Counted from the first letter of the stretch, positions 1-64,000 are shown. The stretch: DNA of 64,000 nucleotides from Cyanobacteria bacterium auto_48_18 (GCA_036170915.1 JAVHQC010000035.1:1-64000), one strand, 5' to 3'. A program made the numbers and translations. The notes: generated by a model not told the origin, from the sequence alone.

Positions 1-2
1 GC

Positions 3-806
3 CCAAGTGGTCCTGGTGGTCCTGCTGGCCCTGGTGGCCCAAGTGGTCCTGGTGGTCCTGCTGGCCCTGGTGGCCCAAGTGGTCCTGGTGGCCCAAGCGG
101 CCCTGGTGGTCCTAAGGGTCCTTCTGGACCTGGTGGTCCTTCTGGTCCTGGTGGCCCTTCTGGTCCTGGTGGTCCTTCCGGTCCTGGTGGCCCTTCCGGT
201 CCTGGTGGCCCAAGTGGTCCTGGTGGTCCTAAAGGTCCTAGTGGACCTGGTGGCCCTAAAGGTCCTGGTGGTCCAAGTGGTCCTGGTGGTCCAAGCGGTC
301 CTGGTGGTCCAAGCGGCCCTGGTGGTCCTAAAGGCCCTTCTGGTCCTGGTGGTCCTAGCGGCCCTGGTGGTCCTAGCGGCCCTGGTGGTCCTAAAGGTCC
401 TGGTGGTCCTTCCGGTCCTGGTGGCCCAAGTGGCCCTGGTGGCCCAAGTGGCCCTGGTGGTCCAAGCGGCCCTGGTGGTCCTAAAGGTCCTTCCGGCCCT
501 GGTGGCCCAAGTGGTCCTGGTGGCCCAAGTGGTCCTGGTGGCCCAAGTGGCCCTGGTGGTCCAAGCGGTCCTGGTGGTCCTAAAGGTCCTGGTGGTCCTG
601 GTGGTCCAAGTGGTCCTGGTGGTCCAAGTGGTCCAAGTGGCCCTGGTGGTCCTTGGGGTCCTGGTGGTCCTTTCGGTCCTTGTGGCCCTGGTGGTCCCGG
701 CGGCCCTGGTGGTCCTGGTGGTCCTGGTGGCCCAACCGGTCCTGGTGGCCCTCTCGGCCCTGGTGGTCCTTCCGGTCCAACCGGTTCGTTCACCACCGGC
801 GGATAA
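3..806 (+). CDS. C-terminal part of a (Gly-Pro-X)n collagen-like/Gly-Pro-rich protein, 5' end outside window
   Basis: Frame +3 reads [20 protein letters not shown] ... [10 protein letters not shown] then TAA at 804-806. Gly codons fall every 9 nt from 9 to 783, variation is mostly at synonymous third positions in this frame, and a terminator follows. Absent from the ORF track because it runs off the window edge. Confidence 0.9.
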
Positions 807-835
807 CCAAGCCAACGAGATCGAACAAAAAAATG

Positions 836-867
836 AAAACCCTGGCGAAAGCCAGGGTTTTTGTTTT
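836..867 (+). terminator. Rho-independent terminator, possibly bidirectional
   Basis: AAAACCCTGGC-GAAA-GCCAGGGTTTT hairpin with T-rich tail, between convergent genes. Confidence 0.85.
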
Positions 868-906
868 AGTAAGTAACTAAGTAAGTAAATAGAAACTAGA
901 TCACGG

Positions 907-1623
907 CTATGGAAGGTCGTCAGCTTTTACTTGATAGCTGAAATAAACCTGTTTGAAAATATGCGCCGGCAGCTGATCACGATAGTGAAAATTTTTACCG
1001 TTCAATGTCAAATCAGGAGCAGATGCAAAAACAAAAGTAACTCGCACCGGCGGATTATCGGCATCTGCATTGGCTCTTGCATAGAAACGCGCTACCGCTG
1101 GACGAAATCTTTTGTAGACATTGTTTGGCAGTCGCTCACCGAGCACACTGCGTTTTTTCTCCTGCAAGAAACGATCGAGGAGCGAAAGCTTTTCCATACG
1201 CGGAAATTCGCGCGCTTTAATGGTGCCGTCTGCTGTTTCAATCAAAGCTAAACTATGCCAGTTGACCGTGCGCAAATCTGGCGAAAAGAGGCGCCACGCC
1301 TGCCTCATACCAAAAGGTGCACCGAGCAAAACCAGTTTTTTTCGCGATTCTTCCGATACCACAGGTAATTCTGCCACAGCAAGAATAGTGGCAAGACCAA
1401 GAAAACCTATTACGGCGGCATTATAAATATAACGTCGCAGATGTTTTCGATCACGCCCCTGATCAACTTTAGAATCGAGTTTAGAATCAGCTTTAGACTC
1501 ATCTTGATTAAGCTGCGATGGCGGTCGCAAATCATCTATTGATGAGGTTTTTAAAGCCTGCTCATAAGAGAGCAATGGCGCGTTGCTGTAGAAAGCGCTA
1601 GATTTAGATTTATCGGCCATCAC
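907..1623 (-). CDS. SdpA/DUF5819-like membrane-anchored protein (paralogue of 1714..2361)
   Basis: One TM segment, then QAWRLFSP motif. Shares ALIE.ADGT.K..EFPRMEK and NPP..VT with the divergent paralogue. Adjacent to an HTTM gene. Confidence 0.6.
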   Translation of the reverse strand: MMADKSKSSAFYSNAPLLSYEQALKTSSIDDLRPPSQLNQDESKADSKLDSKVDQGRDRKHLRRYIYNAAVIGFLGLATILAVAELPVVSEESRKKLVLLGAPFGMRQAWRLFSPDLRTVNWHSLALIETADGTIKAREFPRMEKLSLLDRFLQEKKRSVLGERLPNNVYKRFRPAVARFYARANADADNPPVRVTFVFASAPDLTLNGKNFHYRDQLPAHIFKQVYFSYQVKADDLP

Positions 1624-1713
1624 TTATCAATCTGTTCTCATACTCAATGATAAACTTGCACACAGACCATTAGCAATCAGCAAGTTCTGGGTAAGTTCTA
1701 TGTATGCAGGTAG

Positions 1714-2361
1714 TTGACGGTTAAAACGCTGGAGACGGCAGTGCAATCGAGTTCTCCCAGATCAAAATATTTTTCCTTTCGAGAAGCAATCAACTACTCC
1801 TCATCATCTGGCACATTTACTGAAGGCCATAAAGCTCTTGTGTCTTCGTTTCTTGCTGTCTTTTTCATCGTAGTAGGCGCCTGGCTGTTGCCAGAATGGA
1901 CGCCTTACAAAAATAGCATTACCACTTATACCTGGCCGGTAATGCTGACCACAGGTTGGGTTCAGTACTGGTCACTATTTTGTCCTGAAGTGCGTGATTG
2001 CAATTATCACCTGACTGCATTGATAGAATTTGCTGACGGCACAGTCAAATGTTATGAATTTCCCCGCATGGAAAAAATGGATCTTTGGACCAAATTTCAA
2101 AGGGAAAAAATGCGCAAGCTTTTTGGTGACAATATCGCCTGGCCGAACTTCGCTCAGTTCAGACCCAGTGTCTGTCGATATTTAGCCAGAGCCAACAATG
2201 ACACCACGAATCCACCAATTAAGGTGACAATGATTCGCAATATTGTTAACACACCACCACCTGATCCTAAACGCTGGGTCTATCGAGACAATCTGCCTCA
2301 ACATATCAATAAAGAAATTCTGTTCAGCTACAAAGTCAATGCCAACGACCTAATCAATTAG
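1714..2361 (+). CDS. SdpA/DUF5819-like membrane-anchored protein
   Basis: TM segment and QYWSLFCP motif. Clear paralogue of 907..1623, directly upstream of the HTTM gene. Confidence 0.6.
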   Translation: MTVKTLETAVQSSSPRSKYFSFREAINYSSSSGTFTEGHKALVSSFLAVFFIVVGAWLLPEWTPYKNSITTYTWPVMLTTGWVQYWSLFCPEVRDCNYHLTALIEFADGTVKCYEFPRMEKMDLWTKFQREKMRKLFGDNIAWPNFAQFRPSVCRYLARANNDTTNPPIKVTMIRNIVNTPPPDPKRWVYRDNLPQHINKEILFSYKVNANDLIN

Positions 2362-2373
2362 AAAGACGCACAA

Positions 2374-3693
2374 GTGAGTGAGACCAATCACACTGTAGAA
2401 AAATGGAACCGCTTCTGGTTCGAACCAACGTCACCAGTAGCGATGGCACTTTTTCGCATCTTTTTCAGCATCATTTTGCTGGAAAATATGCTTGTTCACC
2501 TCCTGCCAGATTTCGACATTTATTTCAGCAAAAATTCACTAGTGCCGATCAAAGACATGATGAATCTCTACTGGGGTAGCGGCTCATACTTTGATGTACT
2601 GGCGCTGCTTCCAAACGATAGCTATATTCTTGGTGCCTTCTGGGTAATGGTGGCAGCTACCGTTTTTATGGGTCTCGGTCTTTTTACAAGATTCAGCTCG
2701 TGGACGGTTTTCTTATTGCTGATGTCATTCAGCTCACATTTTCAATTAAATCAAAATGCCGGTGATAATTATTTGAGACTGGCCACAATGTGTCTCGCTC
2801 TTTCAAATGCCGGTGACGCTCTTTCTTTAGACAATCTCATTCGCGCTACCAGAGAAGACTGGCGAGTAACTGGCCTGGGCCCCCGGTTGTCGGCACCATG
2901 GGCACAACGACTCTTGCAGGTGCAGCTTTGTATTGCCTATGCCCACACCTGGTACAGCAAAATGGAAGGTACGCACTGGAACGATGGTACAGCTGTTTAC
3001 TATGCTGTGCGCTACGACGATCTAATGCGTTTTCCCGTGCCTCACATTTTTGATCAATTACCTGTCTATATGGCTTTGACCTGGGGCACCCTGTTCATAG
3101 AGTTTGCGCTCTTTACTCTTATCTGGTGGAGACCAGCCCGTTACTGGGTTCTAGCTATAGGTGTCACACTCCATGCCGGCATTGAATATTGCATGAATTT
3201 GCCTATGTTCGAATGGGCTTTTTTACTCACTTACCTGCTCTTTATTTATCCCGAAGATTTGACGCGCTGCAGTAATTTGATCAAGAACAAGATCAAAACC
3301 AAACACGGCGAGCCGTACAAACTGGCTTTTGACGGCAATTGTATTCTTTGCATTCGCACAATCGGCATTGTTCATAGACTTGATGTTTTTGGTCGCATCA
3401 AACCAGTTGATTTTCGCAATGATGAAGAAAATGAACTGACAGGTTTGAACTTAGCCCAGGCCGAAAAAGAAATAATGCTACAAAAACGTGACGGCACCTG
3501 GATCGGCGGCTTCAAAGCTTTTCGCTTCATGGCTCTTCGCATGCCGCTACTCTGGCTGCTGGTACCATTTTTATACATACCTGTAGTCAGCTTTGTTGCT
3601 GAAATGATCTACAAATTAGTGGCGGCCAATCGTAATAATATACTTGGTTCTACTTGCTCGCCAGGCACAGTAGCCTGCGAGGTGAGCACATGA
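2374..3693 (+). CDS. HTTM-domain (SdpB/vitamin K-dependent carboxylase-like) membrane protein fused to a DCC/DUF393 thiol-disulfide oxidoreductase domain
   Basis: N-terminal WNRFWF...MALFRI, SLD, QVQLCIAY, WNDGTA and TWGTLFIE features typical of HTTM proteins. C-terminal FDGNCILC (DxxCxxC) ... YKLVAANR typical of DUF393. Confidence 0.8.
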   Translation: MSETNHTVEKWNRFWFEPTSPVAMALFRIFFSIILLENMLVHLLPDFDIYFSKNSLVPIKDMMNLYWGSGSYFDVLALLPNDSYILGAFWVMVAATVFMGLGLFTRFSSWTVFLLLMSFSSHFQLNQNAGDNYLRLATMCLALSNAGDALSLDNLIRATREDWRVTGLGPRLSAPWAQRLLQVQLCIAYAHTWYSKMEGTHWNDGTAVYYAVRYDDLMRFPVPHIFDQLPVYMALTWGTLFIEFALFTLIWWRPARYWVLAIGVTLHAGIEYCMNLPMFEWAFLLTYLLFIYPEDLTRCSNLIKNKIKTKHGEPYKLAFDGNCILCIRTIGIVHRLDVFGRIKPVDFRNDEENELTGLNLAQAEKEIMLQKRDGTWIGGFKAFRFMALRMPLLWLLVPFLYIPVVSFVAEMIYKLVAANRNNILGSTCSPGTVACEVST

Positions 3694-4427
3694 CCGGCAC
3701 CATAATTAAAATATTGATTGTGGTGGCAATTTTTGGCGTGGTCCTGGGTGCCACATATCCGATTCAGAAGCAAGCTGTAGAAGAGGGCAAAGCCACCAAT
3801 TATGATCTGCTGCTTGGTGTGCAGTTAAGAAGCACCAAAGCACGCTATGAAGCGGCCCAACAAAAGCCCAAAGATATCAACGAATTGGTTGCGGCTGGAG
3901 ACGCATATGCAGCCGCTTTAACCAGCTCTCAAGATTTTGGTGCAGCAGCGGAAATTTATGGCAGTCAGCTGCCCTTAACCTGGGGACTGGTGACTGACGC
4001 TTATAACGAAAAGTGGGCCAACGCCAATTTGCGTCTGGCTGGTGTCTATCGAGATATGGATAGTCAGGGTGCAGCTCTAACCTGTTATGAAAGTCTGCTC
4101 AAGTATGACCAACAATATTTACCCGCCACAGATAGCCGCATTGCCCGGGATCTCAATAATATGGGTTTGATGCTCTACATGATTGGTCTTGGTAAAGCAG
4201 AAGAGCCAGCGAGAGTGGCAGAATTTCAAAAGTCTAGAAATTATCTTGAACAGGCACTGGCATTACAAGAAAAAATAAATCTGGGCAAGTCATCGAGAGC
4301 TGCGGCAACTTTGTGGAATTTGTTTCTCACTTGCCGAGATCTTGGCGATCAAAAAGCAGCAGAGCAGTATCGCAGCAGAGCTCAAGCCATTGATAAATCG
4401 CTCAATCGCGTTTGCCGTGAGCCATAA
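3690..4427 (+). CDS. Membrane-anchored tetratricopeptide repeat protein
   Basis: ATG at 3690 overlaps the upstream TGA (ATGA). N-terminal hydrophobic anchor and TPR-like helices (ARDLNNMGLMLY, AATLWNL). Confidence 0.7.
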   Translation: MTGTIIKILIVVAIFGVVLGATYPIQKQAVEEGKATNYDLLLGVQLRSTKARYEAAQQKPKDINELVAAGDAYAAALTSSQDFGAAAEIYGSQLPLTWGLVTDAYNEKWANANLRLAGVYRDMDSQGAALTCYESLLKYDQQYLPATDSRIARDLNNMGLMLYMIGLGKAEEPARVAEFQKSRNYLEQALALQEKINLGKSSRAAATLWNLFLTCRDLGDQKAAEQYRSRAQAIDKSLNRVCREP

Positions 4428-4448
4428 TAAAATTAAAAGAGCAAGCCA

Positions 4449-5585
4449 ATGCAGACCTCCAGCATAAATTCAGACTTATCAGGCGACGAGCAAGCGTTGC
4501 CTCACAGGGCAGCTCAAGAAAATTCTACTTCTACAAAAACTCCCCACCCCTGGATTTTGTCGCCGGTGCTCGACTATCTTTTTTGCTGTGGCGGCTTGAT
4601 GTGGATTCTTGCAGGCATAGAGCAACTTGGAGTGAAACCAGGTGAGCAGACTTATCCTTCAATTATTTTAGGCGGCGTCTTATTCTGGGGCAGCTTGTTA
4701 CTTAGCGAAGCGCATGGTCCGGCTACACTGGTACGAGTTTTTAGAAGTCACACCACACCACGCTCGGTACGCCTTTTTGTCATTGCCTGGGCGGTGGTGC
4801 TAATTGGCTTTTCAATTTATGCACTGCAGAGTGAGCCGGTGGCGCAAGTTTTTACAAAAATAACACTGGTCTGGTTGGTGCAACACTACATTGCTCAGAC
4901 TTTCGGTGTAGTTCTAATTTATTGTATGAAGCGCAATTTTGAGTTAAGCAAAATTGAGCGCGGGGTTGTGCAATGGCTGTTGCGATCCCTCATGTTTTTT
5001 GTCATTCTGCGCATGTTTACCGTGCCTGCCTATGGTCATTTAAAAGACTTTCTGGGCATGGAGATTCCATTTTATGGACCACTGCCATTTTGGCCCATGT
5101 ATACTGCCGCTTTTATTTTGACCCTGTGTTGTTTCGCATTTGTTGGGCTCATGGTGGCCCGCTATGTTCGTAAAAAACAGATCTTTCCACTACCAGCTCT
5201 GGTTACCATTTTTTCAGTGGCAGCACTGACGCTTTCCCAAAGAGACGCATTCTTTCTTTTGGGTGTGACTTTTTATCATGCCAGCCAGTATCTAGCCGTG
5301 ACTTATTCTTATTTTTTGAAAGAAGAAGCTCAAAAAGAGGGGCGAACCATTAGCGGAAGCCATTTGAAGGAATTTCTCAACTTGCGCTCGCTGGGTTATA
5401 TTGTTCTTTTGGTATGCGCCGGTTTTATGCTTTCCATCGGGCTTCCACAAGGTATGATTCGCAATGGAGTAACTGAAAATATCTGTCTCTGCGTGCTCTA
5501 TTCTATGTCAAACTGCCACCACTTTTTGACTGACGCTTTTGTCTGGCGCATTAGAAAGAAAGAAGTACGTGAATTGCTTGTTTGA
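4449..5585 (+). CDS. Polytopic membrane protein with conserved His motifs (putative metalloenzyme), paralogue 1
   Basis: Multiple TM segments. Motifs EAHGPAT, QHYIAQTFG..LIYC.KR, YHASQYL, NCHHFLTD..VWR shared with 11176..12330 and 12344..13522. Confidence 0.7.
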   Translation: MQTSSINSDLSGDEQALPHRAAQENSTSTKTPHPWILSPVLDYLFCCGGLMWILAGIEQLGVKPGEQTYPSIILGGVLFWGSLLLSEAHGPATLVRVFRSHTTPRSVRLFVIAWAVVLIGFSIYALQSEPVAQVFTKITLVWLVQHYIAQTFGVVLIYCMKRNFELSKIERGVVQWLLRSLMFFVILRMFTVPAYGHLKDFLGMEIPFYGPLPFWPMYTAAFILTLCCFAFVGLMVARYVRKKQIFPLPALVTIFSVAALTLSQRDAFFLLGVTFYHASQYLAVTYSYFLKEEAQKEGRTISGSHLKEFLNLRSLGYIVLLVCAGFMLSIGLPQGMIRNGVTENICLCVLYSMSNCHHFLTDAFVWRIRKKEVRELLV

Positions 5586-5587
5586 AT

Positions 5588-7297
5588 CTACTTTTTAATT
5601 TTGTAGACAGAAAAACCAAGTCTGTGACCCACATATTCAAATGGGCGATGAAGTGCGATTTCATCACCATTCATCGGTGTGAGAGGCTCTAAATTGTCAT
5701 ATTTGTCTTGAATGATAGTGCAGATACCTGCTGCTGTCAGGCTGTCCCATGTTTCGCCATCTTCTATCAAGATTAGCTTCGGCGGCCTGACCGAATTTAA
5801 TTCGCTGCGCAGGTGATCCATAATTCCTGTTTCAAACTGAGTTAAACGTGCTACCTGCTCAGGAGTTGAGCGCTCGTGCAAAACCTTGAGTGTGTGCAGT
5901 GGAAATGCCCAGACAAGATAACCAGGCCTGCGACGAAGTTGGGTAAGCAGAGGGAAGCCTGGCCTCACCTGTTGCGAGAAAAACCAGACCAGGTCTCTGG
6001 GCTGAGAATTTTTTTCAACGGCGTCGCTAAAGAATGATAAATCAGACTTTAAACCAAAGCCATAATAGTTGATATCGGCCAGACTAAAAAAGTGCTCTTT
6101 GGCGATGTTTCTAAGACAAAAATGGTTGATGGTGACAAAACAAAGCACTGGTAGACCCGCCAGTAATGCAGTTTTTACTAGAGGTTTATTCTTTTGCCAC
6201 AGCACCAGTTGCCTGGCTAAGTTTTCACACTTAGTGAACTGGTGTGCAAAGAATTGGTGAGCAAAACGCATTGAACGCAAATAACGTGCCAGCGCCAGAT
6301 AAAAAGCGGTGAGCGAAAAAGCAGTCATGATAAAAGCTTGATGGGTATAGAGCGTGCCTGAACAAACAAGCCAGATAAAGCCAAGCGCCGACATTGTGCA
6401 CATCAAGCGCACAAGCAAACAACGGCCAGCCGCCGGCAAAGCCATGATAAAGAAAATCACAAAAGCATAAACCAAATCTCGGCGGTCTGGCGACTTATCG
6501 ACGAAACCCAGATTGTCGTAAAAATAATCGTAAGACAGTAAGTTAAGGCTAGTAATCGGCCCCAGATAAACAGCCACCATGCGTGGTGCACTAAAGTATA
6601 TGACTGCAGCAACAACAAGCATGCTAGTGACACAGGCCAAAAGCTCCATGCCCAGATAACGGTGCCTGATCTTAAAGAGTGTAACTTCACCCAGTGCGGT
6701 TAGACAAATAATCTCAACCACCACCACGGCAAAAAGGTAAATCGGATTTACTAAAAGTGCCACCGAAGCAAGCAGTCCGGCAGACACTTTACGCCAGGTT
6801 GGGCTAGTTTTGCCGGCTCCAGTGCTCGAGAGATAACGCTCAATTAGATATGGCCAGAACAAAAGCATGAAAACCATACTTTCTTGTCCATATTCAGCAA
6901 GAAAATATAGCTGGCAGGTAATTACCGAAAGCGTCAAGGCGGGCAGGTAAAAGAGCAGTGAAATGCCCTTTGAGCCGCTTTGCATGGCAGCAAAAATGTT
7001 CAAGGCAATTACGGAAAAGGTGAGCAAAACTATGAGCAGGTTGAAAATTAAAATCGGATGGAGAAAACAGAGCTTAGACAGCAGCACAGGCAAAGAAAAC
7101 AGATAGAGCGAAAGGGGAGTGGCATTATCGATGAAATCAATATAGGGTTGAGCGCCCTCGATAATCATGTTGGCGCAGGCAATGTGCATGGCAGGCTCAG
7201 CCGGAATCAAGATCTGGTGAGCGCAGAAATAGCCAAAAAGTGAGCCGCTCCAACACAAAAGCAGTAAACAACTAAAAAATAGGCACAGTTTTTTCAC
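5588..7297 (-). CDS. GT-C-like (ArnT/PMT-like) polytopic membrane protein
   Basis: Many TM helices, first-loop motif GAQPYIDFIDNATPL and a soluble C-terminal domain. Paralogue of 7294..8946. Confidence 0.55.
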   Translation of the reverse strand: MKKLCLFFSCLLLLCWSGSLFGYFCAHQILIPAEPAMHIACANMIIEGAQPYIDFIDNATPLSLYLFSLPVLLSKLCFLHPILIFNLLIVLLTFSVIALNIFAAMQSGSKGISLLFYLPALTLSVITCQLYFLAEYGQESMVFMLLFWPYLIERYLSSTGAGKTSPTWRKVSAGLLASVALLVNPIYLFAVVVVEIICLTALGEVTLFKIRHRYLGMELLACVTSMLVVAAVIYFSAPRMVAVYLGPITSLNLLSYDYFYDNLGFVDKSPDRRDLVYAFVIFFIMALPAAGRCLLVRLMCTMSALGFIWLVCSGTLYTHQAFIMTAFSLTAFYLALARYLRSMRFAHQFFAHQFTKCENLARQLVLWQKNKPLVKTALLAGLPVLCFVTINHFCLRNIAKEHFFSLADINYYGFGLKSDLSFFSDAVEKNSQPRDLVWFFSQQVRPGFPLLTQLRRRPGYLVWAFPLHTLKVLHERSTPEQVARLTQFETGIMDHLRSELNSVRPPKLILIEDGETWDSLTAAGICTIIQDKYDNLEPLTPMNGDEIALHRPFEYVGHRLGFSVYKIKK

Positions 7298-8946
7298 GGC
7301 ACCACCTTCGCAGATGGCTGTAATTTATAGACCGAAAAACCAATAATGTCTTCTTCGATTTTTTTGTAATTTTTCAAATATTTGTCGAAAGCAAAAGGTG
7401 CTAGATACTCAGCCGACGGGGCATTCTGCATAAAGATCAAAACGGGCTTGTTCTTAGCAATGTCTTCGCCGTACTGATCGGCAATTATCTTCTGATAAGA
7501 CAATAGTCGTGTACATTCTGGGCTCGAATCACTGACATCTTGAATGTACTGCAGCACGGAAAGAATGCAGCAATGCAAATGTCTTGAACCGGGGGTCATG
7601 CGCAGTTGAGTCAGCACAGGGAAGCCCGGGGCAACTGCGTTTGATACAAAGATAACGGGATCCAAAAATTTTGCATTGTCCAGCATTATTTTGGTAAATG
7701 GTGAGTCGATATCAGCCCATGGCGAACTGCCACTATAACCAATGCGCTCCATATCAAACTTAGTATTCGACTCTACCTCGTGAAACTCTTGAGCCGCGCT
7801 GGCACCTGAAAAACCCGTAATCAAAAGCAGAGTAACAATGGTCAAAATCGGCAGCTGCTGCTCAGAACGCCGTTTAAAAACAAACTGAACAATAGTGCTT
7901 GTCACTGCCGCGGCGCCTCCGCAAAGCAGCATCACTGCGCCGGCAAAAGCAGGAATATCTTGATAATTCCAACCCTTGAATTGCATTAGATAAGGCACCA
8001 CTCCTGATAAAGCGAAAGCGGCAATGCAAGCGAGAAGCTTATAACGGCGGCAATACGACAGGGCCAAAATTAAGCCTCCGGCCAACAAAAGAAACACCGT
8101 CCGCTTGTCGGGAGCAGCCAGACTAGCTGCTAAGGACGTATCCCAGAATTGATAGCCGCGGGCAAATGCCGGCACCAAGAATCCAAAATAATTGTCTTTG
8201 ACAATCTGCGGTAGAAACAAAAAGTGAGCCAGATAAATTAGAGCAAAAGTAAAAGCGGCCCAATTCTCGGCAACAAATAGGCGATGGCGCAATAGTTCTT
8301 TCAACTGCGATTTGAAATGGAAAAGCAAGAACAACTCTATGCAAACAGCATTGAACAAAAAATAGTGCTTTAAGCAAATGCCCACGCCAGCTAAAAGACC
8401 GATCAATACGGCCTCACGCCTGCCTACTGCAGCGCCCTGATAGCGAGCGAAACGAAGAAACATGAATGGTGCGTAGAGCAAAACAAAAATTTGTTCTCGC
8501 TGGCCAAAATCAAAACCAAGAAAAAAATTGAAATAAAGTAAGCCAAAAATCAAAGCTAGATTTACTATCAAATCAGATTTCGGTAATTTGTTTAGCACTA
8601 TCAGTGCGCATAAAGACGCGCTAAGCATCATCAAAGCGAGCATAAATAAGTTGAAGGCTAGAGTGACCGGCATATTCAATAGTGAGGCCACAATTGCCGG
8701 CACAGTATCGAGATACCAGATTAAGGGCGGGTTGACGTCAAACATGTCTACATAAGGCAGACCACCACCCACAATCAGCTGAGCACATTGCAAATGAAGC
8801 GCCGGATCCCAACCAATGCGAAGTGGATGTAACCATACCGAAATCAGCATGCGTAATGAAAGTATGGCTATTAAACCAATAGCGCAAATTTTGGCAGCAA
8901 AAGCGGGCGATTCAAAAAAAGGCGTAGAAGAAAAACGTCCTTGCAC
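7294..8946 (-). CDS. GT-C-like (ArnT/PMT-like) polytopic membrane glycosyltransferase
   Basis: WD..LH...GGLPYVDMFDVNPPL first-loop motif, FGQRE, CLKHY and many TM helices. 4-bp overlap with the downstream paralogue. Confidence 0.6.
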   Translation of the reverse strand: MQGRFSSTPFFESPAFAAKICAIGLIAILSLRMLISVWLHPLRIGWDPALHLQCAQLIVGGGLPYVDMFDVNPPLIWYLDTVPAIVASLLNMPVTLAFNLFMLALMMLSASLCALIVLNKLPKSDLIVNLALIFGLLYFNFFLGFDFGQREQIFVLLYAPFMFLRFARYQGAAVGRREAVLIGLLAGVGICLKHYFLFNAVCIELFLLFHFKSQLKELLRHRLFVAENWAAFTFALIYLAHFLFLPQIVKDNYFGFLVPAFARGYQFWDTSLAASLAAPDKRTVFLLLAGGLILALSYCRRYKLLACIAAFALSGVVPYLMQFKGWNYQDIPAFAGAVMLLCGGAAAVTSTIVQFVFKRRSEQQLPILTIVTLLLITGFSGASAAQEFHEVESNTKFDMERIGYSGSSPWADIDSPFTKIMLDNAKFLDPVIFVSNAVAPGFPVLTQLRMTPGSRHLHCCILSVLQYIQDVSDSSPECTRLLSYQKIIADQYGEDIAKNKPVLIFMQNAPSAEYLAPFAFDKYLKNYKKIEEDIIGFSVYKLQPSAKVVP

Positions 8947-8961
8947 CTTAATTGCTCACAA

Positions 8962-10509
8962 TTACTGAACCAGTTGCACAAAGTGTAAAACGCGTCGATT
9001 CTGAATAACGTCTACGCGGTAATTGCGGCAAACTTCCATGCCGGCCAAGATTGGCCTTTCAGAAGTGCTGAAGGTGCCATTCAAACGGGTGACTGAGTCA
9101 ATCACCTTAGCCGTTGTATTGATGGCATCAATTTTGCCAAATCTAATGCGCTTAATTTTGACCTGATGGGTAACTAAACGGCTCAAGTTGTTAGGATTGT
9201 TCGGTTCAATCATCTCGGTGGCCCCAGCTGTTTCAGGCAGATTGTCTACATAACTAGGGTCAATTCGGCGCAACTGCTCACTTGAAAAAACGTGCTCGGC
9301 GACATTAGCGACAAAATACATTTCTACATTTTGACCATCAACTAAAACCGAAACTTTAAAGTTGCCGTTCTCGGCGGTATAAGGTACTTCAAACTCGTTG
9401 TTCTGTTTTTTCAGAGCTGGACCGAGCAACTGATTACTTTTAGTTGCTGCTGCCACCCGTGTTTTCTGGGCGAAGCCGGGATCGATGTTCATCAGTGCCG
9501 CAGTGGCGTAGGTCTCGGCTTCAGATCCGTTGAAGCGCTGCAAGACTTGCCGATAATATCCGCGCGCTTCGTCAATTTTATTGAGGCGATGAGCGCACAC
9601 AGCAAGAGTATAAAGTGCACGTGGGTCCCGTGGACGATCCACCGAAGCTTTCCGTAAAAGTGGATATGCTTCTCTATAGCGTTTTTTGTTGAAATAGTTT
9701 AGACCAGCTTCAAACGGATTACTGAAACCAGCAGCTCGCTTAACAGTCAACACACCGGTTTTTGGATCGAAAGCTTGATTGGTGGAAGCGAAAAAATCAG
9801 CGCCTAAAATTGCCACTTTAGGATCTTTATTTGAGACCTTGACCGGGAAACTGACGCGAGACATTGTGCCCAACTTAATTTCGTGAAGAAAATAAAAACT
9901 GTCTTTATCGCTCTTGGCCAGTGCAGCACCATCAGGCAGTTTGCTTTCTTTTGCAACATCGGCACCAATTACGGTATCAGGCACACTGGCGTCTACTACA
10001 AATTTGACTTTAGCTCCCGAAACCAGTGCCTCTACAACAGGCTTGCCGTTAGCTTCGGCGGGCTTAATGGTAGAGATTGTGGCAACAAGAGGAATCTGAT
10101 CCATGCGCAAATTGGAAAGGCTGCTGACGCCACTGCCAGATTTCGCTGTCGAGTAACTCTTGCCCATAGAAGCCACCGCTTTCTTGGATTGCTCAGCGGC
10201 GTCTGACTCAGGAAACTTATTAATTACATTGGTATAGGCAGCCAGAGCCCCTTGCAATTGGCCCATCTGGTGATAGCAGAGAGCTTCATAATAATAAGAA
10301 CGACTGTCGTAGCTCGATTCGCTCTGGGCAGCTTTGAAATATCGCAAAGCATCTTTATACATTTTCGATTTAAAAAGATTGCGTCCGCATTCAAAAGTTG
10401 AATCGTCTGCAAACGCGCCCGTACAGCTAAGCACACCTGAGGCAGTAAGAGCCAATATTAGAGCCAAACTTCTTAAGCCTATCTTCTTTCCATTTATCAT
10501 ATTGGCCAA
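8962..10509 (-). CDS. Secreted protein with two tandem TPR + retropepsin-like modules (degenerate catalytic motifs)
   Basis: Signal peptide (AFA-DD). Two TPR blocks, each followed by a beta-rich domain ending in ILG (AILGADFF, PILAGMEV). First domain has FVVDASV instead of DTGA. Confidence 0.65.
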   Translation of the reverse strand: MANMINGKKIGLRSLALILALTASGVLSCTGAFADDSTFECGRNLFKSKMYKDALRYFKAAQSESSYDSRSYYYEALCYHQMGQLQGALAAYTNVINKFPESDAAEQSKKAVASMGKSYSTAKSGSGVSSLSNLRMDQIPLVATISTIKPAEANGKPVVEALVSGAKVKFVVDASVPDTVIGADVAKESKLPDGAALAKSDKDSFYFLHEIKLGTMSRVSFPVKVSNKDPKVAILGADFFASTNQAFDPKTGVLTVKRAAGFSNPFEAGLNYFNKKRYREAYPLLRKASVDRPRDPRALYTLAVCAHRLNKIDEARGYYRQVLQRFNGSEAETYATAALMNIDPGFAQKTRVAAATKSNQLLGPALKKQNNEFEVPYTAENGNFKVSVLVDGQNVEMYFVANVAEHVFSSEQLRRIDPSYVDNLPETAGATEMIEPNNPNNLSRLVTHQVKIKRIRFGKIDAINTTAKVIDSVTRLNGTFSTSERPILAGMEVCRNYRVDVIQNRRVLHFVQLVQ

Positions 10510-10565
10510 ATTATCCGTAGTGCTAGGTTAGTTGTTTCAATCGAAGAAAAAATGTGAGTTAACAG

Positions 10566-11012
10566 TTAACGCATGGTGCCCCATTGCCGATAAAAGTGGT
10601 CATCAGTGCGCGGGTTATAAATAAGCCACTCATTAGTTACAGTAGCCGTTTCATTGAGAGTGCGCTTGCGGAACTTTAAACGGTTGATTTCTTGCAAACC
10701 AGGATGTTTTGGATATCTGCGTTCAAACCAATCTCTCGCTTCGCCTACCCATGTGGTTTTCCACTGTGATTCATGCAAGGGCTTCGCTTCGTGGGGATAC
10801 TTAAAATGCAAATACGCTTCATATTGTGAGCCATCTTCGCGCTTTCCATCGAAATCGGTAGCTCTATTAAATGGCTCATCAAAAGCCGACTCGAAAAGCT
10901 TGTCTGGATAGAACTTCATTTTGCCTTCAATCACATTTTTGGTGTAGAAGCCCATGCCTGCCACTGCAAGAATAATGAGTCCAATAACCAGTATTAGCTG
11001 TTTTGATGACAC
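10566..11012 (-). CDS. Hypothetical membrane-anchored protein
   Basis: GTG start with AGGAG upstream, N-terminal TM helix, co-oriented with neighbours. Confidence 0.6.
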   Translation of the reverse strand: MSSKQLILVIGLIILAVAGMGFYTKNVIEGKMKFYPDKLFESAFDEPFNRATDFDGKREDGSQYEAYLHFKYPHEAKPLHESQWKTTWVGEARDWFERRYPKHPGLQEINRLKFRKRTLNETATVTNEWLIYNPRTDDHFYRQWGTMR

Positions 11013-11175
11013 CAGAAAGCTCCTAAATTCGCCTGACCATAACTATCCAGACAATAAACACTGCAATGGCGCGCCACTGCACCAGGCCGCAATAACACAG
11101 TTTACCAGCTATTGATTAAGTCGTTATTGATTAAGCGGTTTTCGATTAGCACCGATGCTAAAGCCTGCTGAACGC

Positions 11176-12330
11176 TTAAGCCAGCAATATTTCCCGACAT
11201 TTTTGATCCCGCAGGCGCCAGATGGCCCCATCGGTAACAAAGTGGTGGAAGTTAACGCAGGCTTGAATAATGGTAGCCACATAGACAAAACCAAAGCCGT
11301 AGTTTTGCAATATGTTGGGAATGCCCACATAGACGAAGATACCAGCCATAATCACTATGGCCCAGTATTTCAATGCTGTGCCGCTCGTGAATTCTTTCAT
11401 GAGATTACGGCCAACATCAGACATCCGTCCTTCTTCCATACCTTTCTCTTTCAGATAGAATCCAAGAGAAACTGCCAGGTATTGACTACCATGGAAAAAT
11501 GGCGGTCCGTAGACCCAGACGATGGAATTGGCAGCACCAGTAGAGAGGCCGATGCCGAGAATGGTGCAAATCAAGCACAGCGTAGGCAATGGAATTAGCT
11601 TTTTCTCTAAAATATACTTTCGTACCACCACAGTGACGAATGCCAGAGTCATAACGATCAAAGCAATCTTGCAACAACTGAAGAGCTGGTAGGGCAGACC
11701 ATAAAACGGCAACTTAACACCGTAGAGATCGTCAGGCGAAAGTTCTCTAAAACAAAGAATGCGGCTGATGACAAAGGCCGAGAAAGAATGCATAAACCAG
11801 CGGTAAGTTTCACGCTCCCATGGTTTAAAGAAATAGCCGCGCTTGTAGCAATAAATTAGTGAGATACCAAAAGTCTGTCCGACATAATGCTGGAACACCC
11901 ACATCAAATGCAGGTAGACACAAAAACCAGCTGCTTTGGGATAAAGCAGGCAGAGACCAAAGAGAAGCACAGAGCACCATGGCAAATAATAAGCGTAGAG
12001 CTTAAAGCGTTCGCGGTTTTCAGGCGTAGCATAGATGCGCATATAGGTTGCGATGGTGTGCGAGTCGGCAAACAAATATGAACCGAAGGTGCTCATAAAA
12101 AGCAGCACCCAGGCTGTGGTGCCTGCAGCTCCCGGCAAAGCGGGATCTATGGTATCCCAGTGAAACCAGAATATTTGCAGAGCAAAAATAGCCCAGAGTG
12201 CCCCACCAAAGACAAACAAGCTGTCGAAGACCGGATTGACTATCCAGCGGTTACCCAAAACTTTCTCTTGAGCTTTTGCCGGAGCCGGTGATGCGGTATC
12301 TCCGTCACGTGTGAAAGTGGTGCTAACCAT
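11176..12330 (-). CDS. Polytopic membrane protein with conserved His motifs, paralogue 2
   Basis: DSHTIATY, QHYVGQTFG.SLIYCYKRGY, FHGSQYL, NFHHFVTDGAIWRLRD. Confidence 0.75.
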   Translation of the reverse strand: MVSTTFTRDGDTASPAPAKAQEKVLGNRWIVNPVFDSLFVFGGALWAIFALQIFWFHWDTIDPALPGAAGTTAWVLLFMSTFGSYLFADSHTIATYMRIYATPENRERFKLYAYYLPWCSVLLFGLCLLYPKAAGFCVYLHLMWVFQHYVGQTFGISLIYCYKRGYFFKPWERETYRWFMHSFSAFVISRILCFRELSPDDLYGVKLPFYGLPYQLFSCCKIALIVMTLAFVTVVVRKYILEKKLIPLPTLCLICTILGIGLSTGAANSIVWVYGPPFFHGSQYLAVSLGFYLKEKGMEEGRMSDVGRNLMKEFTSGTALKYWAIVIMAGIFVYVGIPNILQNYGFGFVYVATIIQACVNFHHFVTDGAIWRLRDQKCREILLA

Positions 12331-12343
12331 TTAAGAAGGCCCC

Positions 12344-13522
12344 CTAAGCGAGAAGTATCTTGCGGCAGCGCGGATCGCGCAGTCGCCAGATGGCAGCGTC
12401 GGTGACGAAGTGGTGGTAGTTAACGCATGCAAGCACAAGACCTGCCACCAGTGGATACGAGAAGCCGATTTGACCGAAGAAATGCGGAATGCCGACATAG
12501 AAGAAACAACCTGAAAGGATAACTAAGCCAAGATATTTCAAACCTGGTGAACCCAGGGCAGCTTTAGTGATCTCCCAGGTGTTCATGCCTTTAGGCATGC
12601 CGCGCTCTTTGATGTAATAAGCCATACACACAGCCAGATATTGACTGCCGTGGAAAAATCCAGGTACATAGAACCAGAACATGGAATTAGCAACATCACG
12701 GCTCAGGCCAAGACCAGCCACTGTACCCACGATCATCAAAGCAGGTATGGGCATGAATTTGTTTTCTTTGAAGAACTTACGGGTCAACATCACCACAAAG
12801 GCAATGGTCATGCCAATCATGAGGAAGCGACCGATATCAGTAAGCACTGGAGGCAGTGGCCCCCAGAACGGCATATCAACACCGAACCAGTTGCGTGGGC
12901 TAAATTCTCTGAAGCTGACAAATCGAATAGTGGTGTAGCCCACCATGGAGAACATAAACCAGCGGAATATTTCTTTCTCCATATTGTTAAAGATATAGCC
13001 GCGCTTATAACAATAAATAAGAGCGATGCCGAAAGACTGTGCAACATAATGCCAGTAAACAGTGACCAGATAAATGTAGACAAAAGTACCAGTCATGCCA
13101 GGCAAGGTCAGTCCAACAATGAACATTGGAATAGTTGAGTAGGCGAGCCATGTGCGGTGAAACTTAAATCGAGCGCGATCTTCATCGCTACCCCAAATTC
13201 TCAAATAAGTTGCCGAATTATGTGAGTCAGCAAAAATATGTTGAGAAAGGAAACCAACCGTCATCAGCCACCAAGCGGCCGGATTAGTAGCAAGCCCGTC
13301 TGGCACTCGCCATCCTAAATATAGATAGTTCAATATCAACAGGGCAACAGCGCCGCCACCGAAAACAAACATAAAATCAAAAATCGGCGAAATAATCCAC
13401 GGATATGGCCCAGCCGGATTTGACGCCAGGGGCGTCTCGGTTTTTGCCATGGGATCTTGAAGCGAGGGCTCAAGAGCACTGGAGGAGGGAAGCCCTGAAC
13501 TGGGAATGCTGCTGCTGACCAT
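12344..13522 (-). CDS. Polytopic membrane protein with conserved His motifs, paralogue 3
   Basis: DSHNSATY, WHYVAQSFG.ALIYCYKRGY, FHGSQYL, NYHHFVTDAAIWRLRD. GAGG RBS upstream. Confidence 0.75.
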   Translation of the reverse strand: MVSSSIPSSGLPSSSALEPSLQDPMAKTETPLASNPAGPYPWIISPIFDFMFVFGGGAVALLILNYLYLGWRVPDGLATNPAAWWLMTVGFLSQHIFADSHNSATYLRIWGSDEDRARFKFHRTWLAYSTIPMFIVGLTLPGMTGTFVYIYLVTVYWHYVAQSFGIALIYCYKRGYIFNNMEKEIFRWFMFSMVGYTTIRFVSFREFSPRNWFGVDMPFWGPLPPVLTDIGRFLMIGMTIAFVVMLTRKFFKENKFMPIPALMIVGTVAGLGLSRDVANSMFWFYVPGFFHGSQYLAVCMAYYIKERGMPKGMNTWEITKAALGSPGLKYLGLVILSGCFFYVGIPHFFGQIGFSYPLVAGLVLACVNYHHFVTDAAIWRLRDPRCRKILLA

Positions 13523-13697
13523 CCATACCTCTACTTGTTAGTTGCACCGGACCAATATCTATTGATTTTATCGGTGATTCGATCTCTCTGACTGAGTGGA
13601 AAAATTTAGCTGAAATCGCAACTAAATCCTTTCTCTATTCTACCCTCACAAAGCCGAGTCTAACAATCATTTTGCCCTTTGACACTACCCCATAAAT

Positions 13698-13741
13698 ACT
13701 TCACGCAGATTTCACATCCACTGCACGAACACTTCACGTTC
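13698..13741. promoter_or_regulatory. Four imperfect 11-bp direct repeats (candidate regulator boxes)
   Basis: ACTTCACGCAG ATTTCACATCC ACTGCACGAAC ACTTCACGTTC, intergenic, upstream of the minus-strand gene starting at 13522. Confidence 0.35.
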
Positions 13742-13744
13742 AAT

Positions 13745-13780
13745 ACAGCAAATGAGACAGCACATGAGACAGCAAATGAG
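13745..13780. repeat. 12-bp tandem repeat x3
   Basis: ACAGCAAATGAG ACAGCACATGAG ACAGCAAATGAG. Confidence 0.8.
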
Positions 13781-13787
13781 AACGGCA

Positions 13788-14786
13788 CTATTCCGCCAGG
13801 TAATAGCTGGCAGTGCGTTTGATGGTTGCGGCAAAAGGGGTGGGAGTGAAATTCAACTCGGCCTGCGCTTTTTTACAATCAAAAAAAATCTTGTAGTTAG
13901 ACAGATAGGCTACTTGCCAGGTCAGCGCACTTTTAATATTCAGCTTTGGTAGTACGCGCTCAGCCACAGTTCCGGCGAACTCCACTAGAAAGCGCGGCAA
14001 AACCACCACCGGCGGCCGGCAAGAATAAATCTTGGCGAAAAGCTGACCGGCTTCTTTATAAGTAAGATTAGCCGACACCAGGCTATAACGTTCACCAGCT
14101 CGGCCCAGGGTAATGGCTTTAACATGGGCATCAATGATGTCGACAATATCAGAATAAGGTGTGCCACCAGCCGGCACACCAAGCATAAAGCCTTTGGAGA
14201 GAGATTTAAAAATTACATGATGGTGAGGGTGCGTGTCACCCTCACCAAATATGATACCAGGACATAACATCAGCACATTCAAACCAGCAGCAAAATACTC
14301 TGCCACCACTTCTTCAGCCTCATGCTTAGTGTCGCAATAAGAAAGACCCAGGCCGTCCAGATTGTACTTGAAGGTTTCATCACCAGTGGTGCCCTCAGGT
14401 GGAATACCAAAGGCGGCGATAGAACTGGTATGGATCACTCTGCTGACATTTTTCAGCAGGCAAGCGCGCATGACGTTGCGCGTGCCGTCTACATTTACAG
14501 CCCTCTGGCGCGGCAGATCGGCTGAGCGATATGACACCAGGCCAGCCATGTGAAAGACAATATCTTTGTCAGTGCACGCCTGCAAGACTTGTTCAAAGTT
14601 AGTGACGTCACCACTATAGTGCTGTACGCCGAGCTCGTTAAACTGTTTTGATTGGCCGCTGGCTCGGCCAAGAGTAGTGACAGTATGCCCTTCTTGCACA
14701 AGGCGTGGTACCAGATGCGAACCGATGAAGCCACTGGCACCGGTGACTAAAATTCGTTTGCCTACCGACTGCTCACTGGCTGTCAC
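13788..14786 (-). CDS. Extended SDR, NAD-dependent epimerase/dehydratase (dihydroflavonol reductase/HpnA-like)
   Basis: TGASGFIG Rossmann motif, HTSS, YCDTK catalytic motif, GRAGERY. Confidence 0.85.
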   Translation of the reverse strand: MTASEQSVGKRILVTGASGFIGSHLVPRLVQEGHTVTTLGRASGQSKQFNELGVQHYSGDVTNFEQVLQACTDKDIVFHMAGLVSYRSADLPRQRAVNVDGTRNVMRACLLKNVSRVIHTSSIAAFGIPPEGTTGDETFKYNLDGLGLSYCDTKHEAEEVVAEYFAAGLNVLMLCPGIIFGEGDTHPHHHVIFKSLSKGFMLGVPAGGTPYSDIVDIIDAHVKAITLGRAGERYSLVSANLTYKEAGQLFAKIYSCRPPVVVLPRFLVEFAGTVAERVLPKLNIKSALTWQVAYLSNYKIFFDCKKAQAELNFTPTPFAATIKRTASYYLAE

Positions 14787-15790
14787 TAGTCTCCATCCCA
14801 GTTTCGATAAGTAGAAAGCGCTTGGCCCAACTCTGTCGGTGGGCGGCCGATGATCTCGGCTAATTTATTGTCATGACAAATATTATCAAAACCAGCCATC
14901 AGAGCCTGGTCTTTACTAACGAGAGGCACGTTCTGAAAGCGCTGCATCACTCCTGCCGCGGCCAGAGCCACAGGCACAGGAATGTCAAAAAATGATTTCT
15001 TAATACCCAGCACGCTCAAAATTTCGCTCACCACCTGACGCATGGAAATCGGCGCCAGACCACCAATTTCGCAAATATCGCTCACGCCTGCGGCCGATAT
15101 CTTTGTGACAATGGCCTCAGCCAGATCGGCAACAAACACTGGTTGCACAAGATTTTTGCCACCGTTAATCAGCGGCACTAGCGGACGCGTTCTAGCCAGA
15201 TGCCGGTAACGTTTGACTAATTTACTGTCGCGCCGGCCCACCGTACGGCCAACAATTAGAGAAGGCCTAAAGATAGTAGAAGTAATTTGGGCACCATCAA
15301 GTTCGGCCAGCAATGCCAACTCTGCTTCTCTTTTACTGCGCAAATATTCACTGGGCGAATCTAAATCAGCACCAAGCGAAGTGATCATTGCCGCATGAGC
15401 AAAACCTCCCACGTCCTTGGCTCGTACACACCAGCTGGCAAAGGCTCGACTTTGCTCCTGATGCAGCTGAGCAAATTTTTCGTTCTTTCCTGGTGCCACA
15501 GAGCCAATCAAATGAACAGCAGCTGTAATGCCGGCAAAGGCGTCTTCTAATTTGCGCTTCTGACCAGCAGGCGTGTTTTGAAAATTAGTCAGATCCGCTT
15601 GAAATATTTGCGCACCACATTGCTCAAGAAAAGCAATATCAGCAGGCGTGGCCTGGGGCCTGACCAGTGCGTGCACTTTTGCACCCTGTTGTGATAGAGC
15701 GGCTACAACGTGATTACCAAGATAACCAGTTGCACCATCTACCAGAACAATTTGATTGTCGCTCAATTTACTTATTGCCGTTTCCACCAC
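14786..15790 (-). CDS. Atypical SDR, NAD(P)H-binding (NDUFA9-like) protein
   Basis: GATGYLG, SEYLRSK..AE, RPSLIVG, VQPVFVADLA. Confidence 0.8.
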   Translation of the reverse strand: MVETAISKLSDNQIVLVDGATGYLGNHVVAALSQQGAKVHALVRPQATPADIAFLEQCGAQIFQADLTNFQNTPAGQKRKLEDAFAGITAAVHLIGSVAPGKNEKFAQLHQEQSRAFASWCVRAKDVGGFAHAAMITSLGADLDSPSEYLRSKREAELALLAELDGAQITSTIFRPSLIVGRTVGRRDSKLVKRYRHLARTRPLVPLINGGKNLVQPVFVADLAEAIVTKISAAGVSDICEIGGLAPISMRQVVSEILSVLGIKKSFFDIPVPVALAAAGVMQRFQNVPLVSKDQALMAGFDNICHDNKLAEIIGRPPTELGQALSTYRNWDGD

Positions 15791-16305
15791 ACCAGTGAAT
15801 GGCTGGTGAATGGTGATGAGGCGGTTTTATCGTTGCCGTGGCCATTGCCGTGGCCCTTCGCATGGCCATTATGGCCACCGTGAGGGCGCGTACCTGTACC
15901 TTTGGCAAGAGTGTTTTTATCTGAGCCAGCACCAAATGCGCCACCATCAAATAGACTCCAGATCTTTGCTTGCAAACTACCGAGTTCGAAGCGACGGCTG
16001 ATGTTTTTGATCAAGGTGACTTCGCCCACTTCATTGCCCTGGCTGCGATGGCCTAGATACTGAAAAAGATAGCCGAAAAATACCAAAACCACACCAAGCG
16101 CCAGGTTAGAGTTTCCACTTTCACTGTCGTGCTTTGCTGATTTTGAAACCAGGCTGCTGCCTATTAGCCAGAAACCATAAAAAGCAGCAGGCACACCAAC
16201 AATATGCAAAGCGGCATTAACCGGATGCCGATGACGATGCATGTAGTCTACGGCAAATCTCGAGGCCACTTTGCCGATTCTCCGTACACCAGTTCTATTT
16301 TTCAT
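15772..16305 (-). CDS. Mpo1-like / DUF962 membrane protein
   Basis: Y..RHRHPVN..LHIVGVP and FQYLGH..QGN motifs, two TM helices, His/Gly-rich tail. Confidence 0.75.
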   Translation of the reverse strand: MKNRTGVRRIGKVASRFAVDYMHRHRHPVNAALHIVGVPAAFYGFWLIGSSLVSKSAKHDSESGNSNLALGVVLVFFGYLFQYLGHRSQGNEVGEVTLIKNISRRFELGSLQAKIWSLFDGGAFGAGSDKNTLAKGTGTRPHGGHNGHAKGHGNGHGNDKTASSPFTSHSLVWWKRQ

Positions 16306-16307
16306 CG

Positions 16308-17336
16308 CTATTTTTTCTCAGTAAAGCTTTTCATAGTCACGGCCATACCCTCTTTAAAGGGTAGGCGCTTACTAGAATTATAGTCCAGAATACGCTCGGC
16401 TTTAGCAATACTAAAGCCCTGATTAACGGCAGCCAGACGAAAGGCAGCCGGAGAGAAGCGGGCCAGCTTGGTCTGGCTGGCAGCAGGCAACATCGGTGTG
16501 ATGCCCGAAACCATCTGGCAGACAGGCTTAACCAGCCACCGCGGCAAATCTTTTTTTACTCTTGGCTGGCCCAAACCATCAGCAATGGCGTCGAAAAGTT
16601 CTTTTTTGCTCACCTTCTCGCCGTCGGTGATATTGAAAACCTGGTTAAAGGCCTGTTCATTTAAGATTGCGCCTTTGACAGCTGCAAGCAGATTGCCCAC
16701 ATAGACAACATTAGTTTCCCTGACGCCGCCGTCAATCAGCATGGCCTGACCTGTGGCGATGGCCTGGCTGACCCGTGGCAGCCAGGAGCGCTCATGAGGC
16801 CCATAGATAAAGCCGGGACGCAAAATCGTATAAGTAGTTTTTGCTGCCTTGACGAGTTTTTCGGCTTCGACTTTAGAGTCAGCGTAAGCTTCGCCGCAAA
16901 GCACAAGCGGCGCATTTTCATCTAGGTCAAACTGATCTCCCTGACCAGTAATAACTGATAAGGAGCTGATGTGGATAAACTGCTTGACACCGTTTTTTAC
17001 GGCCGCCGCAAGAGCATTTTCGGTGCCCCCGACATTGATGGCAAAAATGGTTTCGCGCTTGGCAAGAGGGTCCACAAAACCAGCAGCGTGAATGACAACG
17101 TCCACTCCGGAAAGCGCTTGATCGATGGCATTGGCATCAGTGACGTCCGCCAGCCTCGACACAATATCAGTGCAAGCCTGCGGAGCTGCCTGTGCCACCA
17201 ATTGATCAAGCAAATTTTTCTTTCGACCAATAGCCACAACTGCATATTCTAAGCATAAACCTTTTACCAGGGCCTGGCCAACCAGACCAGTGGCCCCCGT
17301 GATGGCCACAGTGACTTTACGATTTTCCATACTCAT
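16308..17336 (-). CDS. Extended SDR (3-beta-HSD/OleD-like)
   Basis: TGATGLVG, HAAG, HISS, YADSK, LRPGFIYGP, FNITDG. Confidence 0.85.
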   Translation of the reverse strand: MSMENRKVTVAITGATGLVGQALVKGLCLEYAVVAIGRKKNLLDQLVAQAAPQACTDIVSRLADVTDANAIDQALSGVDVVIHAAGFVDPLAKRETIFAINVGGTENALAAAVKNGVKQFIHISSLSVITGQGDQFDLDENAPLVLCGEAYADSKVEAEKLVKAAKTTYTILRPGFIYGPHERSWLPRVSQAIATGQAMLIDGGVRETNVVYVGNLLAAVKGAILNEQAFNQVFNITDGEKVSKKELFDAIADGLGQPRVKKDLPRWLVKPVCQMVSGITPMLPAASQTKLARFSPAAFRLAAVNQGFSIAKAERILDYNSSKRLPFKEGMAVTMKSFTEKK

Positions 17337-17353
17337 CTCATTAATAGGTAGTT

Positions 17354-19051
17354 CTATATAGCTTGTATCAGAGTGCCGCGATCTAAAGATTCTAAACTTT
17401 GAGAGAAATTACCCTGGGCGCTAAGCAAAGGTATTTTTACTTGAGCTTCTGGAGCTCCTTCATGCACTCTTTGTTGTCGCAAGCGCGCATATGTCCCGGC
17501 AGGAAGATATTTTAGCCTGGGTTCACCCAATCGTTTGCTCGTGCGCTTGTCTAAATATTCAGGATTTTGCATCTGCAGAGATTGATCAAATGCGTGTAAG
17601 AAGCTTTCCACAATAACTGGGGGCAGCTCGCGCTCGGTTTCGGCGTAGCAGACATAATAGGGCGGCAAACCAAGTTCGACTTCAGCTGTAAAATGCTTCA
17701 GCTCCAGTAGACCGAGCTCGTTTACAGCACGACCAAGGGCGCTTAACACCTGTTCTTCGGTCAATTTTTCACCAGTGACAGAACTGATGCCGGCGCCTTT
17801 GCGTACAAATCTGATCACAGGCGTAGCGTCTAAAAATCTATCCACTTCCATCAAATCATTGATGTTGTAGCGATAAAGACCGGCACTGGTAGTGAAGTGT
17901 ATGTAATAGCGGCCGCCCACAACCAGCTCATCAGCAGTAAGATATCTAGCGTTCGGTGAATCCATTTGATCTTCTTCCACAAATTCGAAGAAGTGAGAAG
18001 TCACCGCCAACGGGCCTCCGGCGCCTTCATTGTCGATAGGCACAGTGCCGCGGCCTTCCGAAGCCATGTAGCCAAAATCTCTTTGCGACGGAGTGCCGAA
18101 CAACTGCGGCAACTTTTCCAGATAGAAAGACATGGGCCCGCCCTTCCACAAAGACATAATGTCGATATCAGTCCAAACATGTTTTGGAATCAGGGCATTA
18201 TGCTGTTCGAGCAAAGCAGCAAGACGTCTGGCGCGAGGCAAATCGGCTTTAAGATATGGATCAAAAGCTTTTCGCACTGACGGCTCGATGTAGTCAGTCA
18301 GGCCGTTTAGCGTGCCAGCCGCAATATCAGCAATCAAATCTTCGCCGCGCTCTTTTAACTGATCGGCAAGCAAAATAAAGCTTGAAGGATTGCAACCGCA
18401 AAGCGCAGTGACGTTTTGCATTAGTGCTGCTCGGAGAAGCAAATAGTATTTTGCGTCTACATTTTTTACTTTACAAATTTCATAGGGCAAAGCAAAGTGA
18501 CGGCGAATAATGTCAGGCTGTCTTTTATTGAGCACACCTGAAACCGCTCCGTAAGGCAATCCGGATGGTGTAAAGCCGTCTTCATCATTGCTGGAAATAA
18601 TGAGAAACTTACCGTATGCACCTTTAGGAAAATCATTGATCAAATGATAATTGTGCACCTGAAAAGCATGCTGATAGTCTCGCAAATGAGTTTCGGTAAT
18701 GGGAATATACTTAGGCGTAGCGGTGGTACCACTAGTAGTGGCAAACATAAAAGGCTCTTCAGCAGTTAGCTGATTCTTGCCGCCATGACGCAGCTTATCG
18801 ATATAAGGCTCAAAATCTTCATAACGCGAAGGTGGTACAAACTTTTTAAAATCATCGTAGCTGTTAATCGATTTAAAATGATGCGCGCGGCCAAAAGCAG
18901 TATCTTGATTGGCTTCAATGATGCTTTTGAGTTTCGCCAACTGAGTTTGTTTTGGTTGCTTTAGGGCGCTGTAAAAGCGCTTGATGTGAGTCAAACGTCG
19001 CAGGGCCTGCCCGGCATAAATATCTAAATTAGCAAACTGCATTGAATTCAC
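17354..19051 (-). CDS. GH3-family acyl-acid amido synthetase
   Basis: TTSGTTATPKYIP P-loop, GYMASEG, AGLYRYNIND and GEKLTE motifs of the GH3 family. Confidence 0.9.
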   Translation of the reverse strand: MNSMQFANLDIYAGQALRRLTHIKRFYSALKQPKQTQLAKLKSIIEANQDTAFGRAHHFKSINSYDDFKKFVPPSRYEDFEPYIDKLRHGGKNQLTAEEPFMFATTSGTTATPKYIPITETHLRDYQHAFQVHNYHLINDFPKGAYGKFLIISSNDEDGFTPSGLPYGAVSGVLNKRQPDIIRRHFALPYEICKVKNVDAKYYLLLRAALMQNVTALCGCNPSSFILLADQLKERGEDLIADIAAGTLNGLTDYIEPSVRKAFDPYLKADLPRARRLAALLEQHNALIPKHVWTDIDIMSLWKGGPMSFYLEKLPQLFGTPSQRDFGYMASEGRGTVPIDNEGAGGPLAVTSHFFEFVEEDQMDSPNARYLTADELVVGGRYYIHFTTSAGLYRYNINDLMEVDRFLDATPVIRFVRKGAGISSVTGEKLTEEQVLSALGRAVNELGLLELKHFTAEVELGLPPYYVCYAETERELPPVIVESFLHAFDQSLQMQNPEYLDKRTSKRLGEPRLKYLPAGTYARLRQQRVHEGAPEAQVKIPLLSAQGNFSQSLESLDRGTLIQAI

Positions 19052-20348
19052 TCTTTGGTTGTTTTGATTTGCCCTGCATTTCGCTACTGCACTGAGCGTA
19101 TTTGCTTAACTTACGAGGCAAAACAGTAACTCCTAAACCAGCACTAGCACTATTGGTAGTACTAGTTCTAGTACTAGTTCTAGTACTAGTTCTAGTACTA
19201 GTTCTAGTACCCCTACCTGGGGCTCCTGCTACAGCTCCGGGAGGCACGGTCATCGACTCTCTAATCAAGTCATCTTTAAGCAAAAATAGATTCATTGCCC
19301 CTTCAACATTGGCAAAATCACCGCAAGAAAGAGCAAAGTGTCTCTGCGCTGCGGCTAGAATGCCAGATTCACCCACCTGGGCCCCCAGGTGACACTCAAT
19401 ATTGTTGGCCCTGGCCAGCTCAACCATTCTCATGGCGCTGGCTATTCCACCAACCTTAGAAAGGCGAATATTAAAGGCATTACAAGCCTGGCGCTCAATC
19501 AGTGTTTCGGCCTGTTGCATAGTGGTGAGCGATTCATCAACCATAATAGTTTCAGGCACGCTGGCAGTTAAATCAATCAAAGAGTCAATTTGGTCAGCAG
19601 CCACTGGTTGCTCACAAGAAGCAATTCTAAAAGGCCTTAGAGCCGCCAGACTCCATTTTGCTTGATCGAGTGTCCAGGCGCAATTAGCATCAACTCGCAA
19701 AATAGCATCTTCACCCAAAATTTCACGTGCTAGTTTGATGCGCGCCACATCATCGTTAAGTGAGCCACCAACTTTTAGTTTCACGGTTTTAAAACCGTAA
19801 CGTTTATAAAAAGAGAGCAACAGTTTGAGCACCGTCTTTTTACCGAATGGCACCACGCCGCCATACCTCATGGTGTCGTGCTTAACGTCTACTTGAGGCC
19901 AGGCGCCTGCAGCAAATTGCATCGGCATATGTGCGGCAATCAATGACGGCATTTGCGAAAAAGAAATATTTTTGATTTTTGCCAGTGCATCAAGCATCGC
20001 CAATTCAAGAGCACAGAATGAGGCTCCAGCTGCTTTGTGGCCGAGCAAATTGTCCGTAAAAATTCCGTTTAAAGCCGCAAGCAACTCTGATGCATTACTA
20101 AAAAAACGGCCCTGAAGTTGCGGCGCATAGGTGTAATTAATGGCGGCCATTGCGCCTTCAGGAGTTTCACCAGTGACATAATCGCGCGGCACAGACTCAC
20201 CCCAACCAATTACTTCCCTTCCGTCTTCCAAGACGACTTTGATAGAGACAACTAAATTGATGGAAAAGTTCCTACTGGCCAAGGCGTGGCCAAAGGAAAA
20301 TCGAAATGGCAGCATCACTGCCTGGCAATTTATCGAGCGAATCAACAT
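19029..20348 (-). CDS. Enolase-superfamily enzyme (MLE/dipeptide epimerase subgroup)
   Basis: GWGES.PR.YVTGET, KLKVG (KxK), RVDAN, EQP and VDES metal ligands. NIRLSKVGG has Arg at the second catalytic base position. Confidence 0.85.
   Translation of the reverse strand: MLIRSINCQAVMLPFRFSFGHALASRNFSINLVVSIKVVLEDGREVIGWGESVPRDYVTGETPEGAMAAINYTYAPQLQGRFFSNASELLAALNGIFTDNLLGHKAAGASFCALELAMLDALAKIKNISFSQMPSLIAAHMPMQFAAGAWPQVDVKHDTMRYGGVVPFGKKTVLKLLLSFYKRYGFKTVKLKVGGSLNDDVARIKLAREILGEDAILRVDANCAWTLDQAKWSLAALRPFRIASCEQPVAADQIDSLIDLTASVPETIMVDESLTTMQQAETLIERQACNAFNIRLSKVGGIASAMRMVELARANNIECHLGAQVGESGILAAAQRHFALSCGDFANVEGAMNLFLLKDDLIRESMTVPPGAVAGAPGRGTRTSTRTSTRTSTRTSTTNSASAGLGVTVLPRKLSKYAQCSSEMQGKSKQPKSEFNAVC
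19157..19210. repeat. In-frame 12-bp tandem repeat x4.5 encoding (TRTS)n
   Basis: TAGTACTAGTTC four times plus TAGTAC, inside the enolase-family gene. Confidence 0.9.
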
Positions 20349-20388
20349 GGCAGGTTTCCGAATTGCAGGTTATTGATCTCGGCGCCCA

Positions 20389-21327
20389 TCAAGTTACAAC
20401 TGGGCGTTGAGCCAGTATCCACTCACTGAGCACATGCACATATTCTTTGAACCAGGTGGAGTCAAAGTCAAGAGTATGTGAAGCATCCGGGAATATACGC
20501 AACTCTTTGGCGGAAGAAGGAGACTTTCCGTACCAACCTTGCAATTTTTCTACATCTACGATCATATCGGCACCAGCCTGCAGAATAAGCATAGGCATTT
20601 CGATGGCAGGTGCCGCTTTCTCTGCCAGTTTACTGAGCTTAAAACTTTCCACAAAAAAGCTTGCAGTGGCCTCAGTCAAACGCAGATTGTCACGTTTGAG
20701 GAAACCTTGATAGGTAGGATTGTTAGTCAGCATCTCTACTTCAAGCGGAATTGCCCATTTGCGATTGCGACCTGAATCACCAACAATGGAGGCGTATGCT
20801 ATTTGCAATTTAGTGCCCATACCATAATCGACTTTTGTGTAAATTCCCGGGCTGGTCAAAACCAAGCCTGCGATGGGCAAAGTGACGTCCTGGCCGCTGG
20901 CTGACCTGTATTCCTTCTGACATATAACTGAAGCCGCTTTAGCACCCCAGCAATTTCCCAAAACAATTATTGAGTGCCCCAGATGATCAAAAGCAATTTT
21001 GCGCAAAAGTACTTCCAGGTCAGCCAAATAAATTTTGTAACTGGAAAGATTGCCACGATCTCGAGGATTGAGCCCAGAACCACGTCTATCTGGTGCATAT
21101 ACAGTCATACCCTGACCGTTAAGCGCCGACGCGGTATTTTCAAACCAGAGACTGTGCCCTTCAATGCCGTGCAGGTATACGACAACAGGCAGTCCAGGCT
21201 TGCCTTTCCATGTTCGACAGGCCAATTGCAAATCGTCTGAAGAACGATGCCATTCCAGTGTCGGTGCTATATGAGTAACGCCAGTCATAGCCGGCAATGG
21301 TGTAGAAGTTGAGTTGAGATCTTTCAA
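20389..21327 (-). CDS. Alpha/beta hydrolase (lysophospholipase-like) with Cys nucleophile elbow
   Basis: LHGIEGHS, DRRGSG, GNCWG (G-x-C-x-G), Asp in GADMIVD, His in ASHTL. Start uncertain (TTG 21327 or a downstream ATG). Confidence 0.85.
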   Translation of the reverse strand: MKDLNSTSTPLPAMTGVTHIAPTLEWHRSSDDLQLACRTWKGKPGLPVVVYLHGIEGHSLWFENTASALNGQGMTVYAPDRRGSGLNPRDRGNLSSYKIYLADLEVLLRKIAFDHLGHSIIVLGNCWGAKAASVICQKEYRSASGQDVTLPIAGLVLTSPGIYTKVDYGMGTKLQIAYASIVGDSGRNRKWAIPLEVEMLTNNPTYQGFLKRDNLRLTEATASFFVESFKLSKLAEKAAPAIEMPMLILQAGADMIVDVEKLQGWYGKSPSSAKELRIFPDASHTLDFDSTWFKEYVHVLSEWILAQRPVVT

Positions 21328-21510
21328 AATATGGCTAAATCATTAGTGAATCAAAAGTTTAACATCCCTGAATGCATGGTTCCACTGCAGGACGCCGTAG
21401 TAAAGTAATAGCCTGTTGCCCCCGGGGCTTGACGGTAACCAAGAGCTGTGCGATTGCAGACTCGATAAAATGAGGCACGGCATTGCAGGCACAGGTTCAG
21501 GCACATCCCT

Positions 21511-22266
21511 TTGAAAAATAGAAGAGATCACTGGCTACCTGATTTTCAAGCTCAACTGAACCTGGGATTAAGTCACAGCGGTTGGGTGCAACAAGTGCGC
21601 TTAAACCAGATAGAGGGCGGCCGGGAGATTTGTAAAGAGCTCTGGCCCTTCATTAGGGAATTACCAACTAACATCGTCAGTGTTACTGATAAGTTGCCGG
21701 CCAAGCTGAGCGCAGCACGCAATTTCCTCAATCAGCTGGCCGACCAAGAGCTGCATTACCAGAATCTTTATTTGAGCCAGTGCGAGCTTGTTGGCCTGGA
21801 ACCGGCAGTTTTACGTCAATCTTTAGAAATCCCTCATTCAGCGGAACGATTGATTGCTTCAATGCGTCGTTATTGCGAAGAGGGAACGGTACTGGAGGGA
21901 GTTCAAGCAATTGTGGTGGCAGAACTGGCGGCTACTCAATTTGCCAGAGTTGTGCTCACCGAATTTGAGGGTTATTTTGGCGCCCGTATGGAAACTTATG
22001 GGGCACAAAATATCGAAGTGGGCCTGACCTGGTTGAGGCTTCACGCGAAAACCAACATTCGCCACGCTATCTGGATGAAGCGAATGTTAGACGCTCTTGA
22101 ATTAGACTCTCACTCTTATCAAAACGGTCATGACTCTAAAAATATGCCCCCGGCAGTAGAAGAAATATTGCTGTCAATCTGTGAGTTATGGCAAACCACA
22201 CAACCAGGGGCTCAAAGTATCAATTTACAATCTGGTTCTGGCAACCCATTTATCGGTGGAAAATAA
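21511..22266 (+). CDS. Heme-oxygenase-like fold protein (PqqC/CADD/TenA-like, HDO candidate)
   Basis: Helical character. QLADQELHYQNLY, VAELAA and WLRLHAKTNIRHA resemble the E..H / E / H..D..H ligand layout with substitutions. Confidence 0.6.
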   Translation: MKNRRDHWLPDFQAQLNLGLSHSGWVQQVRLNQIEGGREICKELWPFIRELPTNIVSVTDKLPAKLSAARNFLNQLADQELHYQNLYLSQCELVGLEPAVLRQSLEIPHSAERLIASMRRYCEEGTVLEGVQAIVVAELAATQFARVVLTEFEGYFGARMETYGAQNIEVGLTWLRLHAKTNIRHAIWMKRMLDALELDSHSYQNGHDSKNMPPAVEEILLSICELWQTTQPGAQSINLQSGSGNPFIGGK

Positions 22267-22268
22267 AA

Positions 22269-23039
22269 ATGCATATCAGCCCTAAAAAAACCTGGACAGC
22301 TCTACTTGCACTGGCTCTGATTTGCTCAGCTCAATTTCCAGTTGATGCCGCAAGTGGTGCCAAAGCATCAAAGAACAAAACTAGTGGTGCGCACAGTGCA
22401 CCACAGCCTGAAGGTGCCGCCTACAAAGACGGAGCCGCCTTTATTGACCGTATGATCAAGGCAGCCGAAAGCTATCCTGATTATGTCTTTGATTTTACGA
22501 TGGTGAATATCAAAGGCAAGAAGCAAACCGAAGTGGGCAAATTTTATTTTAAAAAACCGCGCTTGATTCGCCTTGAAGAAGTAGGCAGTTTTCGCAAAGG
22601 TTCAGTGGCGGTGCTTGGTCCCGGCGGTAAAGTGAGAGCAAAACCGGGCGGCGCTTTCAAATTTGTTTCTGTTGAACTATCGCCTAATTCTGATCTGCTG
22701 CGGGGAGCAAACGGCTATCCTATGGTTGACTCAGATCTGATTTCACTGGCAGAAGCATTGAAGAAGTTTATTGATAAAGACGGTTGTGTATCTCGAGTGA
22801 CTGAAAACCCAATTGCCACCACTGGTGATTCTAAAAACTATATGCTTGAGGTATATCACAAGTCATTAGATGGACAGATTTTTAAGCGAGTGGCCGTTGA
22901 TCCCAAATCCATGCTGCCGGTTGAATGGTGGGATTATATTGATGGTCAACTGAGTTCGCATTCAGTCTGGAATAATTTTAAAGGGAATGTCGGCCTGTCC
23001 GATGATTTATTCACACTCAAGGGAGCAAAAACCAAATGA
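22269..23039 (+). CDS. LolA-like outer-membrane lipoprotein/lipid carrier family protein
   Basis: Signal peptide, GKFYFKKPRLIRLE, VDPKSMLP and N.GLSDDLF motifs. ATG 2 nt after the upstream stop. Confidence 0.7.
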   Translation: MHISPKKTWTALLALALICSAQFPVDAASGAKASKNKTSGAHSAPQPEGAAYKDGAAFIDRMIKAAESYPDYVFDFTMVNIKGKKQTEVGKFYFKKPRLIRLEEVGSFRKGSVAVLGPGGKVRAKPGGAFKFVSVELSPNSDLLRGANGYPMVDSDLISLAEALKKFIDKDGCVSRVTENPIATTGDSKNYMLEVYHKSLDGQIFKRVAVDPKSMLPVEWWDYIDGQLSSHSVWNNFKGNVGLSDDLFTLKGAKTK

Positions 23040-23689
23040 CCTTCAACATTCCATCAATGACCGTTGTTGGTCTATTGCTGATAGGAATCGCTCTTTCGGC
23101 ACCTGTGCTCTACAAGGGATTCTCAAGGCGTGGCAAAGGCACTTTTTACGAGTCTAACTTCCTTATTCAAAGAGCACCGCAATTACTCTCTGGCGTCAAT
23201 GTGGCCCTGATTGTCACCAGTTTTCTGGTCTACAACAATGTGATCTCTGGTGTTCCAGGCCTGACTCCTATATTGTCATTAACGAATAGTGAGCCCAGCG
23301 GAGCACTCTTGATCGTCTCGTGGTTGGGAGTCTTAGTGATGATTAGCGGCTTCATTTTCATGATCGGCGGCTGGTATTCACTTGGTGAGGCCTTCTCCAC
23401 CGATGCTGAATTGCTTGAAGGTCAAGAAGTGAAAGACTCAGGCTTGCTCAAATTTGTTATGCACCCAGCATATTCGGGCATTATTCAATCGCTGGTGGGC
23501 TCATCCATCGCCGGACTTTCGCCCTTGAGCCTGGCCTTCGCGCTATTTGTTGTTGCTCCACTGTGGCTCAGACGAGCAAAATACGAAGAAGAGCTGCTGG
23601 TTAAAACCTTTGGCGACAAATACAAAGAATATGCAGCCAAACTAAAGTGGCGCCGCCTGGTCCCCAGCTTCTTCCCTATTGGTGTATAA
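23036..23689 (+). CDS. Isoprenylcysteine carboxyl methyltransferase/PEMT-family membrane methyltransferase
   Basis: LG..FS, G..KFVMHPAYSG, EEELL...FG..Y.EY motifs. ATGA overlap with the upstream gene. Confidence 0.85.
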   Translation: MTFNIPSMTVVGLLLIGIALSAPVLYKGFSRRGKGTFYESNFLIQRAPQLLSGVNVALIVTSFLVYNNVISGVPGLTPILSLTNSEPSGALLIVSWLGVLVMISGFIFMIGGWYSLGEAFSTDAELLEGQEVKDSGLLKFVMHPAYSGIIQSLVGSSIAGLSPLSLAFALFVVAPLWLRRAKYEEELLVKTFGDKYKEYAAKLKWRRLVPSFFPIGV

Positions 23690-23758
23690 AGTTCTAATTC
23701 GCCTTCAAGTGCAAGTGGTGCTAAACTCTTTACAACCGCCGCGGAAGTAGATTATTGC

Positions 23759-24397
23759 ATGTTTAAATCAAGTGTTCTCAGTCTGGTTACCATTTTAGGC
23801 GCAAGCGCCGGTCTTGTGATGGGCAGCGCGGCAGGGGCTCAAGAGGCCCTGGTTGAATCGGCCCGAGAGGCTGCAGCCAAAACTGCAGCTAAAGCTGCAG
23901 CCACCAAAGAGGCGCAGTCTAAAGAAAAAGCGCAGTGGGTCAAAGCCTCAATTGAAATTAAGGCCCCAAGAGAAGTGGTGTGGCAGGCCGTGCATGACGA
24001 GCGTAAGCATGATCCTGATTTGGCATACAGCAAAATAGTGGTGCCCGGCGAGCACGAGTATGTGCTTGAGCAGAAAATGGTTTTGATACCTGTGTTCGGC
24101 TCAGCTGTCTGCGAAATGCAAAATAAAGAAATTCCGCTTGAGCGCATTGATTACAAATTGATCAAATCAGATCGCTTCAAACAAATGGAAGGCAGCTGGG
24201 TGCTCACGCCATCAACTGACGGCAAAAGCACGACTCTGCACCTATCAACCAACCTTGATTTAGGCATTCCGGTACCACGATCGGTAGTTAATGGCTTTAC
24301 GGCAAAGAAACTGGCTAAGCGCCTTAAGAATGTCAAAGCAGCAGCTGAAACCCTTAACGCTAAGCTCGCTTTAGCTAAAAAAACTAATCCACAGTAG
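23759..24397 (+). CDS. Secreted SRPBCC/START (polyketide cyclase/lipid-binding) protein
   Basis: Signal peptide, ASIEIKAPREVVWQ, FKQMEGSWVLTP, C-terminal helix LKNVKAAAE. Confidence 0.75.
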   Translation: MFKSSVLSLVTILGASAGLVMGSAAGAQEALVESAREAAAKTAAKAAATKEAQSKEKAQWVKASIEIKAPREVVWQAVHDERKHDPDLAYSKIVVPGEHEYVLEQKMVLIPVFGSAVCEMQNKEIPLERIDYKLIKSDRFKQMEGSWVLTPSTDGKSTTLHLSTNLDLGIPVPRSVVNGFTAKKLAKRLKNVKAAAETLNAKLALAKKTNPQ

Positions 24398-24414
24398 ACA
24401 AATTGCAATTAGAT

Positions 24415-25143
24415 ATGCGGCCGACCAATCTTCTTAAAACAGCTGTCATTGCCACCCTTATATTAGGGAATATTCTGGCATTACCAGCAGTGGCACAAGA
24501 CGAATTTGCACAGGGGCGCAGCTTATATAGCCAGGGTAAATATGCAAGCGCCATCGTCAGTTTGCAAAAATATCTGGCAGCAAATCCGGGCTCTTACCAA
24601 GGTTATTACATGCTTGCCAACTGCTATGTGCAAGTCAAAGATTTAGTCAACGCCAAGCATTGTTATGCCTTGACCCTCACCAATCAGCCAGACAATACTG
24701 TGCGGGAGCATTGTCTGCAGGCCATAGAACGCATTGGACTTACCCTGGCGCCGCCTGTAGTGCAAAAGCCAACCACCGGCACCTCCGGTTCAAGTGCAAA
24801 ATCGAGTTCAGGTAAATCGGAGCAAAAGGCCGGCAGTGACGAAGACAAAGATGAAGTGGTTTCACCTCAGCGCAAGCGTGGTGAAGAAGAAATAGCGCGC
24901 ATTATGGCAGACGCAAAAGTCAGAGCCGACAGAATCAGAGAAGAACAAAAAGAAGGCCTGGAGCGCTACAAAGAAGCCAATAGCCGCTGGTTCAAAGTGC
25001 AAAAGGGTGATACATACGAACGGGTTTTCGGCATCAAACCAGAGTGGGAAACCGAGTTTCTTGCGCCTTATGATTTGCAAATTCAAAAAATAATGGACGA
25101 CGCCGAACACCGCTGCAATGGCATTCGCAGAGACATGAAGTGA
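24415..25143 (+). CDS. Secreted TPR protein
   Basis: Signal peptide (AVA-QD), TPR pair GKYASAI...YYMLANCY, charged C-terminus. Confidence 0.7.
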   Translation: MRPTNLLKTAVIATLILGNILALPAVAQDEFAQGRSLYSQGKYASAIVSLQKYLAANPGSYQGYYMLANCYVQVKDLVNAKHCYALTLTNQPDNTVREHCLQAIERIGLTLAPPVVQKPTTGTSGSSAKSSSGKSEQKAGSDEDKDEVVSPQRKRGEEEIARIMADAKVRADRIREEQKEGLERYKEANSRWFKVQKGDTYERVFGIKPEWETEFLAPYDLQIQKIMDDAEHRCNGIRRDMK

Positions 25144-25173
25144 AAAAAAATACCTTTAAAGGTATTTTTTTCA
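25141..25173. terminator. Bidirectional terminator-like palindrome between convergent stops
   Basis: TGA-AAAAAAA-TACCTTTAAAGGTA-TTTTTT-TCA: near-perfect inverted repeat including both stop codons. Confidence 0.65.
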
Positions 25174-26922
25174 ATCAGGCTGAGCCATGGCCACGCCGGC
25201 TTCTACCAACACTTCCAGTTTGACCTGAAAATGGTCTTCGAAAAATGCTTTCTTTTCGTTCAGGGCCCAAATTTCAGACTGGCAATGGGTATTGTCGTGT
25301 AAATTCAAAAACAAATTGAGAGTGCGTGAATTTTGAACTTCTTTGCTGGACGGTGCAGCACTGATATTGGTGGGAGAAGCTCCGGCACCAGAAGCACTGA
25401 CAATTACCCGCAAATCTTTGATCACCTGTTTCTGGCTGCGATCGAGGGCCTCTGCAATACGCAAAAATGAGGCCAGATCATAAACAATTTTACGGCCTTC
25501 AAGATCTAAACTGTACCAGGCTTCATGCGTCACCTTAGGTTCAGAGCCACGATGATAGCGAGCGATGCTGGCAATAAGAGCCACTTCTTCTTCGGAGTGT
25601 CCAAGCAGACCAGCATTCTTGATCAAATAGAAAGAATGTTTATGATGTCCGTTGCGACCGATGAACATACCCACGTCGTGCAACATTGATGCCGACCAGA
25701 GCAGGTGTCCGAAATCTTCAGAATGGTTATGGAGAATGCCACGAGTTTGAGTAAAGAGCAGTTGCGAAATAAAGGCCACTTGCTGAGCGTGTTCAAGCGA
25801 ACCACCATATTTTTCGAGCAAGTTATGCACGCTTTTTGACCGGGGATCGCGATGCACGGTCATACCTGCTTCGAGCCAGCCGGTTTGCAAAAAGCGGTCA
25901 ACTACAACACCTTCGCGCAGAGCCGCACCACAAACAGATAACTGTTTAAAGTCGAGTGCACGCATGGTTTCAAGCAGCACAATAGAACCGGCCAGCACCG
26001 TCTCGTTGCGGTCAGCCGAAACTCCTTTGGGTTTTTCACCTTTAAGAGCGGCATTCTCGAGATAGACAACCAGTTCTTTCAGCCGATCAATATCTATAAT
26101 CCAACCGTTCAACTCAGCGTGCGGAGTGCCGCAGCTGACCCGATCTAGCTTAGCCAGGGCTTGAATTGTGCCGGATGTACCAATCAAAGTTTCAAAACCG
26201 CCACTATTGGTAATACCATTAGATGAGGGGCGCAAAACTCCTTTTACTTCGTCGTGTAACTCGCGAATATACTCGCGGGTGACGATTCCTCTTTTAAAAA
26301 ATCTCTGGGTCAGTCTGGCTGCGCCTAATTTATAAGATTCGGCAAAATAAATATGACCGCGGTCACCAACAATGAGCTCGGTACTTCCACCACCAATATC
26401 AACGATACAAAATCGGCCTTTAAGCTTTGTCCGAGATGAATTAAGACTGGAGAGCACTCCTAAATAGATCAGTCGAGCTTCTTCTTTGCCCGAGACCATT
26501 CGGGCATCTACTTTTAATTCCTGGCGAATACGCCGCAGGCATTCCTCACCATTTTTAGACTCACGCACGGCAGAGGTAGCAACCGCCACAACAGTACTGG
26601 CACCGAGCTCTTTGGCTTTCTTGATCATATCGCGCAAAATACGTGAAGCAGCACGCATGGCTGGTTCATCGATATAGTGAGCGGTAAGAGAGCGGCGAAA
26701 AAATGGTACAGCTTCTTTGACTTTTGCCAGCACTTCAAAATGATCTTTATCAGGGCTGGCCTGACAGACAATCATATGAAATGAATTGGTGCCCATATCA
26801 ATGACAGCAATAACTGGGCCACCTTTAACCTTGACCCAAGAATTTTTGCGCTCGACTTGCCGCTCTGAAGCAAGAGTATCTTGCTCGGCACCGGTCTTGG
26901 CAGAATTAGGCTGTACAGTCAT
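25171..26922 (-). CDS. ppx: Exopolyphosphatase / pppGpp phosphohydrolase (Ppx/GppA) with HD domain
   Basis: IDMGTNSFH, ATSAVRE, EEARLIYLG, DIGGGSTE, LREG, LHDVG, HHKHS. Confidence 0.92.
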   Translation of the reverse strand: MTVQPNSAKTGAEQDTLASERQVERKNSWVKVKGGPVIAVIDMGTNSFHMIVCQASPDKDHFEVLAKVKEAVPFFRRSLTAHYIDEPAMRAASRILRDMIKKAKELGASTVVAVATSAVRESKNGEECLRRIRQELKVDARMVSGKEEARLIYLGVLSSLNSSRTKLKGRFCIVDIGGGSTELIVGDRGHIYFAESYKLGAARLTQRFFKRGIVTREYIRELHDEVKGVLRPSSNGITNSGGFETLIGTSGTIQALAKLDRVSCGTPHAELNGWIIDIDRLKELVVYLENAALKGEKPKGVSADRNETVLAGSIVLLETMRALDFKQLSVCGAALREGVVVDRFLQTGWLEAGMTVHRDPRSKSVHNLLEKYGGSLEHAQQVAFISQLLFTQTRGILHNHSEDFGHLLWSASMLHDVGMFIGRNGHHKHSFYLIKNAGLLGHSEEEVALIASIARYHRGSEPKVTHEAWYSLDLEGRKIVYDLASFLRIAEALDRSQKQVIKDLRVIVSASGAGASPTNISAAPSSKEVQNSRTLNLFLNLHDNTHCQSEIWALNEKKAFFEDHFQVKLEVLVEAGVAMAQPD

Positions 26923-26937
26923 AGACTAGTTATACAC

Positions 26938-28419
26938 TCAATTAGACAACTTGCAACTTGCACCCAGGGTTTTAAGCACCGAGAGCGCACAGTCGCTGCC
27001 GTTGGCGACGCAATCAGGCAAGCCCACACCGCTAAAATAGGCACCGCCGAGGTGCAAAGTAGACCCGGCCAGAGCGGCTTCAATTTCCTTTATCAAATTT
27101 TGGTGGCCTAATTGGTACTGAGGCATTGAGTCTACCCAGCGGTGCAGTGCCTGGTACTGTGGCAAGCCTTTAAGACCCAGTAGAAGACGCAGGTCAGCCA
27201 GTGCCATATCAATTAATTGCTGATCGTCGCCAGCAAGTAAATGCGTTTTTTTGATGCCACCCAAAAAAGCACGAATTACAACTTTACCCTCAGGAGCACG
27301 TGGAAATTTTACGCTGGCGAAACTAAAAGCCAGAGAATTGATTTTGTACTTTGTCATCTCCACTTCAGGCACCACCGCGCCAAAGGCGTCAAGGGCATGA
27401 TCGAATTGGCCGCGTTCAAATATAAATGTAGCCACAGCCGATGAGGCAGCCGGAATTTTGCCCAGTGCCATGCTTAGTGGAGCGTTCACTGACTCCAGCA
27501 GAGAGCCGGCCATTTTGGCACTGGTAGTAATCACCAGCTGATCGGCATCAATTTCACTACTTCCAGTTTGACTGTCGGTCAGGGTGACACCATAGGCCTG
27601 CGACTTATGGCTAATTGACAGCACACGAGCATCTAAACGCAAGTCAATATTTGGTTTGTCTAACGCCGCAATCAGCGCATCGACAATTACTGCCATACCC
27701 TGATCAAAACTGGCAAAAAGACCATAGCGCGCACCACTGCTCTGAGAATCAAAATCTGCATCTAAATTTGCTGCGGTCGATTTTGACATTTGTTGGTGGC
27801 GCAGAGCTTTAATCACGCTGCCAGCAGTGCGTTCCATTTCGACAAATCGGGCTGCTGTGTAATCTGCCGAAAGACAGTCGGCATCACCAACATAAATTCC
27901 GGCCACCATCGGCTGGGCCAGGCGGTCAAGCACCTCTTGTCCAAATCTGCGCCGTACAAAAGCGGCCAGACTTTCTTCTCGAACACCACGGCGCCTGGGT
28001 AAAAACAGATCAAATGAGGCCCGCAATTTTCCTGCCAAACTTAAAATCGGGCTGGCGAAAAATGCTCTTAGATTAGCCGGGGCCAGCATAACAAAACCCA
28101 CTGGCAAAGGTACAAGCTTGCCACGATTGACAATTAAAGCCCCGCGATGCTGAGCGTTGACTTCGATGATGCGCTCTTCAATACCCAGTTGCCGCGCTAA
28201 ATCGAGCATAAAAGGTTTATTGGTAATGAAAGAGTCGGGGCCACAATCAATAATGCAACCATCAGTGTGAATGGTTTCAATTACACCACCAAAGCGCGGC
28301 AAACTTTCCAAAAGAGTAATATGCAAATTGCCAGCAGCAAATTCTTTGCTTTGAGAGAGTTTAAAAGCGCAAGTCAGACCAGTGATGCCGCCACCAATAA
28401 TAGTGACTCTATGGCTCAT
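26938..28419 (-). CDS. hemY: HemY-type FAD-dependent (proto/copro)porphyrinogen oxidase
   Basis: IIGGGITGL, GPDSF, P..AGIY.GD, MPQY..GH, GVGLPDC. Overlaps hemE. Confidence 0.92.
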   Translation of the reverse strand: MSHRVTIIGGGITGLTCAFKLSQSKEFAAGNLHITLLESLPRFGGVIETIHTDGCIIDCGPDSFITNKPFMLDLARQLGIEERIIEVNAQHRGALIVNRGKLVPLPVGFVMLAPANLRAFFASPILSLAGKLRASFDLFLPRRRGVREESLAAFVRRRFGQEVLDRLAQPMVAGIYVGDADCLSADYTAARFVEMERTAGSVIKALRHQQMSKSTAANLDADFDSQSSGARYGLFASFDQGMAVIVDALIAALDKPNIDLRLDARVLSISHKSQAYGVTLTDSQTGSSEIDADQLVITTSAKMAGSLLESVNAPLSMALGKIPAASSAVATFIFERGQFDHALDAFGAVVPEVEMTKYKINSLAFSFASVKFPRAPEGKVVIRAFLGGIKKTHLLAGDDQQLIDMALADLRLLLGLKGLPQYQALHRWVDSMPQYQLGHQNLIKEIEAALAGSTLHLGGAYFSGVGLPDCVANGSDCALSVLKTLGASCKLSN

Positions 28420-29467
28420 AACTGAGTGCTTTTCGAGTGGAAAGCTCGTGCACGCTTTCTACCAGGTATTTAACATTATCAACCGGAGTATCTTTGCCGA
28501 TACCATGACCAAGATTGAAAATATGCCCGTTGCGTCCAGCGGCCTGATTCAACACCAGTCTGGTACGCTCGTAAATCAGCTTACGGTCACCAAGCAAGAC
28601 CGTAGGGTCAAGATTTCCTTGCACTGCCTTGTCGCCAATCAACTCCCAGGCAGCAGCCAAGTTCATTCTCCAGTCTACGCCCACTACGTCAGAGCCGGCA
28701 GAAGCGACCAAATCGAGCATGCCACCAGTGGCAGTGCCAAAGTGAATTGTCGGTACCACATTTTTTAAAGCACTGAAGATTCTCGTAGAATGAGGCAAAA
28801 TCAAGGTAGTGTAATCTTCTCGCCCCAGTGTACCGACCCAACTGTCGAAAAGCATTAAACAATTGGCCCCGGCTTTCGCCTGGGCAAGCAAATAATCAAT
28901 AGTGATATCAGTCAACAAAGTCATAAGCTTTTCGAAAGCCTGGGGCTCGAGATACATAAAAGCTTTTGTGCGCTCAAAGTGCCGAGACGAACCACCTTCA
29001 ATCAAATACGAGGCGAGAGTGAAGGGGGCGCCGGCAAAACCTATTAACGGCACCTGCGGCTTTTCCTTAATGAAAAGTTTAATGGCCTCGAGTACATAAC
29101 CAAGACCTTCTTGAACATCGAAAGGCGTCAACTTGTCGACGTCGGCGCTGGAGCGAATAGCGTTATCAATTACTGGGCCATCACCTTGCGCGAAACGCAG
29201 ACCGGCATTGAGACACTGTAGCGGCAAAAGAATATCGGCAAAAATAATGCCGGCATCGACTTTAAGCATTTCAACTGCCATGACCGTCACTTCAGCAGCC
29301 ACTTGAGAATTATGGCAAAGCTCTAAGAAGCTCAATTTCTGCCGAATAGCTCGGTACTCAGGCTGATAACGGCCAGCTTGACGCATTAACCAAACGGGCG
29401 TGCGTTCAACAGGCTCGCAACGCAAAGCCCGCATGAAGATATTTTTTTCTAAGGCCGATTCTTTCAC
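28409..29467 (-). CDS. hemE: Uroporphyrinogen decarboxylase
   Basis: PVWLMRQAGRY, IFADIL, GFAGAPFTLASY, FDSW, QGNLDP, FNLGHG. Confidence 0.97.
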   Translation of the reverse strand: MKESALEKNIFMRALRCEPVERTPVWLMRQAGRYQPEYRAIRQKLSFLELCHNSQVAAEVTVMAVEMLKVDAGIIFADILLPLQCLNAGLRFAQGDGPVIDNAIRSSADVDKLTPFDVQEGLGYVLEAIKLFIKEKPQVPLIGFAGAPFTLASYLIEGGSSRHFERTKAFMYLEPQAFEKLMTLLTDITIDYLLAQAKAGANCLMLFDSWVGTLGREDYTTLILPHSTRIFSALKNVVPTIHFGTATGGMLDLVASAGSDVVGVDWRMNLAAAWELIGDKAVQGNLDPTVLLGDRKLIYERTRLVLNQAAGRNGHIFNLGHGIGKDTPVDNVKYLVESVHELSTRKALSYEP

Positions 29468-29541
29468 TTAAAAGCTAGTATGGAAGTTATATAGCGAAAT
29501 AGTAGCATCGTAGTTAGCTCTCTTACAAAAAGAAGCAGCAA

Positions 29542-30489
29542 ATGGAATCTTCCGTGACAAAACACTATCCGGTAATTATCCTCGGTGCAGGGCCGGCAGG
29601 CGTCTCGGCCGCTCTAACTTTTAAAGAAGCACAAATTCAGGCATTGCTGGTTGAACAACATCCCACTTGCGGAGGTCAACTGGCGACAATTCCTAGCGCC
29701 ATTTCGAACTTTGCCCTGGGTTGGTTTGCCAGTGGCGCAGAAGCTCAATTGCAGCTGCAAGCTGTGCTGGAGAAAAGCAATGTAGCCATGCTGCAAGCTC
29801 AAGTGCACGAGGTGGACGTGGGTCAAAACAGAATGCCTGCAGTAGAACTCGATTGCACAATTGGTATCAATGCAGAAAAAGCGAAACTCAGTTGCGATTA
29901 CCTGATGGTGGCAACAGGTTTGAGTGAGAATAAACTCTCTTTATCGCCAGCCGATCTCAATGAAAAAGTGAAATATCACATTGACGAAAATCTGGAAAGT
30001 AAAACTGTGGCAATTGTGGGGGGAGGAGACAGCGCTCTGCTCAAGGCCATCAAACTGGCAGGTTTGACAAAGAAATTATTTGTCATTCATCGTAGAGAAA
30101 AATTCAATGCCCGGCCCGACTTAATTGAGACCGTGGCTAAATTAGCCAATGTGGAGATACTGCTGTTAAGCGAAATAGTCGCTCTCCAGGGGCACGGCAA
30201 AATTGAATCAATTACGGTAACCAGTGCCGGTGCACTGATAAATTTAAAAGTCGACATTGTACTGGCGAAAGTTGGTTACAGACCCAATTCGGCAGCTTTT
30301 GGCAAAATACTAGCCCTAGACAAATATGGCTATATTGTCGTTGATAGCAAGTTTAAGACCTCTGACCAGCGCATTTTTGCAGCGGGCGATATTACTGCCG
30401 GCACTGTGCCGCGCATCGGCACGGCGGTGGGTCAGGGCATGGCTTGTGCAGCCAGCATGATTGCCGAAATAAATGCTTCACACTCTTAA
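29542..30489 (+). CDS. Thioredoxin-reductase-like FAD/NAD(P) oxidoreductase lacking CxxC
   Basis: GAGPAG, GGQL, ATG, GGGDSA, IHRR, IFAAGD. No CxxC before the NADPH-binding motif. Confidence 0.8.
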
Positions 30490-31683
30490 GGCAAAGATTT
30501 TTTCGAGCACTTCAGCTACTACTTGATCAGGAGTTGATGCACCGGATGTGACACCAACTACAACTTCACCACTCACAGGGAAAAACATTTCCTTTACTTG
30601 CGTCTGGTCGCTTTCGAGTGGCTTGTGGCGAATAACGTTACCAGGCCCCAGACAGCCGGGGCCGTCGATATGATAAGAAGGCAAACCGCGCTTGTGCGCT
30701 ATTTCTTGCAGGTGACCAGTGTTGGATGAATTAAAGCCGCCAATCACCAGCATTAAGTCGAGCTTCTCTTCTACCAGTTTAAGCATGGCATCTTGACGTT
30801 CTTGCGTGGCATCACAGATGGTATCGCCAGGGCTGAGAAAATGTTCGTCAATTTTGGCGGGACCATACTTGGCAAGCATTGTTTTTTCAAACAACTTACC
30901 AATTTGCTCAGTTTCACCTTTAAACATAGTGGTTTGATTGGCCACGCCAATTCGAATCAGATCGCTATCAGGGTCGAAATCTGGTGAAAGACCAGCGGCA
31001 AAGCGCGCTAAAAACTCGCTCTTCTGGCCCCCCTCAAGAATGTAATGACATACCCATTCGGCATCTTCTAAACTTTGCAAAATCAAGAAAGTGCCGGCCC
31101 GTGAAGCAGTAGCAACGGTTTCTTCGTGTTTAGGTTTGCCGTGAATCACAGCTGTAAATTCGCTTTTATCGTATTTGACCACCCTGTTCCATACGCGCGA
31201 AACCCAGGGACAAGTAGTGTCTACAATTTCGCAATTGAGCGAATCGAGCGTTTTTAATTCTTCCAAAGACGCACCAAAAGCAGGCAAAATCACCACGTCG
31301 CCAGCACCGATGTGCGATATGTCTTTGTTGCCATCAGGCAAAGTCTCAATAAATCCGATGCCCATATCTTTAAGATTTTGATTGACTACCGGATTGTGAA
31401 TTATTTCATTGGTAATCCAGACACGTCTGTCCGGAAAGTGCTGTTTAGTCTCATAGGCCATCGACACAGCGCGATCTACACCCCAACAAAATCCAAAAGC
31501 TTCGGCCAATTTTATGGTGATGCCATTCACGGTCAATACATTTCCGCCCGCTTTGAGCCTGGCGATCAAATCTGACTCATAGTCTTTTTTCAATTCGACA
31601 TCAACCACGTCTTTCAGACCAAAGCCCTTGCGATGGTATGTAGATGCAGCTTTAGCATTGTGGGGCGGGTTTTCGTTAGTCAT
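30478..31683 (-). CDS. ispH: 4-hydroxy-3-methylbut-2-enyl diphosphate reductase (long cyanobacterial/plastid type)
   Basis: [53 protein letters not shown]. Confidence 0.97.
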
Positions 31684-31853
31684 AATTTAGAGATACTTTT
31701 GATGCCTGTTGACCATACAAATCATATAGCCAAACCTCTCGGCAACCATCTTACTGTAGAGTTCATCCTGTTAAACATTTACGATGCTATTATGAACCCA
31801 CTATTCCTAATAGGATGTTTTTGACCGCATATCTTCAGACTGGAGGAAAATTC

Positions 31854-32279
31854 GTGATTAGTTTCAAAGAAACACGCGCTCTGAAATTGGCTCTTTTTGC
31901 CCTTGCAACAGCTTTCGTGGCCAATCCTTTTGTAGTCAATCCGGCCATGGCCGATGACACAAAATCAATGGTTCGTAACACGGTGATGTTACCTGTCAGA
32001 GCCGCTAGTGTAGCCACTGGTCTGGCTGTAGGAATTCCTGTAGCAATTATGCGCCGCTCAGGCAAGAACTGTGTGGAATACAACGAAAGTATGGCCGACA
32101 GCATTGGCGGTCACAAAAGCCTTCCACCAAAGTTCATGGCTGGAGTCTTAAGCGTACCCGCCGGTATAATCGTCGGCACGGGTGAAGGCCTCTATTATGG
32201 CGGCAAAAACGCTTTCAGTAAGAGTGCAGAACACCCATTCAGCCTGGCAACTTTGAGCCTGGATGAAGAGATTGAGTAA
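31854..32279 (+). CDS. Hypothetical secreted/membrane protein
   Basis: GGAGG RBS before GTG at 31854, signal peptide (PAMA-DD), terminator downstream. Confidence 0.65.
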   Translation: MISFKETRALKLALFALATAFVANPFVVNPAMADDTKSMVRNTVMLPVRAASVATGLAVGIPVAIMRRSGKNCVEYNESMADSIGGHKSLPPKFMAGVLSVPAGIIVGTGEGLYYGGKNAFSKSAEHPFSLATLSLDEEIE

Positions 32280-32304
32280 AATCTCGAGACAGTAAACACT
32301 TATT

Positions 32305-32340
32305 AAAAGAAGAGACTGACCATATGTCTCTTCTTTTTTT
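32305..32340 (+). terminator. Rho-independent terminator
   Basis: AAAAGAAGAGAC-TGACCATAT-GTCTCTTCTTTTTTT. Confidence 0.75.
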
Positions 32341-32502
32341 ATCGGCCGTTTTTGCACGCTGCGCTTGACATGTAGAGCTTAGTAATCAGTCTAATCTCTA
32401 GGTTTGGCCAATGAATTGTGGGTATATGAATCTGGGAGTTAGTCCGAGTACAGCGATTAATGAATCGCTGGTGAGAGGTCGGCAAAAACTTGGCCAGGAA
32501 AG

Positions 32503-35500
32503 GTGAGGATGATGAAAAGTATCGATAGGGAGAGAGTTCTGAGGCTAAATTGCCCCGGTTTTGGTGATGAATCTCACCTCAACCTTGGCAGGGCTAAATC
32601 GCTCGACAACTATCAAGTCATTATTGCGAATCCTGTCAGCTTGCTTCATTTATTTGATAAGGGACCAGAACCAACTCGCCGCATTAACCAATTGCTTTCA
32701 GAAGGCGTTAATCAGCTCAATGTTCCTGACGACGCATTGATTCAAGAACTAATCAATGAGTCAGATTCACGCTTGGAGGAGTTGATACCATTTCTCTCCC
32801 AAGGCGGTTTACTAGTTTATTTTCTCTGCAGACCATTTGTTCTAGCTGGTCCGACCATTTCTGTAGACAATTACGATTGGCTATCAGTTTATGCACCAGC
32901 AGTAAAAAGCCCACCAGATAACGGCAGTCGCCAGATGAGTGCTCTGAGCCACGGTAGAGTTGTTGAAACCACCGAAGAGGGTCGCACCTCAGAAATGGCT
33001 GAGTATCTCGACCAGAGCAGCATTGAATGGAACACCATTATCCGCACTGATTTTCTCTCTTCAAATTATTCCGTACTAGCTACCGCTGCGCAAAAGAAAT
33101 GTATCGCCGCTCAATTTTGGGCCGGTGACAATGGTGGCAAAGTTATTTTTCTACCAGCACCATACTCGCCTGATTTCGATCGGGTGCTGATGAATTGTGT
33201 GAACAAATGGTATCAAGACGCAATTATTAAAGGATTTATCAAAGATGACTCGGTGCCTTTCGTGCCGGCAGTCGAACCGGAATCTCAATCTGACAGTCCC
33301 CCTCTCGCTGATAAGGTTCCAACTCAGACTATGGATGAAGCTCGTTTAGAAGAAATCATGGCCAGCCTTGCCTCGCATCATGCCAGCTCGACTGCTGCCG
33401 CCGAAGCAAAGGCAAAAGCACCGGCAGAAAATTCGGAAGAGGCTCAATCAGTGCCGATGCCACCAAAACAGCCACCAAAAGGTGCTCTAAAAGGACTGTT
33501 TTCATCAGACGCCCTAGATCCGTTTGATGACGATGACGAATTTATACCTGCACCGGTTCCTGCACCTGTTTCTGTTGCTGCACCTGCATCAAGCGAGTCG
33601 CCCACCAGAGTGACCGCTGAAGAAATTTTGTCTTCAGTCTCCGCCGAGGCGAACAAAAATCCAGATGCCTTCCAGGAAATGGAGCCTATTCCTCTATATG
33701 ATCCGTCTGGCGAAAGTCAGCCTCAATCAGCTCCAGAGGTTGCATTGGTCAATAATTTCGAATTAAAAAAAGCAACCGCCGCCATGGATCTTTCGCAGTT
33801 TGCTGAGACAGCAAGACAATTAGTGCAGCAAGCAAATGAAATTGAAACCGCCACTCGCGATCCTAATGTCGTAACGACAAGTAATCCCAAGCCAAAAATT
33901 GCAGACATTCTCAAAGGGCTTGAATTTGGCGGCGACAAAGATGACGAACTCGAGCCGACCGCGCCTGAAGTTACCGATGTCGTCTCTACTCCGGTCCAGG
34001 CAGAAGCACCGCCCCCTGTGCCAGAGTATCGCTCTGAACCATCACCTTTTGCATCTGAAGCAGCACGTTTGATGGAGTCGTTGCACTCTGGCAGCGGACT
34101 GAATGAAGGTCTCAATATTGCTGGTTCAGCTCCATCTGCTCCAGCTGCGGCACCGCACCATCAGCCCACCATGGCAGAAATCGAAAGAGCCGAAATTGAA
34201 GCAGCATCAAAAAATCTAGAATCAGTGTTGCGACCAGAAATGGATGCGCCACGCAACTTCTTAGAAACCGGCCGCTATCAGCTCACCGATGAGCCTGTCA
34301 CCAGTATTTCTAAAGAAGAAGTTTCAGTTAGCTCGGAACCGGTGAGTGCACCAGCCGAGCCCGAGATGCCATCCATTTCGGAAAAAGAATTGATTCGTCT
34401 CACCGCCGAGCGCGAAGCAAGAGAAATCGAAGAATTTCGTAAGAGCTTCGAGTTTCTCAAAGAAGAAGATGAGGCCGCTGGAAGTTACCAACCGGAAACC
34501 TTACAGCCTTCCGACAATCCTATTTTTGCCGGCTCAGAAAACTCTGTTTTAGAACCTGCAGCAGCGCCTCAGCAGGCCTTTGCCAATACTTCGAGTAGTG
34601 AATTGCCGGCAGCTAATTCTAATCAGGATCAGCCTCCACCACCTCCAGCGCTCCCTGAACCTGAAATTTATCAAGGCAAAGCACCATTGCCGCCACCAGT
34701 AGAAGAAACGCAAGAACGTTCCAGCTTGCGCTCATTACTGCACACTCTCGGCGCATCGCGACTCGAGCCTCAAGCTTCAGCTAAAAAAGAAGAACCGGCT
34801 CTAGAAACTCATGACTCACTTTCTGCAGTTCCCTCTGCAGCAAGCCACCAGACAGAGAGTCTTGCTGGTAACTCTGCGGCTCCATCTTCAGAGCAGCCCA
34901 TAGAGCAAGTAGCTGAAAAATCAGATCTATCACTGGACCAGCCAGTAGACAGATCTTTAGACAAACCATTAGACAAAATAGCAGACAAGCAAATTGAAAC
35001 AATAGCAGAGGAGCAAGTTGTGAATTCATCCTTTACACCGGTGACCGAAGAGCCAGAAAATAGGACTTCAGAGCGCACCGAGACGCCTACCTATGCCGCA
35101 GCCGAACAACCTGCTCAGACATCAGCACACACTGCAGCCTCAGCCGCAGAAATTTTCCCCGGCCTGCCTCCAGAGCAGAAAATGCCGGCGATGCCGATGC
35201 CAGTTCAAACTGCACCAGATTTATCGACGGCTGTGCCACCACAACCAGTGCCAGCGACACCATTGGCCGCACCGGCAGCAGAGATGCAGCAGTATCAACA
35301 GTTTCAGAACCCCAACCAGCCACCAGCGTCTCAACCGCCAGCAGTTGCACCACCCGCAGCACCATCATTTATGTCGATGCCGGAGACGCCACAACCAAGA
35401 ATGGAACAGCCTCAAGCCCCCCAACCTGATTTAATTAAACAACCAATTCAGCAACCAATTCAACAACCGATGCAAGAGTTCGCACAACACTCTATGCCAG

Positions 35501-36312
35501 AACCAGTCCAACAGCAGATGAGCCAACCTGTTCACGCACACGGCACCAATGGCGATGGCAATGCTCGAGGCATGGATCTCTCGACATTACAGAGTAACGA
35601 CCAGTCAGCACCTCAACCGAAGGAATTGATAAAGAAGATGGAAGAAATGACAAAAACCGCCCCTTCTACATGGTGCGATGAATTTTCCTTCCCATTTATT
35701 GACCTGCTCAAAAATGAACATCAACAGATGGCCGAACAGATTCGCCAGATGCAAACCCGACTTAATTCGGTGGAAGCACGCATCCAAGCTGTAGACACGC
35801 TTAAGGTGATCTTATTGACAGGCGAAGGTGACGCTTTACTTGGTGGTACTCAGGAAGTTTTGACCCGCCTGGGCTGGCAAGTACAACAGTCAAAGAGCAA
35901 CGCCAACGAACTCTGGCTATCACGAGGTGATCAAGTAGAAGCAATTGCGCGAATCGTACATAGCTCGTTAGCTGCTAATCGTACTGAAGTTGCTCAACTG
36001 GCCGAATCGGTTATTGCTTTCTGGGACGAGCACGAAATTGAGCCGAAGGGCATTTTGATTGCTCAAACATGGTCTTCCAAGCATCCATCAGAAAGATCTG
36101 AGCCCGATTTCAGCCCTGCTTTACAAGAATTTGCCGGCAAAAAACATTTGAGCCTGATGTCAACCATGCAATTACTTTCAATGTATAAAGACATTGAATT
36201 GAACACCATGCCGGTTGACGAGATGCGCAAGCGTATGATTGATACCAGCGGCAGACTGCTTGGCTTCCCACTTGATAGCAACGTTGCTCAAGCGGCTACA
36301 GGGGCCAGATAG
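32503..36312 (+). CDS. Large protein: globular N-domain, ~800-aa Pro/Glu/Ala/Gln-rich disordered linker, coiled coil and degenerate restriction-endonuclease-like C-domain
   Basis: 1269-aa ORF. C-terminal LLTGEG..L....L..LGW.V ... QL ... PKGILIA pattern and low-complexity centre. Confidence 0.7.
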   Translation: MRMMKSIDRERVLRLNCPGFGDESHLNLGRAKSLDNYQVIIANPVSLLHLFDKGPEPTRRINQLLSEGVNQLNVPDDALIQELINESDSRLEELIPFLSQGGLLVYFLCRPFVLAGPTISVDNYDWLSVYAPAVKSPPDNGSRQMSALSHGRVVETTEEGRTSEMAEYLDQSSIEWNTIIRTDFLSSNYSVLATAAQKKCIAAQFWAGDNGGKVIFLPAPYSPDFDRVLMNCVNKWYQDAIIKGFIKDDSVPFVPAVEPESQSDSPPLADKVPTQTMDEARLEEIMASLASHHASSTAAAEAKAKAPAENSEEAQSVPMPPKQPPKGALKGLFSSDALDPFDDDDEFIPAPVPAPVSVAAPASSESPTRVTAEEILSSVSAEANKNPDAFQEMEPIPLYDPSGESQPQSAPEVALVNNFELKKATAAMDLSQFAETARQLVQQANEIETATRDPNVVTTSNPKPKIADILKGLEFGGDKDDELEPTAPEVTDVVSTPVQAEAPPPVPEYRSEPSPFASEAARLMESLHSGSGLNEGLNIAGSAPSAPAAAPHHQPTMAEIERAEIEAASKNLESVLRPEMDAPRNFLETGRYQLTDEPVTSISKEEVSVSSEPVSAPAEPEMPSISEKELIRLTAEREAREIEEFRKSFEFLKEEDEAAGSYQPETLQPSDNPIFAGSENSVLEPAAAPQQAFANTSSSELPAANSNQDQPPPPPALPEPEIYQGKAPLPPPVEETQERSSLRSLLHTLGASRLEPQASAKKEEPALETHDSLSAVPSAASHQTESLAGNSAAPSSEQPIEQVAEKSDLSLDQPVDRSLDKPLDKIADKQIETIAEEQVVNSSFTPVTEEPENRTSERTETPTYAAAEQPAQTSAHTAASAAEIFPGLPPEQKMPAMPMPVQTAPDLSTAVPPQPVPATPLAAPAAEMQQYQQFQNPNQPPASQPPAVAPPAAPSFMSMPETPQPRMEQPQAPQPDLIKQPIQQPIQQPMQEFAQHSMPEPVQQQMSQPVHAHGTNGDGNARGMDLSTLQSNDQSAPQPKELIKKMEEMTKTAPSTWCDEFSFPFIDLLKNEHQQMAEQIRQMQTRLNSVEARIQAVDTLKVILLTGEGDALLGGTQEVLTRLGWQVQQSKSNANELWLSRGDQVEAIARIVHSSLAANRTEVAQLAESVIAFWDEHEIEPKGILIAQTWSSKHPSERSEPDFSPALQEFAGKKHLSLMSTMQLLSMYKDIELNTMPVDEMRKRMIDTSGRLLGFPLDSNVAQAATGAR

Positions 36313-36379
36313 GGTCGGTCACTTAAGGTAGTACACTAGTACTCAATTATTTGGTTACAGCGAAAGGGGCGACTTAATT

Positions 36380-37630
36380 GTGAGCATTCCAACCCTGCTA
36401 GTCTGCGATGGTGATGAGCCCACGCAGCAGTTATTGGAAGGACTAATTAAAAACGAGCCGGGATTGCGCTACATTGCCACAGTCTCAAAAAGAGACGGCA
36501 GTCGTGCAGTTGAACAGGCCATAAAAGTAGGCACTAAATTGCTCTGGATCGATCTCGATGATGAGCCTGTAGAGGGCCTGAATTTACTGGCGGAGACTCG
36601 TCAACTCTTCCCTCAGTTGCCTGTTATTGTCAGCAAGAGTGTCTTAGACGCCGACATGGTGCGAGCTTCAGTCAATCTTGGCGCTCTAGACTTTTTAGAT
36701 CCGCAGAGTTGGGTCAATCAAATCAAGATTGTGGTGGCAAAACTGCAAGCATCTTCGGCTGCACCAGCCGCGGTGGCAGCTGCTGCTCCTCAACCAGCTC
36801 CGGCTCCTGCTCCTCAACCAGCTCCAGCTCCTGCTCCTCAACCAATTCCTGCACCTGCTCCGACTCCTCAGTCTGCTGCAGCTCCGACTCCTGCCGAGGG
36901 CGGCAACCGCTGGGGCGACCTGGATAAGATTCCAGCTCCTAAAGTGGGTGGCGCGGCAAGTGCACCCGCGGCAAAAGCACAAGAAGCTACGGGCGAAATT
37001 CACCTCGCTGCAGAAGCTGGCTTCCGGCCACCTGCAACCCCTCAAGTGCAGGTACAAGCAGCCGCGCAACAACCGGCAGCACCCGCTGCGGCACCATCTA
37101 ATGGTAACAAGTGGGGTGACCTGGACGCCATTGGTACTCCGTCAGCTGCTGCGGCCCCTTCTGCACCTGCAGCTCCAGCACCGGCTCCTGCGCCGGCAGC
37201 TCCTGCACCGGCTCCTGCACCGGCAGCTCCAGAACCGACACCAGCTCCTGCTGCAGCTCCTGCTCCTGCTCCTGCACCAACACCAGCTCCGACGCCAGCC
37301 GCTGAAGCCACCGAGCCTGCTAAAAAATGGGGCGACCTCGATGCCATTCCTACACCAAAAGTAGAAGTCGAGCCAGTAGCGATTTCAAAACCCATCCACG
37401 CAGCCGGTGATAACAAATGGGGCGAACTTGATGCTATTCCAAGCCCTCAAGACAAACCGCGTCCAGCTCCTCCAACACTGCTACCTGCACCCAGTGGTGG
37501 CAAAGGCCTGAAAAGACCGGCACCGGAAAAAGCAGAGATGTACAACATTCCTGCAGTGCCAATCTGGATGATCATTTTGATTTTGCTTGTAATCGCCGGC
37601 TGCGCATATTACGTCTTGCGGCCACATTAG
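36380..37630 (+). CDS. Receiver-like N-domain + Pro/Ala-rich linker with four WG(D/E)LD motifs + C-terminal TM anchor
   Basis: LLVCDGD, LLWIDLD, GLNLL, GALDFL receiver-like pattern, PA repeats, hydrophobic C-terminus. Confidence 0.7.
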   Translation: MSIPTLLVCDGDEPTQQLLEGLIKNEPGLRYIATVSKRDGSRAVEQAIKVGTKLLWIDLDDEPVEGLNLLAETRQLFPQLPVIVSKSVLDADMVRASVNLGALDFLDPQSWVNQIKIVVAKLQASSAAPAAVAAAAPQPAPAPAPQPAPAPAPQPIPAPAPTPQSAAAPTPAEGGNRWGDLDKIPAPKVGGAASAPAAKAQEATGEIHLAAEAGFRPPATPQVQVQAAAQQPAAPAAAPSNGNKWGDLDAIGTPSAAAAPSAPAAPAPAPAPAAPAPAPAPAAPEPTPAPAAAPAPAPAPTPAPTPAAEATEPAKKWGDLDAIPTPKVEVEPVAISKPIHAAGDNKWGELDAIPSPQDKPRPAPPTLLPAPSGGKGLKRPAPEKAEMYNIPAVPIWMIILILLVIAGCAYYVLRPH

Positions 37631-37637
37631 TGATTAG

Positions 37638-37961
37638 CTAATCTGCAAGCTGGTCGATTTTCGCTGCCAAAATAAAATCAGATTCGGTTAAACCATTGAT
37701 TTTGTGCGTCCAGATTTCAACTTTGAGTTTGCCCCATGAAATATGCAGATCAGGATGATGATCAATACGATCCGCCAATTCACCGGCTTTAGTGGCCAGA
37801 TTCATAGCACCGCGAAAATCTTTGAATTCGTAGGTTCTGGTTAATTTGCCGTCGGTAATGGTCCAGGCTTTTAGTTCAGCCAAATAGGGCTGCCACTCCT
37901 CCTCGGATAGCGGCGGTACACCACCTCGACAGGGGATACACTCTTTTTCAGCAAGATTCAT
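37638..37961 (-). CDS. phhB: Pterin-4-alpha-carbinolamine dehydratase
   Basis: C.PC.GG.PPL, FKDF, DHHPDL, WTH..NGLTESDFILAAKID. Confidence 0.92.
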   Translation of the reverse strand: MNLAEKECIPCRGGVPPLSEEEWQPYLAELKAWTITDGKLTRTYEFKDFRGAMNLATKAGELADRIDHHPDLHISWGKLKVEIWTHKINGLTESDFILAAKIDQLAD

Positions 37962-37978
37962 TGGTGTCCCTCTTGAGC

Positions 37979-39385
37979 TTAAAATTCAGGGCTTTCTTTA
38001 GACAAATCGCCGATGGTCATTTTCAACGGAACAGTGCGTGTACCGCGCTGCACAACGAAGTCTACTTGATCTCCAGGTTTCTTATTCTGGGTCTGTTGAC
38101 GCACTTCCATGCGCGAACGCACAGTCACACCGTTGATTTTGATAATCAAGTCTCCTGAAGCCATCCCAGCCTTTTCAGCAGGCCCGCCTGAAGCTAAGCG
38201 TACAATTTTAACTGCCACCGGATGTGATGGCAGTGTCAGCGATCTGGTGCGATTAGGATCCACATCTTCCATGTACACCCCAAGAAAAGGTCTAGGTATT
38301 TGCCCGCTTGCAATCAGCCTGCTGGCTACGTCAGCAGCCACGTTGGAAGGTGTAGCGAAGCCAATGCACAGAGCTTGACTGCGCACGGCAGTGTTAATGC
38401 CGATTACTTCACCATTTAAATTCAGTAAAGGGCCGCCGGAGTTGCCCAAATTTAGAGCTGCATCGTGCTGAATCAGGTCAACTCGATTTTTAAAATCAGC
38501 CAATGATCGGTTGATGGCGCTGACTACACCCAGTGTCAAAGTATGATCAAAGCCAAGCGGTGATCCAATTGCAATGGCCCAATCGCCAGGTTGCACATTT
38601 TTTGAATTGGCGAACTTTAGCACCGGCAATTTGTCAGCATCGATTTTTATTACTGCCAGATCTGAGAAATCATCACGCCCGATCAAGCGAGCAGGAAAGC
38701 TGCGTTTATCATCAAGAGTGACAGTGACGTCAGAGTAACGGTGTATAACATGCGAATTAGTAAGAATATAACCGTCAGATCTAACGATTAACCCTGATGC
38801 CTCCGCGGGCGGTATCATACTCGGCCCCGGTTTAGCCGCATTAGTACGAGCACCATTAAACTTGATGTCAATAGTGACCACAGAAGGATTCGCTTTCGCG
38901 GCGATATCAGCAATCAAATTAACCGGAGTCTTGTCTGACCGGGTTTCAGCAAAGAGATTCGCCATGCTGGGCTTTAAGCTTGTAGTTACTGGTTCGCGTG
39001 GAATTAGGTAATAACCGGCCCAACATCCAAAGGCAAAAAGATTGACTCCGGTTAATGCCATCAGCAAAAAAGTAGTCTTTTTGCTGAACTTAAACGCAGC
39101 CGCTTCACCAGCCCCGCCATTAGATGGCACTTCACCTTCAGCTGCGGCCCCACCAGCCGTGGAGCCAGGGGCGTCTGGGCGCATCTGGGGCGGCAAGTAA
39201 GGTTGCCAGGTTGTGGCCGGGCGATCTTCCAGTAACGACTCGCGGGAGACGGCCGGGGCCGGGTTCGCCTTACTATCTAGACGAGATTGGCCTGTCGAAG
39301 CCTTATCGGCACTTTCGGTGGGCGACTCATCGTCGGAAAAGTCGGAAGATATGTAAATTGGAACGTGGTCTGGGATTTCGGGCAT
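37979..39385 (-). CDS. HtrA/DegS-family serine protease with TM anchor and one PDZ domain
   Basis: ILTNSHV, DLAVIKI, GNSGGPL triad motifs. RPFLGV...GPAEKAG PDZ. Confidence 0.92.
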   Translation of the reverse strand: MPEIPDHVPIYISSDFSDDESPTESADKASTGQSRLDSKANPAPAVSRESLLEDRPATTWQPYLPPQMRPDAPGSTAGGAAAEGEVPSNGGAGEAAAFKFSKKTTFLLMALTGVNLFAFGCWAGYYLIPREPVTTSLKPSMANLFAETRSDKTPVNLIADIAAKANPSVVTIDIKFNGARTNAAKPGPSMIPPAEASGLIVRSDGYILTNSHVIHRYSDVTVTLDDKRSFPARLIGRDDFSDLAVIKIDADKLPVLKFANSKNVQPGDWAIAIGSPLGFDHTLTLGVVSAINRSLADFKNRVDLIQHDAALNLGNSGGPLLNLNGEVIGINTAVRSQALCIGFATPSNVAADVASRLIASGQIPRPFLGVYMEDVDPNRTRSLTLPSHPVAVKIVRLASGGPAEKAGMASGDLIIKINGVTVRSRMEVRQQTQNKKPGDQVDFVVQRGTRTVPLKMTIGDLSKESPEF

Positions 39386-39444
39386 CCACTAATGATACCA
39401 GCTCCCAAATGTTCAGGTAACGGCACTGTTCTTTTATTAGCCTC

Positions 39445-40725
39445 CTACCAGCTTAAATCGGAGAGCCGCGCGCACCGCATTCGATCCAAAAAGAAAATTT
39501 CAAGCATCGCCTTTGTATTGGCACCATATCTGGCACTAGTAAACTTGCTGTCAACTTGTCTAATGATGCCTGTCAGCCAAAGTAAAATTTGCTCATCGTC
39601 AATATGGCAACTGGCACCATTAACGGGTTTGCACAAAAGAATTCTAGCTTTAATCGAAAGACGCATCAGTGTGACAAGCAAAATTAAGTGACCGATGCCG
39701 GCCAGTAAAGAAAGATTTGAGAAGCCCGGGCCAAAATACATTTTTGAAAAGACTCGCACATATACAAAACGGGCAAGAAGGTCTTCACAGGCTGAAGGTA
39801 GTGGGCCGGAAGCAGTATTCAGCAATTGCCCTATACCAAACTCAGCACCGGCGAATGGCAACATTAAACTGCCAACAGGAGCTACCAGAAATGCAGAAAC
39901 AGTCTCAGCAATAAGTCGGTCATCAAGCAATTTGTGACTGCGTGATTCATCTGTGTAAGCAGAAGCAAAGCTCGCCAATAGTATTTGATCAATTTGCTTC
40001 GGACGTGCAGCACTGCCAGGCAAATTTTCACGCCACATAGAAGCAGGACACAGGTCAGCAACTTGCTTGAAAAATCTGGCTAGAATAGCAGTGGCTGTGT
40101 CATCCTTGCGGGTAATTGCGCCACCCATATCGGTAATGGAACGCTGCAAATCTGCTAACAATGAAGACTCTAGTTCGCTAAATCGTTCATAACTTAAAGG
40201 CAAACCTTCGGCAATTTTAATTGACTGCCAACCGGCTAGTGTCTCACTTTCAAGCTGGGGGAAAAGAGAACGAAAAAGCTGCAATGTGGAAGCAAGCTCA
40301 TTATCTTGATCGCTGAGCAACCGCCCGCTGTTGCTAATCACTCCGCTGCTGGCAAAGCAAAGCCCGACAAATGTCCCCTCCGGAGTATCCATAAAGGTAT
40401 AGGGAAAAAGCTGACACATGGCCGGTTTAGCAGTATTGTGCAATGAGCATCCGGAATCATCCAGATATGAACACTTGCCGTCAGCTCGTTTCTCTAAAGC
40501 CCTGGTAAAGCCAACCAGACCACCCTGTTTTTCAGCTACCGACAAAAAACTGAGCGGTAATTCTGCTTCAGAAACAGACAACGCGCCGACCAGTCGCTTG
40601 ACGTCGGTTTCATTCAATGGCACCGGCCATGACAGGCAACAGTTGGCGCATCGAGTGCACTCGAATCGAATGCCTCGGGGAATGTGCAAAGAAGAAGTAA
40701 GCAAATGCATAACTGTATTAAACAA
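39445..40725 (-). CDS. YkgJ-family Cys-cluster (putative Fe-S/Zn) protein
   Basis: FECTRCANCC ... CSYL...CSLH..KPAMCQLFP. Confidence 0.8.
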   Translation of the reverse strand: MFNTVMHLLTSSLHIPRGIRFECTRCANCCLSWPVPLNETDVKRLVGALSVSEAELPLSFLSVAEKQGGLVGFTRALEKRADGKCSYLDDSGCSLHNTAKPAMCQLFPYTFMDTPEGTFVGLCFASSGVISNSGRLLSDQDNELASTLQLFRSLFPQLESETLAGWQSIKIAEGLPLSYERFSELESSLLADLQRSITDMGGAITRKDDTATAILARFFKQVADLCPASMWRENLPGSAARPKQIDQILLASFASAYTDESRSHKLLDDRLIAETVSAFLVAPVGSLMLPFAGAEFGIGQLLNTASGPLPSACEDLLARFVYVRVFSKMYFGPGFSNLSLLAGIGHLILLVTLMRLSIKARILLCKPVNGASCHIDDEQILLWLTGIIRQVDSKFTSARYGANTKAMLEIFFLDRMRCARLSDLSW

Positions 40726-40886
40726 TAATCATTGCGAATTTTGCGCGAATTTGGCTCTAATTTGGCGGCATTAGCAGTCATATGATAATCCGCTCATGCG
40801 CACATAGGCCCTGACTCATCAACATAGAGAGATATAAGCGGTAAATTACAGACGACAATGGTTTCCCCTCAACAGAATATTGACAC

Positions 40887-43367
40887 ATGCGCAAAAACAC
40901 TAACTGGTTCGCTCGCACTTTGGTTTTGCTTATGGCATTTGGCCTTACAACTCCGCCATACATGGTGGAAGCCAAAACCGGCGCGATTAATTCAACTGCT
41001 CCGATTGAAGACAAATGGGCGGTGATTATAGGCATTGGCGATTTCGTCGATCCCAGCATTCCGAAACTAAAATACTCAGCTAAAGACGCGCGTGACTTTT
41101 ACAATTATCTAGTTGACCCGGCGCAAGGAAAGTTTAAGCCAGACCATGTGCGCCTTTTGCTAGATAAAAATGCCACCAAAGTCAATATTATGGACGCACT
41201 GGGCGATTCATTTTTGCCTCATGCCGCCAACCCCAAAGATCTCGTCGTAATTTATCTATCTACCCACGGATCTCCAGCCGGAGCGGATATTCGCGGAGTG
41301 AATTATGTCGTTGCCTACGATACTCAAGTAAAAAAATTGTTCGCCACCGGCATCGAAATGAACCAGCTTCTGCGCATCATTAAAGAGAGAGTACACACCA
41401 ATCGAATGCTTTTGGTGATGGATACTTGCTACAGCGGGGCCGGCGCACGAGTGGGTCACAAGGGCATAGTTCGCACCAACATAGACGGCCATTCTGCGGC
41501 TCAAGGTGTTGGCTCGCTGGTAATTACATCAAGCTCTCCTGATCAAAGAGCATGGGAATCAGACGATCTTCACAACAGCTATTTCACTCGTTATTTCATT
41601 GATTCATTGAAAGAGACGGGCACTAAATCCAACAGTAACATTGAAGACGCCTTCAACATGATGCGCGCTAAAGTTCAAGCGACAGTGCTCAAAGATAAGG
41701 GCGAAATGCAAACACCGGTGATGGCTGGTGTTTTTTCAGGACCCAGCCTAAACATATCGGCACCACCCTCAGTGACTAGAGAAGCGCCCATTACCTTGCC
41801 TGCTGACGCCCTGGCGTCAGCTACACCAGGTTCAAGATCCATTGGTGGTGGCGGGCTCGATTTTTCCGCTTACGTAGAGCACGTGCGCCTGGGTAACCAG
41901 TTGGTGGAACAGAACAAAACCTGGGATGCCATCCACGAATTTGAACTAGCCACCAAAGCCAATCCTGAGACTATTGACGGTTACATTACCCTGGCCGAAC
42001 TTTACGACATGCAGGGCCGCACCAAAGAAATGCTTAACGCCGCCCGACGAGCGGTAATAAATGATGAAAGTTCTTCTAAAGGCAGAGAAATGCTTAGCCT
42101 TGCCAGTCTGCGCGACGGCAGCGTAGAAGAAGCTTTGCGTCAAGTGCAAATGGCCATTACTCTCGACCCGTTAAATTCAAGAGCCCATAATTTGTTGGGC
42201 TATATCAATGAGCACAAGTTCAACCGCGTTGATCAAGCTGAGCAAGAATACCGGAAAGCTCTCGAGATAAATGGCCTCAACACCAGAGCTTTGGTCAATC
42301 TTGGCTTACTTTTAGAGAAACACAATAGTGATTTAACCGAACCAGAGGCACTATTCCGCAAAGCAGTTGAAAGTGATGCAGACGACTGGGAAGCGCACCT
42401 TTCGCTCGGTCACCTGCTCCACGCCCGCAAGGGAAAACTTGAAGAAGCGGAGAAAGAAATTCGTAAAGCCATTGAACTGGCACCAGCGAACGCACGCATT
42501 CACAGTGAACTGGGAAATATTCTGGCCAAGGACAAAAAGCGTCTCGAAGAATCTGAAGTGGAATTGAAGAAAGGTATTGAACTTGGCGCTGACAAGGGAA
42601 CGCCACACTATCTGTTGGCCAACTTCTTGCTTAATCAGCGAGGACGCATTGACGAAGCTGAGCGCGAATATCGCAAAGCAATTCAGATGGATCCTAATTT
42701 TGATCAAGCCATGGTGGCACTGGCAGACTGTCTGGTGACTTACCGCAAAATTTATGATCAATCTGATGACCTTTACAAGCGTGCATTAAAAGTCAATGCC
42801 AAAAATGCAGCGGCCCACTTAGGCATAGCCCGAATACAAGAACTGCTCTTCAAGAACTTTGTCGCTGCTGAAGAAGAGACTCGCGCAGCTCTGGCCATTG
42901 ATCCACGTTATTCGCTGGCTCACGAAAGATTGGGAATTTTGCTTGAGAAATTAGGCAAGCCTGGTGACGCTAGACTTGCCTACCAGACTGCCATTGAGAC
43001 CGATCCAGAAAATGCCCGGGCGCATTTTTTACTGGCCATGCTCACCTGGGAACAGTTGCGTAAACCGCAAGAAGCAAAAAAATCACTTGAAGAAGCGATC
43101 AGATTACAGCCCCTCAACTCGACTTATATAACAGCCATGGGCAAATGGCTTTCATCAGAAACGAAACAATATAAAGAGGCCGAGGCTCTGTTTCGCAAAG
43201 CCAATGAAATCAATTTTGCCGATACCGAGGCTCACTATTTGTTGGGCATGCTACTGATTGAAAAACTTGGTCAACGCAAAGCCGGTGAAGCAGAATTGAA
43301 AACCGCCATCGATCAAAAACCTGACGACAAAGTCTACAAGGCCTCATATGAAAGGTTTGTGCACTAG
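40887..43367 (+). CDS. Secreted caspase-like (peptidase C14, orthocaspase) protein with long TPR array
   Basis: Signal peptide, KWAVIIGI, LKYSAKDA, STHGS and DTCYSG catalytic dyad, QTP, then many TPRs. Confidence 0.9.
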   Translation: MRKNTNWFARTLVLLMAFGLTTPPYMVEAKTGAINSTAPIEDKWAVIIGIGDFVDPSIPKLKYSAKDARDFYNYLVDPAQGKFKPDHVRLLLDKNATKVNIMDALGDSFLPHAANPKDLVVIYLSTHGSPAGADIRGVNYVVAYDTQVKKLFATGIEMNQLLRIIKERVHTNRMLLVMDTCYSGAGARVGHKGIVRTNIDGHSAAQGVGSLVITSSSPDQRAWESDDLHNSYFTRYFIDSLKETGTKSNSNIEDAFNMMRAKVQATVLKDKGEMQTPVMAGVFSGPSLNISAPPSVTREAPITLPADALASATPGSRSIGGGGLDFSAYVEHVRLGNQLVEQNKTWDAIHEFELATKANPETIDGYITLAELYDMQGRTKEMLNAARRAVINDESSSKGREMLSLASLRDGSVEEALRQVQMAITLDPLNSRAHNLLGYINEHKFNRVDQAEQEYRKALEINGLNTRALVNLGLLLEKHNSDLTEPEALFRKAVESDADDWEAHLSLGHLLHARKGKLEEAEKEIRKAIELAPANARIHSELGNILAKDKKRLEESEVELKKGIELGADKGTPHYLLANFLLNQRGRIDEAEREYRKAIQMDPNFDQAMVALADCLVTYRKIYDQSDDLYKRALKVNAKNAAAHLGIARIQELLFKNFVAAEEETRAALAIDPRYSLAHERLGILLEKLGKPGDARLAYQTAIETDPENARAHFLLAMLTWEQLRKPQEAKKSLEEAIRLQPLNSTYITAMGKWLSSETKQYKEAEALFRKANEINFADTEAHYLLGMLLIEKLGQRKAGEAELKTAIDQKPDDKVYKASYERFVH

Positions 43368-43369
43368 AT

Positions 43370-43870
43370 ATGAGTACAGAAAAACCACAATATCGTTTTG
43401 ATGATTTCGATGATGACGAAGATGACGAAGAAAACCAGTACCATGAGGAGCTAGTCTTCGACCTGGTCTCACTAATTCACGCCTGGCAAGACGAAGCGCC
43501 AGATAACAACTATTATCTTGATACCAAAAATGGTGCGGTTAAGTTAGTCAATCAAAATCTCTATGATCTAAAGCAATTGACTGACGAAATTGAAAAACAT
43601 AAAGAGCGTTATTTGTATCTGCCTAAGCCAGGCCCACAGCAGTTAAAAGACGACCTCCGCGATTTTCAGAAAACCATCGAAAATAAGAGCCTGGTGCCAA
43701 TACTAGACATGGCTATTGAAAGTCCACATCCGCTGGCCGGATTCAATAAAGTGCTCTCATCCCATCCAGAGGAGCTCGAGCGCTTCAAAGAATTTAGAGA
43801 ATCGAGAGTACGGCTGCGCATCAGGCAGTGGTTTGAAGCAAACTCGCTTGTCGACCGCTGGGAAGTTTAG
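43370..43870 (+). CDS. UPF0158-like protein
   Basis: Acidic N-terminus, YYLDTKNG, RYLYLP, F...L..HP, IRQW pattern. Confidence 0.65.
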   Translation: MSTEKPQYRFDDFDDDEDDEENQYHEELVFDLVSLIHAWQDEAPDNNYYLDTKNGAVKLVNQNLYDLKQLTDEIEKHKERYLYLPKPGPQQLKDDLRDFQKTIENKSLVPILDMAIESPHPLAGFNKVLSSHPEELERFKEFRESRVRLRIRQWFEANSLVDRWEV

Positions 43871-43977
43871 AGCTTATATCAGTCACGGCTGCGTAGGAAG
43901 CATCGCGTCGTGTATGTACGTATTGCTAAGTTGCGAATCGGCATTAATATCAATATGCAGTCCAGAGGATTTTCTCA

Positions 43978-44847
43978 ATGGATCAAATTGATTCCCCGAA
44001 AGCATCAGCCAAAGAAACTGCTAAAGATTTTTTCGGCAAAGCCTGCGCCATTCAGCCGCAAGACAACGAACTGCCTGTTATAACCCGCAACTTTAGATCG
44101 CCGGGTTGCGATCTGCAAAGCTATCAATCGCCGCCGGCCAATGATGGCGACATGGATGCCCTTCAACTATATAGAGACTTACGGCCCAGTGTGGCTTATT
44201 TTAAGATGCAGGGCAAGACCGACGGCACCGGCAAAGAACAAGCTGGATTAGATAAAACCTGGGGCGGCAGCGGAGTGATTGCCGCTAAAGAAGAAACCAG
44301 CTGTTTAGTGATTACCGACGACCATGTCACTAAAGGTGTGCCGCAGCAACATGTTAAAGCTGGTGAAATCGGAGTCGTGTTGGCCAATGGCCAGAAATAT
44401 TTGGGCTCTGTGATCACTTCAGATCCGGCTCGAGATCTAGCTCTTGTAAAAATTGATACTGGCTCTGAAACAGAGAGCATTTGTAAACCGGCTAAATTCC
44501 ACGACACCGTTATAGACCCTGCGCAATCACCTGAGCTAATCACAATCGGACAGCCATATACTTCTGAGGCGATTTACACATCTACGGGTACCGCATCTCA
44601 AATGCAAAAACGAAGCTCGTTCAATACTATAATTCAGCCTCTACCTGGTGAAGATGCTAATCGAGACGTTCTGGTCAGCAGTCTCTCAATTCGTGAAGGT
44701 TTCTCAGGTGGAGCGGTTTTTGACAAAACTGGCACCGTGGTTGGTGTCAATGATTTTCATACCAGCCCCATGTCATCAGTATCCACTCCCGTTACCAACG
44801 AAACGGTGAAAGATTTGCTTTCCAGGCGAAATGATAAAAGTCCCTAA
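43978..44847 (+). CDS. Trypsin-like serine protease
   Basis: GSGV, ITDDHV, DLALVKI, GFSGGAVFD..G.VVGV. Confidence 0.8.
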   Translation: MDQIDSPKASAKETAKDFFGKACAIQPQDNELPVITRNFRSPGCDLQSYQSPPANDGDMDALQLYRDLRPSVAYFKMQGKTDGTGKEQAGLDKTWGGSGVIAAKEETSCLVITDDHVTKGVPQQHVKAGEIGVVLANGQKYLGSVITSDPARDLALVKIDTGSETESICKPAKFHDTVIDPAQSPELITIGQPYTSEAIYTSTGTASQMQKRSSFNTIIQPLPGEDANRDVLVSSLSIREGFSGGAVFDKTGTVVGVNDFHTSPMSSVSTPVTNETVKDLLSRRNDKSP

Positions 44848-44849
44848 CT

Positions 44850-45068
44850 TCAAGTACTGACGCTGTACTTGTTCAAAGAGTTACCAACACCACGCTCTGG
44901 CAGTGCAGGCCCACGCACCACTTTTATGGCTGACCAGGGCAAGTAAAGTGTTTCATTCTCTCGTCGTAAGCACAGATATGTGCCTTGATCGGCCATAGCA
45001 ACCTCACCATCAACCTGTTCACCGCTCATCAAGAGAACGGTTACTGCTGTATTCATGGGAATGGCCAT
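44850..45068 (-). CDS. Small Sm/Hfq-like protein
   Basis: VTVLLMSGEQVDGEV...DQ..YLCL......LYLPWSAIKVV matches Sm1/Sm2 spacing of Hfq-type proteins. Confidence 0.55.
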   Translation of the reverse strand: MAIPMNTAVTVLLMSGEQVDGEVAMADQGTYLCLRRENETLYLPWSAIKVVRGPALPERGVGNSLNKYSVST

Positions 45069-45120
45069 CGATACTCCAAATCATCGCGAAGGGTGGCTGC
45101 TAAGTATAACTCAGAACGCT

Positions 45121-47314
45121 TTAGTGGCTCTGGCTTATAGGCTGCTCACCATTCTGCCGGGCTTTGATAGCTGCCACAGCCTCATGAGTGTTCATGTGCC
45201 CGCCGGAGCCGACATTCTGCCCGACTTCGTTTTGAGCATAACCGCTCAGACCCTGGCGAGAGGCTTCAATCATGGCGTTGATTTTGGGAGCAATGACGCC
45301 GATGGCGCTTTCAAGAGCACCTCTAGCAGCCAGGCAAGCAGCAAATCCGGCAAAGTTGCCACTGGTCAAACACTGGTTCATGGCTGCGACCACGTTGCCG
45401 TAGGCGCCGTAACAGGCACTGAGATCGCCGCCAGAAATAGTGGCAGGATTTCCAGCTTTGGCCGACAATGCACTGGCAGCACTGGACGCACTGGCCGAGG
45501 CTGAAGTTGCGGCCGCCTCTGAGGCTTGATATGCACCAGGAGAGGAGTTGGAGAGTCTCACACCATTAGAGAAACTAATATCACCGGTGGCGTTATCAAC
45601 GTAAGCTTTGCCGTTGAACAACTCAACGCCGTCAGGTGTAAACTTGAATGTTCCGTCAGTTCTCGAAAATTCGTGAGTCTCAGCATTATAAGTGGAAACT
45701 ACTTTTCCCTCTGCATCAAGTTCTTGCAGTCTCTTAGTAGGATCGTTATGGTCCATTCTGTAATTGGAAATCACTTTATCTTCAGCATCAGTGTAAGTAA
45801 TCTGCTGCTTACCGTCTGCTGCTTGCGTAGTGATTAACTTCTGCCCGGTAGTGGGATCAACACGCAACACGCTCGGTTACCACTTCGCCAGTAGTCGCGT
45901 CTCTTCGAATGCGCTCGTTGCCGCCAAATGAAATACCACGGCCATTAGGGTCTAATACTAACCCCTTAACTTCACGGCTCAACTCTTGAACTGTGCCCTG
46001 ACTGACCACATTGCCGTCTTTGTCTCGTCTAACAGCGCGGTTAGTTTTCGTGTCAAATTCATAACTGCCGCCGTCGTTGTTCAAGACTACTGCTAATCCT
46101 TCTTTGTTCATGGCAAATCTGGTGCCATTAGAAGAACCAATAATAGTACCGTTCTCAGCGTGCACAGCGCCTGTTCTGTTCCTTAGGAGCTCACGAGCCT
46201 CTCTGGCGGTTTTGAACTCCTGACCTATCTCAGTGAAGGCTTTGAAAGGTCCGAAAGTCTGGGCAATATTCTCACCTTCCATGTGAGTCGTAACGCCATC
46301 TTTAGTGATGGTGATTTTGTCTTTGCCGTGGCTTATGTACTCAGTACCGTCCTTAGTCCTGATAACCTGATCGCCATTTGCGAGACGGTCATAAGTAGTA
46401 CCTGACTTTTTATCCTCCATGTGGCTTTCTTTCGTCTTCGGATTCCAGAACGAAATAAGCTCATCGGTCTCATACTTGCGCTCTTTACCGCAAACTGTCG
46501 CCTTAGCGGAGCCGTCATAGGCGTCCAATCTAATTTTTTCTAGTTCTCCACTGGCAGTAGTGTCGGTGGAAATCTTCCACTTCGAATCTGTGGACATCGT
46601 TTTAACGTAGCTATTGAAGTCGAATGTGGTGGCCTCATCTAAAGCCATGTCAGCCTTTGAAAATAGGCCAGTAAACTTTTCTTTGCCCCAGCTCCAAGTG
46701 TTAGAGACTGTATCGCCCACACTGCTTGCGGCATCGCTAACCCAACCGAACAGGCCACCACCATTCTTAGCAGGTTCTGGAGTCAATTCAGGGGTCTTAC
46801 CAGCCACAAGAGTTTCTGGAGTTTTAGAAACTAACGAGACATCAGTTGTCGCAGCAAGATTACCCACAGTAAAGGCTGTCTTCTTAGCATCGTAACCAGC
46901 AATTGGCGCCGATAAATCTAGCAAGCCCTCAACTTTACTTGTAGAAAAAATTGGCTTAGTCACTTTAGATTCAGCAGTCTGGGCCGACTTATCTGGGGCC
47001 TTGATGCCAAACCAATAATTTCGCACTTCTTCTAAGGCATTCTCAGCCCAATTCTTGGCCTCAGCAGGCTCGTCTTTTTTAGCGTCTCCAGCCGGTTGAG
47101 TTGCGTCTGTCTTCTTCGCGTCTCCAGACGGTTGTGCAGCGTCTGTTTTCTTAGCATCACCGGTTGTGGCTGCGGCCTTTGTTGGGTCTTCTTTAACAGA
47201 ATCGGCTTTTAGCTTCTCCGCGGCGCCATCAGCAGCTTTTTTCTCAGCATCAGTTTCACCAGCCTTGGCTGGTTTGGTTTTGTCATCTACAACAGGCTTG
47301 GCAGCATCTGTCAT
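45121..47314 (-). pseudogene. Single ~728-aa hypothetical gene split by a 7-bp duplication (ORF track 45857..47314 + 45121..45870)
   Basis: AACACGC is duplicated at 45859-45872. Removing one copy gives 2187 nt in one frame reading ...TTGEVVTERVDPTTGQKLITT... Confidence 0.75.
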
Positions 47315-47632
47315 GATTTGGCGGAAACCCCTGAAACGTTGACGGTGCGAGTAAATTGGCTAGGGCCGGTGCTCGGAATGAACATCATCTGGTAAATGTG
47401 GCAATGCTGTGACCATTCTGAAGATAGCAAATACCCTTGTCAACGGTCGACTACGTATTTCTCCCACGCTTTTCTTCGTATTTCTCCCATCAAATGGGCA
47501 GAATTAATATTCCATATACCCATAAAACGTCACGAAGAACCGGAAAGCACATAAATGGAGGGCAAGAGCAGAAAAAGCGGGGGATTGCTATAGAATTGCT
47601 ACTACGGCATCAGATAGAGGTTTTCTGTATTT

Positions 47633-48538
47633 ATGGTTTTGTCTCGCTCACGCCGCGTGTATTCAGCTCTTGTTGCCGGGCTCGCCTTTACTTTTACGAC
47701 GTTCGCCCTCAGTGGCTGCCAGACAGTCAAGCTCTCCAACCAACCTGCTCACACCGGCGGCGCTAATCAGAATGCCGCCGCAGACACACCAGTGGCCGGC
47801 AATTGGCAGATATCTTATTCTGTGGGCAGCGAAACTCGCTCTGCTCATATGAACATCAGCCAGAACGGTACGTCTTTCCAGGGGCTGGGCACTGACGACA
47901 GCGACCAGCAAAATTTCGTCATTGATGCCGGCGTCATTAACGGCAAGTCAATCAGATTTCACAAGCGCTATCACGTTGACGAAAATCCTAATTTACCGCC
48001 CATTGTTTATATCGGTAATTTTGAAATGACTAAAGGGGCCGAATATAGCGGGCCCTACATGTCTGGCACTTATAAGGTAGTGAAAAACGGTCAAACTGTC
48101 GAAGGCCAGTGGGACGCCGAAATTGCAGGTGGTGGCGGTGTTACCGCAACACCCACACAACAACAGGCTCCACCACCAGTGAACAGCAACCACCGTCCGC
48201 ACCTATCTGGTAAGTGGGATGCCGGTTACGAATTCGAGTTCAAAACTGTGCGCTCCAGCATGTATTTGGAACAAGACGGCAATAAAATCACGGGTCACGG
48301 AATGGACCGGGCCAGCAAAGAAGCATTCAATATTAAGGGTGTCTATAAATATCCTGAAATCAAAATGTGGGTCAAATATTTGCCGGTAAAGGCCAGTGGC
48401 AAAAACAAGGCTAAAGGCGAGCGATCACTGGAATTTAGAGGCAAAGCTTCTGTAGTTAACGAAGCTGAATATCAGGGCACCAGGATGGAAGGCAAAACTA
48501 ATGGTGGTGGCATGTGGATGGCCGAACAAGTCAGGTAA
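47633..48538 (+). CDS. Lipoprotein with two internally repeated beta-rich domains
   Basis: Lipobox LSGC. Repeats GNWQISY...QNGTSFQGLGTD / GKWDAGY...QDGNKITGHGMD and EYSGPYMSG / EYQGTRMEG. Confidence 0.75.
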   Translation: MVLSRSRRVYSALVAGLAFTFTTFALSGCQTVKLSNQPAHTGGANQNAAADTPVAGNWQISYSVGSETRSAHMNISQNGTSFQGLGTDDSDQQNFVIDAGVINGKSIRFHKRYHVDENPNLPPIVYIGNFEMTKGAEYSGPYMSGTYKVVKNGQTVEGQWDAEIAGGGGVTATPTQQQAPPPVNSNHRPHLSGKWDAGYEFEFKTVRSSMYLEQDGNKITGHGMDRASKEAFNIKGVYKYPEIKMWVKYLPVKASGKNKAKGERSLEFRGKASVVNEAEYQGTRMEGKTNGGGMWMAEQVR

Positions 48539-49527
48539 GCACTGGGTTTATTAGCCGGCACCAGCAGCGGTACCACAAGAAACTATCTCAATGTTGGCCG
48601 CAATTAGTGGCCTGTTTACTAGCGTGCCTTTCTATTTCGGCGCTTGCATGTGCTCTCGCTGCGCCCGTGGCAAAAAAGTACATAACCGTTTCGTTTCCCC
48701 GCGATAAGGCGCTGGCTGAGCTCATTGTTTACGATTTTGACGAAGAGAACCATCAAACCATTTCAAGACGCTCTCGCTTAATGGCTCAGGGCCAGGTCAA
48801 AATTCCTGCCAATTCGTCTATTGTAATGATTCTCACCTTCGACGGGCTGGAACACCTGAGCAGCCTCGAACAGTTAAGTGAGCAGGTAGCAGAACTTTCG
48901 GCAAGTAAGCTCGAACTAGAAGACAAACACATGCCGCACTTGAAAAAATTTCCCAAAATTCGGCGGCTCAATTTAAACGACGCGCTTATTACCGATAAGT
49001 CTCTGCCAATAATTGGAAATTTAAAAGAGATCAATGATTTACGCCTGAGCAGCACAGACGTCACTGGCACCGGATTTGGTGCACTGACCGGCCTGCCTTT
49101 GAAGGTAGTCAATTTAAGTGGAATTAGTTTGAAGCCGGGCACTTTGAGTAATATCAAAAGTCTGCCCGAGAGACTTACGGATCTCAACGTGAGCAAGACG
49201 GGCTGTACGGCTATAGACATGGCCTTTATAGGTCAATGCGCCAAGCTGACCAATCTCGATATCAGCGGCAACAAACAAATTGGCGACGGCTCAACTAAAT
49301 ATCTCATTAAGCTGACAAAACTGAAAACATTGCAGCTGCAAGATACTTCAATAACGGAAAAAAGCTTGCCACAACTAGCAAAGCTACCGTTTTTGAAAAA
49401 GCTTGTAGTACGCAATAGGAGCTTCTGGATTAAAGGCTTCGGTAAGTCGCCAAAAAGCACCCTGGCAATCTACGACGTCTCAACTTCCGGTAATTCTTCA
49501 GCCGATATGTTTGAGCCTCTTCATTGA
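48514..49527 (+). CDS. Leucine-rich repeat protein (start uncertain)
   Basis: Repeated LxxLxLxxxxI(T/G)D units (RRLNLNDALITD, DLRLSSTDVTG, TLQLQDTSITE). Confidence 0.8.
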   Translation: MDGRTSQVSTGFISRHQQRYHKKLSQCWPQLVACLLACLSISALACALAAPVAKKYITVSFPRDKALAELIVYDFDEENHQTISRRSRLMAQGQVKIPANSSIVMILTFDGLEHLSSLEQLSEQVAELSASKLELEDKHMPHLKKFPKIRRLNLNDALITDKSLPIIGNLKEINDLRLSSTDVTGTGFGALTGLPLKVVNLSGISLKPGTLSNIKSLPERLTDLNVSKTGCTAIDMAFIGQCAKLTNLDISGNKQIGDGSTKYLIKLTKLKTLQLQDTSITEKSLPQLAKLPFLKKLVVRNRSFWIKGFGKSPKSTLAIYDVSTSGNSSADMFEPLH

Positions 49528-49532
49528 GATGT

Positions 49533-50786
49533 CTAAATTACACCCAGTTTTTTGCCTACTTTGGCAAAAGCACTGAGGGCTTTATCTAGGTCGGCCACTT
49601 CGTGAGCGGCAGAAATCTGCACACGTAAACGTGCTTCGCCGTTGGGAACAACTGGATACCAGAGACCACGAACATAGACACCTTCATCAAGCAACTGGTT
49701 CGACATATCCATGGCAGTGGCAGCTTCACCAACCATTACGGGCACGATCGGATGAATGCCTTCCAATATAGTGAAGCCCAATCGCTTCACTTCTTTTCTA
49801 AAGTAATCAGTATTCTGGTGCAATTTTTCTACAAGGCTAGTGTCTTCTTCCAACATATTGATTGCTTCTATAGCGGCACAGACAATGGCCGGCGGTAAGG
49901 AATTAGAAAAAGTATAAGGCCGAGATTTTTGGCGCAAGAAATCAACTAGATGCTTTTTGCCAGCAATAAAGCCACCAGCCGCTCCACCGAGAGCTTTGCC
50001 AAGTGTGCCTGAAATCACGTCTATTTTGCCGTGTACTCCACAGTGTTCAGGAGTACCACGTCCGCTGGCACCCAGCACACCGGTAGAATGCGATTCATCC
50101 ACAAATAAAAGAGCATCATTTGTTTTGGCTAGGTCCACAAATTCTTGCAGCGGAGCAAACTCACCTTCCATGCTGAAGACGCCATCTGTGGCAATAATTG
50201 AAAGTCTGTAGTCTTTAGCTTTGTCTTCGCTTATGGCGGTACGCAGTTGTTGAATATTATTGTGCTGATATGCTCTCAAGTCTGTAGTTTTAACGGCTAT
50301 ACGAGAAAGTCTGATACCGTCGATGATACTGGCATGATTGAGAGCATCTGAATAAATCACATCGCGATAATCACTGGCGCCCAGCTGGGCTCCTACTAAG
50401 GCGGCGAAGAAAGCTTCGTTGGCGGCAAAGCAAGAAGAGTGAAGAATAGCGGCTTCTGTGCCTAAAAATCTGGCCAGGCGCTCTTCTAACTCGAGGTGAA
50501 TTTTTTGAGTGCCGCAAATAAACCTTACCGATGCCAGTCCATAACCATGTTGATCAATGCCTTTGCGAGCAGCAGCGACAATGCGCGGATGATTAGCCAG
50601 ACCAAGATAATTATTGGATGCCAGCATAACTTGCTGACGGCCATTTGCCTGCACGAGGCCGCCTTGCACGCTGTCTACAGGCACTTCGTATTTATAGGTT
50701 TTAGCTTCCTTAGCCTGCTCAAGTTCTCGATCTAGAGCCTGATAAAGTGATTTCACTCCCAACTTTTTGGCTACGCTCTGGCTCAT
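49533..50786 (-). CDS. kbl: Glycine C-acetyltransferase (2-amino-3-ketobutyrate CoA ligase)
   Basis: [53 protein letters not shown] before ATG 50786. Adjacent to tdh. Confidence 0.92.
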
Positions 50787-50799
50787 TTTCCTAACCTCT

Positions 50800-52041
50800 T
50801 TATTTAGTTGCATCTTGAGGGCTAAATACCAATTTCATTTCTTTGCCGCTCACCAGCGACTCAAAGGCATTTTGATAATCATCAAGCGGATAAAGACCTG
50901 GAGCAATCACCCTCGAAAGTCGCTCCTGCAGCCCGTTATGATCTTCCTTAAGCAAGTTGAGCATAGTTTCCCAGGTGTCGAACATACGGCGACCAAAAAT
51001 GCCCTTGACGGTTACGCCTTTCCAGATGACACCGTTGGCGATATCAAAGTTCGCCAGGGGTTTTCTGGCAATGCCAAGCAAAATCACTAGGCCACCGTTG
51101 CGCACAATATGAAAAGCGTCTGTGTAAGCCGAAGGCGAGCCGGACATCTCCAGCACCACATCTACACCATTGGCTCCAGTTTCGTATTTATCAACGGCAG
51201 CGTAAAGTTTGCTTGAACCCTGGCCAACATCGAAACAATGACGAACACCAAAGTCAGCAGCTAATTTAAAGCGCCTGTCGACATCAGCGGCTTCAGTAAG
51301 ATAAATGCGCGAAGCACCGAAGTCTTTGCACAATGCCGCCGCCATTAAACCAAGCGGTCCGGCGCCGAGAATAGCAACTGATTTGCCTCGCACATCTGCT
51401 TCTGAAACAGTGTGTACTGCATTGCCAAAGGCATCGAGCAAGGCACCAATGCGGGGCGGAATAATGGAAGTGTCACCACCTTTACCAAGAAGAATGACAT
51501 TCTTGTAAGGTACAGTGACCGCTCGCGCGAAGCATCCATCTAAATGTACGCCTTTGACTTTTACTGATGTGCAAATGTGCTCGCTGCCAGTACGACATAG
51601 AAGACAATGCCCACAGGCCAGGTGCATTTCTGCGGTGACGTAATCGCCAACTTCTACACGCAGGTGATCAGGAGCAGCCTTGCTGCCGGCTTCAGCACCG
51701 TCACCCACTTCTTCTACGATGCCACAAAACTCATGACCGACAACAATGGGAGAATACTTAACCCCTTCTCCTATATAGCGTTTCATCTCATTGCGAATAC
51801 CTTCGTTTTGAGAACTGGCGAAAATGCTTTTGTCAGTACCGCAAACAGCAGTTGCGAGAACTCTGATTTTCACTTCGTCCAACTTCAATTGCGGCTCTGG
51901 ATGATCGCTCATCAAGGTCAGCCCATCGCGGTCTAAATCTTCTTTGATGAGACATTTCATGCCTTTGTTACCTTCTGCGTGTTTGTTACCTGAATCTTTT
52001 GCAAGAGCGTTCGCATCAGAAGTAGAACTGGTGGTGGCCAT
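50800..52041 (-). CDS. tdh: L-threonine 3-dehydrogenase (Zn-dependent MDR)
   Basis: [36 protein letters not shown]. Directly upstream of kbl. Confidence 0.88.
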
Positions 52042-52286
52042 TTGAATCTGTGGTCCTCGCTTGGAAAGTTACAGAAAAGCAACGAAAACAAATTTACTTC
52101 ACATTACCTATAAAGCTCAAGCCATTGAAAGACGCAGCTTTTACAGGCATTTTGATGTTGTATGTACTGAAGATATAGTCCCTTAGCGTTTCTTTAGTTG
52201 CCAAGGCTGAGTGATGCACCTACAGTGAACTGCATCACCTCAACAATTTCTTCATTATTCAAACCGACCCCTTAAAGGAAACAGCA

Positions 52287-52616
52287 ATGAACTTTGACCC
52301 CGCCTCATTCGAGCATATCGACTTTGACCTCTGCCGAAATGTCAGCGCTCAAATACATTCCATTGAATCTGCTATCGAAAACACAGTGGTTGAAAATATC
52401 GTCGCCGGCAGCGGCGGGCCCGAAAACAATGAAACCACAGACGCAGGCTTGCGTTTCGTGCGTCACCTACTGGTCAATTCAAGATCTATGCGCTTTGGTT
52501 TCATGCCAAATTTGAAAGACATGCAGCACATTCGTCAAATCGCTCAAGAATACATTCGTGGCTGTGGCAACGGCCCGCTTGCCCTTGAAACCATGTATCA
52601 AGTAATGCAGCCTTAA
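52287..52616 (+). CDS. Hypothetical protein
   Basis: AAGGA RBS and ATG. Fills the gap between oppositely oriented genes. Confidence 0.5.
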   Translation: MNFDPASFEHIDFDLCRNVSAQIHSIESAIENTVVENIVAGSGGPENNETTDAGLRFVRHLLVNSRSMRFGFMPNLKDMQHIRQIAQEYIRGCGNGPLALETMYQVMQP

Positions 52617-52634
52617 AAAGTACTTCGCACCAAA

Positions 52635-53138
52635 TTACTTTGCAGTTGGATGAGCAATCAATTGTTCAAGAGCGCTCTGATACTGCAAAGGCTCCATGTA
52701 GCCGCTTAAGCGACCAATGAATTTTCCTTGCGTATCAAACACCAGAGAGCATGGAAAACCGTGAACATTGTATTTGCTGGCGGCATCGCGCGATTCTTTT
52801 GAACCTTCAGCGTTGACTTTAACGCAGACAAATTTGCTCTTCAGATATTTGACCATTTGCGCGTCGGCAAAAGTGTCTTTGTCTAATTTTTTGCACCAAC
52901 CGCACCAGTCTGTATAGACGTCGGCTAAAACATACTTGTTTTTGGCTTTGGCTTCCGTCAAACCTTCGCTCAAGCTATTTTTCCAGCCGAGGCCACCTGC
53001 GGCTGCAGCCGAGAAATGGCCACCACCGCTGTAAGTTCCAGGATAGAACACCATTGAACTGACCACACCGGCTGCCAGTGCTACTGAGCTGACAACAAGA
53101 AGAACAGAGCGGGCGACTAAACTTTTTGAACGTTTCAT
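52635..53138 (-). CDS. Exported thioredoxin-fold protein (SoxW/DsbD-gamma-like)
   Basis: N-terminal signal/anchor, YTDWCGWCKKL, cis-Pro motif GFP, GYM. AAGGA RBS before ATG 53138. Confidence 0.85.
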   Translation of the reverse strand: MKRSKSLVARSVLLVVSSVALAAGVVSSMVFYPGTYSGGGHFSAAAAGGLGWKNSLSEGLTEAKAKNKYVLADVYTDWCGWCKKLDKDTFADAQMVKYLKSKFVCVKVNAEGSKESRDAASKYNVHGFPCSLVFDTQGKFIGRLSGYMEPLQYQSALEQLIAHPTAK

Positions 53139-53245
53139 GGTCTTTCCTTTGAAAACTTGTGACATGGCTCATTTAACTCTCGACGCTTACTGACTGTGTT
53201 TGTTTCCGGACAAATCCTGCTTACAGATTTTCTTGAGGTTTTTCT

Positions 53246-55258
53246 TTAATCAGTTAAGTCCAGTACTTCGGACTTGACCACTTTTAGGGGCGGGAAACCG
53301 CACTTTAAGAATTTATCGTGAAAATCTAGAAGACTGAACTTGTCGCCCATTTTAGCTTTGTATTGATCGCGCATAGCTAAAATCTTTAGTTTGCCCAGGG
53401 TGTAAACCAAATAAGTGGGGTCTTTGGTGCCCCGCTTGGTTTCACGCTCAGCATTGGCTTTTTCCATAAAACCTTCCTTCTCAAAGAACTTTATACCTTG
53501 ATCGTAAGTCATGCTGCGAGTATGCATTTCAATGCCGACTATATATCTACAAGCACGCAAGAGGGCATCATGCACTTGAATCATGGCCAATTTTTTCTGG
53601 GCTATGGTGTCACCCGGCGAAAGTGCTGCCCCAAGACCTTCTTCAATCATCATTTCTTCGCAATAGTGAGCCCAGCCTTCAGCATTGGAAGAACAACCCA
53701 AAAGCTTGCGCACCTTAGATGGTGCATGTTTGACCCACAAGAATTGCACGTAATGACCTGGATAAGCCTCATGCACACTGGTATTGATTAAATCGGGATA
53801 ACTGAAGAAACGCATGTGCTCTTCAATGTGTTTTTTATCCCATTCAGGCTCAATTGGAGTCACATAATAGAAAGCCTCTTTTGCCTTATCTTCATAAGGG
53901 CCAGGAGTATCCATGGAGGCGAAGGTTAGAGCGCGCATGAAAGACGGACTTTCAGCCACGGTCACTCTATCTGTTGAGGGAATGGTTGCAATTTTTTTGT
54001 CCACCACAAATTTCGAGATGCGATCGAGCACATCGGCAGTGGCGGGCACTATTTTATCGGGGCTAGGGTGATCACTGGCAATGTTATCAAAACACTCTCG
54101 CACGCTGACTTTGGGATCGATTTCATGAGCCAGTTCTCTAAAGCGCGCCTGTAGCCTTTTTAATTCCTTATAGCCATTAGCAAGAATGACATCAAGTTTT
54201 TCGTCTTCCATTTCGTCATATCTAAGCTTCTTGGCATAAGCATCGGCACCAATTGGGAAAGTGCCTTTTGCATTTGGCACTACTTTTTCTTTGATGAAAG
54301 TCTGATAGTCGATAAGGGCCGCAATGAGCTTTTCATTGGCTTTAGTGAAACGTTCTTTTAAAGCCGGATCTGCATCTTTAAAAGCGTCTGGAATAGTTTT
54401 CTTGAATAAATCAATGGTGCCGGGCAATTGTTCGAGGGCAATTTGGCAGTAAATCGGCGGCACTTTATTTGGTATCAAGTTCGCTTTGCCCGCTTCGAGC
54501 ACTGATGGAGCTTTCTCAATGCGCGCGATTGCTGAGGCGAACCGTTCATTGACAGGGGCGAAATTGCGCTTGGCCAGCGCGAAGACGCTATCGGCAATCA
54601 GAGAAGGATATTTGTCGGGATCGCGTTCAAAGGAGCGGAGTTGCTGGAGATCCAAAAGATTGGCTGAGATATTGGCCTGGATCATGGAGAGATCGAGGCG
54701 CTGGGCACGAGGCAATCTGTCGAATCGCGAATCTCGAAACAATCCTTGAAAACGAACCAAGTCTGCTTCGAATCGATTCAAAGCCACTGGTGATAAATTC
54801 TCCAGCTGACTGTCATATTTATGAAAGCCCGCTTGAGTGCCCCAAGAAGGGCTGTTGGCAAAAGCGGAAGAGAAATATTCTTCAACTAGACTCTCGTAGA
54901 TAAGAACTAGATGACTAACTTCAATCAATGGTAGTCGGTTCGGGCGAAGACTTGAATTGCGTTCCAGTCGGTGACGCAGGGCAGGTTCTTCCAGTAAATT
55001 TACTGCACCTGTTGGACCAGCCGGGACATCTGGGGGCATATGGTCAGGCGGATGCTTTCTGTGTACATCAACCCAGGGAGCCTCGGCATTCTTTGAGCCG
55101 TCGAGCTTAATCACTTGCACTTGGGCACTGGCATCCTGGCAAAGTTGCGACGAAAGCAAAACCAGCAACATCAGACTGGCAACTTTGACTATGTAATTTT
55201 CAAAATTTACCTCCGGAGGTAAAGTTTGAGACCGACGCTTCAATGACATAAAAGACAC
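53246..55258 (-). CDS. DUF885-family (zincin-like) secreted protein
   Basis: HEAYPGHYVQ, EGWAHYCE, LVYTLGKL, FHD. Start uncertain. Confidence 0.88.
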   Translation of the reverse strand: MSFMSLKRRSQTLPPEVNFENYIVKVASLMLLVLLSSQLCQDASAQVQVIKLDGSKNAEAPWVDVHRKHPPDHMPPDVPAGPTGAVNLLEEPALRHRLERNSSLRPNRLPLIEVSHLVLIYESLVEEYFSSAFANSPSWGTQAGFHKYDSQLENLSPVALNRFEADLVRFQGLFRDSRFDRLPRAQRLDLSMIQANISANLLDLQQLRSFERDPDKYPSLIADSVFALAKRNFAPVNERFASAIARIEKAPSVLEAGKANLIPNKVPPIYCQIALEQLPGTIDLFKKTIPDAFKDADPALKERFTKANEKLIAALIDYQTFIKEKVVPNAKGTFPIGADAYAKKLRYDEMEDEKLDVILANGYKELKRLQARFRELAHEIDPKVSVRECFDNIASDHPSPDKIVPATADVLDRISKFVVDKKIATIPSTDRVTVAESPSFMRALTFASMDTPGPYEDKAKEAFYYVTPIEPEWDKKHIEEHMRFFSYPDLINTSVHEAYPGHYVQFLWVKHAPSKVRKLLGCSSNAEGWAHYCEEMMIEEGLGAALSPGDTIAQKKLAMIQVHDALLRACRYIVGIEMHTRSMTYDQGIKFFEKEGFMEKANAERETKRGTKDPTYLVYTLGKLKILAMRDQYKAKMGDKFSLLDFHDKFLKCGFPPLKVVKSEVLDLTD

Positions 55259-55480
55259 TTGCTTTTCCTAATTTGCTTAAGTGAACTAAGCATAATCTGT
55301 CGCAAGGCAGATTTACACATAAAGAAACAATTGAGAATGTTCAAGGGCAGGAAATAAAGAGTCAAACTACCCTGATATAAAGAGCTTTTCGTTAAGTAGG
55401 AGCTATCTCTTATTAACAATTGGGGAAGACGCTGCCATATGTAGGTAGAATCTTTGAGTTAAGGATACCCAGAAGGTTTT

Positions 55481-56320
55481 ATGTCAGCCGGTTTAAACAT
55501 TTACGTCTTGGTCAAACAGGTACCAGATACCGGTTCAAAAGCTGGTCTCAACCCTGACGGAACCATTGATAGAGCAAAAGCCAAGCGCATGCTCAACCCC
55601 TTTGATCGCTTTGCCTTGCAAGCAGCCTTGCATGCCAAGCGCACATATGGCGGAAAAGTCACAGCCATTTCCATGGGACCACCCCCAGCGGTAGAGATTC
55701 TCCTGGAAACCCTGGAGCATGGGGTGGATGAAGCTTACTTGCTTTCTGACAGAAGGCTCGCAGCTTCCGACACACTGGCAACGGCATACGCTCTTTATAA
55801 GGTTTTGAATCACATCGGCAAACCCGATTTGATTTTCTGCGGTTTGCAAACCACTGACGGTGATACTGCGCAAGTTGGCCCACAACTAGCTGAACGCCTC
55901 GGTCTACCGCAAGTCACCTACTGCGAAGACTTTCATATGGAAGATGGCAAAGTGCACGCTCGCCGCATTATTGAAGGCGGTTATCAAAAGGTTGTAGCGG
56001 ATACACCACTCTTGATCACTGTAGCCAATTCATATCATCCACTTGAATATAAATCTTTCAGAGGCGCATATAAAGTAAGAAGATTGGCCCGCGATCAAGA
56101 AGAGATGAAAAAATATATTCACACTATCGATCTTGATCTGGTCGGTGCCGATCCTGATCGCACTGGGTTGAAGGGTTCACCTACAATCGTCGCCTGGACA
56201 GAGAAAGTGGGTGAATTGGGTGGAAATTGTACGATGCATGAAGGCCATTCCACTCAGGAACTGGTGCATGACGTCATAACCGCAAGCGCAGTCAACCAAT
56301 TTTTGCTGGCAAAGTCCTAG
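55481..56320 (+). CDS. etfB: Electron transfer flavoprotein beta subunit (FixA-like)
   Basis: KQVPDT, NPFD, SMGPP, SDTLAT, DGDTAQVGP, GLKGSPT. Confidence 0.93.
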   Translation: MSAGLNIYVLVKQVPDTGSKAGLNPDGTIDRAKAKRMLNPFDRFALQAALHAKRTYGGKVTAISMGPPPAVEILLETLEHGVDEAYLLSDRRLAASDTLATAYALYKVLNHIGKPDLIFCGLQTTDGDTAQVGPQLAERLGLPQVTYCEDFHMEDGKVHARRIIEGGYQKVVADTPLLITVANSYHPLEYKSFRGAYKVRRLARDQEEMKKYIHTIDLDLVGADPDRTGLKGSPTIVAWTEKVGELGGNCTMHEGHSTQELVHDVITASAVNQFLLAKS

Positions 56321-56364
56321 AGTAAATAGAGTTCTGGTTCGAAGTTTAGATCAGAGATAAAAAA

Positions 56365-57474
56365 ATGAGTGAACAACCTGACGTTTCAGCCTTTTGTCCG
56401 AAAGGAGATGTGCTTGTCATAGCCGAGCAAATCTTAGGCGATCTGCAACCAGTAACTTTAGAGTTGCTTGGTGCCGGTCGACTTCTGGCTGACAAAATGG
56501 AACGTAATTTGAAGTGTCTGGTGCTTGGCTACAATCTGGGTGATATTCCGCAGAAGTTAATCGAAGCTGGCGCCGACGAAGTATTTGTTGCTGACGACAA
56601 AGAACTTTTTTCTTACCGTACTTTGCCCTATAGAAGGGTTGTCGTCGACTTCTTAGAGTCGCTGCCTGAGCCGCCTCACACATGTCTTTTAGGTTCGACC
56701 ACTACCGGGCGTGATCTGGCTCCAAGAATCTCTGCGCACTTCGAGACTGGTCTGACAGCCGATTGCACTGAGCTTGATATCGGCCCTTACGAGCACAAAA
56801 GTAAAGTCGACCCCACTAAAATTGGTCTCTATCCCAATTGTCTTTATGCCATTCGTCCAAGCTTTGGTGAAAGTTTAAAGGCAAGAATTCTTGGGCCCTG
56901 GAAAAATCCTCAAATGGCCACAACCAGGCCAGGGGTGATGACGCCGAACAAATATGAGCCCGGCCGTAGCGGCAAAGTTACGCCTGTTCCAGTTAAATTG
57001 CTACCAGATGACTATCGTTTGATTATTGCCGACACTGTGCGCGAAGTAGCCAAAGGCATCAAGCTGACTGAAGCCGATGTCATCATTGGTGGTGGCTATG
57101 GTTTAGGCAGTGCCGACGGTTTTGATTTGCTCAGACAACTGGCCGACGTCTTTGAAAATTCAGCTATTGGTGCTTCACGCAAAGTAGTTGACCTTGGCTG
57201 GATTCCTTACCAACACCAGGTTGGTCAAACCGGCAAAACAGTGCGACCAAAACTTTATATCGCTTGCGGAATTTCAGGGGCCATTCAACACCGCGTAGGT
57301 ATGTCGAAATCAGGATTGATTATTGCCATCAATAAAGATCCCGATTCTCCGATTTTCAAATTTGCTCATCACGGTATCGTCGGTGACATCTATCAGATCA
57401 TTCCTGAAATGATCAAACAGTTCGCGGAAATTCAGTCAGGACGGGGGGTCGAGGCAGTTGTCGGAACGCATTGA
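56365..57474 (+). CDS. etfA: Electron transfer flavoprotein alpha subunit (FixB-like)
   Basis: GRDLAPR, GLTADCT, RPSFG, PQMAT.RPG, QVGQTGKTVRP.LYIACGISGAIQH. Confidence 0.95.
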   Translation: MSEQPDVSAFCPKGDVLVIAEQILGDLQPVTLELLGAGRLLADKMERNLKCLVLGYNLGDIPQKLIEAGADEVFVADDKELFSYRTLPYRRVVVDFLESLPEPPHTCLLGSTTTGRDLAPRISAHFETGLTADCTELDIGPYEHKSKVDPTKIGLYPNCLYAIRPSFGESLKARILGPWKNPQMATTRPGVMTPNKYEPGRSGKVTPVPVKLLPDDYRLIIADTVREVAKGIKLTEADVIIGGGYGLGSADGFDLLRQLADVFENSAIGASRKVVDLGWIPYQHQVGQTGKTVRPKLYIACGISGAIQHRVGMSKSGLIIAINKDPDSPIFKFAHHGIVGDIYQIIPEMIKQFAEIQSGRGVEAVVGTH

Positions 57475-59176
57475 GTATGACCTACTTTTGGTCGGTGGTA
57501 GCCCATCAAACCTTACACTGGCATATCGTTTTCTTGAATTAGCCAAGGAAAGCGGTAAAGAATTTACTATTGCTATTCTTGAGAAAAGCAAAGACTTCGG
57601 TGCGCACATCTTAAGTGGTGCCGTCACTAATCCGCATGTGATTGAAAAAGTCTGGCCCAACTATAAAGAGATGGGTTTCCCTATTGAAGCTACTTGCACT
57701 GAGTCTAACTTTTCAGTGCTTGGAACAGAAAAGAAATGGGACATTCCTTCCAGCCTTTATCCAAAATCATTCGATAAAAAAGGCTATCTGGTTCTGACTT
57801 TGAGCTATGTAGTTAATTGGATGGCCAATCAACTACAAGAAAAAGCGAAAGAAGTTCCAAACGTCACCATCGATCTTTTCACAGGCTTTGCCGCTCACTC
57901 AGTAGTGTTTGAAGACGGCCGAGTGGTAGGCGTTTCTGTTACTGAAGAAGCCAAAACTGAAGAAGATTATGTCTACGGCAAGTTCACTTGTTTTGGCGAT
58001 AAAGGCTTCATTTCACGCGACGTTATTGATCATTTCAAGCTGCGTGATAATCCACAGATTTGGTCGGTGGGCGTCAAAGAAGTATGGCAATTGAACGAAA
58101 GTGCTGAAGGCAAAGTCTGGCACACTCTCGGTTGGCCACTTTTAGAAGGCACATTCGGCGGCGGATTTGTCTACGGTATGAAAGACAATAAACTGACTGT
58201 GGGTATGGTTATCAGCCTGGATAGCCAGGATCCGAACATGAACCCGCAGCAGAAATTGCAAGAGTACAAAAAACATCCATTTATTCAGAAACTAATTAAT
58301 GGCGGCAAGCTCTTGAAATATGGTGCTGCGCTATTACCTGAAGGCGGCTATTACAGCTTGCCGAAGAAATTCTACGTGCCTGGCGCTATCCTACTCGGGG
58401 ACGCTCTGGGAGTACTCGACGTCAAATATCTGGCCGGCATCGATCGGGCCATGGAATGCGGTTATGTGGGCGCTAAAGTTTTGCATGATGCATTAGTAGC
58501 CGGAGACACTTCTGAAGCTGCCCTGGCTCCGTATCAAAAAGAACTTGAAGATGGTTTCGTCATCAAAGAGTCGTACAAAAATCGTTATTTCCGCTGGGCA
58601 TTTATCGAAAATCCCAAGTTGCTCGGGCGCTATCTGCCTGATATGGCCAAGAGTATCGACAAAACCAATGCCTGGGTTGGCATGTTGAAAGTCGGATTTA
58701 AAAACCCTCTTGGTGCCACCAAGGACGGTGTGCGCTCACTATCATTGATTGAAGGCAAAATTGATATTGGCCCAATCAAATACGTGGAAGACTACAAGCA
58801 TATTATTCCAGCCTGGGTGCCGCCTAAATACGACGAGCCGCCTAATTTTGATAAGGCCACAATCTACTCGAGAGTAGACGCTGTTTTCTATGCTTCGACT
58901 AAGTATCACGAAGGCAATAACCACATTGATGAATTCAATGCCAATACCTGCGTGCGTTGCATCAGCACATATGAAGCCCTGGGAAAAACTACTCCTTGCG
59001 TAGCCGACTGCACGGCCGAAGTGCACAGAATTGATATTATCGACGATGTGCGCAAACACGGCATGTCGCTCGAAAACTGCGTACACTGCCGCACTTGCGA
59101 AATAGTTTGCCCTGAAGTCAATCTACGTGTTAAACCGAGTGCGCAAGGAAGCGGACCAGATTTCCTCGGTCTCTAA
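57458..59176 (+). CDS. ETF:quinone oxidoreductase (FixC-like) with fused 8-Cys ferredoxin (FixX-like)
   Basis: GAHILSGA, GVKEVW, GGGFVY, PEGGYY, GDA. C-terminal CVRC...CVADC...CVHCRTCEIVCP...GSGP. Confidence 0.88.
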   Translation: MSERIEYDLLLVGGSPSNLTLAYRFLELAKESGKEFTIAILEKSKDFGAHILSGAVTNPHVIEKVWPNYKEMGFPIEATCTESNFSVLGTEKKWDIPSSLYPKSFDKKGYLVLTLSYVVNWMANQLQEKAKEVPNVTIDLFTGFAAHSVVFEDGRVVGVSVTEEAKTEEDYVYGKFTCFGDKGFISRDVIDHFKLRDNPQIWSVGVKEVWQLNESAEGKVWHTLGWPLLEGTFGGGFVYGMKDNKLTVGMVISLDSQDPNMNPQQKLQEYKKHPFIQKLINGGKLLKYGAALLPEGGYYSLPKKFYVPGAILLGDALGVLDVKYLAGIDRAMECGYVGAKVLHDALVAGDTSEAALAPYQKELEDGFVIKESYKNRYFRWAFIENPKLLGRYLPDMAKSIDKTNAWVGMLKVGFKNPLGATKDGVRSLSLIEGKIDIGPIKYVEDYKHIIPAWVPPKYDEPPNFDKATIYSRVDAVFYASTKYHEGNNHIDEFNANTCVRCISTYEALGKTTPCVADCTAEVHRIDIIDDVRKHGMSLENCVHCRTCEIVCPEVNLRVKPSAQGSGPDFLGL

Positions 59177-59194
59177 CTTCTAATTGAAAGACAA

Positions 59195-59611
59195 TTATTC
59201 TTCCGGTTTCTCGGGAAGCACCACAGGGTTGCTATCTGGCTTAACCGCTGAGCTTGCCTCTGTTTGAATGCCGTAGTTGACCTCCACTCCTGGTGCCCGT
59301 TTGCCTTTGAGTGGGGGAAAATATTTAACAATCTTGTCGCCGCGACCGGCTCCAAATAGCAATCCTAGTGCAAACCACCCGGCCTGCCGTAGAGTGGTAA
59401 AACGATCAGGTACGTTAGACGCTGTAAACAAGTCACCGCCCATGAGAATAGCCGTCACCAGCGCCAAAGCACTACTGGCAACGATGGCCATGCGAATGGT
59501 CAAACCGGGCTTACCAAAATAGAGAATAAGAAGGCCGGTGACAAAGCCGGCTGCTGAAAGGCTGGCGTAGAATAACTTGATTGCGAAGATTGCAGATTCT
59601 GGTTCTGACAT
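59195..59611 (-). CDS. Hypothetical membrane protein
   Basis: Three hydrophobic segments. Confidence 0.55.
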   Translation of the reverse strand: MSEPESAIFAIKLFYASLSAAGFVTGLLILYFGKPGLTIRMAIVASSALALVTAILMGGDLFTASNVPDRFTTLRQAGWFALGLLFGAGRGDKIVKYFPPLKGKRAPGVEVNYGIQTEASSAVKPDSNPVVLPEKPEE

Positions 59612-59676
59612 AAGTTCAAAGTTACCACAGTGAGATTCTGGCAGGGTGCTTCTTTGTACCCAGAGTTCAGAGCAGT

Positions 59677-60267
59677 TTAGTTCTTCTGGGCAATAGCTTC
59701 GGCCAATAACTGAGTAAATTGTCCAACCCAGGTCTCAACATTTTCAAAATTTTTGCCGTAGTCGAAAACAACATTCTTAGAGCGCGGGCGGCTCAGGACT
59801 TTAACTTTCCAGTTATTCTCAGCCAGCGGAGTTAGCTCCACTTCCATTTCTTCACCGCTCGATCGCCAGCTCGGGCCACTAGCCGCTCTCGTAATCATAT
59901 GCTCAACATCATCAGAAACGCGCGTTACGTACGGCACCACAAGCAGTGCCTGACGGGCGGCATGCAAAACTTGCTTGCCCGTGCCAACAACATCAAGCTC
60001 GCGCATTTGCTCAAGCTCCCAAATTTGTCTATAACGCCCTTTGCTCAAAAAGACATGAGCACTTAAGTCTAAGGGCAAGAGCACTGCCACCATAAAGACA
60101 GCAAAGATACCACCAATGGTGAGCCCTGCCATCAGACCATAACGAAAGGCATTGGGTTTATCGGTATTGGTGAGAACAAAAATCATAATCAACAAACCAA
60201 TGCCGCCGCCGAACCCCAAAGAGCTCACCAACATGGCACGAAAAACCCTGAGTAAATACCTGGCCAT
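59677..60267 (-). CDS. Hypothetical membrane protein with C-terminal soluble domain
   Basis: Two TM helices, then SWRSSGE...SRP....FDYGKNFENV domain. Confidence 0.65.
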   Translation of the reverse strand: MARYLLRVFRAMLVSSLGFGGGIGLLIMIFVLTNTDKPNAFRYGLMAGLTIGGIFAVFMVAVLLPLDLSAHVFLSKGRYRQIWELEQMRELDVVGTGKQVLHAARQALLVVPYVTRVSDDVEHMITRAASGPSWRSSGEEMEVELTPLAENNWKVKVLSRPRSKNVVFDYGKNFENVETWVGQFTQLLAEAIAQKN

Positions 60268-60270
60268 TGA

Positions 60271-60402
60271 TTATTGATCTTCTACTTCCGAGTCAGGCAC
60301 AACAGCATCTTGGCGCAAATACCAGCGAATAAAGCGGTAGATGATATAGCCTGGTGGCACCACCGCACTGAAGAACATGATTTTGTCCAACCAGTGCAGC
60401 AT
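60271..60402 (-). CDS. Possible 43-aa single-TM protein
   Basis: MLHWLDKIMFFSAVVPPGYIIYRFIRW... fills the gap between two co-oriented genes with 3-4 nt spacers. Confidence 0.4.
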   Translation of the reverse strand: MLHWLDKIMFFSAVVPPGYIIYRFIRWYLRQDAVVPDSEVEDQ

Positions 60403-60406
60403 ACCT

Positions 60407-60982
60407 TTATTCTTCTTCCGACAAAGCACAACTATCCTCCTCATCTGACAGTTTAAGACCGCCCTCAGCCGTGATGTCTTGCACATCTACCATCTCCGGC
60501 TCTAGCTCTTCTACGTGAATATCAATGTTCAATTTGTCGGCTGACAATGTGCTCAGCACTTCTTGCATCAGGTCTGCACCAACGTCGTCAATCAAATCTT
60601 GCTCCGCTTGTGCAGCTTGTTCAGCGTTAAGCTTCCCTGCTGCGGCCGCCAGTCGCGCTTGTAGTCTGTCGTTTTGCGTGCGCTTCGGATAAAGTCTTGC
60701 TCTACATTTAGTGCAAAAGCAGTAACTGTTTTCACCCAGATGACCAAAGTCACCAATTTTGAAACCGATAGGAAGATAGGCTTTAGTAGACACTAGACGT
60801 CTGTCGAGACCCTTCAGCTTGCGTTGATAAATGCGTACATACTCGTGCCGGCAGGCTGGTACGAGAGGTATATCAGGTGCTACCGGCACTTCAGGCGCTA
60901 CAGGCTTTTCAGACGGCACAAGCGCTTCAACAGGCTCGGCTGAATTAATTTGAGTATCTGGATTTTGTGGTTCTTCTTGCAT
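60407..60982 (-). CDS. Hypothetical protein with putative Zn-binding motif and acidic tail
   Basis: CRHEY ... YCFCTKC basic core with D/E-rich C-terminus. Confidence 0.6.
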   Translation of the reverse strand: MQEEPQNPDTQINSAEPVEALVPSEKPVAPEVPVAPDIPLVPACRHEYVRIYQRKLKGLDRRLVSTKAYLPIGFKIGDFGHLGENSYCFCTKCRARLYPKRTQNDRLQARLAAAAGKLNAEQAAQAEQDLIDDVGADLMQEVLSTLSADKLNIDIHVEELEPEMVDVQDITAEGGLKLSDEEDSCALSEEE

Positions 60983-61028
60983 ACTGATTTTTTTCGTTTG
61001 AGTTCGGGCTAGCTAACTAGTGATTGGA

Positions 61029-62594
61029 CTAATGCTGTTTTGTAACGGGAAACTCCTGCAGCATTTTGCCCTTCCAGTAAATGATAACGGCAAGTTGATG
61101 GTCATCTTTGACAATGTTTGGACATGAGAAATAAAGAGTGCGTTCAGCACCAGCAGCAAAAGGCATAGATGCTGATGATGCCACTGGTAATGCCACGGAT
61201 CCGTTGTTGCGACGTTTGGTGCGGTCGAAAAACACAGCCGTTAGTTGCAAGTCAGTGACAGGCTGACCGCTGACGTTCTTTATCTTGATCTCGCCTTCAG
61301 GAGTTAAGCTGCCTTTGGCTAACCAATTATGTGATGAAACCACTGAAATAGGCGAGGCGCCTGGGTTCCACACATCGGTCTTCACTTCGGCTTTGACTTC
61401 ATCTTTCTTTTGCTCTTTAATCAGCATTGTCAGTTGCTCAGCTACCCGTTCAGCGTGACCCTTTACCGACATTGCTTCTTGCGTTTTATTTTCTTTGGCC
61501 AGAAGAGCGCTCCAGGTGTTGAGAGTGCTCAACAGTTGCTTTAAGAGCGAAATAGAAGCTTCGGGTTTCAGCGAAACCGCCTCTTCAAGTGAACGGACCG
61601 CGCCGGGATAATTTTGCAATTTCAAATTGAGAGTAGCTAAGAGTTCATAATTGTCAAAACTTTTTTCTTTATCAACCAGCTCAGTAAGAGCTTCCTGAGC
61701 CCCCTCAAGATCTTTTTTAGCCAGCAATAGTTCTATTAATCGGTGCCGCGCTTCCAGGTTGTTGGCATCTTGCTGGCAAACTATTTTATAGTTTTGAATC
61801 GCCTTGGTTGTGTCTTTTTTATGACTGTATAAGCCAGCCAGGGCAATACGGGTGCTTGGCTCGTCGCTCACCGTCAGGCTTTTCTCCAGCATACTGATGG
61901 CCTGATCTTCGTCTTTATCACGAGTTTCGGCCAGGGCCGCCAATTGCCGATATGATTCTGCCAGTTGATGAGGCACTTGAGACTTTAGTGGCTCCTCCAG
62001 ACTATCTTTATATTGCCAGGCCTTGCTTAAATGCGTGACGGCGCTATCAATGGCTCCGGCAGCCAAGTTTGCTTCAGACCAGCGTAAATACATGCGCGCC
62101 CGGCTATTGGAAAGCTCCGCTGGTTTTACCACTTGCAGCGCAGAATTATAAAGACGCTCTGCTTCTTCATAATGATTGTGATTTTGATAATAAGTGGAAT
62201 AGCTGTCTACCACTGGCGCCAGATTGACATCCTGACAGCGCACTCTAAAAGCGGTGTCGAGGGCGGTGCGGCCTTCGGCAAAACGGTCAGTGGCCAAATA
62301 GGCCTGGGCAAGCCAGGGATAAACCCCCACGTTTGCCGGATCTTTGCGCACCAGATCTTCCAATAAAGGCACAGCCGTAGCGGCTTTGTTCGTACGCACC
62401 ATGGCAGCGGCCTTCCCAAGCGGTGTCTCTTTCGGCGTAAAGACAATGTAACCAATCGCAAGCAGAGCGCAAACAATCAAACTAATTACAACAAATGGAA
62501 CACCCTTGCCTGCTTTAGGAGCACGAGGCCGCCCGTCGGCATCCACTTCGTTAGAAGGGGAAGAATCGCTCTTAGTGCCGTCTTTGCCTGACAT
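61029..62594 (-). CDS. Membrane-anchored TPR protein with C-terminal beta (Ig-like) domain
   Basis: N-terminal TM, many TPR-like helices, C-terminal IKNVSGQPV..L...AVFFD. Confidence 0.75.
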   Translation of the reverse strand: MSGKDGTKSDSSPSNEVDADGRPRAPKAGKGVPFVVISLIVCALLAIGYIVFTPKETPLGKAAAMVRTNKAATAVPLLEDLVRKDPANVGVYPWLAQAYLATDRFAEGRTALDTAFRVRCQDVNLAPVVDSYSTYYQNHNHYEEAERLYNSALQVVKPAELSNSRARMYLRWSEANLAAGAIDSAVTHLSKAWQYKDSLEEPLKSQVPHQLAESYRQLAALAETRDKDEDQAISMLEKSLTVSDEPSTRIALAGLYSHKKDTTKAIQNYKIVCQQDANNLEARHRLIELLLAKKDLEGAQEALTELVDKEKSFDNYELLATLNLKLQNYPGAVRSLEEAVSLKPEASISLLKQLLSTLNTWSALLAKENKTQEAMSVKGHAERVAEQLTMLIKEQKKDEVKAEVKTDVWNPGASPISVVSSHNWLAKGSLTPEGEIKIKNVSGQPVTDLQLTAVFFDRTKRRNNGSVALPVASSASMPFAAGAERTLYFSCPNIVKDDHQLAVIIYWKGKMLQEFPVTKQH

Positions 62595-62683
62595 TTACTT
62601 TCTGTTGATTTCCTTTGATTACACATTTGTCTTCGACAAACTAGACATGCGTAGTGGTATCAGAAGCTATAATAACGTTCAGT

Positions 62684-63577
62684 ATGACGCAGGATATTAA
62701 GCTCACGCCCACTTGTTCATTCGTTGACATCGTCCCACGATCTCAGCCTCTGACTCAAGGAGATAATCATGTAATTACCGCTCGCACCTGGGGCTCGTCC
62801 TCAGATTGCCGGGCGGCAGTATTGCTCGTGCACGGGCTTGGTGCCCATAGTGGATGGTTTGAGGCCCTCGCCAGACGCTTAAAGGTGAAGAGAATCTTCT
62901 CTCTTGCCTACGACCATGTTGGACATGGCAAGCGCGCCACTCAAGTCTTAATGATGAAGCAGCAATGGCTCAATGATTTAAAAGAAGCCTATGAATATTT
63001 GCGCGAGACTGTTGGCGACCGGCCAATCTTTGTCATGGGAAACAGCATGGGAGCTGTGGTTGCCCTCAAGGCTTTGCAAGAAATCACCCCCTCAGGGCTG
63101 GTGATGTTTTCGCCAGGTTTTGACGGCCATCCAGAAATGTTCAAACTTTCCTACCGCCTCAGAGCGATGAGCACAGCACTAATTAGCCCAGACAAATTGC
63201 TCACCCTTCCATACACGACTGATCAAATTACACGTGAGCCGCAAGTGCGCAACTGGCTTGCCAATGATCCAGATCGCAAATTTGAGCTCAGCGCCCGTAT
63301 GCTTTTAGAGCTGCTCAAGCTTACTCAAGACACAAAGTCTTCCACTCGGCGCAAATTGCCTTGCCCCATATATATGTTTACTTCTGGCCACGAAACAATC
63401 GTCAATAATCTGGTCAGCGAAGCTATCTTTGAAAGACTGAGTGCACCAAGCAAGCGCAAGCACTCTTTCCCTGAAGCCTGGCACGATTTGATGTTCGATC
63501 CGGTGCTTGATGAGCTTGTACAGCTCTTGCTTACATGGATTGACGAAGTTTCAAAAGAGCAGCTGTCAGTTTCTTAG
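62684..63577 (+). CDS. Alpha/beta hydrolase (lysophospholipase-like)
   Basis: LVHGLGAHS, DHVGHG, GNSMG, AWHDL. Next to an acyl-CoA ligase. Confidence 0.85.
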   Translation: MTQDIKLTPTCSFVDIVPRSQPLTQGDNHVITARTWGSSSDCRAAVLLVHGLGAHSGWFEALARRLKVKRIFSLAYDHVGHGKRATQVLMMKQQWLNDLKEAYEYLRETVGDRPIFVMGNSMGAVVALKALQEITPSGLVMFSPGFDGHPEMFKLSYRLRAMSTALISPDKLLTLPYTTDQITREPQVRNWLANDPDRKFELSARMLLELLKLTQDTKSSTRRKLPCPIYMFTSGHETIVNNLVSEAIFERLSAPSKRKHSFPEAWHDLMFDPVLDELVQLLLTWIDEVSKEQLSVS

Positions 63578-63635
63578 TAGTTATCTGATTCTTAGTGGCT
63601 TTCTGATTCTTAGTAGCTTTCTGATTCTTAGTAGG
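63571..63635. repeat. 18-bp tandem repeat x~3.5 starting across the stop codon
   Basis: TTCTTAGTAGTTATCTGA TTCTTAGTGGCTTTCTGA TTCTTAGTAGCTTTCTGA TTCTTAGTAGG. Confidence 0.8.
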
Positions 63636-63775
63636 TTTTTATCAAGCGCTCAGCAGTGCATAACACGGCCCAACTAGCTTCGACCACTGCTGGCTAGGCT
63701 AAGATAATTTAGGCTTCATTCAACATATTGAAAACTGGCTATAATATGGGCTGGTGGGAATCTGAGGTGCTTTAC

Positions 63776-64000
63776 ATGCTGGTGGATCGGAAGATATCCG
63801 ATAGTATTACTGATCGCAATATTGCGGCAGTATTTTTTGCTCGTGCCAAAGAACTCGATCATCTTAATTGCGTCGAATTCAAAGAGAAGAAAGAGCCATA
63901 CCGCTCTATGAACTGGCGCGAATTCAGCAAACTGGTGCAGCAAATCGCCCTGGGCCTGATGACTATCGGCCTGAAATCCGGCGAAAAAGCAGCCATTTTT
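63776..64000 (+). CDS. N-terminus of a long-chain fatty acid-CoA ligase (AMP-binding), truncated by window end
   Basis: GAGGTG RBS. MLVDRK...YRSMNWREFSKLVQQIALGLMTIGLKSGEKAAIF is typical of FadD-type N-termini. Not in the ORF track. Confidence 0.75.
   Translation, partial: MLVDRKISDSITDRNIAAVFFARAKELDHLNCVEFKEKKEPYRSMNWREFSKLVQQIALGLMTIGLKSGEKAAIF

Follow-up and report, generated by a model that had tools for sequence, protein, structure and literature searches.

What might be made by the eleven genes at positions 13788 to 24397 of the window analyzed here, a 64,000-nucleotide stretch of DNA from an Obscuribacterales bacterium, a member of an uncultured bacterial family that is kin to the cyanobacteria? 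A first-pass annotation had placed these genes in two divergent arms and proposed an N-acyl amide or a novel membrane lipid as their product. A check of the sequence finds all eleven open reading frames (ORFs) at the coordinates and on the strands given by that annotation, with both arms as described, and an N-acyl amide lipid is supported as the likely product. More specifically, we propose, with a probability of roughly 0.4, that the eleven genes constitute a family-wide cluster for an amide-linked envelope lipid, wherein a lipase with a cysteine nucleophile (Cys-lipase) would free a fatty acid, an enolase-superfamily enzyme would dehydrate this acid or shift its double bond, and a GH3 enzyme would join it to an amino acid or another amine.

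Organization and Conservation of the Gene Cluster

The minus arm contains seven genes in the order Cys-lipase, enolase-family enzyme, GH3, SDR, Mpo1-like protein, SDR, and SDR, with gaps of 40, −23, 17, 2, −19, and −1 bp between them. Facing it is a plus arm of four genes, for a heme-oxygenase-like (HDO) fold protein, a LolA-clan protein, an ICMT-like protein, and a START protein, separated by 2, −4, and 69 bp. Pfam searches return Hydrolase_4, MR_MLE_C, GH3 (N, M, and C domains), Mpo1-like, PEMT/ICMT, Polyketide_cyc2/START, and three extended SDRs; the HDO-like and LolA-like genes found no match in Pfam or NCBIfam searches. Between the arms (21353–21406), two blocks at 21353–21370 and 21397–21406 are invariant in all six aligned sequences from the same genus, three of which are without the HDO gene. 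These blocks are likely to be back-to-back −10 promoter elements.

GH3 orthologs with at least 54% identity are present in 34 of 36 genomes from the host family and in none of 24 genomes from outside it, and the minus-arm genes occur in 22 to 23 of the 23 host-family loci read. One family genome, 98% complete, carries only a paralog of GH3. Because the arrangement is syntenic across many genera, the cluster is not a product of chance, and its near-universal retention in the family is more in keeping with a core trait of the envelope than with a sporadic metabolite. The co-occurrence expected from the first reading of the locus is borne out by gene neighborhoods: the set is common to many genera, and its core of hydrolase, enolase, and GH3 is found again in many phyla.

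Of 51 loci outside the family that are anchored on the enolase, 34 have GH3 and 28 have the hydrolase, usually in the order hydrolase–enolase–GH3, and none of the 51 matches the host-family profiles for HDO, LolA, ICMT, or START. Hydrolase and enolase are fused in L091, L097, L102, and L125, with a partial case in L101. In Desulfobaccales-type loci, the enolase gene lies beside an LpxL-type acyltransferase gene, often with FadL, and GH3 was not found in any of the four Desulfobaccales-type genomes searched, whose completeness is unstated. Labeled neighbors in 80 metagenome loci include GH3 (37), AMP-ligase/Aas (24), LpxL-type proteins (21), FadL (13), and UbiD (5). None of the 21 LpxL-type metagenome loci has GH3; four of 80 genome-scan loci (L084, L094, L099, and L100) carry GH3 together with an LpxL-type gene. 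In 21 of 80 loci, HDO is fused to the enolase, and these fusions, like the 21 LpxL-type loci, are largely close kin rather than independent events. The enolase gene is followed in L207 and L212 by UbiD, an enzyme that acts on unsaturated or aromatic acids.

Acyl sources also lie beside the core elsewhere, in the form of a PKS with thioesterase and PPTase (L095), type II FAS (L210 and L213), or patatin. Thus, the initial description of the pathway as free of PKS and NRPS holds for PKS at this locus, but not for relatives in which the same core is coupled to PKS or type II FAS. Functions resembling those of the plus arm recur as well, as DUF1571 proteins of the LolA clan (L210 and L213), an LCM carboxyl methyltransferase (L218), and an ICMT-like protein (L066).

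A Lipase-Like Hydrolase and a GH3 Enzyme Distinct from OlsH

The first gene of the minus arm (20389–21327, minus strand; Hydrolase_4, 135.6 bits) encodes a monoacylglycerol-lipase-like alpha/beta hydrolase. Its closest solved structures are monoglyceride lipases, whose catalytic Ser aligns with C126, giving a C126–D254–H284 triad with Cys as the nucleophile. Of 71 distinct homologs, 51 have Cys at this position and the other 20 have Ser. From these features, the enzyme is likely to free, or to transfer, an acyl chain.

The GH3 acyl-acid amido synthetase (17354–19051, minus strand) matches the Pfam N, M, and C domains with 222.8, 64.4, and 69.8 bits, respectively, against a cut-off of 23.6. All three nucleotide-binding motifs, as defined in PMC12493201, are found at residues 105, 327, and 391 and are conserved across 81 sequences. 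The enzyme would be expected to catalyze ATP-dependent amide formation.

A precedent for such a reaction in lipid synthesis exists in Singulisphaera acidiphila, where ornithine lipid is made by OlsH (a GH3 enzyme), OlsI (an alpha/beta-hydrolase), and OlsG (PMC12493201; reviewed in PMC12971839). OlsH uses ATP and a free fatty acid to produce N-acyl-ornithine (PMC12493201). The proposed cluster resembles this system in that its GH3 would use ATP to couple a free fatty acid with an amino group, in having an alpha/beta-hydrolase in the same operon, and in having a methyltransferase nearby. However, the hydrolase here is lipase-like with a Cys nucleophile, and the methyltransferase has an ICMT fold, whereas OlsG is described as a relative of phospholipid N-methyltransferases (PMC12971839). 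Moreover, the described OlsH/OlsI operon has no counterpart to the enolase, the three SDRs, the Mpo1-like protein, HDO, or the carriers.

The GH3 protein is not itself OlsH, given that it scores 101.9 bits on the OlsH equivalog model with a cut-off of 620. In a phylogenetic tree it falls in a separate clade, divided by a branch with 100% support from 16 OlsH-like sequences, which are GH3s from planctomycete and Bacteroidota genomes that all score below the OlsH cut-off and are not OlsH itself. One genome (G069) contains both GH3 types. The hydrolase family profile does not match the hydrolase beside the OlsH-like gene in L174, which stood in for OlsI in this comparison. The first-pass annotation knew of no described pathway with this gene set, and our literature searches found no description of the set or of such a pathway; it had nonetheless missed the OlsH/OlsI/OlsG precedent, different as that pathway is.

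An Enolase-Superfamily Enzyme with an Altered Active Site

The second gene (19029–20348, minus strand) encodes an enolase-superfamily enzyme of the MLE subgroup, as judged by its MR_MLE_C domain and active-site residues, which include E349. It shares with members of this subgroup (NSAR/OSBS, dipeptide epimerases, and muconate lactonizing enzyme) a KxK base, three acidic metal ligands, and an acidic residue ending strand 8. K190 of the base is present in 110 of 111 sequences, while K192 and the ligands D220, E246, and D271 are each present in all 111. It differs from the subgroup in that the second catalytic Lys is replaced by Arg295, which aligns with the Lys at the end of strand 6 in 2P88, 3JVA, 1JPM, and 3R0K; Arg is found here in 98 of 100 sequences. 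In addition, the position after strand 8 where dipeptide epimerases carry a DxD motif to hold a free amine reads EG[S/A], H21 and R55 are conserved, and the genomic partners are acyl-activating or acyl-transferring enzymes. The protein reaches no NCBIfam cut-off (best 128.6 versus 334.95), and an assignment as OSBS equivalog was rejected because scores of 58–73 on the OSBS models fall below cut-offs of 131–288.

We think that the substrate is a free lipid acid since, in our opinion, this is implied by the fusions of the enolase to the hydrolase or HDO and by its pairing with LpxL-type genes without GH3. The set of functions recalls the OleBCD olefin pathway, which combines an alpha/beta-hydrolase, an adenylating enzyme, and an SDR, and MenH–MenC–MenE, which combines an alpha/beta-hydrolase, an adenylating enzyme, and an enolase-family dehydratase. 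Unlike in these two systems, the adenylating enzyme here is GH3. According to PMC12006748, the second Lys must serve as an acid/base for racemization, whereas in the dehydratase OSBS it merely stabilizes the intermediate. That this Lys is Arg in the present enzyme speaks against racemization.

A second, distant gene of the enolase family lies in this genome next to a DUF1611-like ORF. We infer that this gene likely encodes a housekeeping epimerase.

Other Enzymes and Probable Lipid-Handling Proteins

Three extended SDRs complete the minus arm together with a small membrane protein. SDR1 (16308–17336, minus strand) is 3-beta-HSD/OleD-like, has intact GxxGxxG, Ser, and YxxxK motifs, and also accompanies the core in other phyla; it is not OleD (99.1 versus a cut-off of 580 on OleD models). 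SDR2 (14786–15790, minus strand) is NDUFA9-like and SDR3 (13788–14786, minus strand) is HpnA-like (187.5 versus a cut-off of 367.65), both with intact catalytic motifs. The Mpo1/DUF962-like protein (15772–16305, minus strand) matches PF06127 with 28.7 bits against a cut-off of 24, a partial match that spans profile positions 5–63 of 95. Its core of about 90 amino acids retains H25, H34, and H86 in 47 of 47 sequences and is followed in this genome by a His/Gly-rich tail. Yeast Mpo1 is an Fe-dependent 2-hydroxy fatty acid dioxygenase.

The predicted model of the HDO protein (21511–22266, plus strand; pLDDT 86.7) matches UndA and CADD (TM 0.59–0.65, E about 1e-5). Enzymes of this fold bind two metals through an E..H, E, H..D/E..H pattern. 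Five candidate ligands are conserved when residues are mapped by motif rather than by superposition: D78, E138, and H178 occur in 31 of 31 sequences and H185 in 28 of 31. Although the fold is that of the UndA/CADD diiron oxidases, the first His ligand is kept by no more than 16 of 31 sequences, the last motif has His, Asn, or Gln where Asp would be expected, and the gene is dispensable, being found in 12 of 23 loci and lost even within the genus. Judged by sequence, then, HDO is accessory in the host family and has an atypical metal-ligand set, and the earlier view of a cluster built around it does not apply there. The HDO–enolase fusions found elsewhere do show this enolase and an HDO to be genuine partners.

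For the LolA/RseB/DUF1571-clan protein (22269–23039, plus strand; 18 of 23 loci), the start codon previously placed at 22188 is most likely the ATG at 22269, which yields a signal peptide. ESM Atlas places this protein near MucB/RseB, DUF1571, DUF2092, and LolA clusters at 0.93–0.96, a lead rather than an alignment. It is likely a periplasmic lipid carrier. The ICMT-fold membrane methyltransferase (23036–23689, plus strand; PEMT/ICMT; 21 of 23 loci) aligns with 4A2N (E 1.3e-7) and has H143-P-x-Y146, R180, and E184/E185 in 42 of 42 sequences. Because it scores 48.5 bits on the ICMT equivalog, for which 160 are needed, it is a member of this fold but not ICMT itself, and it likely methylates a carboxylate or a lipid head group. 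Finally, the START/polyketide-cyclase-fold protein (23759–24397, plus strand; Polyketide_cyc2; 19 of 23 loci) has an N-terminal hydrophobic segment and is likely an exported lipid-binding protein.

Proposed Pathway and Alternative Explanations

In the pathway that we favor, Cys-lipase would free a fatty acid, and the enolase-family enzyme would hold the free acid on Mg2+ via D220/E246/D271 while K192 takes the alpha-proton. If Arg295 merely stabilizes the intermediate, the reaction would be a one-base beta-elimination or an allylic shift that yields an alpha,beta-unsaturated acid. GH3 would then adenylate this acid with ATP and form an amide with an amino acid or another amine. The three SDRs, the Mpo1-like protein, and HDO where it is kept would likely adjust the oxidation state, the ICMT-fold enzyme would likely methylate a remaining carboxylate at the inner membrane, and the LolA-clan protein, with its signal peptide, and the START protein would likely ferry the lipid across the periplasm. 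To our knowledge, a fatty-acid dehydratase or isomerase role has no precedent in the enolase superfamily.

A more ambitious version, possible but on balance doubtful, is that the Arg-for-Lys enolases represent a new and widespread family of Mg2+-dependent dehydratases or isomerases of free fatty acids. Their substrate would be supplied by any of several exchangeable front ends (Cys-lipase, diiron HDO, or FadL uptake), and their product taken up by equally exchangeable acyl-joining enzymes (GH3, LpxL-type transferase, Aas, or UbiD). In Obscuribacterales, this chemistry would underlie a family-defining envelope lipid, a methylated amide belonging to a new structural class, which dedicated LolA-clan and START proteins would carry across the periplasm.

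It is also conceivable, if rather unlikely, that GH3 acts first. The enzyme would make N-acyl-Ser/Thr, or an N-acyl amino acid that HDO beta-hydroxylates, and the enolase would then eliminate either water or an O-acyl group that the Cys hydrolase had attached; the resulting N-acyl-dehydroamino acid would undergo reduction, methylation, or decarboxylation. This order is favored, to the detriment of our best model, because the closest solved relatives 2P88, 3JVA, and 1JPM act on N-acyl amino acids and dipeptides. The replacement of the amine-holding DxD by EG[S/A] and the recurrence of HDO–enolase fusions, nitroreductases, and UbiD point the same way, and N-acyl-dehydro amino acids are known bacterial products, as PMC12479983 states. 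However, the enolase is found with an LpxL-type O-acyltransferase and no GH3, and in the loci screened it is fused to the hydrolase or HDO but never to GH3. Furthermore, the known dehydrotyrosine route uses NasY and a nitroreductase, with neither GH3 nor an enolase mentioned in the passages of PMC12479983 covered.

We consider it quite improbable that the product is a diffusible lipid signal, such as a DSF-like unsaturated acid or an amino-acid conjugate like JA-Ile, rather than a structural lipid. In other phyla, the core is accompanied by cNMP-binding proteins, kinases such as Cache-domain Ser/Thr kinases, PAS/GAF histidine kinases, LuxR regulators, and FadL, and plant GH3 enzymes conjugate hormones (PMC12493201). 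In contrast, the host family's block contains no regulator or sensor, and a bulk envelope lipid is a better match to the nearly universal retention of the cluster and to its three reductases, membrane methyltransferase, and periplasmic carriers.

There is little chance that the head group of the GH3 product is inverted by the enolase, acting as an N-acyl-amino-acid racemase or epimerase. Its top structural relatives are indeed racemases and epimerases, and K298, three residues after Arg295, is invariant in 111 of 111 sequences at a position where positive charge is tied to racemase activity by PMC12006748. Yet the second acid/base Lys is Arg in nearly all sequences, and the distant enolase-family gene is the likely housekeeping epimerase.

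Similarly slight is the prospect that the minus arm alone is the pathway and the plus arm a separate lipid-handling operon retained by ordinary chromosomal synteny. The unrelated gene ppx adjoins the cluster in 20 of 23 loci, a degree of synteny that ICMT barely exceeds; the losses of HDO, LolA, and START are independent of one another; and paralogs of the LolA-like and START genes stand alone elsewhere in the genome. However, ICMT still lies directly opposite the hydrolase in L042 and L043, which are without HDO, LolA, and START, and GH3 itself faces ICMT–START in a rearranged second copy (L048). The recurrence of analogous parts in unrelated loci and the conserved intergenic blocks also argue for a single system.

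A ceramide-like lipid made without serine palmitoyltransferase (Spt), with GH3 as the amide-forming step, is very improbable, because we know of no precedent for C-acylation by an enolase, no long-chain base source is evident, SDRs of spt-acp-type loci score 60–91 bits on all three SDR profiles, and two SDRs from spt-type loci form their own branch rather than a sister to SDR2. It draws on the Mpo1-like and START genes, on a paralogous GH3 gene that adjoins a GT21 (ceramide-glucosyltransferase-family) gene and a PKS, and on the NDUFA9-like character of SDR2, which CerR shares (PMC11087976). No Spt exceeded the CFB-model cut-off in 61 genomes (on which two proteobacterial Spt models were not run), and Kbl was the only strong member of the serine palmitoyltransferase family found in the 86%-complete genome G000. 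No CerR ortholog was found among SDR1–3, the SDRs of spt loci being called CerR by gene context.

Implications and an Adjacent Gene Pair

If the amide-linked envelope lipid that we favor is made as proposed, the cluster would join that of OlsH as a second bacterial route to amide lipids by way of GH3 and would provide a function for a large, misannotated group of enolase-superfamily proteins labeled "dipeptide epimerase" or "muconate cycloisomerase." Another prediction is that the Obscuribacterales share a specific envelope lipid across the family, and this lipid could serve as a biomarker; our literature searches found no lipid study of these non-photosynthetic relatives of cyanobacteria. The three-enzyme core is soluble and directly assayable.

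Just downstream of the minus arm are genes for two paralogous His-motif membrane proteins (11176–13522, minus strand), for which a Pfam search gave no match and a fold comparison no clear match. These proteins have invariant H101, H158, H291, H370, and H371, and their genes adjoin the minus arm in 14 of 23 loci, making them possible members of the cluster.

Organization of the Cluster and Proposed Pathway

Eleven open reading frames in two divergent arms, several of them overlapping, were recovered as the first-pass annotation had described. The minus-strand arm encodes, in order, a hydrolase (20389-21327), an enolase-family enzyme (19029-20348), a GH3 protein (17354-19051), SDR1 (16308-17336), an Mpo1-like protein (15772-16305), SDR2 (14786-15790), and SDR3 (13788-14786), with gaps of 40, -23, 17, 2, -19, and -1 bp. 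The plus-strand arm encodes HDO-like (21511-22266), LolA-like (22269-23039), ICMT-like (23036-23689), and START (23759-24397) proteins, separated by 2, -4, and 69 bp. Nine of the eleven names are backed by Pfam. The exceptions are the HDO-like protein, named from a structure model matching UndA and CADD, and the LolA-like protein, whose Atlas neighbors belong to the LolA/RseB/DUF1571 clan. Judging by the names of its nearest homologues, the host belongs to Obscuribacterales.

The cluster represents a real and apparently undescribed pathway, a novel form of GH3-based amide-lipid synthesis, for which a plausible mechanism can be proposed. The hydrolase would presumably act first as a lipase, after which the enolase-family enzyme would act on the free acid, either eliminating a group or shifting a double bond. 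GH3 would then form an amide, the SDR, Mpo1-like, and HDO-like proteins would tailor the product, and methylation would be followed by carriage through the periplasm. We assign this scheme a probability of roughly 0.4. The leading alternative, albeit an unlikely one, is that the enolase acts after GH3. If both orders are considered together, a structural amide lipid formed through elimination has somewhat better than even odds. That the product is instead a diffusible signal is less plausible still.

Chemistry of the Enolase-Family Enzyme

All 111 sequences examined share K192, D220, E246, and D271 of the enolase. Arg occupies the strand-6 position, aligned to the second Lys in 2P88, 3JVA, 1JPM, and 3R0K, in 98 of 100 sequences, which were gathered without this residue in the search pattern. 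According to PMC12006748, the second Lys is an acid/base required for racemization, whereas it serves only as an intermediate stabilizer in OSBS dehydration. Because this Lys is replaced by Arg, one-base chemistry appears more likely than epimerization. The same substitution makes it improbable that the enzyme is a racemase, even though K298 is invariant and positive charge at that site is tied to racemase activity in PMC12006748. A 12-bp tandem repeat (19157-19210) places a TRTS repeat, absent from 11 aligned homologues, in a loop near the enolase C-terminus.

Relationship of the GH3 Protein to OlsH

All three nucleotide motifs are intact in the window GH3, as judged against reference motifs in PMC12493201. 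The same paper reports that OlsH uses free fatty acid, ATP, and Mg2+ to make N-acyl-ornithine, that OlsI, an alpha/beta-hydrolase, adds the second chain, and that OlsH showed no activity in living E. coli. This GH3-based ornithine-lipid pathway, OlsHI(G), is the closest known system (reviewed in PMC12971839), and the cluster resembles it in the amide step. However, the window GH3 falls outside OlsH (101.9 on the OlsH model versus a cut-off of 620), and at least seven parts of the cluster lack a counterpart there. An OlsB-type N-acyltransferase (PF13444) was not found in the window's own genome.

In a quick GH3 tree of 91 rows, thinned by omitting most of the family orthologues along with some paralogues and near-duplicate loci, the window protein falls first with its own family and then with enolase-linked GH3s from Chloroflexota and Actinomycetota. 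Sixteen comparison rows are set apart by a 100% branch; these are OlsH-like and not OlsH itself, and no true OlsH exceeded the cut-off in 5 + 151 planctomycete-centered genomes.

The neighbors of GH3 genes point to long acyl chains as probable substrates. A PKS, a thioesterase, and a PPTase lie beside the GH3-enolase core in locus L095, type II FAS genes adjoin it in L210 and L213, and patatin also occurs among its neighbors. Similarly, most genomes of the family carry a second GH3 (~40% identical) that is divergent from a GT21 glycosyltransferase gene and from an iterative PKS, which is encoded by two genes and terminates in a PPTase domain (L051-L065, L219-L224). In L061, for example, GH3 spans 9117-10877, GT21 7790-8983, and the PKS 1-7592. 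This second locus, not found in the window's genome, is a candidate cluster for a glycosylated polyketide-amide lipid. Another GH3 subgroup (L067, L214) is accompanied by radical SAM genes (two or three, of the B12-binding type in L067), without an enolase.

Other Proteins of the Cluster

The hydrolase most closely resembles monoglyceride lipases and has the triad C126-D254-H284; across 71 sequences, 51 have Cys as the nucleophile and 20 have Ser. SDR1, SDR2, and SDR3 all retain GxxGxxG, Ser/Thr, and YxxxK, and none reaches an NCBIfam cut-off. The ICMT-like protein can be aligned with 4A2N, and its R180, the Arg that holds the substrate carboxylate in this fold, is present in 42 of 42 sequences. 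An LCM carboxyl methyltransferase gene in core locus L218 is an independent hint, by analogy, of carboxyl methylation.

A crude test detected an N-terminal hydrophobic segment in 14 of 18 LolA-like and 19 of 19 START orthologues, but in no GH3 (0 of 22) or hydrolase (0 of 21) sequence; it also flagged SDR2 in 12 of 21. DUF1571 genes occur in two planctomycete GH3-enolase loci. Within the HDO-like protein, D78, E138, and H178 are present in 31 of 31 sequences and H185 in 28, but the first His is kept in only 16 of 31, and the activity of the protein is therefore uncertain.

The window also encodes three paralogous membrane proteins (4449-5585, 11176-12330, and 12344-13522) that are multi-pass, carry invariant His motifs, and flank a pair of large membrane proteins assigned to no family (5588-7297 and 7294-8946). 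The His-motif proteins, possibly metal-dependent oxygenases, fall in no Pfam family and do not clearly match any fold: a model (pLDDT 80) gave no Foldseek match at E <=0.001, and only rhodopsins at Z <=6.3.

Conservation Within the Family and Probable Linkage of the Two Arms

Among 60 relatives searched with GH3, all 36 members of the family gave a match, and 34 carry an orthologue (54-96% identity). The other two carry just a ~40% paralogue (G008, 71% complete; G030, 98% complete), and in the 24 genomes outside the family no match exceeds 40%. We inspected as much as 20 kb surrounding 23 orthologue sites in 22 of the 34 genomes. By tblastn, GH3, SDR2, SDR3, and the hydrolase are present in all 23 loci (the hydrolase match in L048 is weak, at 24%), and the enolase, SDR1, and Mpo1-like genes in 22 each. 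The gene-neighborhood search proposed in the first-pass annotation thus supports co-occurrence of the minus-arm genes, and for the hydrolase-enolase-GH3 core this extends beyond the family, where GH3 accompanies 34 and the hydrolase 28 of 51 enolase loci (among 80 kept of at least 532 relatives).

The plus arm is present less uniformly: ICMT in 21, START in 19, LolA in 18, and HDO in 12 of the 23 loci. The His-motif pair occurs in 14. Because ppx, an unrelated gene used as a control, is itself adjacent in 20 of 23, plus-arm synteny alone proves little, and the two arms could be unrelated. We give this view little credence, since rearrangements are more telling than plain synteny. L042 and L043 have lost HDO, LolA, and START, yet ICMT still lies opposite the hydrolase, and in L048 a second GH3 copy faces ICMT-START. 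Between the arms, two blocks are invariant in six of six sequences from the same genus, including three without an HDO gene; we infer that these blocks may be back-to-back -10 elements. A promoter/terminator scan was uninformative, giving 20 promoter-like sites where shuffled sequences gave 13.9 +/- 4.3.

The Core in Other Phyla

A genome scan with an enolase alignment confirmed the relatives mentioned above, and 29 of the 80 kept were grouped as Obscuribacterales-type; for 8 of these, whose titles mention neither Obscuribacterales nor Melainabacteria, gene content was the basis. One record titled Chloroflexota (L121) has the Obscuribacterales gene order and a GH3 nested in the Obscuribacterales family clade, possibly reflecting a labeling or binning error. 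The other 51 come from Omnitrophota, Planctomycetota, Chloroflexota, Actinomycetota, Binatia, Desulfobaccales, Gammaproteobacteria, and more. These loci, many on short contigs, also include SDR (9) and Mpo1-like (4) genes, and gave no matches to the family HDO, LolA, ICMT, and START profiles. Hydrolase-enolase fusions occur in L091, L097, L102, and L125, and a partial one in L101.

A metagenome scan, from which 80 of 568 loci were kept, revealed GH3 (37), AMP-ligase/Aas (24), LpxL-type (21), FadL (13), hydrolase (9), ACP (7), UbiD (5), and SDR1 (5) among labeled neighbors, and an HDO-enolase fusion in 21 loci, although these counts are not independent events because many of the loci are close kin. 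A single-sequence metagenome scan found nothing. The fusions (~620 aa) carry CADD-like E/H motifs, and their HDO domains are distant relatives of the window HDO (hhalign E 1.5e-4, probability 51%). They lie in operons with GH3 and Aas, the latter MFS-PlsC-AMP ligase by inspection; in L257:2701-9813, for example, the order is Aas-[HDO-enolase]-GH3.

None of the 21 LpxL-type metagenome loci contains GH3; the two genes occur together in four genome-scan loci. Desulfobaccales-type loci (L080, L086-L089, L092, L093, and L139) pair the enolase with an LpxL-type acyltransferase, often with FadL, which is convergent where present, and often with a divergent PAS/GAF histidine kinase and LuxR regulators. 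GH3 was not found in any of the four Desulfobaccales-type genomes searched; a fifth, Bacteroidota-titled genome has GH3 genes elsewhere. Another arrangement is a GH3-enolase-ACP-AMP ligase-UbiD operon (L207, L212, L232, L234-L236, and L259), often with SDR upstream and FAD oxidoreductase downstream. As judged from gene content, the common denominator is a predicted supply of a lipid carboxylic acid upstream of the enolase and an acyl-activating, -transferring, or decarboxylating enzyme downstream.

No named isolate carrying the module was recognized among plasmid records, where the 15 of 36 enolase matches listed are weak and the named ones carry the annotation dipeptide epimerase or MR/MLE family. 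Of two loci examined among 13 GH3 matches, one belongs to a different PKS cluster and the other is unannotated. A Streptomyces plasmid locus (L228; NZ_CP027299.1 14177-26521) encodes type I PKS, P450, aminotransferase, dehydrogenase, GH3, F420-dependent oxidoreductase, and FAA hydrolase; its annotation includes no enolase.

Rejected Routes and Additional Observations

An Spt-free ceramide pathway was considered because SDR2 is NDUFA9-like, as is CerR (PMC11087976), and is now very improbable and mostly rejected, since Spt exceeded the CFB-model cut-off in 0 of 61 genomes and SDR2 does not have the SDRs of spt-type loci as its sister group. Spt-like loci (L318:2956-7210, L319, and L320), ordered spt-acp-SDR-acyl ligase in L318, also occur in three gammaproteobacterial genomes that possess the GH3-enolase core. 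A hopanoid link, considered because SDR3 is HpnA-like and GT21 HpnI-like, was rejected when squalene-hopene cyclase was not found in the window's genome (86% complete), the one genome searched. A stieleriacine route was likewise rejected; GH3 and enolase occur 0 times in the text of PMC12479983.

Literature searches, with most subscription papers outside their scope, yielded no relevant paper on GH3-enolase amide operons, bacterial GH3 clusters, Obscuribacterales/Melainabacteria lipids, or HDO-enolase fusions. No description of the cluster was found, and supplements of PMC12493201 and PMC12971839 may list GH3 homologues of this clade.

Elsewhere in the window, kbl adjoins a tdh-like gene (49533-52041); it scores over the cut-off as glycine C-acetyltransferase and is not a serine palmitoyltransferase. 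A long ORF of collagen-like Gly-Pro-X repeats (1-880) runs off the contig end, and two small look-alike genes precede an HTTM + DCC1-like fusion gene (2374-3693) within 907-3693.
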